Assembly: GCA_000091205.1 (NCBI GenBank)
Contig: AP006500.2
Strand: one strand, 5' to 3'
DNA: 64,000 bases
Source of the DNA: Cyanidioschyzon merolae
Taxonomy: Eukaryota
Shown: piece after piece, positions 1 to 64,000 of the stretch
Position numbering within the stretch: the first letter of the stretch is position 1
Layout: each line of letters starts with the position of its first letter
Position numbers and translations under genes: made by a program
Notes under the pieces: generated by a model
Databases searched by the model: none
Seen by the model: the letters and a program-made list of their open reading frames with translations, nothing else
What the model was told of the DNA's origin: nothing

Positions 1-4
1 TGCT

Positions 5-997
5 GTGCGTGAGCGGTGCACGCATGCTGATACGCGGGAAGTGCACGGAGGCGATGCCCGCTCGAGGCAGCGCTTGTCGTCTGCTGAGCGCGCTACACGG
101 GTTCATGCTGGGGACTCCGAGGCGAATGTCCGTGATGGAGCCATATATCGGGGAACTTCGAAGCAATGGACACCTGGTTCACCGGCTGGAGCGTCTGGTC
201 GCGTTGTTGAGCGTTTCGAACTTGGCAAGGAGCCCGACAGCGATCATGTGTTGGACACTGAGCCAGAGCACGCACAGTCAAGTGCAGTTGTTGACGCACG
301 TTCCAGAGCGGTGCATGTTATGTCTGTGACGGAATTAGAATCCATGAAAGAAGCTCGGTTTCCTCGTTTGCTTGCACCGAAAATGGAACCAGAGCGATTT
401 CCATATGCGTGGTGCTCCGCAGACGAAGCAGCCATCAGGCAAATGTACGCAGCGGATGAGATCGTGCGCATGCCGCGCTCGTGCCGATACGGAGCCGCTC
501 TGGGGCCGTCATCATCGGTACTGCTGCCGTCGCAGGCACCACGGTCGGCGGTGGGGGTTCAGCGCTCGCGTGCGAGCGGCTGGTGGCAGACCCTCGTCAC
601 CGCATTCCATGCGGGTGTCCGCAACTCCACAACGCACACGAATCGTGATGATGATGATGATGGTGATGACGGTGCTTGTGCATTCGCGGGTCAGGTGGAT
701 GACGGGACGCAGTGTCCACCACCGGCCTCGAAAGCGGGTGAAGCGGGCGCGCCGGCATTACGAGGTCTTTCTGAGACTGATTTTGGCCAAATCAGCTCAG
801 AAGGAGCTCATCCAAATGCAGCGCTCCATGGCTCCATGCTTCTACACAGACCAGGGGCGTACAAAGCGACTTTCCTCAATGAGTCCAGATCCTGTTATCT
901 GCAATCTCGGACGCGAACGTATGAACGCATCCGAGCGCTGCGGAGACAGCTGCAAATGCAGCGTCAGCAGCGAACAGCTGATGCCATCAGCACCTAG
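5..997 (+). CDS. hypothetical protein; probably the 3' part of a gene starting left of the window (alternative internal ATG at 320)
   Basis: The frame is open from the window edge to TAG at 995-997. The track start is a GTG. I recognised no domain. It has an acidic run (DDDDDGDDG) and a basic coiled C-terminus. Confidence 0.3.
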   Translation: MRERCTHADTREVHGGDARSRQRLSSAERATRVHAGDSEANVRDGAIYRGTSKQWTPGSPAGASGRVVERFELGKEPDSDHVLDTEPEHAQSSAVVDARSRAVHVMSVTELESMKEARFPRLLAPKMEPERFPYAWCSADEAAIRQMYAADEIVRMPRSCRYGAALGPSSSVLLPSQAPRSAVGVQRSRASGWWQTLVTAFHAGVRNSTTHTNRDDDDDGDDGACAFAGQVDDGTQCPPPASKAGEAGAPALRGLSETDFGQISSEGAHPNAALHGSMLLHRPGAYKATFLNESRSCYLQSRTRTYERIRALRRQLQMQRQQRTADAIST

Positions 998-1910
998 AGC
1001 GTTCGACATCGCTATGTGCGTTGAGATACTTGACCTGGGACTCGCACACATGGGCACGCGTGAGCGACTCCGCGTGTCCCATAGAGATATGTATCCAAGC
1101 CGCCTCGATCCTCGAGAGGATCATCTGGTTTGCGACTCGTGTTCCTTGCCGTTCCCTTTGAGTATATACCCGCTATTCACATGTTATGCTTCGTATGCTG
1201 CGCTACAATGTTTCCCCTTTGGGTGTTCGTGGCTGCATCGATTTTCGCCATAGCGCGCCAGGGCGCAGGTGGGCGCGCGGGCTCGTTCGGAACGTCAACG
1301 AGATGCGTTTCCCAGCTTCGCGTCGCCGACAGCAGCAGTGTCCGAGCGAACGGCGCAGCTGTTACAGCATTAGCTTTGGCGTCAGTTGCTCGCTCAAGTT
1401 CATGTTTTTGAATCACTGAGTCCCCGTATGGGAGCGCCACGGGCGGCTGTCCGCATCCTGAGGACTTGCACGAGGCAACGTGCCTGCCGAGCGTCACCGA
1501 GTCTGCGTCCGTCTGGAGCATACCTAGGGCATCTGTATCCCAGAGATGGGCGTATCTCGTCGGGACCGTCAGCCGCCGGTGGTATCCGAACGATCCACTG
1601 GATGGCAACGCGAGGAGTGCGTCTCGACGACACGCAACGCTTGACGGTAGCTGCACTGCCGCACTCGGTCTCTTTCGTTGTGTGCAGCGCCCCGATTCTA
1701 CTCGGCATTGAGAACATACGCTAATCTAACGATGGCATTAGCTGGCAATGGTCATACCAAACGATGCACCCGTGCGCGGTTTCGTAGAAGCGGCCGCAAG
1801 CGAGCGATTACCGTGATGCGCTCCCGGTTCACATCGAGCGTCACATGCCTGGTAATGCGCCTGGTACCGATGATGCGTATCCGAATCGTTTCAGCGTCGG
1901 GGTCTAGATT

Positions 1911-3501
1911 GGTGTCAGCATAAAATGGAGCAGGTCCACGAATACTGGCTAGCTCTCTAAAAAATGGGCCTCTTCTCCTGGCCGTCAGCGCCAGCCACTG
2001 TGGGATTTTTCCGTGACTGCTTCTTGTTTTATGTTTCTTGTATCTGAAATGAAAAACCGCGGTCTGTCCTTTTACTCTAGATCGGTTGTCACTAGTCGAT
2101 GGATATTGAGGAACACGTCCAAGCGCCGATGTGGCCGATTCAAGCTGTTATCGACGAATATCATAGACACTCGATCGTTGTGAGCTACGCTTCACTCGCC
2201 ATTTTCATGTTATTTATACAGAGCCCCAGTGCGTCCTTCGCGGCGGTGGCGCTTAACTCTTTTCAGATGTTCCTATACGCGCACCAAACATCCGCGGGCT
2301 TCTCCTCCTTCTTCTTCGAGCACCGCCACGTGACACGGGAACGCTTGCTTCGTCCCTAACCACACGAACTTGACGGGTAGCGTGGGGTTCCTTCGATGTC
2401 TCACTCCGTTTCCGCGCCTCAGTGCTGTACCCTAGGATGACGGGCGTCGTCGTCGGCAATCTCCTCGGCGAGTGTGCTGTTCGCAGGACACGAAAGCGTA
2501 GGCTGCCCCATTCGGCTGCGGATTTGTGGAACGCGATATTGACCATGACGAAACAGTGTCTGGAAGGAAACCCGGGCCTGACGAAGCACTCGAGAGATCC
2601 AGTTCCATCTACGCTCCGTTCGTGCAGCGGATTTGTGGAACGCGATACTGACCATGACGAAACAGTGTCTGGAAGGAAACCCGGGCCTGACGAAGCACTC
2701 GAGAGATCCAGTTCCATCTACGCTCCGTTCGTGCAGCGGATTTGTGGAACGCGATATTGACCATGACGAAACAGTGCCTGGAAGGAAACCCAGGCCTGAC
2801 GAAGCACTCGAGAGATCCAGTTCCATCTACGCTCCGTTCGTGCAGCGCGGTGAAGCAGCCTCCGATAGAAGCGATCGCTGCGATAACGCAAGTCCGAGTC
2901 CAAGACACTTCTCCATGCAAACCGAAGACACGCGGGCCTCTACGAGCATACCCCGTGCAGCGTCGCACGCTGTTGTTGGCTCGCGCTCCACCGATAGCGT
3001 CAAAACGGGTAGGAATTGTTGTTCGGTCGATTTCAGCTAATGGAGGCGACAAGGTCAGTGAGCTTACGTTATGAGCTTGTACATACGACGTTCAGGGACA
3101 GCATCGACTTTTTCGTTTCCACGTCAATCCACCAGCGCCAACGCCTGCACCAACGAGTTGCTTTGAACGAGAACGATCGAAAACTTGAGCAGTGTCTGTG
3201 CTGCGAGCCTGCTATACGTCGGGCAAGGACAGGTGCGGCGGCTTGTACGCATGCATCGAATAACGATATCCGTTATTTGAGGAAGCCTTGTCTGAGGGCG
3301 TCGCGAATCGTCTCGACCCCAGTGCCGTCACGAATTCCAGCAACGACGAATTGAACGGGAGACACTGCAACAGAGACCGACCGAGACTCCTACAACTGCG
3401 TATCGGTTCGTATGCTCTTATTGCTGAACTTCAAATGTTGAGGCCGTGCTTCTAAAAAATCTTCGGAAAACTATCGAATGGTTAGAATGGAGCGAGCGGC
3501 T
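1911..3501. repeat. left arm of large inverted repeat (1591 bp)
   Basis: The reverse complement of 4442-5814 matches base for base, with about 1 mismatch per 200 bp in the stretches I compared. The outer end is ggtgtcagcataaaatggagc. The inner end is ggagcgagcggct. Confidence 0.9.
2518..2846. repeat. 109-bp tandem repeat, 3 copies, inside the left IR arm
   Basis: gatttgtggaacgcgata recurs at 2521, 2630 and 2739, giving a 109-bp period. Units differ by 1-3 nt. This explains the three near-identical overlapping ORFs in the track. Confidence 0.9.
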
Positions 3502-3529
3502 CAATGCTCTCTATTACGCCGAAACGACT

Positions 3530-4201
3530 CTAAAAGACGCACGTATTAGCTGCTGCTGTACCATCGGCCGAGGCAAAGCGCGTCCGAAGTTGTTCCCATA
3601 CTGCCGCTCTTTCCGATGAGACATCACCAACCGGACTGAGAAACATACTCAGTACCACCTCCTCGCCTGCCTTCTCGTGCCCGAGCAAGCGAATGATGTA
3701 TGTCGGTGTCGAGGGATCACCCCGACTGACGCCCTGTTCAAAACGCGCCGCACGAACGCCGCTGAGAAGAATGTGTAGATCCATGTTGATCGATAAGTCG
3801 ACGACGTTGGCGTAGAGGCCTCGGCGTGGCACCTCAGCGTAGAAGAGTTTCTCGAGGGTTGCGGTCGACTCAAGCACAACCGCCGCGTTCGTCGCGATAA
3901 AACGCAATTCGCCTAACTCCTTGCATGCTTCCAAAAACTCCACAAGACGAGGAAACTTTCCTGCAGCTTGGTCAACCGTCAACCGTCCGGGAGCTTGCGT
4001 TGCCATGCGCACAACGCTTCCCGTGCGCGCACGCCTTCGAACAGGGCGTGCGGCAGCCAGCGACGCGCTGTTCCAGGGCAGCAAACGCGTCCCATGAACG
4101 AGATCACGGTACACTGCCGCACAATGTAGTGCAGTATGTGTGCACCCACTAGATCTTGTGCGTTCTTCAAGCCTCAGCCTATTCAAGCCAGTGACAAACA
4201 T
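3530..4201 (-). CDS. small protein with ChuX/HutX-like (haem-utilisation/haem-binding fold) C-terminal domain and a transit-peptide-like N-terminus
   Basis: ATG at 4199-4201. The 223-aa ORF is the only ORF in the unique spacer of the IR. The pattern ELGELRFIATNAAVVLESTATLE...GLYANVV...DLHILLSGV...TPTYIIRLLG...VVLSMFLSP resembles my recollection of ChuX/HutX. The function call is weak. Confidence 0.45.
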   Translation of the reverse strand: MFVTGLNRLRLEERTRSSGCTHTALHCAAVYRDLVHGTRLLPWNSASLAAARPVRRRARTGSVVRMATQAPGRLTVDQAAGKFPRLVEFLEACKELGELRFIATNAAVVLESTATLEKLFYAEVPRRGLYANVVDLSINMDLHILLSGVRAARFEQGVSRGDPSTPTYIIRLLGHEKAGEEVVLSMFLSPVGDVSSERAAVWEQLRTRFASADGTAAANTCVF

Positions 4202-4441
4202 CGCTGGAGTTGATCGCAGTCCAAATGGAGATCAGCGAGTGCTGCAATCGATGTCAGCGCCGCTCGCGTTCCATCTTCGCAGGAGCCGTAGAGGAAATCG
4301 TACATGAATGTATATCTAGGGACAGTAATGGACATGAGCGCCTTCGCCCGATGCCGAGTCTCCAGCAGGGCCGGAGGGTCCGTGACGCACCGTCACTGTG
4401 ACGCGCACGTGGAACGCTAGACACACTCAGATGGAAGATGC

Positions 4442-5814
4442 AGCCGCTCGCTCCATTCTAACCATTCGATAGTTTTCCGAAGATTTTTTAGAAGCACGGC
4501 CTCAACATTTGAAGTTCAGCAATAAGAGCATACGAACCGATACGCAGTTGTAGGAGTCTCGGTCGGTCTCTGTTGCAGTGTCTCCCGTTCAATTCGTCGT
4601 TGCTGGAATTCGTGACGGCACTGGGGTCGAGACGATTCGCGACGCCCTCAGACAAGGCTTCCTCAAATAACGGATATCGTTATTCGATGCATGCGTACAA
4701 GCCGCCGCACCTGTCCTTGCCCGACGTATAGCAGGCTCGCAGCACAGACACTGCTCAAGTTTTCGATCGTTCTCGTTCAAAGCAACTCGTTGGTGCAGGC
4801 GTTGGCGCTGGTGGATTGACGTGGAAACGAAAAAGTCGATGCTGTCCCTGAACGTCATATGTACAAGCTCATGACGTAAGCTCACTGACCTAGTCGCCTC
4901 CATTAGCTGAAATCGACCGAACAACAATTCCTACGCGTTTTGACGCTATCGGTGGAGCGCGAGCCAGCAACAGCGTGCGACGCTGCACGGGGTATGCTCG
5001 TAGAGGCCCGCGTGTCTTCGGTTTGCATGGAGAAGTGTCTTGGACTCGGACTTGCGTTCTCGCAGCGATCGCTTCTATCGGAGGCTGCTTCACCGCGCTG
5101 CACGAACGGAGCGTAGATGGAACTGGATCTCTCGAGTGCTTCGTCAGGCCCGGGTTTCCTTCCAGACACTGTTTCGTCATGGTCAATATCGCGTTCTACA
5201 AATCCGCAGCCGAATGGGGCAGCCTACGCTTTCGTGTCCTGCGAACAGCACACTCGCCGAGGAGATTGCCGACGACGACGCCCGTCATCCTAGGGTACAG
5301 CACTGAGGCGCGGAAACGGAGTGAGACATCGAAGGAACCCCACGCTACCCGTCAAGGGCGTGTGGTTAGGGACGAAGCAAGCGTTCCCGTGTCACGTGGC
5401 GGTGCTCGAAGAAGAAGGAGGAGAAGCCCGCGGATGTTTGGTGCGCGTATAGGAACATCTGAAAAGAGTTAAGCGCCACCGCCGCGAAGGACGCACTGCG
5501 GCTCTGTATAAATAACATGAAAATGGCGAGTGAAGCGTAGCTCACAACGATCGAGTGTCTATGATATTCGTCGATAACAGCTTGAATCGGCCACATCGGC
5601 GCTTGGACGTGTTCCCCAATATCCATCGACTAGTGACAACCGATCTAGAGTAAAAGGACAGACCGCGGTTTTTCATTTCAGATACAAGAAACATAAAACA
5701 AGAAGCAGTCACGGAAAAATCCCACAGTGGCTGGCGCTGACGGCCAGGAGAAGAGGCCCATTTTTTAGAGAGCTAGCCAGTATTCGTGGACCTGCTCCAT
5801 TTTATGCTGACACC
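4442..5814. repeat. right arm of large inverted repeat (1373 bp; single copy of the 109-bp unit at about 5097-5208)
   Basis: It is the reverse complement of 1911-3501 minus two 109-bp units (218 bp, which is exactly the length difference). ORFs 5366-5626(-) and 4589-4927(-) mirror 2099-2359(+) and 3016-3354(+), each with 2 aa changes. Confidence 0.9.
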
Positions 5815-6049
5815 GGTGTAACACGAGACACTTGCCACTGTCGCGCTTCTATCCGCGTGCATGTACGTATGCTCGAGTTACCCGCCCCGTTGCCGGCGAC
5901 GTAATGAACAAGCTCACTTGGCGCACACCTAAAGACTCCCAAGCATCACGCTTTGACAGGCTCTATTATACCACACTCTTTGAAAGAAACAGCGCCACAC
6001 ACAGTATCGACGAGATATCTCGTTGCTATGACCTGCGCGGCGAATACAG

Positions 6050-8740
6050 TCACAAATGCGGATGCTCTGATGCAGCATTGCGACGCTTGTCTCGCGATTG
6101 TTGAGTCGCTTCGGGAACTTGGGTCAACGATACGGGCGCCTCGTACATACTCTGCGCAGCGCCGGTTGGCAGGAGTCCTGCTGACTCCGCTGCGAGCGCA
6201 TCGAGCGACTCTGCCTCTGACGAAGGCTGAAGCGCACCTGACGCTGCTGCGATGAGTTCCTGAAACAACGCATCCAGGCTGTTTTCAGCCAGCATGCGGG
6301 GTCGTAGTTGTTCGACGCGCTCCGAGGACACCAGTCCGGCAGTGAGCAGTGCATCGAAGACAGACATATGTAACGTCGAGTCCACTGGGGCATCGGGCGA
6401 CGTCTGCTCAGGCGAAGAGATCGCAATAAGTGGCTCGCTGGCGTCCTCGTGCTTGTCAGCGGGTGCTGCAGCCACTGGAGCTGTCGTCGTTGCTGATGCC
6501 GTTGTTTCACCGAAAAACAGAGCTAACGAGTCCGCTGCGGGTACCGGATTCGTTGCCACTGGCGCTTGCAGCTCGGTGCTTGTGTCTTGGTGCTTTTCAG
6601 CAGCCTGGTGCTTCGATGCCTCGGTTGACGGTACCAAAGGCAGCGACACATGTAAAAGGTTCGCATTTTCCGGCAGACATGAGGAAAACGTCGCTCCCGC
6701 GGAAGTGCACGCACTCCATGCGCAGAGCAGACAGCCGTTCGTCCATGCACTGGGCACAGCGAATGCTACCGCATCTCGGTTTCTCAGTGCATCTATGGCG
6801 TCTGTGCGAACGTCATCCACTATTGAGGAGGTTCTCAGTGGGGCACACTGCGGATGTGCTGCGGCGGCTTCCGCAGTACCTGCTCGAGGCGTTGGGTCGG
6901 TGTCAATGAGGGTCGTACTCTGCGCTACGCGCGCTTCCATGGTATCCATTACGCTCTCTGGACGAACCGAAATCTTATCGAGCGATTGTGCGCACTCCAC
7001 CGCGTAGCTCAGAACATCTACATCGTCATCTTCGAGGCCAGCGACCAGCAGGCTATTGAGTGCGCGCCAAGCTCGATCCGTGGATGTCCTTCGCGCCGCG
7101 AGCGTTCGAGCAAGACGTAGCAACTCGAGGCGCACTGGTGCAGCCAAGAGCAATCGATGCTGCTGCTGTTGCTGCTGCTGCTGCATCCATCTTCGCAGCA
7201 CCTCGTCGGCGACAGTCCCAATATGATCGATCATCGTGCCTACGATCCAGAGAAAACGACTTTGTGTCGGCGAGTCGGACTCGATCCATGCCGCATTGAG
7301 CACAATCTCTTTTAAGAGATTTTCTGCTTGACTTATGCGTTCCCGAGGCGTCGTCCGTAGCGCTCCCACTGTCATGCGCAGCAGCAGAAGGCCAACAGCA
7401 CCATAGACTGACGGCGATACGACGCTTCGGCTGCGCCAAATGTCGATGAGTTGCGGAATAGCGGCAGCACTGCTTACCGGATGCACTGCTGCCATTAAAG
7501 CCAACGCACGTGCTGCCATAATAGCAAGCTCTTCGCCACGGCACTTCAACAGCGGCACTAGCCGATCCATAATCGTGATGCACAGCGTCTCCTCGAATTC
7601 GACAAGTTTCACCAGGATGCCCAGCTGATGGCGATACACTGCCGGTTCATCAGTGCCGATCGTCGGCACAAACAGGGGCGCGTACCTTGTCAAACACGCT
7701 GGTTCACGCCACGCGAGCACGTGCAGCATTCGCAGGGCCAACACTTTCAGGCCGCTCTCGTGATCCAGCGCGTAGCGAAGCAGCGTTCGCACCACCGTCT
7801 CCGTGACGTCGTTATCGCTGGAGCGCCTCAAATGGTACAGCGTTAGCGCACCGCTCACAGCGACCGCTGCCGACAGGGACTCTACAGCTTTCCTGGCGAG
7901 TCGGTCGACGGCTTGCACAAAGCGGGTAAGCTCTTCACCGCAGAGTGTCTCTGTCATTCGCTCGGGCCGCGTTGTAGTACGCAGTAGGACGTAGCGCAGC
8001 AGCTGATGCAGTGCTATCGGGAGCAGGTTCCCCGGAATCGTCTGGTACTCTTCATCTAGTCGCTCGACCAGCGACACGGGAATGTTGAGCATTGCATCTC
8101 GATCTAGCATGCCCAGTGCTGCAGCAGTTGCAACCAGTACGGGTGCTTCCCGGTCATTTAACAACAACTGCCACAGAGGTGCCGTCAACGCCGAAGCAAT
8201 CTGCTCAACAGGCAGCTGGTGGAGGCTTTGCGCAGGCTCCGCACCGTCGGGCTCGTTCCACGTTAGCACTGGTGGGATACTCAGGGCTGCGGTGAGTCGC
8301 ACTTGCGGATGACGGTCCCGCACACCGCGGTGAATCGCCAACCACATAACCTGGCGTAGAGCGGGAACACGTAGCGAAGTCAGTAGGCGGAGCGCCTGAC
8401 TCCGCACCCAAGGGTCATTGTGCTGCAGGTCCTTAAACAACGCGTTAACCGCCAAGAGGACCAAATGCGGTTCGTCGTCCGCATGCTGCTGCAGGAATAT
8501 GCACACCAGTCGTTTCAGTTCATAGTCTGCTTGCAGCAGATTGCTCACCACGGCGGGTAGCAACTTGGCTACGGGCTGGCCCTGAACGCTGAGCGCTAGC
8601 ACTCTCTTCAGCGCTTCCCTGCGAACCTGTGCGTTGCCCTGTTCAAGCTGGAGTCGTAAAAGTGCCCAGTCTGTGTTCGCATCGTCCAAGTACGAGGCGT
8701 CTGTCCAGTTGCCCGCTAACTGAGACGCCAGCGTTGTCAT
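6050..8740 (-). CDS. adaptor-protein complex beta subunit, AP-3 beta-like (adaptin N-terminal HEAT/ARM domain)
   Basis: ELKRLVCIFLQQHADDEPHLVLLAVNALFKDLQHNDPWVRSQALRLLTSLRVPALRQVMWLAIHRGVRDRHPQVRLTAA fits the beta-adaptin N-terminal signature. The first ATG is at 8738-8740 (the track ORF begins at GTG 8782). TGA stop at 6050-6052. The C-terminal third is low complexity. Confidence 0.75.
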   Translation of the reverse strand: MTTLASQLAGNWTDASYLDDANTDWALLRLQLEQGNAQVRREALKRVLALSVQGQPVAKLLPAVVSNLLQADYELKRLVCIFLQQHADDEPHLVLLAVNALFKDLQHNDPWVRSQALRLLTSLRVPALRQVMWLAIHRGVRDRHPQVRLTAALSIPPVLTWNEPDGAEPAQSLHQLPVEQIASALTAPLWQLLLNDREAPVLVATAAALGMLDRDAMLNIPVSLVERLDEEYQTIPGNLLPIALHQLLRYVLLRTTTRPERMTETLCGEELTRFVQAVDRLARKAVESLSAAVAVSGALTLYHLRRSSDNDVTETVVRTLLRYALDHESGLKVLALRMLHVLAWREPACLTRYAPLFVPTIGTDEPAVYRHQLGILVKLVEFEETLCITIMDRLVPLLKCRGEELAIMAARALALMAAVHPVSSAAAIPQLIDIWRSRSVVSPSVYGAVGLLLLRMTVGALRTTPRERISQAENLLKEIVLNAAWIESDSPTQSRFLWIVGTMIDHIGTVADEVLRRWMQQQQQQQQHRLLLAAPVRLELLRLARTLAARRTSTDRAWRALNSLLVAGLEDDDVDVLSYAVECAQSLDKISVRPESVMDTMEARVAQSTTLIDTDPTPRAGTAEAAAAHPQCAPLRTSSIVDDVRTDAIDALRNRDAVAFAVPSAWTNGCLLCAWSACTSAGATFSSCLPENANLLHVSLPLVPSTEASKHQAAEKHQDTSTELQAPVATNPVPAADSLALFFGETTASATTTAPVAAAPADKHEDASEPLIAISSPEQTSPDAPVDSTLHMSVFDALLTAGLVSSERVEQLRPRMLAENSLDALFQELIAAASGALQPSSEAESLDALAAESAGLLPTGAAQSMYEAPVSLTQVPEATQQSRDKRRNAASEHPHL

Positions 8741-9350
8741 CGCCGAGGCGGTACAGCCGCGAACTCTCCCCTGGAGCACCACACAGCCGCGTTAGAGGAC
8801 GAGTATTGGCCGTTGCAGTGTACGGCCTGGGCAACAGTGACCTACAGTGCAGAAAGAATCTTGTCCGAAGACGCAGCGAGAAAATCTAGAAACGTACTGG
8901 TCTGAGCTTGCTGAGAAACAAACGCAACTCGAACGAGATGCGTCCAGTAGCACTCGCGCTACCAGTTTTCGGGCAACGGAACGCTGCACCTCCGGAGCCG
9001 CTTCCAGGTTCTACCAGCAACACCAACACCTTGTAAATTTAGACCTGTGCTCGTCCGCAGCGTCAAGGCACGAATCCCCGACTGCCAGGCTTGGGTCCCC
9101 GGTGTTACGGCACGGAGGCGAGGTCGTCCACCGGTGTCTCCTGGGAAATCCTGTCTCACGCTAGCCCATACGCCCTTGTCAGTGTAAAAACGGGAACAAG
9201 TCGACGAATACCGGCGCAGACACTCATGGATGTGTCGCTTATCGATGTCATCAACACGTGTGTGCGCAAGCTTTTTCTGTGAATGCCTCCTTTTCCTCCC
9301 ATACATCTCCGGCTTTCAACACGGTAGTATGCTTTCTTTCCCATGTTTAC

Positions 9351-10475
9351 GGTTGTCAGCAGTCGAGGAATGTTGATGGCATCTTTAAACTACCGATTTC
9401 TCCGTTTCCGGTGAAGGTCTGCGTATTTCATGTACAGGCCAAAATTGCGATCTATATTTCGCTTACCACATTCATCTTCGTTGTACACAGCCTCGGTGGG
9501 CTTTTCTGGCGATGACTATTTGCTATACACAGGCACGCTGATCTATCCATCCAGCTGAGGCGCTCCTTGGAACGCTGCCCCCATAGCGTATGAAGCCAAG
9601 CTTCATCGCCCGGTACACACTCTTGATGGGTTCAGAGAACTATTCTGGACGCCCTATTCGTTTTCCATGCCAGACGCGGCACCTCACCACCAGAGGCTTC
9701 CTCATGGGATTATCCTGTCGGCGAGTGCGCTGCCAGCTGCACATGCCAGAACAGGCTGTTCCGTTCGATCGAGCACTTGTGGAACGAGATTTTCTTCTTG
9801 ACAAATCAAGTACTGGAAGAAAAATTCCAGCAGGGCATCGTTTTGATCGATATCACTCCGTCTACGCCCTCTGGGTGCAAAGCGGTGACGCACGCGCCAC
9901 TGTTCATCGATCGCTGCGATGCCTCAAGACCGAGTCCAGGACCCGTGTTCATGCAAAAAAGAGAAACGAGCATCTCTCGGAGCGTACCCAGCGCCAGGTG
10001 ACATGCTCCTGTCGATTGCTGTTTCGTCGAGAGCTAAAAAGAGAAGTGGATTCCCCTCTCAACGGAATCGATTATTTGACGTGACAAGTTCAGAGAGCTC
10101 TTGGTATGAGCTCGTGAACCAGCCGTCATGGTTGCTTTGGGACAGAAAAATTTCAAGATTTGAAGAATACGTGATCTAGGCATTCAACTGGTTCATAAAG
10201 ACGAAGCGTGCAGTCTTCCATGTATGCATTGGATGGATGATATCGGTTATTGTCACGAACCCGTGTTCCAGGGCGTCGTGAATCCTCTTGATCCCGGTGA
10301 CGTAACGAATTCCAGTGGGAAACCGCCAGAGAAGCCATTCCTGGAAACACAACCAGCAATCCTTGATCCCCTAGTGATGCACTGCGAATATCGCTGCTGA
10401 TCATCTAAAAACATACTTCGGAAGACTAGTTCGAAATGCAAGAACAAAGCGAGCAGTTCAGAGCTCCATTTTATG
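9351..10475 (+). repeat. third, diverged copy of the IR-arm sequence family (core homology 9700-10475)
   Basis: Collinear blocks are shared with 2440-3501. Examples are tcggcgagtg(t/c)gctg, ttgtggaacg, gatcgctgcgat..ccgagtcca and agggcgtcg(c/t)gaatc.tct.ga.ccc.gtg..cgt.acgaattccag at 10270-10320 vs 3294-3343. The end block is tctaaaaa.at..ttcggaa.act...gagcgagc.g. Identity is roughly 70-75% by eye. The 5' limit is uncertain. Confidence 0.55.
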
Positions 10476-10639
10476 TTCATACGGGTGCTGCGATCTGCCG
10501 TCGCTGCTCCTTGTTTGCTGCGAGTCATATCCTACCTGCATTTCTGTTTGCGTTCATCAACGTACTTCCAGCGTCCAAGTGACGGGGTTGCGTCTGCCTC
10601 GTGATAGGGCTAGAGTGCTTGCCTCTGGCAAGCCCGTTC

Positions 10640-11449
10640 ATGGGATCGGCAGCACCTTTGTCGCGGATCGCGAGACTCCTCGAACGGGACGCAGCTACGC
10701 TGGCGTGGAGCGAACTTCACGAAGCGCACCAGGTACTGCTGCGCTGCACGCTGCGCTCGACTGACGGACAGGCACTCTGGTTGCTGTCGCAGTTCTATGA
10801 ACGCGGGTTTCACGTGCAGTGGCAGCTGCGCCGCAAGACTCGGCCTCGTGGAGGTGGTCTCATCGCTCGCTGGTGGTCCTCAGCGCGATATCGGTGGCAC
10901 TCGCTGTTCACGGAGCCGGTGCTCGCGCTTGATCGCTTCCTCGCCGACAGATACCGCTATGCAGCGGCTCGTGCTGACGTGCTTCCGGCCCAACTAGCCC
11001 TGGTAGAGGAGCTTCGGCGCAACGGTGACGATGCGGATCACGAGCTCGCCTATGCGCTCCTGAAGCGCATGGTACGGTTGATGGCAGGACAGCGCTCAGC
11101 GGGCATGAACGCTGCTGTGCTCCCGAAAATAGGTCTTGTCTGTCTAACCCGTGGTGCGTTCAATGACGCGCTAACGTTCCTGGAGCAATGGTATGAAAAT
11201 GCAGCTCCTCGTGAGGGACACGCAGACACCATAGCGGTGCTGGGCGTGCTCTACGCTCGCCGGTGGCTGCACGCAACTGAAGCAGCGCGTACGGATCACG
11301 ACCTAATGCAAGCGCAACGATATCTGACAGAGGCTGCGGAGAACGGAAGCGTACTGGCGCAGTCATGGATTGTCGCACTGGAAGAGCACTGGAAACATCC
11401 CAGGTCTGGAGAGGAGCGAACGGCCTCCATCCAAGCGGTACACATCTGA
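10640..11449 (+). CDS. hypothetical protein, possibly Sel1/TPR-like helical repeats
   Basis: 269-aa ORF from the first ATG at 10640 (track start is GTG 10601). Repeated A..W...AA..G motifs (YLTEAAENGSVLAQSWIV). No confident family assignment. Confidence 0.45.
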   Translation: MGSAAPLSRIARLLERDAATLAWSELHEAHQVLLRCTLRSTDGQALWLLSQFYERGFHVQWQLRRKTRPRGGGLIARWWSSARYRWHSLFTEPVLALDRFLADRYRYAAARADVLPAQLALVEELRRNGDDADHELAYALLKRMVRLMAGQRSAGMNAAVLPKIGLVCLTRGAFNDALTFLEQWYENAAPREGHADTIAVLGVLYARRWLHATEAARTDHDLMQAQRYLTEAAENGSVLAQSWIVALEEHWKHPRSGEERTASIQAVHI

Positions 11450-12163
11450 ATCCAGGGAAGCTAGACGAAGGCGTCGCTCACCTGAGCGACGGGATTTGGC
11501 ACTTTGGACTGCTGCTGCCTTTCGTCAAGAGCTACGTTCCTGGGCAGTGGCGATCAAGGTCGGTTTCCAAGGACGCTTGGTTGACCCAAACATCCCACAT
11601 GCGACAGCGCGTCACCGTAGGGCGTTTTTCATCGGGATCGGTCGCAACTCGATCATGTCCCTGGTAACTCGTGGGCGATAGAGACGAAGGTTTCGTGCAA
11701 ACGATCTGGTCTCGAGTTAGGCGCTTATGTGTGGTATCATGAATAAAGAAAGAAGGGCTTGCCGTCTCGGCGCTGCGGCGTCCGGCAAGTGATCTCCTGT
11801 TCTCACTTTAAAGGACGGGGAGTGCACCAAGTGCCGTATGGCCTCTGTTCCAATGACCTAGATGGAATCTGTTACTGACTTGAGCGTGAACCAAGCGAAC
11901 ACGGAGTGCTATGGCACACACGGAGCACATACGCCTGGGTAATGAAGACGCAAACAGATAAGTGTTCCGGGTTTGTGCTCATGCGGAACTGCCAAAGCAT
12001 TCCCGAGTGGTCCACAAATCGGCGAGAGGATACGCGCCGGACAAGAAGCGCATGCGCTGTGTCATCAGGAAGTGTCTAGTTCCTGGTTGCAACTGAACTA
12101 AAAAGCGGGATGCATCTCGCGCAACAACACGTCTTCTTTTCCTCTTTGGACCTATTTGGGATG

Positions 12164-13786
12164 TTATTTGGGGCGAGCTCGCACGTCCTCCAGCAGAAGC
12201 ATCGCATAGTCGCGAAATCGATCTTTTTCGGCGCCGAAGCTACGATAGAGCCCAATGAGGCGCTCATCCTGTCGCAAAGCCATCTGTACAAGCTGCGTTT
12301 CCTTCCAAGGTGCAAGTTTCAAGGCTGCAATCGCACCTAGCACGGACCAGGCAACGCCTCTCGAATCCGTACTCGTGCTCGGCGGTAGGGAAGCAGGGGT
12401 GTCTGCCAACTGCGCTTTCGTCGCCAAGTATGTCGAAGACGCGACGTCCGCTCTCGTCATATCTCGCGAGGCGTATCTTCCCCGCATCGACTCCATGCTT
12501 TGTTCTGTATCCAACGGGGGCACCAGTGGCGGCAGGCGCACATCCCTCGACATAGACCCCGCGGAAACGTTTGTTTGCACGGCCGCCAGATGCGTTGCAG
12601 CGTGCGTCACGAACGACCTCATTACATTTGCGGTTGTCTGCTGTTTCTCGTCGATGCTCGACGTCCAACCAGGCGCAGCGTTTCCCGGTTGCTGGGCCGC
12701 ATTTGAGCCCGTGAACGCGCTTTCCAAGGGACTCAGTTTCGCAGCGTCTTCCACCGGAGCCTGGATGGTCTGTACGACTTCGTGGTTCAGCACCGCGGAC
12801 TCGTTTCTTTCTTTGGTCGCTGCAGACGCGAGTCCGCAATGCTCGCTTCCAATGTCTGCGCCAGCTATCGGACCAGGCCGGGGTGGATGCGGTTCGCTCA
12901 TGCCGTCACCGCAACCGGGGAAGCGCTCATCTGTTCCTCTGATGCCCGCTATTCCTGGCGATGTCCGTCTAGGCTCCTGTGTCGTGCTTTCCTCTCGTAG
13001 TGCCTTCATTGTCGGCGGCCGAGTCCAGCCCTGGGACCATCCCGTTGGTATGGAACTGGCATGTTCTCCTAGTGAGGATGCGAGACCCAGCTCCTGTCGC
13101 ATCCGCTCCTCGACTTTGATGCGCAGTACACAAGCGGGGCAGAACCATTCTCCGCTTGGAATCGATGGCAACCCGATGCACTGCAAGTGATACCCCATGG
13201 GACACTCGTCGCAGCAGACAATATCGCCACCCAGACCGCAAATCGAGCACACATCGTCCGGCGCCCAGCCGTGCGCAATAGCCGCTATCGCGTGGTTCGA
13301 TAACGGGGTTCGGCACCGCCGGTATCGTTCCGGTATCGTCACTCGATTCAGATCTATCACCACACCGTGGCTGAGAGAGTGCAGCGACATCCGTTGTCGC
13401 CGCCATTCACTCGTTGAACCTGGCCTGCTCTCGAGCGACGCAACTGTAGGCAACGCCACACGCGCTTCAGTCTTCGCAGCGCCACGACGCCTACGCTGGC
13501 CGTTCCGCGGTACCACTTCTACATCCGCAGCTTCAGTTCCCAACCGCCGTCGCTTTATATTTTCGTTGTCGCGTACATTTCGCTTTGAAGGCAGCGGTTG
13601 TGCGAGCGAAGGTGGAACAGCCGGCCCCGCGCACGCAGCACGCAAACTGCTCCCGACTGTCGATAAACTTTGCGCACCACTTGCCACCAAAGGAACACGT
13701 CCACCTGATGCATGTGTATTCGCCCCACGAACGATCTCTTCTTCAGTCTCTGTGGAAGAAGTTTCAGTGCGTGAGTCTTCGCTCAT
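12164..13786 (-). CDS. PHD-finger protein
   Basis: C4HC3 PHD signature CSICGLGGDIVCCDECPMGYHLQCIGLPSIPSGEWFCPAC. The track ORF runs to 14251 but that part overlaps the FKBP gene. ATG at 13784-13786 (MSEDSRTE...) is the most plausible start. Confidence 0.7.
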   Translation of the reverse strand: MSEDSRTETSSTETEEEIVRGANTHASGGRVPLVASGAQSLSTVGSSLRAACAGPAVPPSLAQPLPSKRNVRDNENIKRRRLGTEAADVEVVPRNGQRRRRGAAKTEARVALPTVASLESRPGSTSEWRRQRMSLHSLSHGVVIDLNRVTIPERYRRCRTPLSNHAIAAIAHGWAPDDVCSICGLGGDIVCCDECPMGYHLQCIGLPSIPSGEWFCPACVLRIKVEERMRQELGLASSLGEHASSIPTGWSQGWTRPPTMKALREESTTQEPRRTSPGIAGIRGTDERFPGCGDGMSEPHPPRPGPIAGADIGSEHCGLASAATKERNESAVLNHEVVQTIQAPVEDAAKLSPLESAFTGSNAAQQPGNAAPGWTSSIDEKQQTTANVMRSFVTHAATHLAAVQTNVSAGSMSRDVRLPPLVPPLDTEQSMESMRGRYASRDMTRADVASSTYLATKAQLADTPASLPPSTSTDSRGVAWSVLGAIAALKLAPWKETQLVQMALRQDERLIGLYRSFGAEKDRFRDYAMLLLEDVRARPK

Positions 13787-13924
13787 ATCCCCTGGAGTCC
13801 ATGCGCGTCTCCGCGTACGGCGAAACGTGGTTAGGCGCGAAAGACGCTGCGTGCAACGCAGTGGTGGCCCGGATCTGTCACGGGTCACGGAGCCGGCACT
13901 TTGGAACGCCCATATCTGTACAAA

Positions 13925-14884
13925 ATGGACGCATTGCGTGAGACGCACGACACCGTGCGTGCGTGCGCGTGCGTACGCCGGAGCTGCGCATCCTCCTCCA
14001 GCCACGGTGATGTTGAGCACATGGGGGCGTGTACCACGCGAGGTGCACTGAGCAGTACCTTTGTTTGCCGAAAACTGTGTTTTATTGCCGGTACCGGCTG
14101 TTGTGGCAGTGCATTTCATCGAATTGTGTCTGATGAACGAGTTGTGCAGTTTTGTAGGCCAAGACGCCGTGTGCTCGCTGCCGCCGGGCCGTGTTGGCGA
14201 GCGGCTCTCTCCGAGGAACCCCCGGTGAGTCGCCGAACGTTGCTGCGGCACGGTGCTTGTGCACTTGTGACGCTTGTGGTGGCGCAGGTGCTCTCGGCAC
14301 GAGTTACACTAGCAGCGGCTGCTGCAGCCGAGACGACGCATGCAAGTGGCTCGGCTACGGAGCAGCAGGCAGCTGGTGCCCCGCTGGGCAAGGTGACTGC
14401 CACTGGGCTCCGGTACTATGACTTTGTCGAGGGCGACGGCACCTCGCCCGACTGGGGCGATCTCTGCGTTGTCGAGTTTGTGCTGTACAGTGTCCCGAGG
14501 CCACGCGCCGCGCCGGGATCTTCAGCGGCGCCAGCAATAAGGTTGCGACCGTGGTACTCTACCGGAGGCCGTGGATACTTGATCAAACACGGTGATGGTC
14601 GGACGATTGCTGGAATCGAAGAAGCGATTCACACTATGCGAGAGCATGGACGACGTCGAGTCATTGTGCCTCCTCGTCTTGCCTACGTGCACGCTGACCT
14701 CGGACCAGTACCGGACCGGACTTGGACACGCTTGCGCTTGGCGAAGAAATTGGAGGAGGGCGAGCTATTGGTTTTCGACCTGGAGCTTCGAAAAGTCATG
14801 AAGGATCCCAAAGATCGCGGATATTATAAGGACATCATTGTCCGCGATGGTATGCAACTGCCATCCCTAGCCGATAACGAATAA
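13925..14884 (+). CDS. FKBP-type peptidyl-prolyl cis-trans isomerase with twin-arginine (TAT) lumenal-type signal
   Basis: FKBP domain: GLRYYDFVEGDGTSPDWGDLCVVEFVLY...YLIKHGDGRTIAGIEEAIHTMREHGRRRVIVPPRLAY. It is preceded by VSRRTLLRHGACALVTLVVAQVLSARVTLA (RR codons 14231-14236) and an S/A/R-rich presequence. The start is uncertain (ATG 13925 or 14021). Confidence 0.8.
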   Translation: MDALRETHDTVRACACVRRSCASSSSHGDVEHMGACTTRGALSSTFVCRKLCFIAGTGCCGSAFHRIVSDERVVQFCRPRRRVLAAAGPCWRAALSEEPPVSRRTLLRHGACALVTLVVAQVLSARVTLAAAAAAETTHASGSATEQQAAGAPLGKVTATGLRYYDFVEGDGTSPDWGDLCVVEFVLYSVPRPRAAPGSSAAPAIRLRPWYSTGGRGYLIKHGDGRTIAGIEEAIHTMREHGRRRVIVPPRLAYVHADLGPVPDRTWTRLRLAKKLEEGELLVFDLELRKVMKDPKDRGYYKDIIVRDGMQLPSLADNE

Positions 14885-15400
14885 GCATCGCGCTGGGTAA
14901 CGCATGTCGGAACGCGATATCGAGAGGCACCTCACCGATGTTTCGGCCCTGTATGTCAACAGTGCTAACGAGATCCTCAGTTAGCGAGCGACAATTTCCA
15001 GCTTGGTCGTGTCCGGCATCGCGCGCTTGCCCGTCTGGCGCGTTCGTGCACGCAAGAATGTTCCGGCAAATGCTGATAAGCACAGCACAGCACAGCACAG
15101 CCTTATCGCGATGATCGGGCGAAATGCGGTAGCACTGGACAAACCGCTGATTGAAAACGAGTTGGGCGTCTCGCTAACACACGCAGCATCGCTGGCGTAG
15201 TCGATCGTACCTCGCAATGATCGTTGGCATCGCGAGGTTACCTGTCGAAATCACGGCTTCATACGAGCCACAGCACGACTCGGGGCATGATGACGCAGGG
15301 GTATCGATTTCGACCTATACTTCAAAAGCCACCTGCATGAGGCGCGCTCGATCAGCTGGCAAGCTGGTGTACACTGCGCCATTCGGTCAGGAACACCCGC

Positions 15401-16672
15401 CTAGAGACTCGGATGTTCTGGGACCTTTCTAGTCGAGTAAGCGTCGTTTTCGCAGTTAGGAAGACCGCCGAACTGCCGTCTTCGTTCGTGGAATGCCTCT
15501 AATGCCCGGAAAAAGTCACGAGACGTAAATTCTGGCCACAGGATATCGGTTGTATAGATTTCCGCGTAAGCAGCCTGCCAGAGCATAAAGTTGCTGAGCC
15601 GTTGCTCGCCGCCAGTGCGAATGATCAAGTCCGGATCGGGAACGTCGATTCCCCAGCACTGCGCCAGGTAGGTCTCAAACACGGATTCGTTGACACTGTC
15701 GGGGTCGAGCACGCCTCTTTCTACATCGCGAGCGACGCAACGTACAGCCTGTAGGATATCTTGTCGACCACTATAGTTGAGCGCTACCTGGAGACACAGA
15801 GCTCGATTCGACCGCGTGCGCTCTTCTGCATCGTGCATTCGTTCGCGAAGCGAGTCTGGAAGTGCACTACGGTCGCCGACAAAGCTCACACGCACACTAC
15901 GCGATTGCAGCTTTTCGAGCTCTGTATCCACAACATGTTGAAAAAGCGAGAGCAAACTCGATATTTCAGCAGCAGGACGTCGCCAGTTCTCGGTGCTGAA
16001 TGCAAATACTGTTAAGAATGGAATATGCAGCCAGAGGCAGTCCTCGACGATTCGACGCAATGTCTGGGTGCCGTACTCGTGACCCGCGGAACGACTTCCG
16101 CGGACGCGGAGCCCCCAGCGCCCATTCCCATCCATAATGATGCCTATATGAGTCGGTAACTTGAGCTTCTCAACCAAATGATCACGTATGCGTTCCATGT
16201 CTGTTTGACCGGCTACCTTGGGAGGCTCCTTCGTTGGATAGTCAGCGGCCACGGGACCAGTTGTGATACAATCTGAAGACGTTGCATGCTCCGAATTCTC
16301 CAGTTTTTGACATAACCTTAGCTGGAAACATCCACGATGCAGCCTGTTTCGGAGCTGGCGGTTGCTTGGACTCCGCGGAAGCAGGAGACAGTTGTGAAGC
16401 GTCCCGTTTTGACGAAGGTTGCGCGCTCCCCAGCGGACGCCAGCAGCGGAAAATGAGCGCCGATTTTCGGTGAAAGCGCCACTAGGTCGTCTGTGTCGAC
16501 AGGGGACCTTGGCGTCGTCGTGGAAAATACACCAAGTCCACGAAGACACACCAGCGGCCGGTGGTGGACCCGCGTAGGTCAGCAGACGCTCGTGGCGCAG
16601 CGAGCAACGTCCACGCAACCGCTGAGGTTCAGACGCTCGCGGAATTGTTTCCATCAAAAACACCGGCCACAT
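15401..16672 (-). CDS. cis-prenyltransferase (undecaprenyl/dehydrodolichyl diphosphate synthase family) with long N-terminal extension
   Basis: HIGIIMDGNGRW, FAFSTENWRRP and IRTGGEQRLSNFMLWQAAYAE are hallmark UPPS motifs. The first ATG is at 16670-16672 (track start is a GTG). TAG stop at 15401-15403. Confidence 0.85.
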   Translation of the reverse strand: MWPVFLMETIPRASEPQRLRGRCSLRHERLLTYAGPPPAAGVSSWTWCIFHDDAKVPCRHRRPSGAFTENRRSFSAAGVRWGARNLRQNGTLHNCLLLPRSPSNRQLRNRLHRGCFQLRLCQKLENSEHATSSDCITTGPVAADYPTKEPPKVAGQTDMERIRDHLVEKLKLPTHIGIIMDGNGRWGLRVRGSRSAGHEYGTQTLRRIVEDCLWLHIPFLTVFAFSTENWRRPAAEISSLLSLFQHVVDTELEKLQSRSVRVSFVGDRSALPDSLRERMHDAEERTRSNRALCLQVALNYSGRQDILQAVRCVARDVERGVLDPDSVNESVFETYLAQCWGIDVPDPDLIIRTGGEQRLSNFMLWQAAYAEIYTTDILWPEFTSRDFFRALEAFHERRRQFGGLPNCENDAYSTRKVPEHPSL

Positions 16673-17538
16673 GACGTCTTGCGTGCGCTCTGCAATGTCA
16701 GGGAAGACGAGGTGCGCTCTGTCGCACCGCGTAGCTAACGCTTCGTCTTCCGGCAACGCGCACGGCAGCCGTGAAGGCACGCCCGCACAGCGTCTTTGGC
16801 ACAGCCTCAGAGCGCCAAAACCTCAAGAACTTCCCTCTATAGCCAGTACAAGTGTCCGAGTCCGTACAGTGCGCTGCTGTGCGAAGCGCACAGCTCGTCC
16901 AGTCTCAGCAGTTCAAAAAAGCGCGTTGTTTACGAGCACGCGTTCAGCGTATGTGGAGCGCCTTGCGCGGCACCGTTTACCACCGGCAGCTGCGTTGTGT
17001 ACGTTTCTGGCGGAAACGATTGCAAAGCTGGTAACGACACTTGTTTCACTTTATCAGACGTTCTGTTAGCGGGCGCAGTACGTAGAGCGCTTGCTCACAA
17101 CGTTACCAGCTGCCGATACGAGATCCCAATGCGGTGGCAGTGCGAGTTGCAGAGCGCACCCGTACGCTTGCTTGTGGTGTCGCGTGCTCGCTCAGGAGGC
17201 AAGACGACACAATCGGCATCTGATACTGGACGACGTTTACTTCGATGGTATTGGGCACTTGGCGTAAGCTGACACAGAAATGGATGCTACCTAGTCGTTG
17301 GCTGAAATGCCTGATCTGCCTTTCACGGAGCTTTTTTTGGGAGGCATGCTTGAGGATTTCCATCGGAACCCCTGAGCGCTCATGGGAAAGCGAGCATAAC
17401 GCGTTGGGTAAACGAGTTTGAGATAGTATCTCTACCCTTTACAGAGCATTTCTGGGAGGCATGGTTGAAGATTTCCATCGCAATACCCGAGAGCTCATGG
17501 GCAAGCGCGCTTCTCGTTTTATTCCGACGAAAAGACGG

Positions 17539-17563
17539 GTGTGTGTGTGTGTGTGTCTGTGTC
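17539..17563. repeat. (GT)n microsatellite
   Basis: gtgtgtgtgtgtgtgtgtctgtgtc read directly. Confidence 0.9.
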
Positions 17564-19168
17564 TCTTGGAACGTCAAGTCATCCGGAGGGACTAGTTGAT
17601 CTGGTTTCGTGCTTGCTGGCTGTGCGGGCATATGCAGGAGGCCGCAATTGATGCATCAACCCCACAGCATGAGAAAAACACTCCTGGATGCAACAGCGGA
17701 AGTGACCATTCTTACTCGTAGGCAAGCGCGCAGAGATGTCGTTCAGGGATTTCGGATCGTCGACGCTGACTGCGAATCCCCGATGAAGCGATTGATATCC
17801 GCGTCCATCATTGCGCATCGCACTGTGAGGCGTCACCAATCACCACCTTTGCTTCTCTTCACGTATACTAGTCCGCCAGTTCGTGTGATGCTGTGTGGTG
17901 CCGACTGCCTACCCTGAGCGCCGACGAGGACGTACACGGTGCCGCAGCGGATGCTGCACGGAGGCAAAGCGGCTTCGCCATACCCGTGAGAACGTCGGCT
18001 CTAAATGTGGTTTATTTGACGCGTCGTCAGGTATCTCCCTCATGTCGTGCCCTGACAGTCACTGTATGCGGACCTGACTTTACATCAAGATGCGTTGCAG
18101 AAAAGAAGCTGTCAGGAGGAATCCTGAAAACCCCGAGTCTTCGCTTCCCTGTATTGGGAGGCATGCAATGCGGTCTTGCGACTCGGGGGCCATTGCGCTG
18201 CACTCAGCAGCCAGGAGATGCACGAAACGCCGGGCGCGCATGTTCATGCAGTTCGCGGCTCTTTTTCGCCTAGAAAGACGAATAAGAGTTTGGTGCCAGA
18301 TAGCGCGCATTTTGGTCCAACCAGTGGGCCTCCAATTGTCAGTTCTGCACCCAAAATAAGCGAACGCTCATGAGCATCTATAGTGACATCCACGAGGTGT
18401 GATTGCTCGAACAGCCAGCTTCGTTCCTGTGTCCGAACGCGAACACTGCAAAAGCGAGTCTCGCCGAGCATTGGGAGTTACGTCTCCCCTGCAGAAGCAG
18501 TATGATTCCCTGCGAGCATGTAATTTTTCGATGCAACACAAGGCCCGGACGTGCTAGACTTCACCGATTCGCTCTTTAGCGAGCCAGACGGTTCCCATGG
18601 GAACCTCTGACCACCCCAATGACTCCCGCCAAACGTTTCATGTCTCTACTCGGTGGTTCTTCTAATGGGATGCGAGGCCAACGTTGAAGATCCTGTTCTT
18701 TCGAAATCGGCATTTGCATTCTTTGCCTTGAACCGTTCGTTAGAGATGTCGAGAAAAGAGTCAGTCCCAGAAACCAACTGGTATATATCCACTCCAAAGC
18801 CATACTTGAGGAAAATCTGCCTCCACTAGACCCAAACGCTTTTTCGATACCTTGGGATGCACGCCATCATCCGGTTGAGCCGGGGGCGCGTGCTGGGCCT
18901 CTTGGCCCTTGTACGACGCGCTGCAGTCTGCTGCAATGACTTCCAACGGGGGTGTATAGGATTTACATCCGAGAGCTTCCGTGCTGGGTGCTCTGCCGAG
19001 CATCCCGACACGATTCGCATCGACCTGTTGACTGGGGTCTGCATTCGCGAAGCGAGTGCGAGGCTCATGCCCCACCATTCGACGCCCCAGGTGACCGCCT
19101 TGATGATGCACATCCTAATTGACCCGATGCAGACTCCCAGCGACATCCCTATGGGTCCGATAAGAACC

Positions 19169-19450
19169 TGCATGCACGAGCTGAGCGTTTCTTGATCTTG
19201 GCAATCTCCTCTCCTATATATACACACTTTCATCCAGTGTGCATGCACGAGCTGAGCGTTTCTTGATCTTGGCAATCTGCTCTCCTATATATACACACTT
19301 TCATCCAGTGTGCATGCACGAGCTGAGCGATTCTTGATCTTGGCAATCTGCTCTCCTATATATACACACTTTCATCCAGTGTGCATGCACGAGCTGAGCG
19401 TTTCTTGATCTTGGCAATCTTCTCTCCTATATATACACACTTTCATCCAG
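19169..19450. repeat. 71-bp tandem repeat, about 4 copies, each containing tatatatacacac
   Basis: catgcacgagctgagcg recurs at 19171, 19242, 19313 and 19384. Units differ by 1-2 nt. The array ends 136 bp upstream of ATG 19586. Confidence 0.9.
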
Positions 19451-19585
19451 CATCGACGTGAGTTGTACCAGGGCGCGGCGGGATTCGGCGTTGCCTCGCG
19501 AGCATCGCACTATCCGAAGATCGGCACTCGAGCTGCGCGTCCGAGGTGCTCCACAGCAGCTTCTAAGGTTCTGGCACAGCCTACG

Positions 19586-20728
19586 ATGCGTATGGAACAG
19601 CCAGCAGCGTTTCTGAGTGGCAAACTACAACCCTTGTGCCTAGATCGCAAGTTCCAGTTGCGCGTGAGCGGGTCACGGCAACAGTTTCGGGGCCGCCGCC
19701 GACCCATTCTCGTCGCCCGGGTCGGGATCGGCGTCATCGGTGCAGGCCGCATAGGACAGGTACATGCAGCAACGATAGCTCGTCTGATGAATGCAGAGCT
19801 ACGAGGTATTGCTGATCCAATTGAAGCAGCTGGGCGTAAGGTGGCCGAGAGTTTCCAGACAGCGTACTTTCCAGACTATCGTACGCTGCTAGAGGACCCC
19901 GATGTACAGGGTGTCGTCATCGGCTCGCCAACGCCGTTTCACGCGGAACAAATGATAGCTGCAGCCGAAGCCGGCAAGCATATATTTTGTGAAAAGCCTA
20001 TCAGCAACGATCTCGCGACGATCGACCGTTGTTTAGAGGTGGTACGCACCAGCGGCGTCAAACTCCTGGTGGGGTTCCAGCGGCGCTTCGATAGTAACTT
20101 TAGCTACGTACGTGACCAGATTGAGCGTGGCACCATTGGGCAAGTGCGTATGTTTCACATCCATTCAAGAGATCCGGCGCCACCTCCGGCGGAATACTTG
20201 GCGAAAAGCGGAGGTATTTTCCTCGACATGTGTTCCCATGATTACGATATGGCGCGTTTTGTGACGGGCCAGGAAATCGAGGAGGTTTACGTGGTTGGCA
20301 AGGCCTTCGATCCCGAGGCACAGGCCGCAAATGATCTCGACACCCACATAACGGTACTGCGGATGTCGGGCGGGGTCATGGGCACCATCGACAACTCTCG
20401 TCGTTGCGCATACGGCTACGACCAGCGTATCGAGGTGTTTGGCTCCGACGGTTCGTTAATCGGTCAAAACAAGAGCAAGCACTCCGTAGTAGCCGCCGGT
20501 CAAGATGGGTATCATCATGGACGACCTTTTGATTTCTTTATGGATCGCTATCTGGAGGCGTACGGGAACATCATGACCGCATTTGTGCAGATGATCGAGC
20601 GCGGCACAGACCCCCCTGTCTCGGGGTTAGACGGTCGCGCGCCGGTGCTCGCTGCGCTGGCCGCAGCCCGAAGTGTCAAGGAGAATCGACCAGTGAAACT
20701 CAGCGAAGTCGATATACGCATGCGCTAG
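19586..20728 (+). CDS. Gfo/Idh/MocA-family NAD(P)-dependent oxidoreductase (myo-inositol 2-dehydrogenase-like)
   Basis: Rossmann motif IGVIGAGRIGQVHA, conserved FCEKPIS, then LLVGFQRRFD and GGIFLDMCSHDYDM. The first ATG is at 19586 (track start is TTG 19463). N-terminal extension of about 45 aa. Confidence 0.85.
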   Translation: MRMEQPAAFLSGKLQPLCLDRKFQLRVSGSRQQFRGRRRPILVARVGIGVIGAGRIGQVHAATIARLMNAELRGIADPIEAAGRKVAESFQTAYFPDYRTLLEDPDVQGVVIGSPTPFHAEQMIAAAEAGKHIFCEKPISNDLATIDRCLEVVRTSGVKLLVGFQRRFDSNFSYVRDQIERGTIGQVRMFHIHSRDPAPPPAEYLAKSGGIFLDMCSHDYDMARFVTGQEIEEVYVVGKAFDPEAQAANDLDTHITVLRMSGGVMGTIDNSRRCAYGYDQRIEVFGSDGSLIGQNKSKHSVVAAGQDGYHHGRPFDFFMDRYLEAYGNIMTAFVQMIERGTDPPVSGLDGRAPVLAALAAARSVKENRPVKLSEVDIRMR

Positions 20729-23700
20729 GAATGAATGCAATCGCCCCTAAACCAGTATCAGGTTCAGAACTGGAACGCCGAACTGTTCGCTCTGTTGCTT
20801 CCTTGCAGTGCATTCCGAAATTTTGCTTGGACGTACAGACTCGACATTCGATGGGCAGCAATGGGAGCCTTTGGGCGCACACACAGTTTTAGGATTCTTC
20901 GTCGTCATTTCCGAGTGGCACCTTCGACGCTTTGCTGCTGCCATTGGTTGCACGTGACCTTTACCAAGGTGACTCGCCACGTTATTCACCAAGAATTCGT
21001 CATATAACCCGTATCACTATCCAGTTCAATCGCACAAATTTCGACACTTCTCCTTTCGAAAAGTTGGGTATGCTCCAATCAAATACTCCTGAACCTTTAG
21101 GTGTCTATCTTACAGAGCAGCTCGTGGGCGCTGCCATTCGCACCGCTGGATTGATGGGGAAAAACACCCGAACGTCTTCCTTTTGACGCCTTGTGCACAT
21201 GTACATGCTGAAAGTTCACCGAAATTCTCATATTAGATACTTGATTCGTTTCGAAGGCCAAATTATTTTTTGCGGCAAGTAACGAAGCTGCATTCGGCAG
21301 CAACATGATATCTCTCACGGGATATGCTCCCAGAGGCTCCCGTCTATTTTGTTTGCAGGTAAAAGGGTCTTGGATTCAGAACTGATTCATCGCTGTGAAT
21401 GCTTCCAGCGGAGCATGCTTTATCGCTTGGCATGGAGCAGACGTCGAGGGATCGAAATTACGCAAGCGAACCTTCACCCTGGACTCCCTTCCGTTTCCTG
21501 GTTCATCGTGGGCAACATCACATTCCGGGGATTCTATCGAATGAAATGTTGTCCGCTTGTGTTTGCAGCGAACAGAGTACTCGCTGACGGGGTCGCCCCG
21601 AAGGAGCCCATAGCTGTAGGTTACGGTAGCGAGCGCGCAATCGGGTAAGAGAGTCTGTGAAAGCCCTCTGCATCCGTCCAGGGCATCTACGGGGCGATGA
21701 GGCAACCATTACGCGCCACAGGACGGCCCTAGGAGGAGGTCATTTGGTTTGCATATGGGAAGATTCGACCTCAACCATACGTGACCGCTGCAGAGGGCGC
21801 ACAGCAGCTGGATAAAATGAAACTGAAAGTGGCACGCGAAGGGTACACTCCAACTACCGCCTGTGCATGAAATGCGGCACTAGGAGCCGGAAGCTGCGAA
21901 ACTGAGACTTGAAGGCGCCAATCAGCCTCCTTTGACTGTTGAGAACAGGGCTGGGGCGAACGGAGAGACCGGCGTATTGAAAGCGGGAGATACGAGAGAG
22001 TAAATGAAGCAGTCGCTAAACAAACGCGCAAAGCTTGTTGTTGATGTCAGTGGAACGAGAACCGAACTTGAGCGTGGATGCCCCTGTTAGATGACCTCTC
22101 CTGTTTAGTTATACCGCGATGCCAAACAAAGACACGCCGAAACTTTGGTGACGAGAAATCCCGTAAGAAGACTGCGAATGTTTTGATGGAGTATTGGTAC
22201 GATGGCACATACTAATGTCTCTCGGGGACGCCATTGGATCCAAACTTTGGGGATCCTAGGCTCATCTAAGACGCCACTATCAGAGTAGGTCGTGCGGAAC
22301 GTGGTCGCGGTGCAAAGTACGAGCGCCATACGGCATGTACTCTGGGGAGCGTAGAGCGACGCGGTTCGAGCTCATGGACACGAGGGGTCTTCGAGATGAT
22401 TGTGCCATCATGTCATCTAACAAGATCCACAGTATATGCAGATTTGCGGATCATTACGCTTTCTGCTGGAATCCTGCGGCATTTCAGACCGCATACGGGT
22501 ATTCATATCCGTGAACAAGCTGCAAAGTCGATGAAAGTGGTTGCCGCAATGGGACTCCCAGCTCATAGACGCTCCTCGATCCGAGAGAAATGCCCATATA
22601 TCTCGTAGTTCGATACCCGATTGGCTGTTGGCGCAAATACGAGGTTGCTCACGTACCGTCTAGCGTTCGATCGTGCGTCCTCATGAGGATTTTATGCTGG
22701 GAAAGCCAGCACAAGCACCGCTCAGGCGAACCAGCCTGAGTTGGGCGCTCTATCCTCCGTCATTTTCATTTCTATTCAATTTGAGTGGATTCGCGGAGGC
22801 CTGCCAACAGACCTCTCAAGCTGCAAGCGGGCACGTTACACGTTGTGCGCCTCCACCACTGAGTCTCTCGGACACAGGCACTGTTGCGTTATTCAGGTAT
22901 GTGGGCATCGATACAAGCTTCGCAATACAGCGGCATGGACGTGCAACTGCGCCAAACGACGGCGCGGTAGCATTCCGCAAGCCCTGTTCAGCAGAGCGAC
23001 CAGCGCTAGGCTGTTCGCGCATGAGACCTGGCGCTTTCCTAAACCCCGAGACCTTCATGAACGTCATCCGTGGACAAGACGAGGTGCGCATCAATCGAAT
23101 AAATGTCGAGCCAGACGTATCCTGCGCCCGCAAAAACTGGATACACGGGCATCAATGCCTGGAAGGCTCCATGTGCGAGACTCCCGCTATTTGACGTCCG
23201 GTATCTCCGCTACCTCCGATTCTACGACGAATGCTGCGCGGTCAGTCTACAGGAAGTTTTTAACTCGGGCCCCGGATCCGATATAGACTGGACGCGAACC
23301 ATGTCAAATGCCTCGCCTGGAAAATGCCTGAGTGTCACCTTCGTCAAGTACCACGGACCGAGCGAGGCGCGTTTGCAAATGGTGAACTGGTTGCGAGTCC
23401 TTAACAGCTCCACCGATGACTAGCTAATCTGTCAACACTGGATACGCCTCAACCGCGCTCTTCGTTCCGAATTCTGATGAGCTTCGGCATACGTCAAGGC
23501 GATCAGGCAAAGCGTCTTCATCGGCTAAGGAACTGTACTCCAGAGCGGGGGCTCGCAATCGCTCGTTGCCCAACAGTCCAGCACGCGAACCTCAGAGGAT
23601 CAGCATTCCATGTAGAATTCAGAATGCTGGAGGCGGCGCGTAGATGAAGACTAGGCTAGATATAAGCACTCACATCCACAAACAGATGGAAACGTTTGCG

Positions 23701-23760
23701 CTGTGCAGAATACGATAGCATCGAACGCACAGAGAACAGTCGTGCAGTGCTCGTAGACGC

Positions 23761-25038
23761 TCAGTCTTCGATTCGTGCTTTCCGATCCATCCATTCCTCG
23801 AGCTTCTCTCTCGGACTTTGACGATTTTCTAGGACGTCGATGACGCCTAACAGAATCGGAAACTTCAACGCTCGTCTCATGGGGTTCAAGTGCGGAAACT
23901 GCCTTTCAATGAGACTCGCAACTGCCTTTGCCGTCGGCACGCCTTCAGCGACCTGACTCGAAGTCTCTAAAATATGAGCAAGGGTTTCACCCTGACCCAG
24001 GCGGTAGCCAACCGTTCTGTTCCGACTGCTCGTGCCGAAGCAGGTCATAAACGTATCGCCTACGCCACTGAGGCCGGCCACAGTCACCGGACGAGCACCA
24101 AAACTCCGCGCAAGGCGCCGCATCTCCGAGCAGCCGCGAGTCACCAGCGCAGCTGTCGCGTTCATACCGAGACCAAGTCCCTCGCAGATGCCGGCAGCAA
24201 GGGCGATAACGTTCTTCACAGCGCCACAAATTTCAACGCCAACAACGTCGCTCGAGCGAAATACTTTCAGTGCTGGTGAGCTAATAGCGGCTGCAATACT
24301 CGCACATGCAGCAGCGTCATGCGAGGCCAGGACGACGGCTGCCGGAAGATCGGCCAACATCTCATGGGCGAAAGAGGGTCCCGAGAGAAACATGCATGGC
24401 ACCGGACGCTCTTTACCGAATACGTCGTCGAAAATCTCGTACATAAAGTTGCCTGTGCTAACCTCAATACCCTTGCTTGTGGACAGAATCGGTGTTCCGG
24501 GCGCCAAATTCGGGCGAACGCTCTCCACGAGAAAAGCTCTGCTCGCTTGGACCGGCACAGCATGAACACATAACCAGCAGCCTTTCAGAGCATCTTCGGG
24601 GTCCGTGGTCGCTCGAACAAGCTTTGGAAACCGGAAGCCTGGAACTAACGCAGTGTAGCGAGGGTTTGTGCGCTCCTTGTTGATCGTCTCTGCGACCTCC
24701 GCTCGACGAACAAGCAGCACAACCTGGTGACCATTGTTAGCCAAGGCAAACGCCATAGCGCTCCCAAAAGAGCCGCCGCCACAGATCGCTACGTGTCGAG
24801 CTTCCTCTTGGCTCTGCCCAGACAATCGTGCGTGCGTAGGTGGAACCTTCCGCCTCACAGACCGCCGCCCATAACTGGGGTCAGCAGAAGGGCGTCGCCA
24901 CAGCGTCACAGAAAAGGCGGTTTCCGTTCGAGCGGATCCTGCGCCCTCGAAGCCCCTAGCCAATGAGATGGCACAAGTGAACGCACTCGAAACAGACCTC
25001 GTGCTCTGTAGCCGCGGCACAGTTTGCTCAGGCTGCAT
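23761..25038 (-). CDS. NAD(P)H-dependent glycerol-3-phosphate dehydrogenase (GpsA type) with about 90-aa presequence
   Basis: VAICGGGSFGSAMAFALA, LSTSKGIE, GAVKNVIALAAGICEGLGLGMNA and GLSGVGDTFMTCF..SRNR.VG. ATG at 25036-25038. TGA stop at 23761-23763. Confidence 0.9.
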   Translation of the reverse strand: MQPEQTVPRLQSTRSVSSAFTCAISLARGFEGAGSARTETAFSVTLWRRPSADPSYGRRSVRRKVPPTHARLSGQSQEEARHVAICGGGSFGSAMAFALANNGHQVVLLVRRAEVAETINKERTNPRYTALVPGFRFPKLVRATTDPEDALKGCWLCVHAVPVQASRAFLVESVRPNLAPGTPILSTSKGIEVSTGNFMYEIFDDVFGKERPVPCMFLSGPSFAHEMLADLPAAVVLASHDAAACASIAAAISSPALKVFRSSDVVGVEICGAVKNVIALAAGICEGLGLGMNATAALVTRGCSEMRRLARSFGARPVTVAGLSGVGDTFMTCFGTSSRNRTVGYRLGQGETLAHILETSSQVAEGVPTAKAVASLIERQFPHLNPMRRALKFPILLGVIDVLENRQSPREKLEEWMDRKARIED

Positions 25039-26019
25039 GAGCTACTATCCTGCATCGGAACGAAGGACGCTCACCCGCGGTAGTGTCGCGCTTCTGATCC
25101 GCGCAGGCGCGTAAGCCGGCAGGAGTCGTTGCTGCATCGAGTTTTTTTCGATGACAGAGCGTTTCCATTGACCATGAATCCCCAATAGCGGGATGGGTAC
25201 TACGATTCATGTAATTCTCCATCATGACGCAACCTATCTCCAAGTTCCATTACCCATATTTCCTCTCAGGTATACTGGTCTTTTCCTTTGTTCTATCGTA
25301 TGCCAAGTGCCTGCAGTGAGCACCCACCGCAGCGCCTAAACCGCTTGTGCGGATGCTACACGGAGACAGAGTAGCTTTGTCATACCACTGAGGGCGTCGG
25401 CTCGAGGAATGCTACACCTGACACGGGATCAGGGCTACTTATCATTCTGGGAGTCTGGAAGCTGCGCAGGCAGGCGTACTGCCTGCGGCAGCGCAGAGCG
25501 ATATTCTTCGAGGACACCACGACCAGCGCGACGCCCAGACGCAGCATACCGCTCTGAGTCCCAGAATAAACTGCATTGCGGACGAGTTGCTCAGATCTCT
25601 CTGCATGACCAGGCTCCGAGAGGTCTATGAAGCACGAGCCTGGGAGAATCGTCCGACTCGCGGGACATTCCGCCCAGAAGGTAAACTTTCGTCAATATGG
25701 AAATCTTTGCTCCCCATGAATTTTTATCATTGACAGGGAAGGCAATTGTTATCTCGCTGCCAGTCAGTAGTGAGTCTCTGCTCTTCGTTCTATAGAGTAC
25801 AGTCGATAGGCGCACCCAGGAGATCTGCCAGGCACGAGGTACGACGTGGATATCGCCATTGAAGAGAAACGCGATCCTGATCATTAGCATGTTGTATACC
25901 GTACAAGGTGTATTTGCGTTGAAGTCGTAGCAACGTTTAGTCTTCAGTTCAGTTGTGTTCCAACCCCAAAGCAAGTATATACGAGCGATTTTTCGTGGTT
26001 TATAGCAGAAGCGTTCAAA

Positions 26020-28263
26020 GTGTGTTCTTTTTCGAAAATAAAAAAGGAAAGTTCTGGACGAAGAAGTGGAGGATCCTGGAGGCACGGTGTCGCCAGGTGG
26101 CGAAAAGAACGAAAAATAGTGCCGAGCAAAGATGAACAGGAGAAGAAGAAGAAGAAGCGAGAGCCAGACCTCAACGGCTGCAAGAAAGGCGACAGCATGA
26201 CGAGATGATAGTGAACGCCTGCCTTCTTGGATGTATCAAGGATCCGTACGAGCAGAAGATGCGAGAGACCACCAGAAGCCGTGTCGATTCCTACTCCAGG
26301 AGCGTGCGTAACACTTCTTTTTGGACTGAAGCATACGGTGAAGGAGATATACGATGACCTTACCGACACGAAAACAGTCGAGGTTCCGGAAGCGTTTTTT
26401 TTAACAAGACCCTCAGCCGCCACTTGATGCTTGGCACAGGGGGACGTCGAGGGAAAATGAGCGCATGTGCGTCCTCCATGAAAAATACCCCTACTAGGGT
26501 CTCAAAGGTACTCGTTACAGGGGTGACTCGCGTATTTTCGAATACAGGGCAAAAAAGTATCTCACGAACCTGAACAACCATATGATCATGAAGCTCGAAC
26601 GTTTCATGACACGCTCCATCGTTGCGCGCTACCCGGGCCTCTCTCGCAAAGGGATACGGGCCATCATCAATGGCGTCAGGAACGATAGTAAGAATGAACA
26701 GGAGATCGAATTCCTCGACGAGAAGACATCACACAGGAGAACGAATGAAGCTTCTGCAATCCGTACGGCAATTCAAGAGCACCGTCCGGTCTCGGAGCTG
26801 GTCAATCCAGCAGGAAATGTATCAGGTATGGAAAAAGAAAAGCAAAGATGTTATCCCCTAATCCTGCGCTATTTCGTGTGTTTGGACCGCGAACTCGATC
26901 CCAAGGCCAATATGGAGCTGGGTGTGGAACAAAATGTAGAGTCAGAGAAACGGAAGGGTATCCTAACGGGTAAGCGCTTTAGCGTTGTTGCGTTATGCAT
27001 CACCAAGTTCCATTTTGTAACAATCGACTCCAGAGTCCTCAACGGCATCATGAAGGAGGTCTGTCTGGAGTTCGATGTAAGGAAGATAGAGTTCACCAGT
27101 GAAAACCGGGAGACGTACTGGAAGAATATCTTCAATTTCAAACGTCTCAATACGTGCAAGCAAAAGGTATTCACTGGCATCATCGAAACCGATGGAGTAG
27201 CCATGTGTGTACACTCTCGGCGCTTGAAGGCAGATCGTCCAGTTCCGTCCTCGACTGCGCCCGTGGCGAAGCATGAAGAAAACAAGGAGGCTGGCCTTAC
27301 AACGCAGGAGGTACAGGAGAACGATTTTGTTGTTGGCACGGACCCTGGGAACACGAATATCGTAACCATCGCAGTACCCAAGCGTGCGGAAGATGATATC
27401 GACGGCAACTTACGTCAGAAGGACATCCGTCTTTGAAAGCTCACGACAGCTACATCTTACCGAGAATCAGGAAAACTGAATGCAAGGAAAAGAAATGAGA
27501 CGTGGAATGCAGGAGTGAAAGAGCACAAGGCAGCGATCAGCCAGGTGACGAGCCGAGGAGCGGACTTTGAAGCTTTTCGAGAGTTCATGAAAGTCCGCGC
27601 TGCTCTTGACGAGCCGCTGTCGAAAGAATCTACAAAGCCCCGGTGGGCTCGTCTGCTTAGAATCTTGTACTTTGGGAAGCAGCACGCATTTGCCAACTTC
27701 TTCAATGAGTTGAGCGCTCTCAAAGAGGACAAAATTCAGAGACTCGTGGTGGTATACGGAGCAGGGCATTGGATGACACGGAAAGGTAGCACACCAGCTC
27801 CATCGACACGAGCGTATAAGGAGTGCACACTGTGCTTCGTCATGATGTCGATAGATGGGTTCCGAACGTCGTATACATCCACCATGAGCTAGGGTGTGTA
27901 CTTGAGAGTGTCGAGATGGAAAAGTGCCAGCAGAGCACTGAGGATGTAGCAAACTACGGAGCGCTGACAGAGCACCTAACGGCATGGAGGGTGCGAGTTC
28001 GAGGTCTACTTCCGTTGGTGAGTACAACCAATGCCAAGAAACATATGAAATTCGTGAACCGAGACTTCAATGCCGCCAACAGTATAAGCAGATAGGCGGT
28101 GCTGGAGAAGAGGCCCCCAGAGTTGACCAGAGCCAACTTTCTGGGGCAACCTCTGCAGATGGCGCTGTACGAGAAGAAGCTGAAGCCAGTAGTAAATGGC
28201 CGGTCCAAAAACCCTGGGAGAATTCTGCACGCTGGCGTATATACATCAACGCTATCGGCTTGA
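26020..28263 (+). pseudogene. TnpB-like / Fanzor-type RuvC nuclease, copy 1, near full length but disabled
   Basis: Ordered motifs are [16 protein letters not shown] (Asp 27341-27343), QRLVVVYGAGHW..KG.TPAP and SIDGFRTSYT (Gly 27857-27859 where copies 2 and 3 have Glu). They are followed by KFVNRDFNAANSI (Asp 28063-28065). Lesions are TAG 26495-26497, a frame change at the T-run near 26395-26405, TGA 27437-27439, a +2 nt insertion at 27878-27879 and TAG 28093-28095. The 5' limit is uncertain. Confidence 0.75.
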
Positions 28264-28804
28264 TGTGTGTGCGTTCGTTTGCTCGTTTTGCTGGCGGGAT
28301 TGATGGCGTCGATCCCGAGTCCAGATGGAGAGCTGGCGGGAATGCTGCTGCGCTCTTTTCGCTGCAGTGCGTTGCGAGGCATTCTGTAACGAGAGGCAGG
28401 TTTCCAGGGGCAGCACAGAGCAGCAACACAGGATACGTTCAAAGGCGTGCTTGGCGTGCTTCCGAGCGGCACCTTCGGGGGTTTATTTCGGAGCTTCGCC
28501 TTCGAGCGCTCTCCATAAGCGAAATACCAACGGTTTCAGTGATGGGCGGGCAACGATGCGTACAGGTGAGAAACGCTCCAGATGCCACGACCACCGCGCG
28601 ATCGTTGCGCCAGGAAACGACATAATTTTGAGAAGAAGCATATACAGGCCCAATCCTAATGATAAGCGATTTCATGTAGTCGACGCATCGAATATATGTA
28701 GCCGCTAGGCACCGACGCATCCTCGTTGACATGCGGAGCGCAGCGTTCTCCTGTCCAATGCCCAGTCATGCCCCGTACAGGTATTCATTTCTTGACCGCA
28801 TCAT

Positions 28805-29563
28805 TCATTCCTCAGCGGACGCCGATGACGCCGGTCGAGAGCGAGGCCGAAAGCGCAGCGGTGCAGCGCTACGCTTTCGGCGACTCGAGCCCGAGGTGGC
28901 TTTCACGATGTTCGCGTCGGCGGCCGTGCAGATAAGACGCAAACGATCAGCGTAAACGTAGGCCTCGGTAGTCGCGTCTCCAGCGGAGCGTGCATGACTG
29001 GTCACAGCGGGAACAGCGCGTCCGTCCAGGCAGTCCGGCCGAGGCGGTAAATGGGAAGCAAGTCGCGGGCCCTCGAGTTTCAGGCTCCCGCTCGCGGGAA
29101 CTGCCGGTTCAACGCGTATACTGGCATCCGTGGCGCCACCTAGGTCACTGGTCCGTGGCAGTCGCTCCACAGCAGCGTAGGTTTCCGGTTTGCGCTCGAG
29201 TCGAAGCAGTGCATGTCGGACGAGAAAAGTCCACACGTTATCTCGCAAGTTGTAGTGTGCGAGGCGTCCCCTGAGCACGGAACGCTGGCGGACTTTCCGT
29301 CGTAGATAGCGAGCAACTGCTTGGTCAAACTGGGTCCACACCAAAGCAGCCTCTGACTCCTGCAAGTGTCCCGCGCTCAATAACTCGTCGAGGGTGTCCT
29401 CAAGAGTCAGGCCAATTGTTGAGGCCCGGTAGTGAGCGTAAAACACCCCCGGCTGGTTAGCGGCGGTGTTTGCATCTTGTTTCCCTCCCCGAATGCTTTC
29501 CGTTGTAGCTTGGCCCGCATCTGGCTCTGCTTTTGCAGTACGCTGCGGTGTTGCGTCGCTCAT
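28805..29563 (-). CDS. GTF2A2: transcription factor TFIIA small (gamma) subunit with an internal insertion
   Basis: YRASTIGLTLEDTLDELLSAGHL...ALVWTQFDQAVARYL...RGRLAHYNLRDNVWTFLV matches the TFIIA-gamma N-terminal helical and beta-barrel signature. ATG at 29561-29563. TGA stop at 28805-28807. Confidence 0.7.
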   Translation of the reverse strand: MSDATPQRTAKAEPDAGQATTESIRGGKQDANTAANQPGVFYAHYRASTIGLTLEDTLDELLSAGHLQESEAALVWTQFDQAVARYLRRKVRQRSVLRGRLAHYNLRDNVWTFLVRHALLRLERKPETYAAVERLPRTSDLGGATDASIRVEPAVPASGSLKLEGPRLASHLPPRPDCLDGRAVPAVTSHARSAGDATTEAYVYADRLRLICTAADANIVKATSGSSRRKRSAAPLRFRPRSRPASSASAEE

Positions 29564-30203
29564 CGCACGACCAGGATATTCCCCTACGGAGCACGCCTCG
29601 GCTGGCGGCTTAGGTACTGATCTTCACCGTACTGTACGTCCTACCTCAAGAGTTATCGCTCCTATTTTGTTTCACCTTGATCCAAGTAGGTTAGCAGTTT
29701 AAAGACTGGTTGCTGCCCAGCCGGTCCAGCAAGGCGCTCACGAGACGCAAACACGGAACGTTTCGCGCTCGCGCGGCGTTTGCAACGCCGGATACACGCG
29801 CTAGCCAGGGCGATCCATGACTACTCCCACCTCTATCACTTCTCCTACATCAATAACTACTTTCTGGGGTCCTAGAACGGAACGGAATGGTGGTCCCTTC
29901 CCTGGATGCCGATGATCATCACGCAATGGGCACTTCCACCCCAGTCTCATCGATCCAACACTATTCAAGTAAGTTATTGCGATCGTCCCGTGCCTTCGGC
30001 ACCGTCGTGAAGCTGCCGACGATCGCAGCACCACGGGACTCGGTTTATGCCGGCGATCAGGCTCCGCTGCAGTTCATGGACCGGCTGCGCTGCTGCATCA
30101 TGTGCATCGCTCAGTCTAGTTAAAAGCGTAAGCAAGCTCGACCAAAAATCGTTTGATCTCTGTGTATCCCCGATGAGGCTTTTGATGCTGGATGCGGGGT
30201 GAC

Positions 30204-30845
30204 CTATCGTCTCCCGGTCCACGAGGAAAGACTCGGCATCCTGGCACGGCATATTGGCAACGACACCGGCTCCCGTGGCGTATTGCGAGCATCGGGTGCA
30301 TTCCAGAGAACCCGGCCATCGTGCTGCCTGCACCAAGCTGCTAACACTGAAGGGCCAGCATATGATCCTCCTCTTTCCTGTACGCGATGCACAGGGCACT
30401 CTGGGTGCCCAGGCCTATATGGGGCGCTTGCCATGACGCTGGGCGTGTCGCCGCCAATGCCGCACGAAGACAAGATGCATGCACGACGTGTTCTATGCTG
30501 TGCGACTGAAGCGTCTGCCCAGGTTTCGACGAATGCGGAATCGGTGATGGCAATCAGGGAAGAGCACACAACTCCGCTTCGAATCTTGCACCGTACTATC
30601 AGCACAAGGTCAGTAGTTCCGATGGGTATGTGGGTGCGTTTCAGAGACTCTCCGAGTACCAACTCTATTACGTCGATTTGCGCTACCACTACGGGCGTCA
30701 GTTCGATGTGCGTGAGTATCATTCGATGGGTGCGCTGGCGTCGACATAATCGCGCCCGTATCCGGCGCAGCTCGTGCACGACTCCATAGCGCTTTCTTAG
30801 CGCTTTTGTGGCGATACGTTCGGGCAGCAAGGATTCACTCATCAA
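30204..30845 (-). CDS. hypothetical protein (frame uncertain; may continue in ORF 29974-30399 after a frame change)
   Basis: 213-aa ORF, but a 196-aa ORF on the opposite strand overlaps it completely. No family recognised. Confidence 0.25.
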   Translation of the reverse strand: MMSESLLPERIATKALRKRYGVVHELRRIRARLCRRQRTHRMILTHIELTPVVVAQIDVIELVLGESLKRTHIPIGTTDLVLIVRCKIRSGVVCSSLIAITDSAFVETWADASVAQHRTRRACILSSCGIGGDTPSVMASAPYRPGHPECPVHRVQERGGSYAGPSVLAAWCRQHDGRVLWNAPDARNTPREPVSLPICRARMPSLSSWTGRR

Positions 30846-31099
30846 AGCGGTGCGTTTGCCACAGACTTGGGTGAGCGTTCGGAGCTGCGAGCTCGTGCTG
30901 TCAGCGTGCTATTCCCCGATGCATCCAGTAGTATAGACGCCGTCCTCTCGAAGAAAAGCCAAAAAGCGATCAGCAACCATCCAGCAGACTTTCTCTTCAT
31001 GGAGTCTGTCTCTTTCCCGCTCATGGACGCCCCAAGTACGCAATCGACTCAGCAAATTTGCACCATCAAAAGTCGCCTCTGAAGCGCTTTTCGTGTCCT

Positions 31100-31138
31100 C
31101 ACGCACGCACGCACGCACGCACGCATGCATGCATGCGT
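31100..31138. repeat. (CACG)n(CATG)n microsatellite
   Basis: cacgcacgcacgcacgcacgcacgcatgcatgcatgc read directly. Confidence 0.9.
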
Positions 31139-31687
31139 GTGTTCCAGTGCCGCAACCGCATCGCAACGCCAGCAATGAACGCGCAGGTACAGCAATGTCC
31201 AGAATCGATCCGTGTCGCCGCTCCGTGGCCCGACTGAAGATGCCGGCGGCGAGTGCCGGCATCATCAATGCCCGACGAAGCAGCAGCAGCAGCGGCGGCG
31301 GTGGCGGCATCGATAGCGCGCCCGACAGCTGCGCACCGCTGCCGCCGAGCGCAGAATCGAAGGATTGCCGCCGCCGCCGCCGCCGCCGCCGTCAAATCCA
31401 GCGCCTACGAACCTGTAGCTACTGTTCTTATAGTTGTTTTCGGGGTATCCCTCACATACAGAACAAACTCGCAGGGTTTCGCAGGGCCCTATAGATACTG
31501 TGGTGCAGATCAACAAACCTTGCGCTTACGAACCTTGAGAACCGACGGAAATTACTACGAACGAACGCAGAGACGTACAGCGTACCACGACTTGATCAGC
31601 GACGGTACCAACCTGTATACACTCCAGCGCTCTCTTTTGAGCGTGCAAGTCGTGCACACGCAAACTTCATCGGGCACCGATCCCTAA

Positions 31688-33655
<1,968 letters not shown>

Positions 33656-34370
33656 ACACGTAAAGTGAATACCCTCAAGATGCCTGCTATCGTCCGCTGC
33701 GGCATTCTCCAAAGCGCGTATCCGCTTGTCGTGGACGCGAATACTGCGTGTCGGCGCTGCAGTTCCGGGACGGCCGCAGGGCCCGCAAGCGCGACACGCC
33801 TCGCTGGCGCGTTCCCGCTGGTAGCTGTCAACGCGAGCTTGTCGTGGGCTTCTCTGCCCAGAGCCGCTGTTATCGGAACCCGGGTTACGGTACTCAAGTG
33901 CGGACAGTGCAGGCAGGGGTCCGCCTAGGTCTGCAACGAGTGCCGCACTGGTCGGCGCCCGCCAGTTCAGATTCGAAGCACATGCCGAAGCGCGTCAGTG
34001 TCACCAGGTCGCTATGAAACGCCAGTGACACTCTCTCCAGATCCAGATACCCAAGTGAGTGACTTATGCTCCTTCAGCGAGTGTCAAGTTCCCGGTGCAT
34101 AAGCTTGCCGAACTGGCGCAGCATGCATCCTGCCAGATGGAAGCAGTTCGATGGTTCACGCTCGCTAGCCTGACGGATCATCTGTAGTCTTTTGTACATA
34201 CCAGGTTTGCAGCCCAGCGAGCCTGGATTCCGATGAAGCACTCGACCGCGATAGCGTACCAGGTCGTCTATTGCAGAGCACGACTTGCATCGATTCTGGA
34301 ATACCGCCACCAAACGCCGTTCGAAAGTCGAACGACGCCAACGGTGTACAGTAGTGGCGAGTGACCCGCC

Positions 34371-35400
34371 CTAGACAAGACGTCTCCAAGTGACGTGCAG
34401 ACGCCATCCGATCTTTCTCGACCGGCCACCTACGACTACTGCTCCCAACTTCTTCTCATATAGTTCGACTTTTGGAGGTTGTTCCACAAAGTTCTCCCGT
34501 GTCAACTCTGGAGGTCTCGTCTCTATCACCGCACATCTCCTTATATTGGTAGCGGCATTAAGGTCTCGGTTCACAAACTCCATACGTTTCTTGCAATCAT
34601 TGGTTGTACGTACTCATGCGAGTAGCCCTCGAAGTCTCGCTCTCCTTTCCATTTGCTCCTCCGTCAGCGGTCCATACTTTTTTATATCTTCAGGGCTCCG
34701 CTGACACTTTTCCATCTCCACTGTCTGAAGTGTACACCCCTGTTCATGGTGTGTATACGAGGTTCGGAACTCATCTACAGGTATCGTAACGAAACGCCGT
34801 GCGCCCTCCTTGTACGTTCTTGTCGTTGGAGCTGGCGTAGTCCCTTTTTGGGTCTTCCATCGCCTTGCTCCGTACGCTACGACGAGCCTCTGATTTCCAT
34901 CCTCCTTCAGGTCACTCAACTGATTGAAAAAATTCGCGAACGCCCGCTGCTCCCCACAATACAAATTCATTCGCAAACGAGCCCGCCGGGGCTTGGTATA
35001 CTCCTCCCACAGCGCATCCCAATGGGCAACGCGAACTTTCATGAATTTCCGAAAAGCTGCAAAGTCCGCGCCTCGTCTAGTCACCTCGCTCAAAGCTTCC
35101 AGGTGCTCTTTCATTCCTGAGTTCCAAGTCTCGATTTTCTTCCTCGCATTCATTATACCGGATTCTCGATAGTATCTTGCTCTCGAGAGCCTCAAAAGAC
35201 GCATGTCTTTCTGACGTAAGTTACCATCAGTCCCATCTTCCGCACACTTTGGTACAGAGATGGTTATGATGCTCGTATTCCCAGGGTCCGCGCCAACGAC
35301 AAAGTCGTTATCCTGCACCTCCTGCATCGCAGGATCCGCATCATTCTCATCTACATCCTTCGCCAGGGGCGAAGCCGAGGACGGACCAGGAAGCGGGCCC
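34371..35400 (-). pseudogene. TnpB-like / Fanzor-type RuvC nuclease, copy 2; the N-terminal half is missing and there is one in-frame TGA
   Basis: DFVVGADPGNTSIITI (Asp 35286-35288), QRLVVAYGARRW, PVDEFRTSYTHHEQGC (Glu 34770-34772) and EFVNRDLNAATNIRR (Asp 34563-34565). ORFs 34614-35327 and 34371-34583 are in the same frame, separated only by TGA 34614-34616. Homology to copy 1 runs upstream to about 35400 (GPLPGPSSASPLAK vs [12 protein letters not shown]) and then stops. Confidence 0.75.
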
Positions 35401-35401
35401 G

Positions 35402-36323
35402 ACGGCGCTGGAGGTGCAGAAGAACGCGTTTGTCGTTGGCGTGGATCCCGGGAACACCCACATCGTTACCATCGCAGCACCCAAGCGTGAGGAAGATGGC
35501 TCTGTCGGCAACTTACGTCAGAAAGACATAAGTCTGTTGAAGCTCTCATGAGCGAGATATTACCAAGAATCCGGTATAATGAATGCGACGGAGAAAAGTG
35601 AGACATCGAACTCAAGAGTGAAGGGAATTTGGAAGCGATCAGCCGGGTGACGAGCCGCGGAGCCGACATTGAAGCGTTTCGAGAGGTTATGAGCATTCAC
35701 GCAGCTGATGACGAGAGCTTTTGGAAAGAATGCACAAAGTTCAGGTGGGCTCGTCTGCGTATGAACCTGTACTGTAGGAAGCAGCGAGCATACGCCAGCT
35801 TTTTCAATCAATTGAGCGCCCTCAAGGAGGACATGAGCCAAAGGCTCGGAGTAGCATACGGGGCAGGGCGCTGGATGACCCAAAAAGGGTGTACACCAGC
35901 TCCAACGACAAGAACGTACAAGGAGTGCGCACATCGTTATGTCGAAATACCTTTAGATGAGTTTCGAACATCTCATACACACCACGAGCTGTGTTGTACA
36001 CTTCAGAGGGTCGCGATGGAGAAAAGCCAGCGGCTCGCTGACGGAAATGCAAATAGCAAGGAGGGCGAAACTTCGAGGACTACTCGCTTTGGTTCGTAAA
36101 ACTAATGATAGGAAGAAACGAATAGAGTTCCTGGACTGAGACTTTAACGCCGCCATCAGTATAAGGAAATGTGCAGTACTGGAAAGAAGACCCCCGGAGT
36201 TGGCGAGAGCCAACTTTGCGGGGCAACCTCTTAAAATGGAGTGATACGAGAAGAAGTTGAAACCAGTAGTAGGTGGCCAGTTGCTGAACGCCAGCACAGT
36301 CGTCTGCACATCATTGGGTAGAC
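35402..36323 (+). pseudogene. TnpB-like / Fanzor-type RuvC nuclease, copy 3; the N-terminal half is missing and it is heavily disabled
   Basis: AFVVGVDPGNTHIVTI (Asp 35444-35446), QRLGVAYGAGRW, PLDEFRTSHTHHELCC (Glu 35959-35961) and EFLD*DFNAAISIRK. In the last motif the Arg codon of NRD is TGA (36137-36139). Further stops lie at 35549-35551 and 36242-36244. There are frame changes near 35620 and near 36030. Confidence 0.7.
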
Positions 36324-36661
36324 AATCGGTCTACGGCGGACGGTGTGAGAAACGCCACCATTGTACACTGGCTTTCCAGCGTTTCTCTTTTGCAAGGCGT
36401 TTGGTGGTGTTTCCAGAGACGAATTGTTTACCAAAAACGTCTTCTATCGATCTTCGAAACCAACGTGCTGCTTCCTCTGTGCGGCACGGGGCGTACGCTA
36501 TGCGCTTTTCTGCTGATTGACAGCGGAAGCGACGAGTCCGGTTACTGCCTTGAAGACTTTGACGCTTTGGAGAGACCATCATATCGATGGTTTCAGTTTT
36601 CTGACCTCCTCCTAACCACCACGCTCGGATCTCTGTTGCAACGGCACGCGCAGCAGCTCTC

Positions 36662-37610
36662 ATGGCAGCCAAAGCTGAACCCGGGCATCGAGAGAGTGGA
36701 AAGCTGCATCAAAGGTGGCGGAAAGCCAATGAAGCTGGTTATCTGAGCAAGCTTGCATCACCTGCAGAGCTGCGAGCACTCGTCCAAGCGAAACTGACAC
36801 CCGAGGAGCAAGTGCGTTTTGGGATGCAGTGTGCAGGGCTGGCAGCCAAGGCACTTGAGGTACTCGACAAGTCGCTTACATCTTTAGAGCAAGACATAGA
36901 GAACGAGTCTTGTGACTGGGAAATAGAATCGGACGATGCCATGGACCGTGTTGCGAGACGATTCCTTGCCGATCTCGAACAGCTAAAGCAGACTGGCAGC
37001 ACGCGTCGACTCACCCAACTCAGTATTTGGCGTCGCATCAGTCGCTAGGTCGTACTGGCGGAAAGGCGAGCATGAACTGCAGGCTGAAGGCAGTCCTCTT
37101 GTGAGGCAAGTCGCGAAGATCGCGGACCAGGCATCCAAGACTCCGGGATACCGCCAGGTCGTTGCCTGGGAGCATCTGGAAGAGCTCGCAGATGCGGCAA
37201 CTGCAGATGGTGTATTCGGTTCGCAGTCGCGGTCGATGTCACGTATCTTACGTCGCCCAGAAAGTCGGTTTCGACTCTTGCTCACGAAACTAGAGCTTGG
37301 TGAGGAGCTCTGCACACGCGACGAGCGGCGTTTGATGCTAGCATTGGATACCTCTGATGCGAGACTTGAACCCGAACGCATGCGCTCGAGGAAGAGGGCA
37401 CCTGGTGGAGCGCAGGATGGCGCCTCTGCAAAGCGCGACCACGGGAGGTCTGCATCCGTTTCGTCGTCGTCGTCGTCGTCGTCGTTAGAGCCAGAGCACG
37501 AGGATCACGTGCACCCAGCGGCCAAGAACGCGTCTTCCGCGAGAAAGAAAAGACGACATCATCGGCGACGATCATCCAACAAAAACGAAACCCTGGAGAA
37601 TCCTCAGTAA
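36662..37610 (+). CDS. hypothetical coiled-coil / Ser- and Arg-rich protein; reading frame split into two ORFs (36662-37048 and 37101-37610)
   Basis: ATG at 36662. The second frame is already open from 36987, so the two frames overlap at 36987-37048 and a single 1-nt indel would join them. No family recognised. Confidence 0.35.
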
Positions 37611-38604
37611 GCTAGCATTTGAGCGAGATTGCTGCCGAATCATCGCCGTGCCCTGGCCCAGTGGATATCGCATGATGCATCGTTTACAGCGTTTCAGTCA
37701 TGATCCTGGGTGGTGATTATCCCCGCCGGAATACCTCAGGACTAGATCGCGGATCGTTGGAAGCTACGCTCGCGTCCATCGCGTGTACCATGCGCTGCAA
37801 AAGTGGTGCTTGTCTGCAGCTCCTCAAAGAGCACATGATCGCTTGCTGTGCTGCGAGCACCACGCCGCCGGCCTCTGTCGGCAAACGCGCTCAAAGGCGT
37901 ACTCGCGACAAGCATGAATTCAGCAGGAATATTGGCGCTGGTTGAGGCACTGCGACTGACTATCGAGAGACCAATCTCAGCAACCGCAGCATGCGTCGAT
38001 CACTGGGGCGCAGCTTAAACTCCAGCAGCGATGCGGCAGTGTCAGAGCCAGACCTGCAGACTAGTGGACAGAGCGCAGCATGCCTCGTTCTGGATTTCGC
38101 AGAAGTACCCGCCAGAGACGCTTTTCAGGGTAGCCAGTGGCGGATCGCGTCTATTTCGCTACCGGGAATTCGGACGGATTCCGCGTCCAGTCGACCGGGG
38201 ACGGTTCACGCTCTCCACTCGGACGTCAACGCGTTTCACTTTGGTGATGAAGGTGCTGCATTCATCGACCGACCAGTCTGCATGACGATTCGAAGAACAT
38301 CGGGCGGAATCTTTGATGCATACCTCTGGAGCATGATTCGCAGAGGTGTACTTTTTTGCGGGTCGTCGAGGTGGAGCGTGTGGCGAGAGCCACATATTTG
38401 AGCGACCTCGCACCGGGCGTGATCCAAGTCACCATTCGGCTGATGCTCAAGCGTGCCTCGCGTACCCGACATGTCGTTGCTCACCTTCGTGATGCTGGTG
38501 TGCTTCTGTGGGTAGCGCACTTGCGCCCGTTTGCGAAGCGTAGCGGACCTTGAGGACAAATGGCACGCTCCAGCAGCCATGCGCTTGCATAGGTCATGCA
38601 TTCA

Positions 38605-39449
38605 TCATGTGATGCTTTCCAAAGCAGCACCCAGGGCGTGGTCATCAAACACGTCGTGGAAATCCCAGAACTGCACATTCCAGCGGGGGTGGTAGCGCCG
38701 ACACCAGCGCTCAAACCCCTGGATATATGCGGGTCGCAGGTGCGCATCCAAAGCGTTCCGGAACGCCACCATGGACTCCTCGATGATCGAGGGATCCATG
38801 AGAATGCTCCCCGACAACGGATCCAGCATCACCTTGACCGGAACATGCTCATAACCCCAGAAAGGCAGTTTCGTCCCGATATCGCCGACCGCTGCCCATC
38901 GGAATGAAAACGGCACATGTCGCTGGAACGCTGCAGCGAAAGCGCGATTCCCGACTCGAGGCGACCCAAAAGTCACACTCATCACCAGATCCGATGACAG
39001 ACGCAACGACTGTGAATTCTCAAAACACGTCATATCGAGGGCAGCGATGCTTGCCAGAGCCCCGCCGAGAGAGTGACCTCAAAAGATCACCGGTTTGTGG
39101 TTGCAAGATGCACTATCCAAGGAGTTCATCGCACTACACGGTTGCGCTTCGCTCGCATCTGCATCTGCTGCTGCTGCTGCTGCTGCTGCATAGGTCAGTT
39201 GAGCGTTCTGTGCAGTCTCTGCTTCCCAGCGGCTGGGGTGCCGGCTGCACTGGGGTCCGCGCATCGAGATCCTATCAGGTTGAGGCTTTCCGAACGATAC
39301 CGTCCATCAGGAAGCTTATCCATGATCCACGAATGCATCCTGATGTGCTGTTCAAGGAGCAGGTTGCTTCTTTCCATGCATAGCTCATGCACCGCTGACA
39401 GGTGCCGCGTACGGACGCACGCACGGCTCGCGCAAAGCCGCCCAGACAC
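38605..39449 (-). pseudogene. class 3 (fungal/plant-type) triacylglycerol lipase, disrupted
   Basis: The nucleophile elbow GHSLGGALASIAAL (39061-39078, minus strand) is immediately preceded by an in-frame TGA (39079-39081). Downstream are TFGSPRVGNRAFA and VGDIGTKLPFWGYEHV. The upstream part (..MHSWIMDKL..) is in another frame, so there is also a frameshift at about 39195-39264. Confidence 0.65.
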
Positions 39450-39767
39450 TCAAAGGCGTCTGCGAAACCGTTCCATCAAATCAGACTTGACGCTAAAACG
39501 ACAGCACTGTTCTGGTTGCAGCGTAACGTGGACGCGTCCGTATCGGAGTCGAGGTCTGGTCCTCGGGTCCAAGCAGCGTCGGTGCATCGCCTAGTACCTG
39601 GTTCAAACGAGGGAACACCTGCGTGGATGCGGCTTCATGTGGAGTGTCCTATTTGTACAGTATACGACAACGATGCGCTGGAGAGGATATTTTGGAACAA
39701 TCATATATATTTAGGACAATAGTCCGCCGAGCGTTTCGGGATTTCAAATGCAAACGCCTCGGAACGG

Positions 39768-42700
39768 ATGCGCCCGTCGGCCGGGCACACTGCGCAGCTG
39801 CAGCGCGCTCCCGCTCCAAAACACCCTATCGCTCTAGTTCACAAAACACTTCAAGCAATGACGTCTGCGGAAGCGTTTCTGCTCCCGTTCCATTGGGAAG
39901 ATGTGGTTCTGGATCCGGACCTCAGGAGCAAGCACCCCGCGAGAGGGCCGGTTGCTCCGCGCTACGCCGTTTCCGTGGACGCATTCGACCTCTCCGACCC
40001 TGATATGGTACAGAGCGCTGTGGCGCTCGCCTCCGGTCACGTTTCCGACCATGCTGCCAACGCGCTGCTCATACCCGAAGACGTTGCGGAAAACGAAACC
40101 ATCCAATGTTTGGACTCGCTTGCCGGTGTCGATGGCGACCAGTCCCTGTCCTGGTGGCTCGCTCCTCTGAGCGACCGAGCAGCAGCGCAACTGCGCGCTC
40201 TTCTTTGGTGCATTCATCACTGGTGCGGACTGAATGACTTCAGCATCCGGGCACAGCTTTTTACTTGTGTTCAACACGGGATCAAGCAAGCACTACACGT
40301 CATGCGGAACGCAGCCCGCGCTGAGCTCAGTGCAGACCCCGCAAACCGAACCGGTACGGATACCTGGCGCTCTATTCTTCGCTTGGTGGCGTTCGTTAGC
40401 GCCCACTGGCTGCAGGCCGTGGAGCGTGAACTTGCTGAGGACGCTGTCGCCTTAAGTCTGCCGCTTGCCGGTACCTCTGGTGGCAGCAGGGTAACTCGTC
40501 TTGAGAGCAGCTCGGCGCGCACAGGCACCAATCAAGGCGGCACACCGGCGCGCTGTCGGGCGAAGCGCCCCAACCTTCGCAAGAAGACGTCTCGTTTCAT
40601 CGTCGAGTCGGATGCTTCCGATGAGGAATCGCCAGCATACGCAGAAGACCAGGCAACGGTATGCACCGGGGACTTGCCTGGAGAACGCGAGCATGCTGGT
40701 CCAGAGAATTCATGGGCTGAGCTCTACGAGGGCGAGCGCGAGCGTCTCCTAGAGGCATTCGGTGAGCTCCTGCGCCAAGAAGGCATCATCAAACTCGCCT
40801 TTCCCTCAGCAATTCCCGAAGACGCATACCTCTACCTGTTTGTGCGCACGTCCTGTGCCTTGCTCGAGTCGCGTCTGGTATGTCGCAAGGAGCGAGCACG
40901 AGCGCTGCTCGTTGATCTCATCGTAGAGTGCCTCTCGCGCTACGGACAAGCTGGTCGATTGTGTCCCATTCTCGTTCACAGTTTGCAACGGTATGAGCAT
41001 GTAGCCCCGGTTCTCGTCGATATCGTGGTGGTGCTGTGTCAAGATGACGCTGACAGCGGCAACACGCAGCGCCGCAGCGGCTCTAATACCAGGGACGCGC
41101 TCCAGGAATCGTTGACTCGTGGCGATGTACCAGCGCTCTCCGTCAGCCAAGCCGGACGCGATGACTGCATTCGAGACCTGATGACGCAAGTGACCCAGAT
41201 TCCTATTAGTGAACTCGCTCGTGACAATACCTGTGCGCGTCATGTTGCACGGTTTCTCACGGAGCTTGCAGAGCGCTCTCCTGGGACGCTGGTTCCCTAT
41301 TTTGCTGCATGGATTCCGCATTTCGATGGTGAGGCATACTCCGTTCGTAACGCGCTTGTGCAAGCCTTTGGATGTGTCCTGAAGCATCTGGCAGAACACA
41401 GGAGCCCTGAGGCTGTACAGGCGCCTCACCAGGAGCCACACGACGAGTCCATGACGCTCCAAGAGCGCCTGCTGCAGTTGCTCTTGCGACGCCTGGATGA
41501 CGTGCATGCTTTGGCGCGCTCGCGGACGCTCCAGGTCTGGCAACAGCTCATCGAGGCTCGTTGTGTACCCGTCAGCTTGTATGCTACCCTGGCTGCTCAG
41601 GTCGCGCAGCGGCTGCAAGACAAGTCGATGCACGTACGCCGTGCTGCCCTGCAACTTATTGCCGTTGCCATCCGGTTGAACCCGTTTGCTGATCGTCTGC
41701 AGCCGGCATTGTTTATACAGCGCCAAGCTCAGTGCCTCCGTATAGCGCCCGATGACCCCGCCTCAACGTTCGAGATGCCCTTCGCGTTAGCGCAAGAAGG
41801 TGCTTCTTTCTATGCGGGCGCAGCTACTTTTGCGGAAATTCTCAACAAAGCTATCCCGCTGGTCAGCAGGCTGTGTCGTTCCCGTCAGAACGGTGACGTG
41901 CTCGATGCCATTCGTGTCTTGTGCACAGCTTACCAGTTCGAGGTGCCAGCTGCTGTGGCTGAGGCACCCAAGCAGACTTTACGTCTGGGTTTATCCCGGG
42001 AGGAAAGCGTTCAGACAGCAGCGCTCGATGCCTTTTACACCATGTGCTTCGTTCTGCCGCTGGAACAGGTCTTGCGCTCGACAAAGCAGCAACAAGATAT
42101 GGCACTCGCGACAGAAGCGCTGCAGACCATGGGTGTCTTGGCCATCACCAGATCCCTGGTGTCGCTGGTCGCTCGGGCTACTGTTGGCGAACTGACCTGC
42201 TTCGAGCGACTCTTGCCAGCATTGTATCGCAGTGAGCGCCTCGCTCCTTCGGTCCTGCAGTGCTGGTGGGACGTGCTCGCCGGTCGAATTCCCGGTGCGA
42301 ACTTGGAACTCATCCGTGGATGCACCTTCCTCATTCAGTGCGTCGTATCCGCAAAGCCACTCACCAAGTCGCAATGCGAGCTGCTGCGAGAGCACGCGTT
42401 TACTGATCTGGTGACTGCCCGTTGGGCCTGCGCGGCACTTACCCACGGTCTAGCAGCCCAGTCGTTAGACTCCGAAGATGGACTGCTTGTCGGCAAGGTC
42501 GAGGCGCTGCTCGTCGACGACACCAGGAGTGTGTACTGGCCAGCAGCCGCTCAGGCCGCTGTCACATGCCTCTTCCATTGCAGCCGGGATCCTTCGCAGA
42601 GCGTTCATCGGGTTCTGCAGCGCCTTGTGGAGCGGCACCAGGTTGCACAGCAACAGGCGAGAGGCTCGCAAGGCAGCACGGCTCATGGCGACGTGCACCA

Positions 42701-44237
42701 AGACAAACCGCAGGTTCGTTGCGCCAGCTCTTGGCTAAGCCGCCTCTTCACCGTGGGCAGCGCTTTTGCTGTGCACCAACTGCACTTTGCCGTGAAGAGT
42801 GTACGCGCTTGTCTGCGCTCCGAGTCGTCGACGAACCCGGTCGAGACCTGTCTCGCCGAGGCAGTTGCGCAGCTGCAACTCGACGATGCGTCAAAGCAGG
42901 TGGAGGCAACTTTGACGACACCGGCAACGGGCCAAGCGCGACGTGCTCGTCAGTCGCACTCGAAAGCGGCCGCGTCCGTTACGGAAGCTAGCGTCGCGCA
43001 CGTTGGTATCGATCCCGAGCGCCTCCAGTACCTGGAAAGTCGTCTGGATCAGCTGTGCAGCGTGCTGGAGACGGAGCTGACGGCACCGGAGGCACCTCTG
43101 GCGGCGCTGGCACCACTCGCTGCCCATGTGCTGTTACGCGCTTGTGCTTGGACACCGCAGTCGCAGTCGCAGTCGCAGTCGCAGTCGCAGCCTGCTGCAT
43201 CTCTCGAGGACGACTCCAGCGTTACCGCAGCGCAGACGCCTGTGCATGGCGCCCGAGTCCAGCCTCGGTCTAGCGCGGACAATACACTCGGGGCTGCTGC
43301 CGCCCTGTGCCTGGGACGACTCGCCTGTCTCCACGAGTCCGTTGCCGAGCGCTTCCTGCGTGTGCTCTTCACCGCCCTGCAACAAGCATCCAGCGCTGTA
43401 GTGCGCATCAACATTGTGGTCGCACTGGGTGACCTGGTTGCCCGCTTTCCCAACCGGCTCGAGCCGTGGACAGATCAACTGTATACGGTACTGCGCCAGG
43501 ATCAAGACGCTCGGGTGCGTCGCTATATGCTCATGGTGCTGACGCACCTCATTCTTAACGAAATGATCAAAATTAAGGGACACTGGGTCGACCTGGTGCG
43601 CTGTCTGCAGGATTCTGACGCTAGCGTCGCGCGACTCGCTCGAACACTTTTCACTGAAATGCAGCGTAAGCGCGTCAGTGCAGCACAAACGTTCATGCTG
43701 CTGCTTCCGGACCTGGTTTGCAGTCTGTCCCAGGAGGAGGAGGCGGAGGAGGAGGCGGCAACGCTGGTTAGCGGGCACGCACCGAGCCGGCTCACAAAAC
43801 CGAAAGCTCTGCAACCGTCCATATCCACGGAAGCATTCCTGGATATGATGCAATTCCTCTTATCGTTTGTGCGCCAGGAGCGTCTGACAGAGCACCTGCT
43901 GGAACGTTTCTGTTACCGTCTGCGGGGTGCCGCCGATGTGCATACTGCACAACGTTTGGCGCTGTGCCTGCCGCTGTTGCACTGCACCAGCGAGCGTTGT
44001 CTCCGCCGTCTCGTGGAGCTCAGCAAGTGCTACACGCACTGGCTAGCAGACGGTGTCGTAGCGGAGGCTCTGTCCCATGTGCTGGCTCGGGTGCAACGAG
44101 CCGCCAAGCGCCCAGAGCAACGCGAACTCGTCCAAGCGTTCGCACAGTGCCTCGCACGCGGCGCACATGTTGATCAGGGCGTTGGTTGTCACGGGATCAG
44201 CACTGGCGACAATGACGACGATGATGACAAGGGTGGC

Positions 44238-44275
<38 letters not shown>

Positions 44276-44747
44276 GATGACGACACCCGCACGCGTGCCC
44301 CAGCACCTCAGCAACAGCAACAGCAGTAGGTTGTCGATGCTCAGGTCTCCAGACGCGGACTCGCCCGTACTCTGGACACCAGGAGCACCTACAGCAACGA
44401 CAAGGGCAATATCAGCGTCTACATCGACTCCGAAAAACGCGGCTGGTGTGCCTGGGAGCGCTGCACTGTGCACACCAGGCAGCGGCTGGCGAACACCGGC
44501 AAGTGCGCGGCAACTTGCACGAGCGCGTGCTCGCACTGCAATGCAGCAACTACTCCAAGAGCACCTTCATCACCGTCATAATCATAACCATCGTAGTCAT
44601 TCTCGTAAGCAACAACAGAACAGCACCAAGCTGGAGCGTTCGCCCTCGTTTGATCAAGTGACGCCTGAGCGAGGTCGCTCGACAAGTCGTCGTCGTCGTC
44701 GTCGTCGTTGTGCGGGCAGCCCAGGGGCCTCGATACGTTCGCCCTAG
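39768..44747 (+). CDS. condensin complex non-SMC HEAT subunit (CAP-D2/Cnd1-like; D2 vs D3 not resolved)
   Basis: Cnd1 C-terminal domain: VRINIVVALGDLVARFPNRLEPWTDQLYTVLRQDQDARVRRYMLMVLTHLILNEMIKIKGHWVDLVRCLQDSD. HEAT-like repeats run throughout the 1659 aa. ATG at 39768 (alternative ATG at 39858). The tail has low-complexity A/Q/R/D runs. Confidence 0.85.
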
Positions 44748-46510
44748 ACACCTACATCAGAGGAACGAAGGACTCTTGAAAAACGCAATCCATACATCGC
44801 TTTCGCTACGCATGTGTTCGTGGGGTTACCATACAAGCTCGGTGCGCTTGAGGCAGCGTCGTCGCTTGGCTATGGTCAGGTGTTTCCGTCTATCCAGCAT
44901 CGCTCATCTTCTAAAGCCGGTACAGCGACGCAGGAACGTTCTCTGTTTCATCGCTCGGCACGTATCGTGAACCGGTACAGAGGGCTCCTTTCGATCTCCT
45001 GCTTCATCATCTGCGCCAGGTGCTGTACCAGTCGATCACGGACCGCGGTTTGGCGATCGACTTGACGAGTACGCTGGGTGCTGCAGGTGCAAGCGCACGC
45101 TATGCCGATCGCTCGAAACGACTTGTGGAGTGCGGTACTGTCCAGTATGACTCGAGTACCATACGAAAAACCCAGACCGGTGCCGCAGTCGAGATATCAG
45201 CTCGATCCGTTGGGGCTCTGGTCGGGCGGAGGAGTCACGCGCGCTCCACTGGAAGCGAACGTTGCGAGACCGCTCGCGTCCAAGAAGTTTTTTTTTTGCC
45301 TAGGACCAGAAGAGACCGGGGCCTCGCTGGGACCACAATTGCTCGTGAACGGTTCATGTTGCCGTGGAGTGTCGTTTCGTTGATGTCCATAAAAAGAAGG
45401 CGATCTTTCGTTCTAGCGAAATCGATCATTTGACGTGACAAGCTCCGTGACCATTCGGTATACGCTGGTGAGCAAGTCGTCGAAAGCACGACGTCGTCGA
45501 CGTGCTATGCTCGTCTTTCGAGTAGTGCGAACTGGTGTGCCCGCGAGTTGCCTTGAATCAGGAAAAACGAAAACGTGAAAAATGTCTGATTTCAGCATGC
45601 CATACGGACGGAGATGAGAGGAACAGGGGATTCTGCGCCTGCACTGGATCCCGGTATCGATTACCTTGCGAATGCTTCTTCCGTTGCGTTCCGGATCATG
45701 TTGATTCTGTTGACGACGACGGGAACTCTAGCGCCAAACAGTCTACGAAGCCACATCGAAAAGAAGACCGTGCATCCTGAAGCGACATGCGAGTCCGCAA
45801 GGCCTTGCTCTTCTGCTGCGCTTCGAAATTCGGCACAATGCATATACGAGGGAACACCTCGGAGAACGTCGACGAACAGGTCCAGATCTAGCTGTCCAGT
45901 GTTCCAGTTCAAGCTGAAACTGGTGTCGTGATGCTGGGGCATGGACGGCGAGTCAACCGCTGTCGCACGGCTCGCGGAGGACGCACCCAGGCAACCGCTA
46001 TTGTCGTCCTCGTAACGATGCTGGCACGCTGGAACGCATCGGATGCGTATCGGTAAGCACGAGCACCGGTCGCTACCCGGAATTCAGAACAGGAGTGGCG
46101 TATTCACGAAGCATACGTCGTTTCACAGCATTGATCGTGTACCGCGCACACACATACACAAGCGATCCACGAGTCGGGAGCAGAACGTTACGCCCTGATA
46201 CCCTGAGCTCCTGGTCATTTGCGCGCTTGCGGTAGCGCTCGACGTGACACACGAGGCCGGCGGAAACCTCACGGGAGTGCAGAGCGAAACGAGATGCCAA
46301 AGCGCGCTTACGAAGCATCCCGCACGTCTTGAACCGAGTATCGACACGCGTGACCCAGCGTCGTGCGTATTCTCCCGCTCGGTGCAGCATGACAGCTGCT
46401 CCCAGCGATACCGAAAAACGTCATGCACTCGGCGATGCCTGGTTAGGAGCGACATCCTCGAGAAAGAAAGGCGCTGAACGCAGTCGTAGCATGCCGCCTC
46501 TGGTGTTGGT

Positions 46511-49308
46511 TCAGAGGTTTAGACGTTCACTCACGTCGCTGCTGCGCCACCATACTTGCCCGTAAAACTCCCATGACGCCAGTACCAGTCGATCTGTACC
46601 TGAACTATTTCGCAGAGCTCGTAAGCGAATGTAGCGCAGCAATGGTGCCTGAGCAGCAGCACCGGCAGCATCAGAAGCACCAGCAGCACCAACAGCACCA
46701 GCAGCAGCAGCACCAGCAACGGCAGCTTCAGAAGCACCAGCAGCAGCGCCCCGCTTGTCATGCGGATGCACACCAGTCCACGCTCTGCTTGGCTTGTTCG
46801 GCACTGCGCCCAGCGACCAGACAGCGAACGCATGTGGACTTGTCAGCCGTTCATCGTGGTGCTGGTGCTGGAGCACTACCCAGGGCAACCCATGGGTGGC
46901 GTTCGTTTGCCGTATCCGCTGCGACGATGTCGACGGTGCTGAGCAAGCGCAGGCGACCTGCGTAGGTCCACCGGCTTGAGTGTGCGCCTTGTCAAGCTTC
47001 TGATTCTCGAAATCGACATGATCGTTGTCGTCGGGTCTGCCTTCAAGAATCCATTCACGCAGGTATTCACCATCGCGCTCATCATGACGTAAAGCGTAAT
47101 GCGTCAAGCGAACGCGACGCAAAGCACCCAAGTCAATAGAGACCCATGCAGTGTCATTGTCATTGTCATTGTCGTTCGACTCTTGCAGAGCGGTCACTGG
47201 TCCCGTCTGTGTTATCGAACCGCTGTGCTGTCGCGCAGCACGCCCAGAAGAAAGCGTCGCACGATCCACGTCGTCGTCGTTGTCGTCGTATACAGGCAAC
47301 GAACGTCTGGCTGGCTCCTTGGTCCGCCTCGGAGCGACAAAGCTATGGGCAGCACGCCCCAGATGATCGCAGAGTAGTTCGCAGTTCAGGTTCAGTAACG
47401 AGGAAGCGGTGATGCGCACCATACCAGTTCGATGCGGATTTCTCCACACGCGTCCCTGGGGAAGCGTCCCGAGAAACGACAGGATACCATTGGCTTCTGT
47501 TCCCGGTAGATATCGCACAAAGACGTGCTGCCAGTTTCGTCCGTCTGGTGGCATATTCACTGGATCGCGACTCCATGGCGACGGTTGGAGTACTGAACAA
47601 GCCACGGCTAGCGACACGTGTTCGTCCACGAATGTGTCCAGCTGCGGCGGCACACAAACTCTCGGCCTATAGAACAGATGATCCTCGTCAATGAGTTCGA
47701 GGCTCGGCAAGCAATGCTCGTCGATTTCGTGTCGTTCGATATGGTGCTCCAGACTCGAAACATCGGCAGCTGCTGCGAATGCACAAGCCCATTCCAAAAG
47801 CATATTCGCTCGCTTTGCAGCGGCGTCGGCAGCAGGCCCTACCGCAGATGCTGCTGTCCCCGGTGATCCCATGAGTACCAGCTGCTCGGGTGTGTCGACT
47901 TTCGTGCACGTTGGTGCCTGGGCGCGCGTGTCGAGCCACTGCTGCAGTAGCACGAGCGATGCCTCAGGTCGATTCCAGAACGAAAGCATACCAAGGAGGC
48001 AGTACAAGTCCAGACGCTGCAGTGTCGCCTCGACAAGGGCGTTGGGATCCTCTGGCGGTGTCGAGGTGCTCGAGGCCGAAGCGCACGCTGCACCTCTACT
48101 CTGGCCTTCGAGGATGCCGGTCTGCACCTCCGCGGGTACCCAGGGAGGTACTGGCACGCTCGCTTCCTGTTCGTCGGGCGACGCAGGAGAATGCCACTGT
48201 GGTGACACGTTTTGTTCGGCACTTGGTACCGACGGGCGCGCGTCTGCCGTACTCGCACAACAGTGACTGGTATCGCAACTGCTCTCGCTGCTGCTGCCGC
48301 TGCTGCTGCTACTGCTGCCCGTCATGTCGGTTTGCATCAGGTCCCAGCAGTGATCCAGTGAACGCGCCATCGCTTCCCAGGCGGTGAGGAGCATATCCGA
48401 ACGACTCAGTCGCAGAGCTGTCTCCGCGACAGCTGCAGTCCACGGCAAGTGATGCTCACTCAATGTGCGCATATGGTGCACCAGTGCTCGGGCTGCTTCG
48501 CATTCAAGGTGATCCCATTGAAAAGTATCAGCGAAACAGAGCAGCGCTAGGGCCTGTTCCGGAGTCCAGTGCTCTCGATACGGGGTTTTCGCTTCTCCGG
48601 GGTATCGTTCGAGGAACTGCAGCGCGGTGCGCAGACACCCTGCCGACACGCTAGGTAGCATGATGCCACACAGAGGGTCCGGCTGCTTTACCACCGTTTC
48701 CGATTCGGGTGGTGCCCCAGCACCGGGGCATGTGCTGGTGAGTGATCGGCTCTCTCGCATGCCCGAGGTCTCGAGAAGTGCCCGAAATACCGGCGACACG
48801 GCGATGAGCTGCTGCCGTGGCGCCCATACGGGTACCCACTCGCCAGGCACGTCACTGGTGTTGGTGTTGATGTGCTGCTTCGTTCCGTGGTGACTGCTAG
48901 TGCTGCTGTTACTGTTCTTACGATTCTTAATGCTTTCATCTGTGTTTCTCAGTGCGAGTGCTTCGAGCTCCACTGACAATTTTCTCGGTGATCGATTTGC
49001 TGGAGCGGGCACAGCACCCGTCGTCCACGCAGGCACGTACACGGCATCCTTGGCACACCAGAAGAGCACCAGGTCGCTGCTCGATCGATGCTGGGATGCT
49101 TTCTGGCCCGTGCCGTTCTCTGCATCTCCCTGATCAGGTATTGGCGGGCGTGTTGTTGAGCGCAGGGGTCCAGCCTGCCGACGAAGGCTCGCGTCTTGTG
49201 CACGTGAAGGCAGCGGGCTCGTCGCGTGCTCGCAGCGCACCCGAGCCTGCGCACTGCCATGAACGCCGTCTCCGAGCGCTGTTGTAGAGCCTTCTTCTTC
49301 CTCTTGTT

Positions 49309-49339
<31 letters not shown>

Positions 49340-50071
49340 TATCCACGGTAGCAGCCGAACCTGCGGCAGATGCAGGACATCGACTCGATAGAAGATGACC
49401 GCGGTGTCCCAGCAAGAGAAGCCAATCCATTGAATGGGGCATGATTCGGTGAAAGCGTCCAGCACGCTTCCCGTAGCAACTGTTGTCGTTTGCTCACGCC
49501 GCATTCGCCGGTAATGGAGGTGAGACGACTCGCCCGGCCAACCGAGACCAGCGGCAACATATTCCGGCGAGAGCGCGACCCAGTAGCGTTGCCGACTTTG
49601 TCCATTGAGGAACTCTTGTGAGAGCGGGGCGATATCTCTTCCTGCATTGGTGAACGGGCCACCAGTCGCTACAGAATGCCCGGGAAAAGGCAAAGCAGCT
49701 CCACGGGGTCCAGCATGTGACTCCTGGCTCGCATTGCGTCCCAGTGCAGGACGCTCATATATGTACTCTTGGCGGACAACGCCATGCTCCCGAAGAAGCG
49801 TTCGCGTCCGTCGATGGCTTTGAAAGGATATCTCGAAGCAGGCTCGCGAGCCTTGTGCCTGTGTCTCGACCCGCGAGTCCGCATCGACACCAGTTGAGCG
49901 GTGACAGAGCAGACAAACAATGTCGTGGTCGCCGGCAGCCTCGAACACCACCAGGCCGAGGTTCGGCACCCTCAGGCGATGGGAGGTGAGCCAAACCGGC
50001 CGACCGCGACGGTTTACCAACGCAAAGGCTCCATCAGGATACGTTACCACCGTCGACGAGGAAGCCGGCAT
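46511..50071 (-). CDS. BTB/POZ-domain protein with C-terminal galactose-binding/discoidin-like domain
   Basis: BTB-like segment: LIAVSPVFRALLETSGM...IMLPSVSAGCLRTALQFLE. C-terminal pattern: AWVSIDLGALRRVRLTHYALRHDERDGEYLREWILEGRPDD...RYIRLRALRNSSGTDRLVLASWEFYG. ATG at 50069-50071. Confidence 0.65.
49309..49339. repeat. (CAG)10 microsatellite inside the BTB gene (encodes poly-Ala on the minus strand)
   Basis: cagcagcag... read directly. It corresponds to AAAAAAAAAAA in the protein. Confidence 0.9.
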
Positions 50072-50269
50072 TCACCACCGTGATGCGAGGAGCGTGCGGG
50101 CACGGCGTTTCTCACACGGTGGAGCGCCCCCAGCCCAGCTTTGCCACTCGCGTTTTGCTCTCTGTACCAGATCATGTACGCGTAGAGCGTACAGTTGAAA
50201 AGAGACCCGCCTCGTAACAAGGAATTCGAAGAACGGCTCGTAAACTCCAAGCGAGACAGCGTCGAGCAC

Positions 50270-50293
50270 ACAGACAGACAGACAGACAGACAG
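50270..50293. repeat. (ACAG)6 microsatellite
   Basis: acagacagacagacagacagacag read directly. Confidence 0.9.
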
Positions 50294-51053
50294 CGCAGCG
50301 TTGACAGTAGCTGCCAGACGCTGCACCAGAGGACACCTGGTTCCACAACCAGGAGCAACTCAGTCAGGGCCCAAGACCCTGTACGGGTACCGGAACAGCG
50401 TACTACACAGCGCTCGTAGCGTTGTGGAAATCCGTAGTGACACAGCGGCAGCAGCAGTACTGATAGTTCACCAGGTGTCGAGGTACGTTCCGTAGAGGGC
50501 TCGTCTGTACCTGGGGGCTCCACCGCCGCACCGTTTCCCGAGCCAGTCAGTCGAGTCACTCTCGGCGAAAGCGCACAAATCGTGCGATTCTACCAGCAAG
50601 AACGCGTGTCGTAGCAGGCAACCCTACGACACCAGTCACTGTTCAGGCTGGTCCAACGCTCGAGCGCCAACACCTCCTCGATTAGCCTTTCACGCTCCGC
50701 TCCGCTACGACAAGACAAGCTACGCGCTCACAAGTCGGGAACCGTTGACCCGTAGGTATCGTGACTCGTGTCCCAAGGCAGTCCCTCACTGAACCGAAAC
50801 TGATCAGGCTACTCCCTGTCAGTGTTCTTGTTTTACGTCTGAGAAGCACTGTGACTTTTTCGCCTGTAACGCAGTCCCCGCGGTACCGGTACCGGGGCTT
50901 CGCTGCAGCGGCCGATGCTCCCCTGCCCGGTTACGACGCTGAACGCTAAACGCTTCATGCACAAGGCTACCATCGTTACTTTCGAGCCCTAACAAGTATT
51001 TCGGGGTGTATTCTCTGCAAGACGAGAGTCACTGCGTAACCGACATCGATGCG

Positions 51054-51962
51054 ATGAACGGCAGTTACGCTCTGGAAGCGCTTGACAGTGAGCGTCGTTG
51101 GATGAAGCGTTCGGAACTGGTGGACTGCAGCCTGGCGGTGCTTGTCGGATGGGTGCTCCCCCTTGTCCTCGATCGATACATACCGCCTCGGGTCACTGCA
51201 GTAGCGTTGGAAGATCCCAGCGTTCAACTTCCGAAACGGGCAGAGCTGGTCCCGGCGCCGCTGCTGCTCCTTTTTGCCTACGTGGCTCCAGTGGGGATGC
51301 TTTGGTGGCAGCAGCAGCAGCAGCAGCAGCGGCTGCGCGAGTCGTTTGGAAACGGCTTCAGATCGAAGGGCGGCACCTTGCTGGATCTTTTAACGGGCGT
51401 TATCGAGGCCAATGGCCTGACACTGCTCGCTACCGTCGTACTGAAGCTGCTGATCGGAAAACCGCGTCCCTACTTTGCACAAGTCTGTGGGCAGTACCTG
51501 GACCCCGTCCTGCGTCACGAGTGTGCCGGTGACCCGTGGCAGGTACGTGAAGCGCGCAAGTCGTTCCCGTCTGGACATGCCGCTTTAGCTTTCAGTGGTG
51601 TCATGCACTGGCAGTGCTGCATCTGGTATCTCGGCATACCGCTGCCCTGGTTCGAGGCATTGCCCAGCGTAACCATGGTTCATTTGCTTTTACGCTTGCT
51701 GCCGTGGACCGGGGCGACCCTGGTTGCGGCCTCACGCGTTCTCGATCATCACCATGACGTGGTTGACGTGCTAGGAGGAGCAGTGCTGGGTTGTGCATTG
51801 TCGCACTTGGTGACCATGAACCGGTTCCTCCGACTCGAGGGACGCGTACCTGGACATCAGAGTACCGCGTCGACGGTTGGTGCACGAAGGACTGCATCCG
51901 CATCGGAGATGGAAGCGATACAGGTTTCCGAGACGACGTCCATTCCTGACGCTGTCGTCTAG
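51054..51962 (+). CDS. PAP2-family lipid phosphate phosphatase
   Basis: The three PAP2 motifs are KLLIGKPRPYF, SFPSGHAA and SRVLDHHHDVVDVLGG, with several hydrophobic segments. The first ATG is at 51054 (track start is GTG 51006). Confidence 0.85.
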   Translation: MNGSYALEALDSERRWMKRSELVDCSLAVLVGWVLPLVLDRYIPPRVTAVALEDPSVQLPKRAELVPAPLLLLFAYVAPVGMLWWQQQQQQQRLRESFGNGFRSKGGTLLDLLTGVIEANGLTLLATVVLKLLIGKPRPYFAQVCGQYLDPVLRHECAGDPWQVREARKSFPSGHAALAFSGVMHWQCCIWYLGIPLPWFEALPSVTMVHLLLRLLPWTGATLVAASRVLDHHHDVVDVLGGAVLGCALSHLVTMNRFLRLEGRVPGHQSTASTVGARRTASASEMEAIQVSETTSIPDAVV

Positions 51963-52467
51963 GGCAGCAGGCCTGTAACCAACCGGTGTTTACCCACGAT
52001 ACGTTGCTCTGGGTTCGTCTGGGAGCACGGTGTGGTGAATTCGAGTCGGCGGCTTGCATGTTTCATGCTAAAGAACATTGAGCTGTGGAATAATTGTCCA
52101 TGACTATCAATTGTGGATACGGAGAATCTATGAGGCATCCACACTACTGATCAATCTATGCATTGATCCGTCTCCACCGCTCTACCTGTCTATCGATGGA
52201 TCGCTTCGGGGCAAGCGCCAAGGCGAAGTGCATCGCCTGGAGCGCCGACGGACGCATTGGTAGAACACCAAAACGCATCTAGACTGCTCATCAGTGATAG
52301 AGGAGAAGGCGTGGAGCCCAGTGCTCGTCGAACATGCAATGCTGCCGCACACCAGTGCGTTCACGATAACCCTGCCTCCTCTGGTGCGCTTCTTCCATAG
52401 GCAGCGCCGCGCCTTTGCATACGTTGTGCACAAGGCGTGCTCGATAGCCTCGCTCGACACCGATGCC

Positions 52468-52509
52468 CATCATTCATTCATTCATTCATTCATTCGTTCG
52501 TTCGTTCAT
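52468..52509. repeat. (CATT)n(CGTT)n microsatellite
   Basis: catcattcattcattcattcattcattcgttcgttcgttcat read directly. Confidence 0.9.
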
Positions 52510-52897
52510 CCAGCATGATCTTTGTACATCATCATGCTGGAGATCGGTTTTTCCGTTGGCAACGATTACGGCCTGGCTGCACTCTACCGCGTTACAGCAG
52601 TTCAAGCGGACCTGCAACGCGTGTATCGAGAGAAACGGGGCCAGTGGCCCTCTGCATACACTGTATCGACCTTGTCGATGTCGATGCCGCCACCCGCACG
52701 GTATCTTTGCGGCTGTATGGCGCCCACAGGTAGCCAAGCAGGGCGTCGCTGCGTCGCAGAGCCTTGCTCCCACGCGACTGCAAAGCAAAAGCATGTGTAT
52801 GAATGTGTGTCTGTGTCCAGAGATGTTTTACGAATGCGTACGACCAGCATGATGTGTCCCGCTGCTTCCGCTCATACGGCATGCGCGTTTCAGAGCG

Positions 52898-55657
52898 TTA
52901 TCGATCGTAGCCGTGCACCTGTGCCGCCACCGCATCCAACAGCAGAGAACGCATGCGCTCCTGGTGCTGTCGCAGCGTCGACACTGCCGCCCGCACCGTC
53001 TGAAAGCCGAAACGAGCAACCGCATGACAAAGCACTGCCTGCATGGTCTCTGGAAGCAAGCGCTCCGTTCTCGTCGTCAATGTACTCTTACCGGAATCAT
53101 CGGTATGCTCAACCAAGTATTGCCAGATGTGATCCAGGGCTTGCACAACGGCAGGCGCCTCGCCGTGCTCTGTCTGCAAGGCCGCCAAACGAAACCAGAC
53201 GGTAAGCGTTGGCGTCTGAGCCCGCTCTGCAACACCGAGGCAGATACGGTAGGCGCGCTCTGCCATCTCTGGTCGACCGAGTCGCTCGGCCAGTTCACCA
53301 CGTCGAAGCCAATCCACTGGTGCACGTCGTGTTTCGGTAATCAACAATGATTCAGAGACCAGCGCTGGAGATGCAGCACGCTCGGCATTCTCCGCAGCCG
53401 TCGTTTCGTTCGAATGCAGAGACTCATAGAGCGTGGATTCTTCGTGTTGCCAAATCGACCAGGCTCTCAGGTCCTCATACAAGCAATGAATCAGCATATC
53501 CAACCACGCCGTGCAGAGCGCTTTGCTGAGCGCAGCAGGGTGCACCTGACGCCGCGCGTCCGCCAGTGTCAGGGTTGCTTTGGGTTCGCCTTGTTGGTGG
53601 CCGTCCAGGTCGCTTTGGGTAGCGCCAAGCGGTCCAGTGCCCGTGCTGTGTACTTGTGTTTCGGTTGCTGGTTCGCGTCTTGAAGACAACGAGATCGTCT
53701 GCAGGGACGGCTCTTCAGCGTTGTCCGTACTTGAGTGCTGCGGAGGGGATTCGTGTGGCGGTGCGGGGCGAGCCTCGGCAGATGCCGTCGACAACTCGAG
53801 AGCTCCAGTACCAGCCGACTCCAAAGGCAATACATCCGACTCCATGATAAAGACTCGATTGCGAATGAGAAGGAACTCATCCCAACCGATTTGGTTGACG
53901 ATCTTCACCAGGATATCGAATGCTTCCCGCTCCTCCGGGCTGAGTACACTCGCTGTGAGATCACCCAGCAGGCGATCGGCGTGGTGTTGCTCACGACCCT
54001 TGCCAAAGGCGCCTGCTCCTATACGTTCCTCCGAGAGGCGACGCGCCAGTACTCGAACACCGTCGGTTCCGGCTGCAAAGCCCGGACGAGGCTGTGTCAA
54101 CTGCCGCATCTTGCTTGTTTTCCCCTCAATCCCAGGGCTTGAATCGGGTGCTGTCACCTGCCTCAGAAACCAGTCCATCTGCGGCGGTTCCACATCTGCT
54201 ATATTCAACGAGCGGAGCGCGGACTCATACTCCCCAGTTTGTACATAGAGGCGCGCGAGCAGGAAACAGGCGAGACGTCCAAGTTCACCTGGTGCAGCGA
54301 TCCGAACGTTGGCGCTCTCTTCGTCGCTTGCTTCGACGGCATCAGTCGTATTCAGGTGCTTGGTGCGTTCCTCTTGAGCAGCTGCTCCAGTAGCCGATGA
54401 TTCTGGAGACGTGTGCGTACCGAAGCACTCCGGAATCACCGTACCCTGGATGCGATCCGTAGCTTCGATCAGGTTGCCAAGCTCGAGCTCACATTCCGCG
54501 AGCGTCAGTTCGAGCAGCAGTCGATCGATACCAGGAAGTTCGGCGCAAGCTGCCTGATCCAAAAGCAGCTCTTCCAGCTTTTTCTGAGCAATCTGATGTT
54601 GGCGCTGGCCCATCAACGATCGAGCGACGTAGAGCACGAGTGCCGGCTCGTGGCATGACGTCGCGAGCGTCTGGAAGAAATCCTGAGCGGCCTGATAACG
54701 AGCGTAACGTGCGAAATACTCCCAAACGCCCTCAGCGATGATAGAGCAGGTCGCCGTCGCCTGGGCAGCGTCAACAAAGCGAGAGCCTGCCAGCTTCCAT
54801 TGTGGCAAAGTACGCGCCGCAGCGTCGAGGAAGAGTTGTTCCGCGTTCCACGCTACATCCAACGTAGCAACAACTTTGAGAGCTGGATAGAGGGGATGCT
54901 CACCAGTTGCTTTCACAGAGCGGAGAACAGCACTGACGAAGAGCTGTGCCCATTGGTTCTCGTCATCTTGAGTGTCGGCGACTTGTCGCGTAGCAGGTTG
55001 CCCATTCTCGTTTGCAACGCTTTGGTGGAACGGCTCCGGACCTCTCAGTCGTTTAACCTGCGTACACCCAGGAAAGCGTGCCTCGACAACGGTATCTTCG
55101 TTGGTGAAACAGTTGTAAGCCAGGCAGGCAGCTCGATCGATCCGATAGCTTCCAGTAGCGTACCACGAGGCGCCCTCGAGACCGTGCTTCACGAGGGAGC
55201 CCAGATAGCTCGCTGCGTCCGCAGGTGTTCGATGCCATATCCCGCGAACGAAGTGAAACCAAGCAGCCAGCTGTGCTCCACGACTTTTGAGATCTCCGGA
55301 CGTTACCTCCATGGCTAGGGAGTCTGGGGTGCTCGTTGCCGGCACTTCGGCACCGGCACCGCTAGAAATGTTCACTTTGGTGCTGTTTGCACGCCCGTCG
55401 CTTCCGCTCGCAAGCACAGTCCTCCAGCTTTTGTAAACGACACATAGATCAGGTGGCCCCAGCGTACGCCGGAAAGTCGGTAAGAGTACCTGACGTACGC
55501 GTATCGAGCGCGCTACCCAGAGGTCTTCGTTCAACGTCGACGCGGCGTCATGTGTTGCAGTTCCTGTGTTTGCGTCAACGCCTGCCAGCACCGCTTCGTG
55601 CACACCAACAAACGGATCCGACACTTCAACGGTACCACGAATGGTTTCCGTCGTCAT
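52898..55657 (-). CDS. TPR-containing protein, ChAPs (Chs5-Arf1-binding, exomer cargo-adaptor)-like
   Basis: The N-terminal pattern is TLGPPDLCVVY...ASWYATGSYRIDRAACLAYNCF. It resembles the Bch1/Bud7 pattern IGPPDLIHC...FYITGIDASS...TFNIF as I recall it. TPR-like helices (LARLYVQTGEYESALRSLN). The first ATG is at 55655-55657 (track start is TTG 55699). Confidence 0.55.
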   Translation of the reverse strand: MTTETIRGTVEVSDPFVGVHEAVLAGVDANTGTATHDAASTLNEDLWVARSIRVRQVLLPTFRRTLGPPDLCVVYKSWRTVLASGSDGRANSTKVNISSGAGAEVPATSTPDSLAMEVTSGDLKSRGAQLAAWFHFVRGIWHRTPADAASYLGSLVKHGLEGASWYATGSYRIDRAACLAYNCFTNEDTVVEARFPGCTQVKRLRGPEPFHQSVANENGQPATRQVADTQDDENQWAQLFVSAVLRSVKATGEHPLYPALKVVATLDVAWNAEQLFLDAAARTLPQWKLAGSRFVDAAQATATCSIIAEGVWEYFARYARYQAAQDFFQTLATSCHEPALVLYVARSLMGQRQHQIAQKKLEELLLDQAACAELPGIDRLLLELTLAECELELGNLIEATDRIQGTVIPECFGTHTSPESSATGAAAQEERTKHLNTTDAVEASDEESANVRIAAPGELGRLACFLLARLYVQTGEYESALRSLNIADVEPPQMDWFLRQVTAPDSSPGIEGKTSKMRQLTQPRPGFAAGTDGVRVLARRLSEERIGAGAFGKGREQHHADRLLGDLTASVLSPEEREAFDILVKIVNQIGWDEFLLIRNRVFIMESDVLPLESAGTGALELSTASAEARPAPPHESPPQHSSTDNAEEPSLQTISLSSRREPATETQVHSTGTGPLGATQSDLDGHQQGEPKATLTLADARRQVHPAALSKALCTAWLDMLIHCLYEDLRAWSIWQHEESTLYESLHSNETTAAENAERAASPALVSESLLITETRRAPVDWLRRGELAERLGRPEMAERAYRICLGVAERAQTPTLTVWFRLAALQTEHGEAPAVVQALDHIWQYLVEHTDDSGKSTLTTRTERLLPETMQAVLCHAVARFGFQTVRAAVSTLRQHQERMRSLLLDAVAAQVHGYDR

Positions 55658-57554
55658 CAAGGTCCGGACTGACGTATAACCGCTGTACACGAACACCAAT
55701 ACCGAGCAGTTAGGCCCGTACCAAGCCGCGTGGTATGCCGAGTCACGAGCACAGCTGCTATTGCGCTCGTCTACGACGACATCGTCTACATCCTGTGGAT
55801 GCTACTCAGAACTGGTGCATCGTTCGTGCGTTCGTTCTATGTCGATTTTCGACTAGATGGGAATGGGTTCCCAAACCAAACACGAGGCTACACACGAAAG
55901 TTCGCGTCTCTTCCCAGTGTCATGAGCGTTGGAATCTGCAGCCTGTTTTTGCTTGTGCGACTGCTTCCGTTTCCTGTGTCTCTGATTTCCGCCTTGAACG
56001 ACGCCTGCCTCTTCTGTGCTTCGAGATCGGTGATCAGCAGTCATTGGATATTGATGATGGCGTTCAAATCCCGATATCGGTGCTTTGGATTGTTGCCGAC
56101 GCATTTCATGCACAAGCGGTCGATACGAAATGCGCTTGGCTTGCCACTTTCATCCGCTTGGTAGACCGTCCTGTACGCCAGTTGCAACGGTGACACTTGG
56201 TTGTGTTCTGGGATACCTGTATGCCAACTGCAGCTTCGCTTAGTGAGGTCGCCCTATGGCTTGTGTGAACGTTCGCATCATCGCCGGTCACATGTCCTTG
56301 ACGAGCTCCGAGGGATGCCTCTGACGTTCGCATCAGACTCCGCACTCGGTATCGTGTCCTGGGATCAGCGGCTTCTTCTTCGTGGTCTTGTCTGCGAGTT
56401 TACGTTATAGAGCGCCCGCCGGTGCACGATGTTCCAATCGATCGAGGATTTGTGGAAGGCGCGTTGTTGTCCCTGATGAAACAGGAATCAAAAAGGAAAA
56501 TTCCAGGATGGAGAAGTGGAGAGCGTCTGATCCATCTGCGATTCCTTCAAGCAAGGCGGTGACAGTCGCTCCACTTGTCGAGATCGCTACGATGACTCGA
56601 ATCCGAATCCAACACCATTATCCATGCAAACGGAAGCACCGGGAGTCTCTGGAAGCATATCCAGATAGAGGACTCATGCAGACGCGGAATGCCGTCGCCT
56701 CCATGACCGCAAAGAGAGCAGTTTTTGTGTTTGGAATGGCATGTTTTACTTGACAGTTTCTTTGAACATTGTGTAGGAGCTTGCGCGAGAATCACCAACG
56801 CACGACCTAGCGTACTTCTCCTTGTCGATCCAGAGGCGCTCATCGTTGCACCATTCGCTTACGTTGATGCACAAAAATCTAAAACTTGGAGAATGCCAGA
56901 TTTTGAAGCATGCTGCACGCAAGGCAAGCAGAAGAAAAGAGACCTGCAGGTACGCATTGGATAAGGACATGGGAGAGGCTACGAGCCCGTGTTCAAGAGC
57001 GTCGCGATTGATCCTGACTCCATCGATCGAACATGTTGCAGCGGCAGAGCGTCTAAGGAACGCCCTGGAAAGGACGACTGAGAATTCTTGTAACCCACGT
57101 ATGAATCCAAAATTGATTGTGACTGCAAACAGATGTTCAATGCTCAGTCTCGAAAAAAGTTCGGAAAAAAACCGAAACGCACGAACGAATCGATCAGGTT
57201 CGAATACCACGTTCATTGGACTAGGGCGTCGCAGGGACGTTCGCTCGACAAGCGCCTCACCGCCACTGCAACTGGTAGCTAGCTAGGTATTCCTTCGAGA
57301 TCAAAGGCGGAATCGCTTATCATTGTGTGGACGGAAACAACTGAGCACGCCACGGGAGACTTCTGGTACGGAATCTGGGAACTCGCTCAGCGCTTCGTTT
57401 CGGGGAAGCGAGCAAGGCACGACCCCAGCCTCCTGCTCGCTGCAGCGAAGTCGTGTGCCCAGGATCGTATCACGCTACGACTCGCTCTGTAAATTTCCTG
57501 CATCGAAACAGTGCGTCGTTTCAAGCGGTTCACAGGACGCTGTCAGTCACCAGA

Positions 57555-59240
57555 ATGGAGAGCGCCAACCAGCGACCAGCAGGGGACGTAGCAACAGATG
57601 CAACGGCAACCCGTACACCGCTGTCGTCGAACCTGTCTGCGGAAACCGCGTCTCCGGGTACGGCACCAGCAGCGCTGCACCCGGAGACTGCTGGACCAGA
57701 GTCCGCTGTTTCGGCTTCAGAAGCCCTGGACAACTGGCGCAGACGAGTATGCAAAGCACTACACAAACTTACGACAGCGGAGTCGATCTCCTCCATAACC
57801 TCTGGGCTTCAGGTGCATAGAGGAAAGCTTGCAGCCCTCGCAGACCTACTCGAGGAGCTCCACTTCATCGAGTGCTGGGTACACGAGCTCGCCCTTCGTC
57901 GCGAAGCCGCACGCCTCGCATCCGACTGTGCTTCACCGGAGCAGTCAGCAACCCGCGAAGAACCGCTCGTTATTCCCGATATTCCAGCGTGTTTTGCCGA
58001 CTCCCTCCTGAACTGGCAGGGCATATTCACGGAAACTTGCAAGCCATCACCGCTCGACATAGCCCTGTATACCTGGCGAACATGTTTCGGAGTTCTTCTG
58101 GCGGCTGCGATCCAGCATGCAGTCGCTATCGATGGCCACGCGCTGGTCCTCGATTACCTAACCTCCTTCCTGACCCGCACTGGCTACTTTCAACAGAGCG
58201 TCTGCAGCGCATGCCTGGCGAAACAGGCCACCACAACGCACCACCGGATACACGGCTGGCAACCGCTACTCGATATGGTACCAAACGCGCTCAATCTCTG
58301 GGAGACGACGCAGCTCGTTCAGCTTCTGCTTTGTATCATGCGAGGGTTCCTTTCCCTGTTAGCCATCGAGTGCGCCGTAGCGACACTGCAGCTTTGCGAG
58401 CAAATTCTCAAGCGACTGCAGTTGCTGGCCGGAGAAACCGGTATACGCGCACCCGACACCGCCGACACCGCCCCGCGTGCGGAGATTTTCCAGGTACCCG
58501 ACGAAACACCAGAGTCGATGATCCAGAGTCAAGAGCGTCCACGCGAAACGCTGCCCATTCCAGTGGCTCCCGAAATGCCGTCCAGTGCGTCCACGGGGGA
58601 AGCGCTGCCAGAGCGCACGTCGTTCGAAGCTGTCCCTGCAATGACCTCCGATATCGTCCAGGGGCAAAGTCGAATAGCGCAACCCGCTCTGGAAATGACC
58701 GTGCAAGCGTTGCGGGCATTGCTGTTGTTTCATCGCGGCCTTCTGGACGGTATGCGCGGTGCCCACGAGGACAGCATTGATGCCTTCGATGCGGCAGTGA
58801 TTCTGTGTGAATCGCTCGATCATGGCGACTGGGCGTTAACCCCAGAATCCGAAGCGATGCTGCCGTCGGCAGCGGTGCCCAGCGGCCTATTCCGTACTGC
58901 ACCTATTCGGGACTGGGTTCGAGTTGCCTACAACAACAGCGCCCTCTGCAGTGTGCAAGTGGAAGATCTTGCGGATGCTCTGGAGAAACTTGATCAGGCG
59001 AAGCGTTTCTCGGTTTCAGCAGCGACGGCATGGCTATCGGATCCGTGTTCGTTAGGACGCAACGAGGACGTGGAGCGCTCTGCGGAGATGCCGCTGCATT
59101 CCGAGGAGCACTGTGTGCATGCCCATTACGCCTGGGTTGCGGAGCGTGTGCCGTGGGAGCTGCAGCCTACCGACCATAGTGCGGCCCTAGAATGGTCCTC
59201 GGTTATCCAGCAATTCGAGGATACGAGTCTCAGACGCTGA
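57555..59240 (+). CDS. hypothetical helical-repeat (TPR-like) protein
   Basis: 561-aa ORF from the first ATG at 57555 (track start is GTG 57453). It has helical repeat character (LLFHRGLLDGMRGAHEDSIDAFDAAVILCESL). No confident family. Confidence 0.5.
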   Translation: MESANQRPAGDVATDATATRTPLSSNLSAETASPGTAPAALHPETAGPESAVSASEALDNWRRRVCKALHKLTTAESISSITSGLQVHRGKLAALADLLEELHFIECWVHELALRREAARLASDCASPEQSATREEPLVIPDIPACFADSLLNWQGIFTETCKPSPLDIALYTWRTCFGVLLAAAIQHAVAIDGHALVLDYLTSFLTRTGYFQQSVCSACLAKQATTTHHRIHGWQPLLDMVPNALNLWETTQLVQLLLCIMRGFLSLLAIECAVATLQLCEQILKRLQLLAGETGIRAPDTADTAPRAEIFQVPDETPESMIQSQERPRETLPIPVAPEMPSSASTGEALPERTSFEAVPAMTSDIVQGQSRIAQPALEMTVQALRALLLFHRGLLDGMRGAHEDSIDAFDAAVILCESLDHGDWALTPESEAMLPSAAVPSGLFRTAPIRDWVRVAYNNSALCSVQVEDLADALEKLDQAKRFSVSAATAWLSDPCSLGRNEDVERSAEMPLHSEEHCVHAHYAWVAERVPWELQPTDHSAALEWSSVIQQFEDTSLRR

Positions 59241-59495
59241 CCTCATTCCCCAGGCCGTGACTCCATCTCTGAGACGTTCACCTCACTCGACGGGCATCAG
59301 AAGCATCCTGGTGCGCAGGGCACTTCATGTTGATGATTCCTATCGCTGTGCTTTAGGGGTCTGGATGCGCGACCGCTTCGCGAACCTGCACCGCTCGGTA
59401 CCGTTTGAAATGATCACGACGTTCTGGTCAAGCAACGACGTGTGCAGCGGATCGCCAACGCTTTGGAAGAGCGAGCGAGCGAGCGAGCGAGCCAG

Positions 59496-59909
59496 CTACG
59501 TCCATATCGAAAGAGGGACTGGACTAGGTTCACGTGGCTGACTCTGGCGTGCACGCTCGAGTTTGGACCTATTGACATCGTTGTGAACATCAGCATGTTT
59601 GCGACGCTTTTGTAACCGTGTCGTTTTCCCCACTCTTATATCCGACTGTGAAAACATTGGTCTGTCTTTTGACGCCAGATGTGTTGCCGTCAGTCGAAGG
59701 ACGTTGATGGTCGCGTGCAAGTCCCGAATGCACCGCCATTGCCTCTTGTCGACGCTTTTTATGAACAGGCGCATGAGGAGATCTTCGCTTTGCTTGACGG
59801 TTTCATTCTGTTTGCAGACAGCCTCGGTGCACGCTTCGCAGCAGTGACACTTTGCTGCGGTCCGGTATTCGCAGGCGTCCACCTGACCTGGTCTCTCGCC
59901 GGCCGTCAT
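59496..59909 (-). CDS. hypothetical small Cys-rich protein
   Basis: The first ATG is at 59907-59909 (MTAGERPGQVDACEYRTAAKCHCCEACTEAVCKQ...). The track ORF starts at GTG 60149. No family recognised. Confidence 0.3.
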   Translation of the reverse strand: MTAGERPGQVDACEYRTAAKCHCCEACTEAVCKQNETVKQSEDLLMRLFIKSVDKRQWRCIRDLHATINVLRLTATHLASKDRPMFSQSDIRVGKTTRLQKRRKHADVHNDVNRSKLERARQSQPREPSPVPLSIWT

Positions 59910-60924
59910 AGTTGGTGCGTAAAAGCTTGCCTCGTCGCTCGTTACGTGCCTGTGACGGGTACAGAGGGTGCCCCTTCGACGCTGTCGTCCGTTTTCCGCG
60001 CCCGTGGTGTACGCTTCGATCACCGGCTTCTTCTGGGCGATGCTCTCCGCGCGAGTACTCCGTCTGCCGCACACACGCGCACGCGTTTCCGTTCGTGAAA
60101 GGATTTGTGGAACGGAACCCGTCCGTGATGAAAGAAGAACTGGAAGCACAATCCATTCTGGAGAGCAGTCCCAAAAGTTCGAACTGTCTTCGCCACCTTG
60201 AAGCGATTGCCGTTATGACTCAAGCCCGAATGACTGCCAGACACGCTCCCATGCACACCCAAGAGCTGGGCACGTCTCGGAGCATATCCCGTGATACGTT
60301 GCATGCTGGAGTCGAATGGCGTCTCGTCAAAGCGTAGATCCCGATGGAGACGAGTTTTACCACCAGAAGCGATTGTTTCGCAAGTTCATTGAACTTTCCG
60401 CACGAACCTGTGAACAAGTCGTCGAGGGACAATGGCTCGTGCTTTCCATCGTGCATTGCGCGGCGAGTACTGATGCAACCACAAGTTTATTTCGAAAAAG
60501 AACGATAAAAAACTTGGAGAATGCCTGAAACAAGCGTGCTACCCGAATGGAAAGGACAAGTCTTAAACCCATTCCGAATGTATTCGATATTCATAGATCG
60601 CATACCTTACGAAAGCTTCATTGAGAGCGTCGTAAATCATCCTGATTTCAATCGCATCACGATTTCCAGCTGCCGAGCATCTAAGCAGCCACTCCGGAAA
60701 CAACTCTCAAGGAATCCGTAGAATTTGATTTTCAAATGCCGATTTTCGGCACTTTACAATTAGGAAAATACTTCGAAAACAGATATCGCAAGCCAGGACC
60801 ATACCGAACACTTCACTACCCGGTTTCTTTCTCTGACACGGTTGTAGCCGCAATACTGAGGTTTCGAATATCGAGCGCATGCCTTACTAACGTCCTCGCA
60901 GTTGCCTCCGTGCATCGATACCCA

Positions 60925-63654
60925 CTAGATGGCGAAAGCAAACCAGCGACTGAGAACCGAACGACTGCGATGCAGATGCGCTGTAAACTCCTCGGGTTCG
61001 TGGTATTCGAATACAACGTGCAAAGGCAGGTTCGGGATCGTGTACAGTGTCAGCATTTCAAAGGAGTTTGTCGCTTGTCGTGTCTTCAGAGCAAGTTCCA
61101 GCTCTCGTTCAAGCGTCTCCCACATGGCAATTTTCTCGTGGATCGAGTCCACATAGAGGCACTCGGTTATGGCAATGTTCCACGCCAGGCGCAAGCTGGC
61201 ATACAAAAGCTCCACCGGGGCACGCGAGCCACACCAGATGAAGAGACGCGTATCGCCGAGCCATTCGTTCTCCTCGGGACGCACGGCAGCCAGTGCATGA
61301 CTCGGTGGATCGTGCACCATCGATTGGGTACCGACCGAGACCGAACGGCGATGTCGTACCCGATTGACTGGTTCAGCGGCGGGCTCTGGAGCTGAACCCG
61401 TGGGATACCGCTCCAGAATGGAGTCCGCCAGACGCCCTAAGAAGGTAGCGCTGAACGGTGTATGCAGCACGTAGCATCGATCGGAGGCGATGCGAATTCG
61501 TCGCTGCAGTTTGCCGGTGTAGAAGCTGTGGCATCCCGACGCTCGTCGTACGCTACGCTGCGTAGTGGCGGCGTCCTGCTGGGCGCCACTGCCAGCATCC
61601 AGAGCACCGACGCTGTGCGGTTCCCCGGAGCGCTCTGTTTCATGCCCCGGGGAAAGCGGTGATCGGAACGAGCGCAACAGCAACAGGTATCGCATTCCGC
61701 GGTGACCTGTGGGACTCGGCATGCCGCGGTATTTTTCGAGGCGAAACAGCCGTAGCTTGAGCAGTTCATCAACCTCCTCGGGACGCAGCAGCGTGCACTT
61801 ATCCGATGTATGTGGTTGCGTATCTGCAGGACACTCTGTTGATGAACCCAGAGTCCACATCGAAAGCAGGTTCGTTAGTCGGCTCGTGGAAAACTGGGAG
61901 ATGCAGCGAAATGGTGCTGCGTTTGCTACCGTACTCGAAGCGCGGCCAGATGAGGCTCTCTCTCCCGATGGCATTCGTTGTGCATAACCGCAGTTCGTCG
62001 CAATGGAGCGCTCTCTGACTTTGTGTTTCGCAGCTTCTCCGGTAGAGGCAGCGCCATCACTCGCTGTTGGCGACGCTGCAGACGTGGGCATCGAAGGCTC
62101 CAGTGCCCGATTCTGGTGATGCGTCGCCGCGAACGTGTTCTGGAAGAGAGCGTTGCGCGCGGTCATCGCAGCGTAGGCAAAGTCTCCGGTCTGGCCAAGG
62201 AGGGCGTTGCGCATTGCGGCGCGGTAGCGCCCAATAAGAATGCGAAGTTCGATCTCAGACAGTGCATCCAGAAAAGCCGCGTTCGGGCAGGCGGTTGGTC
62301 GAACCCGCAGCAGCTGGCGGACGGCCTCCTCCAAAGGCCAGATACTTTCCCTAATCAGCAGGTAAGCGAGAGCGAGTGCACTCGACCGTGAGATGCCTTG
62401 ATAGCAATGAATGAGAACTCGCCCGCCTGCTACTCGAGCAGCGTCTATGAAGTCGCAAACTGGATAAAAGAGTTGCATCATTTCTTCGGTTGCGAAGCGT
62501 TCATCCCGATCCTGGATGAAGAGCGGCAGATAACGGAATTCGTTTTCAAAGAAATTCGGCACTTCGAGTCCCGAGGCGTTCACAATATGCGTGATGCCGT
62601 GGTGCTGAAGCAGAGCCGCATTGGCAGCTGGTTTTCGCCCACTGACGCCTAGATAACTGCGAACGAACGAAATGCTCTCCGACAGGTGCTGCACAAGGCT
62701 CGATACGTCCTGCCCGGATACGGGCGTTACGGGTGGTAACGTTGCCTCCGTATAGCCTGCAGCTTTCCCTGAAGTTGTGGACGCGTCCGGTGTGAGCGAT
62801 TCCGGTCGCCCCGACGCTGCGGTCGCGTGCAGCCGAAGCGGCGACCGACTGCGAAGGCGGCTCACCCAGCCCAAGGATCCAGCACGCGACCGATGGCCGA
62901 CACCATTTTCAGTACCGTAAACAGACCGATTTCCAGTCTGGGATGACCGAGGCTGACCCGAGCTCGTTCCCGGAGGTGACAACGGTTGGGCTGCATCCGT
63001 GCGACGTTCAGTGCTGCAGTCAGCGTTCGCGCGCTGCGCTGCCGGGCAATCGGGACTCTCGGATCCCGTGCTGCACTTGGTTTTCCGAGTCTCGGCTTCT
63101 ACCTGCGAAGCCAAATCTTGCCACCAATCGTCTCGTTCGCCATTGGATCGAGAACGGCTTCGGAACCGCCTTCGTGTCATGTTGCCCTCAATACTCCAGC
63201 CCAGTTCAGAGAGAAAATGTTTGGATTGCTGTTGTTGTTGTTGTTGTTGCTGCTGCTGCTGATCTTCTGCGGCCGGTATTGCAAAGCGTGCGAGCCCATC
63301 TTCGTTTGCAGCACACGATCGGCTGCAGGTCGCGGCGAGTTCCGAACGATAAATCGGACATGTCGCCACCGTGCTGAGATCCAAACTAGGCAGGCTTGTG
63401 GGTGTTGAGGTTCGACTCCCCAGTGAGCGCGCGCTGTTCAAGTCCTCTGCGTGTGAAGCTCTTATCGGTGTCGTCGGAATTACGAGGGTATCTGGCTTTG
63501 CATATTCGGCGGAGAAGCGCACCTCACTCCCGTGGCCTAGCTGTGGGCCAGTCCCGCGTTGCGAGCAAGAATGACAGGGTCGTGCATGGGCGTCCGGCGT
63601 TTTCGGCAGCCCGAAATGTTTCGCGTGCTCGCCGCTCTCCAGCAAAGGACACAT
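60925..63654 (-). CDS. dual-specificity protein phosphatase with C-terminal gelsolin-homology-like region (plant MKP1-like architecture)
   Basis: Active site VLIHCYQGISRSSALALAYLL (HCxxGxxRS) after GITHIVNAS. C-terminal segments are LFRLEKYRG...CYVLHTP...RLFIWCGSRAP...VFEYHEPEEF. Poly-Q from the (CAA/CAG)n run at about 63226-63262. ATG at 63652-63654. Confidence 0.8.
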   Translation of the reverse strand: MCPLLESGEHAKHFGLPKTPDAHARPCHSCSQRGTGPQLGHGSEVRFSAEYAKPDTLVIPTTPIRASHAEDLNSARSLGSRTSTPTSLPSLDLSTVATCPIYRSELAATCSRSCAANEDGLARFAIPAAEDQQQQQQQQQQQQSKHFLSELGWSIEGNMTRRRFRSRSRSNGERDDWWQDLASQVEAETRKTKCSTGSESPDCPAAQRANADCSTERRTDAAQPLSPPGTSSGQPRSSQTGNRSVYGTENGVGHRSRAGSLGWVSRLRSRSPLRLHATAASGRPESLTPDASTTSGKAAGYTEATLPPVTPVSGQDVSSLVQHLSESISFVRSYLGVSGRKPAANAALLQHHGITHIVNASGLEVPNFFENEFRYLPLFIQDRDERFATEEMMQLFYPVCDFIDAARVAGGRVLIHCYQGISRSSALALAYLLIRESIWPLEEAVRQLLRVRPTACPNAAFLDALSEIELRILIGRYRAAMRNALLGQTGDFAYAAMTARNALFQNTFAATHHQNRALEPSMPTSAASPTASDGAASTGEAAKHKVRERSIATNCGYAQRMPSGERASSGRASSTVANAAPFRCISQFSTSRLTNLLSMWTLGSSTECPADTQPHTSDKCTLLRPEEVDELLKLRLFRLEKYRGMPSPTGHRGMRYLLLLRSFRSPLSPGHETERSGEPHSVGALDAGSGAQQDAATTQRSVRRASGCHSFYTGKLQRRIRIASDRCYVLHTPFSATFLGRLADSILERYPTGSAPEPAAEPVNRVRHRRSVSVGTQSMVHDPPSHALAAVRPEENEWLGDTRLFIWCGSRAPVELLYASLRLAWNIAITECLYVDSIHEKIAMWETLERELELALKTRQATNSFEMLTLYTIPNLPLHVVFEYHEPEEFTAHLHRSRSVLSRWFAFAI

Positions 63655-64000
63655 TGTGCTGGACTAGGCGTCTGTGAGCGACCACGCAGAACTCTATCAC
63701 CAGCGCAAGATCCGCGCCAAGTATCTGGCCCAGCGCTGTAGCAATTATATCCGCAAGAAACACCCTCAAAAGCTCGTTCAACCAGGCTCGGCTGGGTGCC
63801 ACCTCAAGAGCGCCCTGTGAGCGTGTACTGCCGTCGGTTCGCACGGCACCAATTGCCCCTCTACCGCGGGATCCCGTGTCTCAGAATAGGGTCCGAAGTA
63901 CCTGCGTTGAAAAGTCTGAGGTTACTTTCACCTCAGCGCTTCGCTAACTCGGTGAGCGCTCAGAAGAGGCGCTGCGGCGTTACCGCTACGAACGTGGTCC

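Follow-up and report, generated by a model that had tools for sequence, protein, structure and literature searches.

Relics of the Fanzor1 transposon CMe-1A in Cyanidioschyzon merolae and a large Fanzor1 clade without the four-cysteine zinc ribbon

Introduction

What kind of nuclease is encoded at positions 34563-34790 in a 64-kb stretch of DNA from the red alga Cyanidioschyzon merolae (the whole stretch is referred to as the window), and do its unusual motifs mark a separate family? On the minus strand, this segment covers RuvC-II to RuvC-III of a TnpB/Fanzor-like RuvC domain, running from VTIPVDEFRTS at its start to the Asp of an NRD motif at its end (34565-34563), with the translation ...VTIPVDEFRTSYTHHEQGCTLQTVEMEKCQRSPEDIKKYGPLTEEQMERRARLRGLLA*VRTTNDCKKRMEFVNRD, in which the asterisk marks a stop codon. 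A preliminary description made from the sequence had noted that the strand expected to carry the RuvC-II glutamate is devoid of acidic residues, that a conserved Glu lies further downstream and that the zinc ribbon is degenerate. It had suggested that this layout could define a distinct subfamily. The two features turn out to have a very different standing: the glutamate arrangement is shared with all Fanzors, while the missing ribbon is the trait of a large clade.

Three Relics of a Catalogued Transposon

Searches with tblastn and blastn revealed three related copies in the window, referred to as A (plus strand), B (minus strand, containing the segment) and C (plus strand), as well as one fragment, all within 64 kb (Table 1). 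Among themselves, the copies share 72-76% nucleotide identity. They are relics of CMe-1A, a catalogued Fanzor1 transposon family of C. merolae published by Bao & Jurka in 2013 (Mob DNA 4:12), with one near full-length and two 5'-truncated representatives. CMe-1A was described there with about 150 copies at about 80% identity to a consensus of about 3 kb and with no terminal inverted repeats (TIRs); Additional files 2 and 3 of that work provide the consensus DNA (3169 bp) and the CMe-1 protein (734 aa), and its authors, the discoverers of the family, assigned it to Fanzor1. Identity of the window copies to CMe-1A amounts to 77-88% on the nucleotide and 58-84% on the protein level, and copy A begins at base 1 of the consensus. 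The published protein reads ...RLVVAYGAGRW...VDEFRTSYTHHELGCTLQRVEMEKCQRSPE...RGLLALVSTTSDGKKRMEFVNRDFNAAINI; the elements LVVAYGAGRW, VDEFRTSYTHHELGC, MEKCQ, RGLLALV and FVNRD are all identical between this protein and the window copies. Any claim to a new family fails on this point, as the CMe-1 protein contains LVVAYGAGRW...VDEFRTSYTHHELGCTLQRVEMEKC verbatim. Both family membership and active-site layout were thus already known.

The window copies also share the general traits of CMe-1A, i.e. the lack of TIRs, the multi-copy nature and a distance from the consensus that leaves about 80% identity. Around copy A, no convincing TIRs were found, only short inverted repeats at chance level. Unlike the published consensus, all three copies are inactivated, and the two 5'-truncated ones, B and C, are arranged head-to-head. 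TFIIA-gamma and DEAD-box helicase genes are found near the copies and long ORFs are intron-free, which corresponds to eukaryotic nuclear DNA. The protein of a neighbouring glycerol-3-phosphate dehydrogenase gene (GPD) is present only in JGI metagenomes; among named species, it is closest to Cyanidiococcus yangmingshanensis (75%), with Galdieria and further red algae next.

Table 1. Positions of the CMe-1A copies and their motifs in the window. Assignments of catalytic positions are predictions from alignment and motif reading.
Feature	Position	Strand	Remarks
Copy A	25149-28231	+	near full-length CMe-1A; consensus 1-3087 of 3169, 82.4% identity (blastn)
Copy A, Fanzor1 coding remnant (WED/REC + RuvC + TNB)	26172-28236	+	~70% identity to CMe-1 protein
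Copy A, RuvC-I VGTDPGNT (DPG Asp)	27332-27355	+	motif reading
Copy A, beta-4 LVVVYGA	27743-27763	+	Gly at canonical RuvC-II Glu position
Copy A, IDGFRTS	27851-27871	+	alternative catalytic Glu mutated to Gly
Copy B	35391-34315	-	CMe-1A, 5'-truncated; consensus 2093-3169, 88.2% identity (blastn)
Copy B, RuvC-I VGADPGNT	35274-35297	-	motif reading
Copy B, beta-4 LVVAYGA	34866-34886	-	invariant Gly at canonical RuvC-II Glu position
Copy B, VDEFRTS	34758-34778	-	alternative (relocated) catalytic Glu, codon 34772-34770
Copy B, THHEQGC...MEKCQ	34701-34754	-	degenerate first half of zinc ribbon
Copy B, RGLLA + premature TGA	34614-34631	-	TGA at 34614-34616
Copy B, RuvC-III EFVNRDLNAA	34551-34580	-	Asp codon 34565-34563
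Copy B, terminal hairpin CGTTCGA-ctt-TCGAACG	34318-34334	-	~40 nt 3' of stop codon, just inside element 3' end
Copy C	35358-36399	+	CMe-1A, 5'-truncated; consensus 2110-3169, 77.1% identity
Copy C, beta-4 LGVAYGA	35845-35865	+	motif reading
Copy C, RuvC-III EFLD*DFNAA	36125-36154	+	stop inside motif

Copy B comprises only the RuvC and TNB part and is 84% identical to residues 397-734 of the CMe-1 protein. The flagged stretch is contained in an ORF of 237 aa (34614-35327), near the start of which the RuvC-I-like VGADPGNT is located; a TGA closes this ORF, and the same frame runs on into EFVNRDLNAATNI. In copy A, the 5' 630 nt match a TE-N2_CMe-like leader, the reading frame shifts near 26440 and again near 27877, and it is interrupted by in-frame stops at 27434-27436 and 28093-28095. 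Copy C, with 58-76% identity to CMe-1 on the protein level, has suffered several frameshifts. VG(A/T/V)DPGNT is found in all three copies, and FVNRD(L/F)NAA is kept in A and B and broken by a stop in C. All three are pseudogenes by virtue of stops or frameshifts, with B and C in addition lacking the N-terminal half. Hence, no working function is to be expected at this locus.

When the copies are compared, element homology stops 45-80 nt past the stop codon, and hairpins lie shortly before this limit. At the CMe-1A 3' boundary, the hairpin reads CGTTCGActtTCGAACG. Hairpins are present in seven aligned 3' ends, the consensus fold of which lacks covariation support (covariation term +0.68). The terminal hairpin of copy B, likewise without such support, might form the final stem of an omega-RNA scaffold or else belong to a structure of the transposon end. 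An Rfam search of 24-38 kb returned no matches.

Placement in Fanzor1

A homologue search in 5.8 billion proteins yielded 103 homologues, including the intact proteins P0072, P0077 and P0087-P0102 that are just 30-43% identical to the window clade. The homologous protein clusters hold 1-35 member sequences each, mostly 10-30. A profile of 15 homologues retrieved the Fanzor1 chains PpFz1 (1.2e-13), SpuFz1 (2.3e-12) and also GtFz1 from the PDB, with matches that extend from WED/REC through RuvC. The AF2 models of P0002 (pLDDT 84.4, pTM 0.82) and P0087 (pLDDT 95, pTM 0.90) strongly match Fanzor1 structures only, namely SpuFz1, PpFz1 and GtFz1, over their full length (E 1e-13 to 1e-20, TM 0.5-0.72; strong matches E 1e-16 to 1e-20, TM about 0.7), with SpuFz1 as the best match of P0087 (E 1e-20, TM 0.71); TnpB and Cas12 structures are matched far more weakly. 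The assignment to TnpB-type nucleases in the preliminary description is borne out. The P0002 model also resembles proteins of Tetraselmis virus 1, Homavirus, Hyperionvirus and Klosneuvirus, and some relatives reside on giant-virus-like contigs (Rpb6, EsV-1-7 repeats).

With the Fanzor1 proteins of known structure (8GKH, 9CEU-9CEZ, 9CF0/1, 9CER for SpuFz1, PpFz1 and GtFz1), the family shares the fold, with a TM of about 0.7 to SpuFz1, as well as the DPG Asp, the Gly that ends beta-4, the Glu after beta-5 and the Asp of RD. SPu-1 elements differ from CMe-1A in having TIRs of 30-33 bp. More substantial is the difference in the ribbon, which is retained in SpuFz1 (...DEYKTSSVCPRC...GLLGCTNPNC) and PpFz1, whereas in the CMe-1 clade the corresponding positions read His/Leu/Leu/Asn or Tyr/Asp/Tyr/-.

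Could the elements then belong to a separate eukaryotic TnpB-derived family that is unrelated to Fanzor1 and only converged on the same motif order? This might be suspected from Pfam, whose TNB model barely detects members (in a scan of a repaired protein and eight homologues, PF07282 was hit below threshold only, with E 0.2-0.6) and which holds a DUF entry of their own (PF26935/DUF8286). Yet, the models match three different Fanzor1 structures along their full length, and profile matches extend from WED/REC through RuvC; moreover, the discoverers placed the family in Fanzor1, and relatives with all four Cys and the same motifs bridge it to ordinary Fanzor1. A non-Fanzor origin is effectively refuted by the fold and profile matches, and we assign it a negligible probability.

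The eukaryotic setting, the DPG motif, the Gly combined with an alternative Glu, the RuvC-III RD motif (xNRDxNAAxNI) and the architecture of WED, enlarged REC, RuvC with extended helices and TNB-NUC all correspond to Fanzor1. The exception is the C4 motif, as its four positions are taken by His, Leu/Gln, Leu and Asn/Asp/Ser in the window copies and CMe-1. Since every other criterion and the original authors' classification point to Fanzor1, it is the C4 definition that is too restrictive, and the membership stands. The CMe-1 family protein is accordingly named here a predicted Fanzor1-type RNA-guided DNA endonuclease, and the flagged segment belongs to a dead copy of CMe-1A, a Fanzor1 transposon family of cyanidiophycean red algae that is old and has no TIRs.

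The Relocated Glutamate

No acidic residue was placed by the alignment at the canonical RuvC-II strand, as had been proposed. This strand reads LVVVYGA in copy A, LVVAYGA in copy B and LGVAYGA in copy C, so that the pattern LVV(A/V)YGA initially ascribed to all copies applies to A and B only. The downstream Glu of (V/L)DEFRTS was counted 33 residues after the Gly of YGA, close to the estimate of about 35. It is conserved in B and in C (LDEFRTS), while in copy A it has been replaced by Gly; also, it is not the only conserved Glu nearby, given a second fairly conserved one in YKEC/YKEG 21 residues downstream of the YGA Gly.

Residue counting in a profile alignment (MBP-fusion offset 394) puts the D/E/D of the family on D383/E541/D606 of SpuFz1, which are the Mg-coordinating residues of that enzyme (Saito 2023; Xu 2024). 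The Gly of YGA falls on G505. G505 and E541 are the same two positions as G500 and E536 of Bao & Jurka (2013), who found both to be extremely conserved in Fanzor1. Conservation was further assessed in an alignment of 107 diverse relatives, chosen as top-scoring representatives, with a mean column identity of 21%. The sole invariant columns are the DPG Asp (D484), the Gly (G623), one Pro, the DEFRTS Glu (E656) and the NRD Asp (D725); the Pro and Gly of DPG are conserved in at least 90% of the sequences. The earlier proposal of the DEFRTS Glu as a catalytic residue thus gains support from its alignment with E541 and its invariance (107/107). In the P0002 model, G623 closes beta-4, where canonical TnpB has its RuvC-II Glu, and E656 lies in the loop directly after beta-5. 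The putative triad of the CMe-1 family consists of the Asp of DPG on beta-1, the Glu just after beta-5 (DEFRTS) and the Asp of NRD that starts the last helix, while the canonical site at the end of beta-4 probably holds the invariant Gly.

Comparison with ISDra2 TnpB (8BF8/8EXA/8H1J; the sequence used is identical to 8BF8_A) by hhalign gave a match to the C-terminal 52 columns, i.e. the ribbon/RuvC-III part (probability 79%, E 1.5e-5), in which DEFRTSYTHHELG is aligned with PYFPSSQLCHDCG and the family Glu falls on Y324, six residues before C331. Because this match is confined to the ribbon/RuvC-III part, G623 was equated with the canonical TnpB Glu position by way of strand topology, the alignment to SpuFz1 and published work. 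ISDra2 TnpB resembles the family in the order D...(T/S)(T/S)xx[ribbon]...RD. It differs in a D-hydrophobic-G motif, E278 on beta-4 (IIGTEHL), Tyr at the position of the alternative Glu (Ealt) and an intact CxxC...CxxC.

The arrangement itself is well documented. According to Jiang 2023 (PMC10530073), Pro or Gly stands in place of the canonical Glu in every Fanzor and an alternative Glu takes over, which was found to be essential in ApmFNuc by mutation, and Yoon 2023 (PMC10711439) characterised Fanzors by DPG and an Ealt six residues before the ZnF position. The spacing of the family Glu relative to C331 of ISDra2 TnpB agrees exactly with this Ealt definition. The same layout is present in the published CMe-1 consensus protein and in 46/46 homologues, intact or partial, with coverage of this part. 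Among prokaryotes, the TnpB2/pro-Fanzor/RIIr-5 TnpBs (Jiang 2023; Yoon 2023; Altae-Tran 2023) likewise have Gly/Pro for the canonical Glu and a Glu six residues before the ZnF; unlike the CMe-1 family, these proteins have retained the C4 zinc finger, and they are also far smaller. The relocated Glu is the norm for all Fanzors and not the mark of a separate family. Of the proposed distinct subfamily, this part falls away, while a large C4-less clade within Fanzor1 is real.

An alternative reading would be that the Fanzors of this clade are exapted and have lost catalysis, for instance as RNA-guided DNA binders comparable to TnpB-derived regulators; the missing canonical Glu and zinc finger would then be marks of inactivation. 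Many inactivated and exapted TnpBs have been described (Altae-Tran 2023), and CrFNuc-1, one of the Fanzor1 proteins tested by Jiang 2023 (PMC10530073), was without cleavage activity. However, the invariance of D, Ealt and D throughout the 107 sequences, despite their mean column identity of 21%, is difficult to reconcile with a loss of catalysis; SpuFz1 and ApmFz2 are active with the same Gly/Ealt combination, and the genes are multi-copy and transposon-borne rather than single fixed host genes. We regard exaptation as quite improbable.

Loss of the Four-Cysteine Ribbon

In copy B, the canonical Cys1 corresponds to His and Cys2 to Gln (Leu in the CMe-1 consensus and in P0002); around the TGA of this copy, the consensus reads RGLLALV, with Leu for Cys3. 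The corresponding motifs are IHHELGC...MEKCQ in copy A and THHELCC and MEKSQ in copy C. No intact ribbon had been overlooked: the reduction to THHE.GC...EKC that was originally reported holds, and so does the Ser that takes the place of the last Cys in the third copy. Relative to ribbon-keeping relatives, exemplified by P0208 (EDEFRTSKMCSSCGEEL...RGLRWCGSTKCRKFVNRD), the CMe-1 lineage shows His at Cys1, Leu at Cys2, retention of the conserved Gly, Leu at Cys3 (RGLLALV) and Asn/Asp/Ser at Cys4. In addition, it has acquired two lineage-specific Cys (G-C and EKC) and an insertion of about 25 residues.

The feature extends far beyond the window. A four-Cys ribbon occurs in none of the 46 homologues covering the region, and most members of about 600 aa are without any Cys there. 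For a broader view, 1.84 billion cluster representatives (clusters at 50% identity) were searched exhaustively with a profile, which provided 5048 relatives, 625 of them below 1e-30. Among the top representatives, 101 of 114 do not have any CxxC-type pair. Of the 107 aligned sequences, 23, 14, 74 and 17 have Cys at the first to fourth canonical column, respectively. The complete CCCC set is found in 14 of these 107 sequences, which form one cluster in a tree of the relatives (a quick neighbour-joining tree with midpoint rooting), and Cys2 is absent from the other 93/93. This pattern is consistent with a single loss that was followed by erosion of the remaining ligands.

A trivial cause would be mutational decay of three pseudogenes, whose functional ancestor had a normal Glu and a C4 ribbon. 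Stops and frameshifts do affect all three copies, even the DEFRTS Glu is gone from copy A, and in copy C a Cys has turned into Ser. In contrast, the same layout recurs in the CMe-1 consensus and in intact proteins that are just 30-43% identical (P0072, P0077, P0087-P0102), the ribbon is missing from 93/107 diverse representatives, and the Gly is invariant in 107/107. Decay as the source of the odd motifs is refuted by the intact distant homologues and has next to no probability left. Given that the CMe-1 consensus and intact distant homologues agree, the missing ribbon is, as read from these sequences, a trait of the family and its clade.

A less easily dismissed alternative is that the zinc site was remodelled rather than lost. 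The CMe-1 lineage could use His-His-x3-Cys together with the Cys of EKC, and a P0072-like sister lineage could use His, Cys, the third Cys and a His before FVNRD. Indeed, THHE.GC plus EKC amounts to two His and two Cys, a set shared by most CMe-1-type copies; at the first Cys column, His is more frequent than any other residue (37/107), 74/107 sequences retain the third Cys, and P0072, P0077, P0084 and P0104 have a His directly before F(V/L)NRD. Nevertheless, the EKC Cys is situated at the tip of a beta-hairpin, at the base of the helical insertion and topologically far from the first knuckle, and it is not conserved in the sister clade. The third Cys column is occupied by Tyr in 16/107, a separate scan found 16/114 sequences with no Cys in the region, and the second Cys is gone in 93/93 non-CCCC sequences. 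Judged by topology and poor conservation, a remodelled His/Cys site is unlikely, even if it is the least improbable of the alternatives weighed here.

Model confidence is high in the TNB region (pLDDT about 90-97), even in P0087 that has no ribbon Cys and whose TNB is a confident three-stranded sheet; as AlphaFold ignores metals, such confidence does not amount to proof of a metal-free fold. The four zinc-binding Cys of the TNB/NUC mini-domain, located between Glu and the last Asp, have been lost, probably in the common ancestor of a large clade whose members occur in this alga and on contigs of other eukaryotes or of giant-virus-like type. Its fold is probably a small metal-free beta-sheet, which in the CMe-1 lineage bears a two-helix insertion of about 25 residues. 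Precedent for the disappearance of the C4 finger from whole branches with conserved nuclease motifs exists in the TnpB clade RIIIr-4 and some Cas12 subtypes (Altae-Tran 2023); these losses are independent and prokaryotic, and RuvC-III of RIIIr-4 is rearranged, unlike that of the CMe-1 clade.

In the literature, the C4 finger was termed "strictly conserved" by Bao & Jurka (2013), though their own CMe-1 sequence is without it. The nearest statement is that 'many... contain a ZF' (Yoon 2023, PMC10711439). We found no prior remark on zinc-finger loss in Fanzor1 in the open-access literature, and one could exist elsewhere. The zinc-free TNB clade is a modest feature that has apparently gone unremarked.

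Implications

Taken together, the evidence makes it very likely that the segment is a dead CMe-1A copy with the standard Fanzor triad and with a TNB/NUC domain whose four Cys were lost in an ancestor of the clade and which is probably metal-free. The annotation of the window is settled in this respect: it harbours CMe-1A-type relics, and the 'non-canonical' Glu is textbook Fanzor. We further infer that intact members of the clade still cleave DNA, and that they would do so without zinc. The broader proposal of a large uncharacterised Fanzor1 clade in cyanidiophycean red algae and on protist-like and giant-virus-like contigs that is devoid of the C4 ribbon and yet an active RNA-guided endonuclease is put forward tentatively; we rate its chances as slightly below even.

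An intact C4 is part of the working definitions of Fanzor/TnpB, i.e. the motif of Bao & Jurka, the regular expression of Yoon et al. and Pfam PF07282, and the CMe-1 clade fails all three. As it nonetheless keeps the invariant D-E-D triad, ribbon-based censuses can be expected to under-count Fanzors. If the clade is active, mining based on CxxC...CxxC or Pfam would systematically miss a sizeable share of Fanzor diversity, the "strictly conserved" zinc finger would be dispensable for Fanzor function, and a zinc-independent TNB domain would become available for comparison and engineering.

Architecture of the CMe-1A copies and surrounding repeats

Copies B and C of the Fanzor1 transposon family CMe-1A have 5' truncation points that nearly coincide (consensus positions 2093 and 2110, respectively), overlap by ~34 bp at their head-to-head junction (35358-35391), and together build an imperfect palindrome of 2.1 kb with an arm-to-arm identity of 71.6%. 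Taken together, these properties suggest that both copies arose in a single ancient event, either an inverted duplication or a fold-back, and not by two independent insertions. In both copies, the truncation point lies inside a repeat of the linker that precedes RuvC-I. This linker is built from three to four ~25-aa units in tandem (…ATQEVxDNDxxVDxxKHEExK…), the number of which differs from copy to copy, and is predicted to be disordered in the model of the homologous protein P0002 (pLDDT < 50).

Just within the 3' end of CMe-1A, a second stem (CGCCAC...GTGGCG) precedes the terminal hairpin, which has counterparts at the equivalent position in the related loci L005, L007 and L008. In the published consensus, this position is degenerate, reading GCGTTTTTCTTTTGAAAGGCG. 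The 3' hairpin could represent the terminal stem of an omega-RNA or an end structure like that of Helitrons.

Among the other repeats in the window, the CMe-1A-like fragment is probably a relic of the TE-N2_CMe element, since its match falls within the 5' leader that CMe-1A and TE-N2_CMe have in common (Bao & Jurka). The near-perfect inverted repeat, which holds internal direct repeats of ~110 bp (2505-2847), is far younger than the Fanzor copies. The tandem array is located immediately upstream of an ORF (19463-20728). Judged from the neighbouring glycerol-3-phosphate dehydrogenase (GPD) gene and the samples of L001, L002 and L005-L009, the host genome is represented in several JGI metagenomes (3300050355-64, 3300005573 and 3300005861). 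With a GPD 75% identical to that of Cyanidiococcus, the host seems to be an uncultured member of the cyanidiophycean algae that differs from the Cyanidioschyzon and Cyanidiococcus strains sequenced so far.

Features in the window and in related loci
Feature	Position	Strand	Description
B/C joint structure	34315-36399	B (-), C (+)	imperfect palindrome, copies head-to-head
Terminal hairpin	34318-34334	(-)	CGTTCGA-ctt-TCGAACG; perfect 7-bp stem, 3-nt loop
Tandem-repeat linker	window 35288-35391; P0002 residues 379-469 (L005 ~7135-7410)		directly upstream of RuvC-I
CMe-1A-like fragment	17900-18001		100 bp, 74% identity to consensus 153-252
Near-perfect inverted repeat	1911-5814		1911-2629 vs 5814-5096, 99.3%; 2722-3501 vs 5220-4442, 98.3%
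Tandem array	19169-19450		~four 71-bp units, ~98% identity
GPD gene	23761-25038	(-)	75% to Cyanidiococcus
P0094 gene	L004 (ENA ERZ27229618 k141_166177) 252-2042		intact, 596 aa

Zinc-ribbon variants and distribution of the clade

A sister lineage with ~43% identity to the CMe-1 protein comprises P0072, P0077, P0084 and P0104. All four carry His at the first ribbon position, retain the third Cys (RGLLWC) and possess a His directly preceding F(V/L)NRD. These residues may form a metal site, either residual or remodelled, which the CMe-1 lineage lacks.

P0094 is an intact homologue without Cys in the ribbon. Its gene-dense contig, L004, also carries genes for an Rpb6 subunit and an EsV-1-7 cysteine-repeat protein, and is probably of giant-virus origin. 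Hence, the zinc-free clade appears to be common to protists and their viruses.

Follow-up and report, generated by a model that had tools for sequence, protein, structure and literature searches.

The omega-RNAs (reRNAs) of bacterial TnpB nucleases, in IS200/IS605 elements such as ISDra2, have a scaffold that shares sequence with the 3' end of the nuclease gene and extends as far as the right end of the element, and the guide is taken from the flanking DNA. For Fanzor nucleases few omega-RNAs have been described. [quoted passage not shown] 'Ghost' loci were described by Saito et al. 2023 (PMC10432273). A Fanzor1 family of Cyanidioschyzon merolae, 'CMe', was already in the list of Bao & Jurka 2013 (PMC3627910), and therefore both the element and its protein are known. 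CMe-1A was reported to be present in about 150 old copies with about 80% identity to a consensus of about 3 kb, to have no TIRs and no determinable TSDs, and to encode Fanzor1 as its sole protein (PMC3627910). RNA guidance was discovered only after that study, which contains no description of a 3' RNA module, a boundary at the right end, solo modules or dimers in head-to-head orientation. The searchable literature pairing Fanzor with Cyanidioschyzon comprised only the 2013 paper and one unrelated preprint.

The window analyzed here is a 64,000-nucleotide stretch of C. merolae contig AP006500.2 containing three nuclease copies, c1, c2 and c3, all of which are pseudogenes belonging to the known Fanzor1 transposon CMe-1A. 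A sequence-only reading of the window had proposed conserved blocks downstream of c2 and c3 as a cognate-RNA and right-end region. The core of this proposal was supported by comparative evidence, namely about 66 independently flanked copies with one sharp endpoint and covarying sense-strand hairpins, while its anatomy was wrong in several places. From this comparison, and by analogy with characterized Fanzor1 systems, we consider it likely that the tail module is the omega-RNA scaffold as well as the right end of CMe-1A.

The CMe-1A copies of the window

For the translated window nucleases 275 close homologues were found, almost all of them in JGI metagenomes of hot springs. Searches of PDB and Pfam with the single c2 sequence or with a shallow profile (alignment A1) gave nothing useful, and a broader profile was therefore needed for matches to Fanzor1 structures. 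Profile A4, which combined the window-family members with relatives at 30-43% drawn from a library of 1.8 billion proteins, matched the solved structures of Parasitella Fz1 (9cf0, E 9e-16), SpuFz1 (8gkh, E 6e-11) and GtFz1 (9cer, E 1e-5). The split RuvC catalytic residues D421, E592 and D658 were invariant in this profile. Pfam gave only a weak match to PF07282 for the nuclease family.

The copy c1 (25812..28233, plus strand, located by blastn) is the longer one and has kept the N-terminal half, but is frameshifted and truncated at the 3' end, and the tail module has been lost; the best score of the covariance model R1, described below, in the interval 27900-28900 was 2.4 bits (E 0.5). The c2 ORF remnant (34374..35391, minus strand) was recognized from its translation, its homologues and the profile match to Fanzor1 structures. 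Its 5' truncation lies before RuvC-I and one stop interrupts the frame, and its translation keeps the D/E/D motifs GADPGN, VDEFRT and NRDLNAA. The c3 remnant (35358..36334, plus strand), found by translation and by blastn to c1 and c2, has the same 5' truncation point as c2 and numerous stops and frameshifts, and its RuvC-III NRD motif is destroyed (FLD*DF). None of the three window copies carries an intact full-length ORF with the N-terminal WED/REC part and RuvC. The ORF at 31703-33655, which adjoins this region, matches the C. merolae 10D p68 RNA helicase (BAM82643.1) exactly, and this assigns the window to strain 10D.

The c2 and c3 copies form a head-to-head inverted repeat with a 47-nt spacer between the arms. 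A short palindrome, CTTCGCCAGGGGCGAAG (35366..35384), lies inside the spacer as the pivot of the pair. A simple recent inverted duplication was considered as the origin of this arrangement and rejected, since c2 is nearer to many other copies (85-88% identity) than to c3 (72%), and since the terminal hairpin described below is of the S-type in c2 and of the L-type in c3. The identity of c3 is about 74% to everything. When c3-type paralogues were sought to set the right end of the c3 type, the only sequences retrieved were orthologues of that one locus, with an identity of 96-97% that extends into the flanks.

The two ends of the element were compared by local alignment, and the score was below the mean of shuffles on both strands. 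Related sequences or hairpins at both termini, as in IS200/IS605-type or TIR ends, were not found. Helitron-like ends start with TC at the 5' side and finish with CTRR at the 3' side; the element ends read here did not show them. The 5' ends of the copies fall into at least four modular classes, and due to this splitting the left-end flanks could not be aligned and no TAM could be inferred. Alternative 5' modules are also a property of the CMe-1A of Bao & Jurka 2013, which is the same element.

Extent, right end and coding status of the tail module

For the comparison, 80 related loci were fetched and the region around the stop codon was aligned, and the covariance model R1 was built from 13 ungapped copies. 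R1 matched 82 instances, which represent 70 distinct sequences with 66 distinct flanks from related hot-spring metagenomes. The module is about 104 nt long and comprises the last ~33 nt of the ORF and ~65-70 nt after the stop codon. Conservation is high from about 33 nt before the stop through ...GGCGUU, about 60 nt after it, followed by about 6 weakly conserved nucleotides that pair back, and beyond these there is none. Right behind the terminal hairpin the information content falls to about 0 bits, and different loci have unrelated flanks. Similarity within the family stops abruptly at 34306 in c2 and at about 36408 in c3. The closest paralogues of c2 (85-88% identical) lose their alignment at 34303-34309, which fixes the right end independently of the covariance model. 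Rfam covariance models, run against both strands of 33600-37000, gave no match at E <= 1.

In c2 the module extends over 34306..34409 on the minus strand and consists of the last 33 nt of the ORF, the stop codon (TAG, 34371..34373, at the consensus stop position of the family) and 65 nt of non-coding sequence. It is intact, with an R1 score of 120.1 bits (E 6e-30), and together with its orthologue L032 it has the top covariance score of all instances. The c3 copy, which was the one originally flagged, is a degenerate instance (25.4 bits, E 1.6e-4) and covers 36295..36408, perhaps to 36416, on the plus strand; the span of 36301-36545 assigned to the feature by the sequence-only reading has to be replaced by these c2 and c3 coordinates. 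The damage in c3 includes a 1-nt insertion in the coding end, mutation of the consensus stop to TAC (36332-36334), a P2 loop enlarged by an insertion (36335-36356) and two mismatches in P3. Its MFE fold lacks P3 (z -1.98), and its variant of the terminal hairpin (-8.0 kcal/mol, z -0.1) is no better than shuffles. In c3 both the scaffold and the ORF are decayed. In c2 the scaffold is intact but the ORF is dead, and therefore this candidate scaffold could work only with a nuclease supplied in trans.

Copies in L064, L066, L012 and L029 are "solo" modules with no Fanzor ORF upstream. Their homology begins at GGAAGCGUCUGCAC, -33/-36 from the stop, which is the 5' edge of the module. The four are located in a common wider context and may therefore share a single origin. 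A search for consensus structure upstream of -36 found none, so that the 5' end of the putative RNA is placed by the start of the solo-module homology only. Codon periodicity of the ORF fades from about -150.

All four blocks of similarity (A to D) listed for the two tails in the sequence-only reading are present where it had placed them. From block B through block C (CGCCAC...TTCCAGA) the c2/c3 alignment scores 39, compared with 17.4 +/- 2.4 for shuffles, none of 1000 reaching this value, and the inverted homology runs through the tail, as blastn extends it to 34295 and 36417. The blocks differ in what they represent. Block A (CGTCTGCACGTCACTTGGAGACG, 34381-34403 in c2) had been taken to lie beyond the collapse of the protein alignment, which is wrong: the C-termini of intact relatives end in ...GRRLHVSWRRFV or ...ELYEKKLEAVVGGRSKKTGRRLHVSWRRFV, and block A therefore encodes the last ~8 codons of the protein. 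In c2 the last codons, RLHVTWRRLV, occupy 34374-34403, and tblastn of the consensus C-terminus ends at 34374. Block B lies inside the module, as does the first half of block C, but the second half of C, TTCCAGA..CGA, is found just past the element end. Block D (36491-36505, plus strand) is outside the feature and amounts to a shared 9-mer, GTACGCTAT, for which about 0.14 chance matches are expected in 200 x 200 nt. Past the element end, the best local match is of marginal significance (9 of 1000 shuffles) and is not collinear with block D. The weaker similarity said to continue for another 50-90 nt was not confirmed, since no reliable c2/c3 homology exists more than ~20 nt past the family-level end.

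The similarity of the two tails could also be ascribed to a local inverted duplication of neutral DNA without functional meaning. This would fit the head-to-head position of c2 and c3 around a palindrome with a common 5' truncation point, as well as the likeness of some 16-20 nt beyond the family-level end. However, the module occurs in about 66 copies with unrelated flanks, and c2 differs from c3 in hairpin subtype (S-type against L-type) and resembles other copies much better than it resembles c3. For block A through the first half of block C a neutral duplication is already contradicted, and as a whole we regard it as very improbable.

The sequence-only reading had also warned that the tails might encode a C-terminal extension of the nuclease. 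In favor of this, the ORFs 34074-34313 and 36257-36520 are indeed open through part of the tails. However, frames one to three stay open through the short G+C-rich tail in 49, 42 and 48 of 61 copies, respectively, and since all three frames are open in most tails, open frames are uninformative. TAG or TAA is present at the same column in 45 of the 70 distinct copies. Read-through proteins in the databases use differing frames (QGGFLATTVHG... and RHYCTPLASFDFRTAFG...), and Pfam gave no match to the tail peptide. Mean pairwise identity is flat across the codon phases, at 0.69/0.71/0.67 in the tail and 0.74/0.77/0.77 over the final 36 nt of the ORF, compared with ~0.85/0.89/0.72 in the upstream ORF, where the usual third-position dip is seen. 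A 3-nt periodic substitution pattern, named beforehand as the sign that the region is simply coding, was thus not seen. Given the conserved stop and the lack of periodicity, the tail beyond the stop is non-coding as judged from the sequence comparison, and a C-terminal extension has next to no chance of being correct.

Predicted RNA structure and flanking sequence

The omega-RNA reading makes the following structural proposal. Sense transcription of the module would yield the scaffold of the guide RNA of Fanzor1. This RNA would fold into a coding-end helix P1, a hairpin P2 after the stop, the linker ACUACUGUA and a long terminal hairpin P3/P4, and would continue for ~15-20 nt into the flanking DNA, this stretch being the copy-specific guide. 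Transcription, binding by Fanzor1 and the guide function of the module RNA are inferred by analogy with the described systems.

Support for the individual helices was uneven. P1 pairs CGUCU with AGACG in the coding end, in two alternative registers with about equal support. P2, GGCGGGUCACUCGCC (34356..34370, minus strand), lies directly 3' of the stop and has 92% of its cells paired; one of its pairs occurs as G-C in 29 sequences and as C-G in 23, and of the 42 distinct P2 variants 38 adopt a single-hairpin fold when no alignment is used. The linker (34347..34355, minus strand), which falls within block B, is predicted to be single-stranded and has a column conservation of 0.78-0.98. The terminal hairpin, CACCG..CGUCGUUCGA CUU UCGAACGGCG..UGGUG (34308..34346, minus strand), shows changes on both sides of the helix, and its 3' foot is the right end of the element. 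All 10 P3 pairs show double changes in some copies, whereas P4 pairing is only ~69%. Without use of the alignment, 56 of 59 distinct P3/P4 variants formed at least 10 bp (median z -2.2), and the c2 variant reached -22.7 kcal/mol (z -4.4). Two main subtypes of the hairpin exist, UUCGACUUUCGAA and UUUUUCUUUUGAAAG, and the helix is kept in both. Compensatory changes across the copies, which had been suggested as a check of the RNA proposal, were accordingly found as pair swaps in P2 and as the double changes in P3.

Across the 70 distinct sequences 80.8% of the cells are paired, against 34-52% when the partners are slid by 1-3 columns; this pair support comes partly from an alignment fitted to our own model, and many copies are decaying pseudogenes. 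The covariation score was 0.19 compared with 0.134 +/- 0.007 in shuffles that ignore phylogeny, none of 500 being as high. RNAalifold, applied to MAFFT (raw) or model-fitted alignments of all copies, recovered almost nothing beyond P2, due to indels between the subfamilies and to decayed copies. For c2 the MFE was -45.8 kcal/mol on the sense strand (z -3.2) and -29.8 on the antisense strand (z -1.45), and G-U pairs are abundant in the structure.

These results were also considered in terms of a DNA-level cis element, in which the module would be the 3' end of the transposon with a terminal hairpin for transposase or replication and no role as RNA. The module ends exactly at the element boundary, a long terminal hairpin is typical of some transposon ends, and for CMe-1A, which has neither TIRs nor TSDs, no transposition mechanism is known (PMC3627910), all of which would suit such an element. 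However, the left and right ends are dissimilar on either strand, the sense strand folds much better and has many G-U pairs, the only protein encoded belongs to an RNA-guided nuclease family, and characterized relatives use exactly this region as omega-RNA. We regard a purely DNA-level role as unlikely. The same covariation would also be expected from a hairpin formed by single-stranded DNA at the end of a transposon. A cis role in DNA and an omega-RNA role of the module are not mutually exclusive.

The tail could alternatively act in the Fanzor mRNA rather than as a guide RNA, for example as a 3' UTR structure for stability, processing or polyadenylation. Its position directly after the stop, on the sense strand and with a stable structure would be compatible with this. 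It is not easily reconciled with the retention of modules in ORF-less solo copies or with conservation that reaches into the coding end at synonymous sites, and, as in omega-RNAs, the point where the structure stops coincides precisely with the transposon end, beyond which each copy has its own sequence. An mRNA element is therefore considered quite improbable. The preferred reading remains the omega-RNA scaffold, as the module agrees with Fanzor1 omega-RNAs in position, strand and size, in its sharp boundary and in the variable sequence that continues 3' of it.

Directly 3' of the c2 scaffold lies the copy-specific flank GGUAUUCCAGAAUCGAUGCA (34286..34305, minus strand). By analogy with SpuFz1 (PMC10432273) it is the putative guide of c2, and a guide of c3 would start from 36409. 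The c3 flank contains TTTCCAG (36410..36416, plus strand), probably the terminal motif of the L-type tail subfamily (GGCGUUUG..UUUCCAGGGG), set apart in c3 by a GTGGTG insertion. TTTCCAG follows directly after GGCGTTTG in L002, L035, L060:692, L064 and L065. The TTCCAGA..CGA of c3 probably belongs to this L-type motif UUUCCAGGGG, which is present in these five other copies. In c2 the similar sequence is outside the element as judged by its closest paralogues. The likeness of c2 and c3 just past the family-level end, 16-20 nt around TTCCAGA..CGA with roughly 12 of 16 positions matching, is thereby only partly explained. TTCCAG is enriched about 4-fold per nucleotide in the flanks, and a target-site preference is not established by this because the enrichment comes mostly from one subfamily with the motif in its tail.

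Comparison with known systems and significance

Like the Fanzor1 omega-RNAs, the CMe-1A module is on the sense strand, at or just after the 3' end of the Fanzor ORF, and has a conserved candidate scaffold of ~75-100 nt that reaches to the right end, with a segment peculiar to each copy beyond it. It overlaps the last codons as in GtFz1, and the ORF-less solo modules resemble the 'ghost loci' of Saito et al. In contrast, it has no sequence similarity to the omega-RNAs of SpuFz1 and GtFz1 and belongs to no Rfam family, and the omega-RNA of Spu-1 is tied to a 3' IR, whereas CMe-1A has no inverted repeats. With the bacterial TnpB elements of the IS200/IS605 type the module shares the overlap with the 3' end of the ORF and the ending at the right end; the differences are the eukaryotic host, the lack of TnpA and of a left/right hairpin pair, and the sequence and fold of the scaffold. 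The module is thus an expected feature of a known Fanzor1 transposon and no new kind of system. What is new, as judged from sequence comparison, is a previously uncharacterized omega-RNA-type module of CMe-1A, whose element and protein were already known.

The head-to-head pair may have a wider meaning. The c3-type and c2-type arms joined at the palindrome may form a recurrent composite unit, seen at no fewer than four loci with unrelated flanks, though we hold this reading as tentative and rather doubtful. Both outer ends of such a unit would be omega-RNA modules reading outward, and two flank-derived guides would result. If true, this would, together with the solo modules, point to a population of elements that supply nothing but guides and rely on the few Fanzor1 genes still intact in C. 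merolae.

C. merolae is a genetically tractable model alga with a nearly intron-free genome. CMe-1A is the main family of DNA transposons in this alga and was described in 2013, with neither its mechanism nor its termini known. The ~104-nt candidate omega-RNA and the base-precise right end provide a concrete RNA target for existing RNA-seq data, and the candidate module would make it possible to reconstitute a native Fanzor1 RNP starting from an intact copy. The scaffold plus ~20 nt of flank gives a rule for predicting the guides of all copies. The candidate module would add a red-algal member to the few described Fanzor omega-RNAs, leaving the concept unchanged.

A recurring head-to-head pair

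Two of the three Fanzor1 (CMe-1A) pseudogene copies in the window, c3 and c2, form a head-to-head pair (34306-36408), in which a reversed c3-type arm and a c2-type arm are joined at a palindrome (35366-35384). The idea that this dimer is an assembly artefact was rejected: orthologues of the c3 locus (compared with 35316-37696) were found on metagenome contigs L082-L086 (samples 3300050357-62), with 96-97% identity over pseudogene and flank alike, so the dimer exists in wild relatives. The pair was also found at at least three loci besides the window (listed: L030:1-1717, L063:1-1728, L033:1-1696 and L032:1-1505). The inner, c3-type arms of these pairs were 93-95% alike, whereas the c2-type arms were only 84-88% alike. 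Past the c2-side right end, the flanks of the recurring pairs were related neither to that of the window nor to one another. The recurrence could be caused by a mobile composite, by recurrent fold-back or by homogenisation.

5' leaders, linker repeats and the c1 copy

Upstream of the common core (ATCGCGCUCGGUGAGCGCACC...), with loci aligned at the equivalents of L066:1243, the copies split into at least four classes, the 5' leaders being conserved inside each class and unrelated from class to class. One class, the long form, is probably TE-N2_CMe of Bao & Jurka. The leader (25740-25812) of c1, the remaining window copy, fell into the class 'atcgtagag...gttctat'. This copy retains the N-terminal half of the gene, and its homology (27238-28233) ends a few codons ahead of the stop. 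A search of 27900-28900 with the covariance model of the omega-RNA-like tail module showed the module to be absent (top score 2.4 bits). In the linker ahead of RuvC-I, a 75-nt (25-aa) unit, KDEExKEAxPAxQEVxDNDxVV, is tandemly repeated in numbers that vary among copies, both in the window (35288-35391) and in homologues such as L024:25-248, P0002 and P0005.

Tail endings and solo modules

A tail subfamily ending in GGCGUUUG(N0-6)UUUCCAGGGG comprised L002, L035/L036, L060:692-800, L064 and L065, and probably the c3 tail of the window (36410-36416); at c2, TTCCAG (34296-34301) lies past the end of the element. Its ending possibly has CCACUGG as 5' partner, or CCCCUAG in L065. TTCCAG also occurred at varying distances in several further flanks; it was counted in 11/66 near flanks versus 8/60 far regions, the latter being three times as long. 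In two related loci (L011:1684-1740 and L071:1198-1240), a (GCGT/GCAT)n microsatellite immediately adjoined the right end.

Solo copies of the ~100-nt module, without an ORF, were found at L066:420-523, L064:369-472, L012:1020-1118 and L029:1001-1107 (56-88 bits). All four have an upstream context of ~500 nt in common, and the modules lie ~40 nt ahead of TAGGCTCTTGAAAATAATCT, the start of a full-length copy. These solo modules recall the Fanzor 'ghost loci'.
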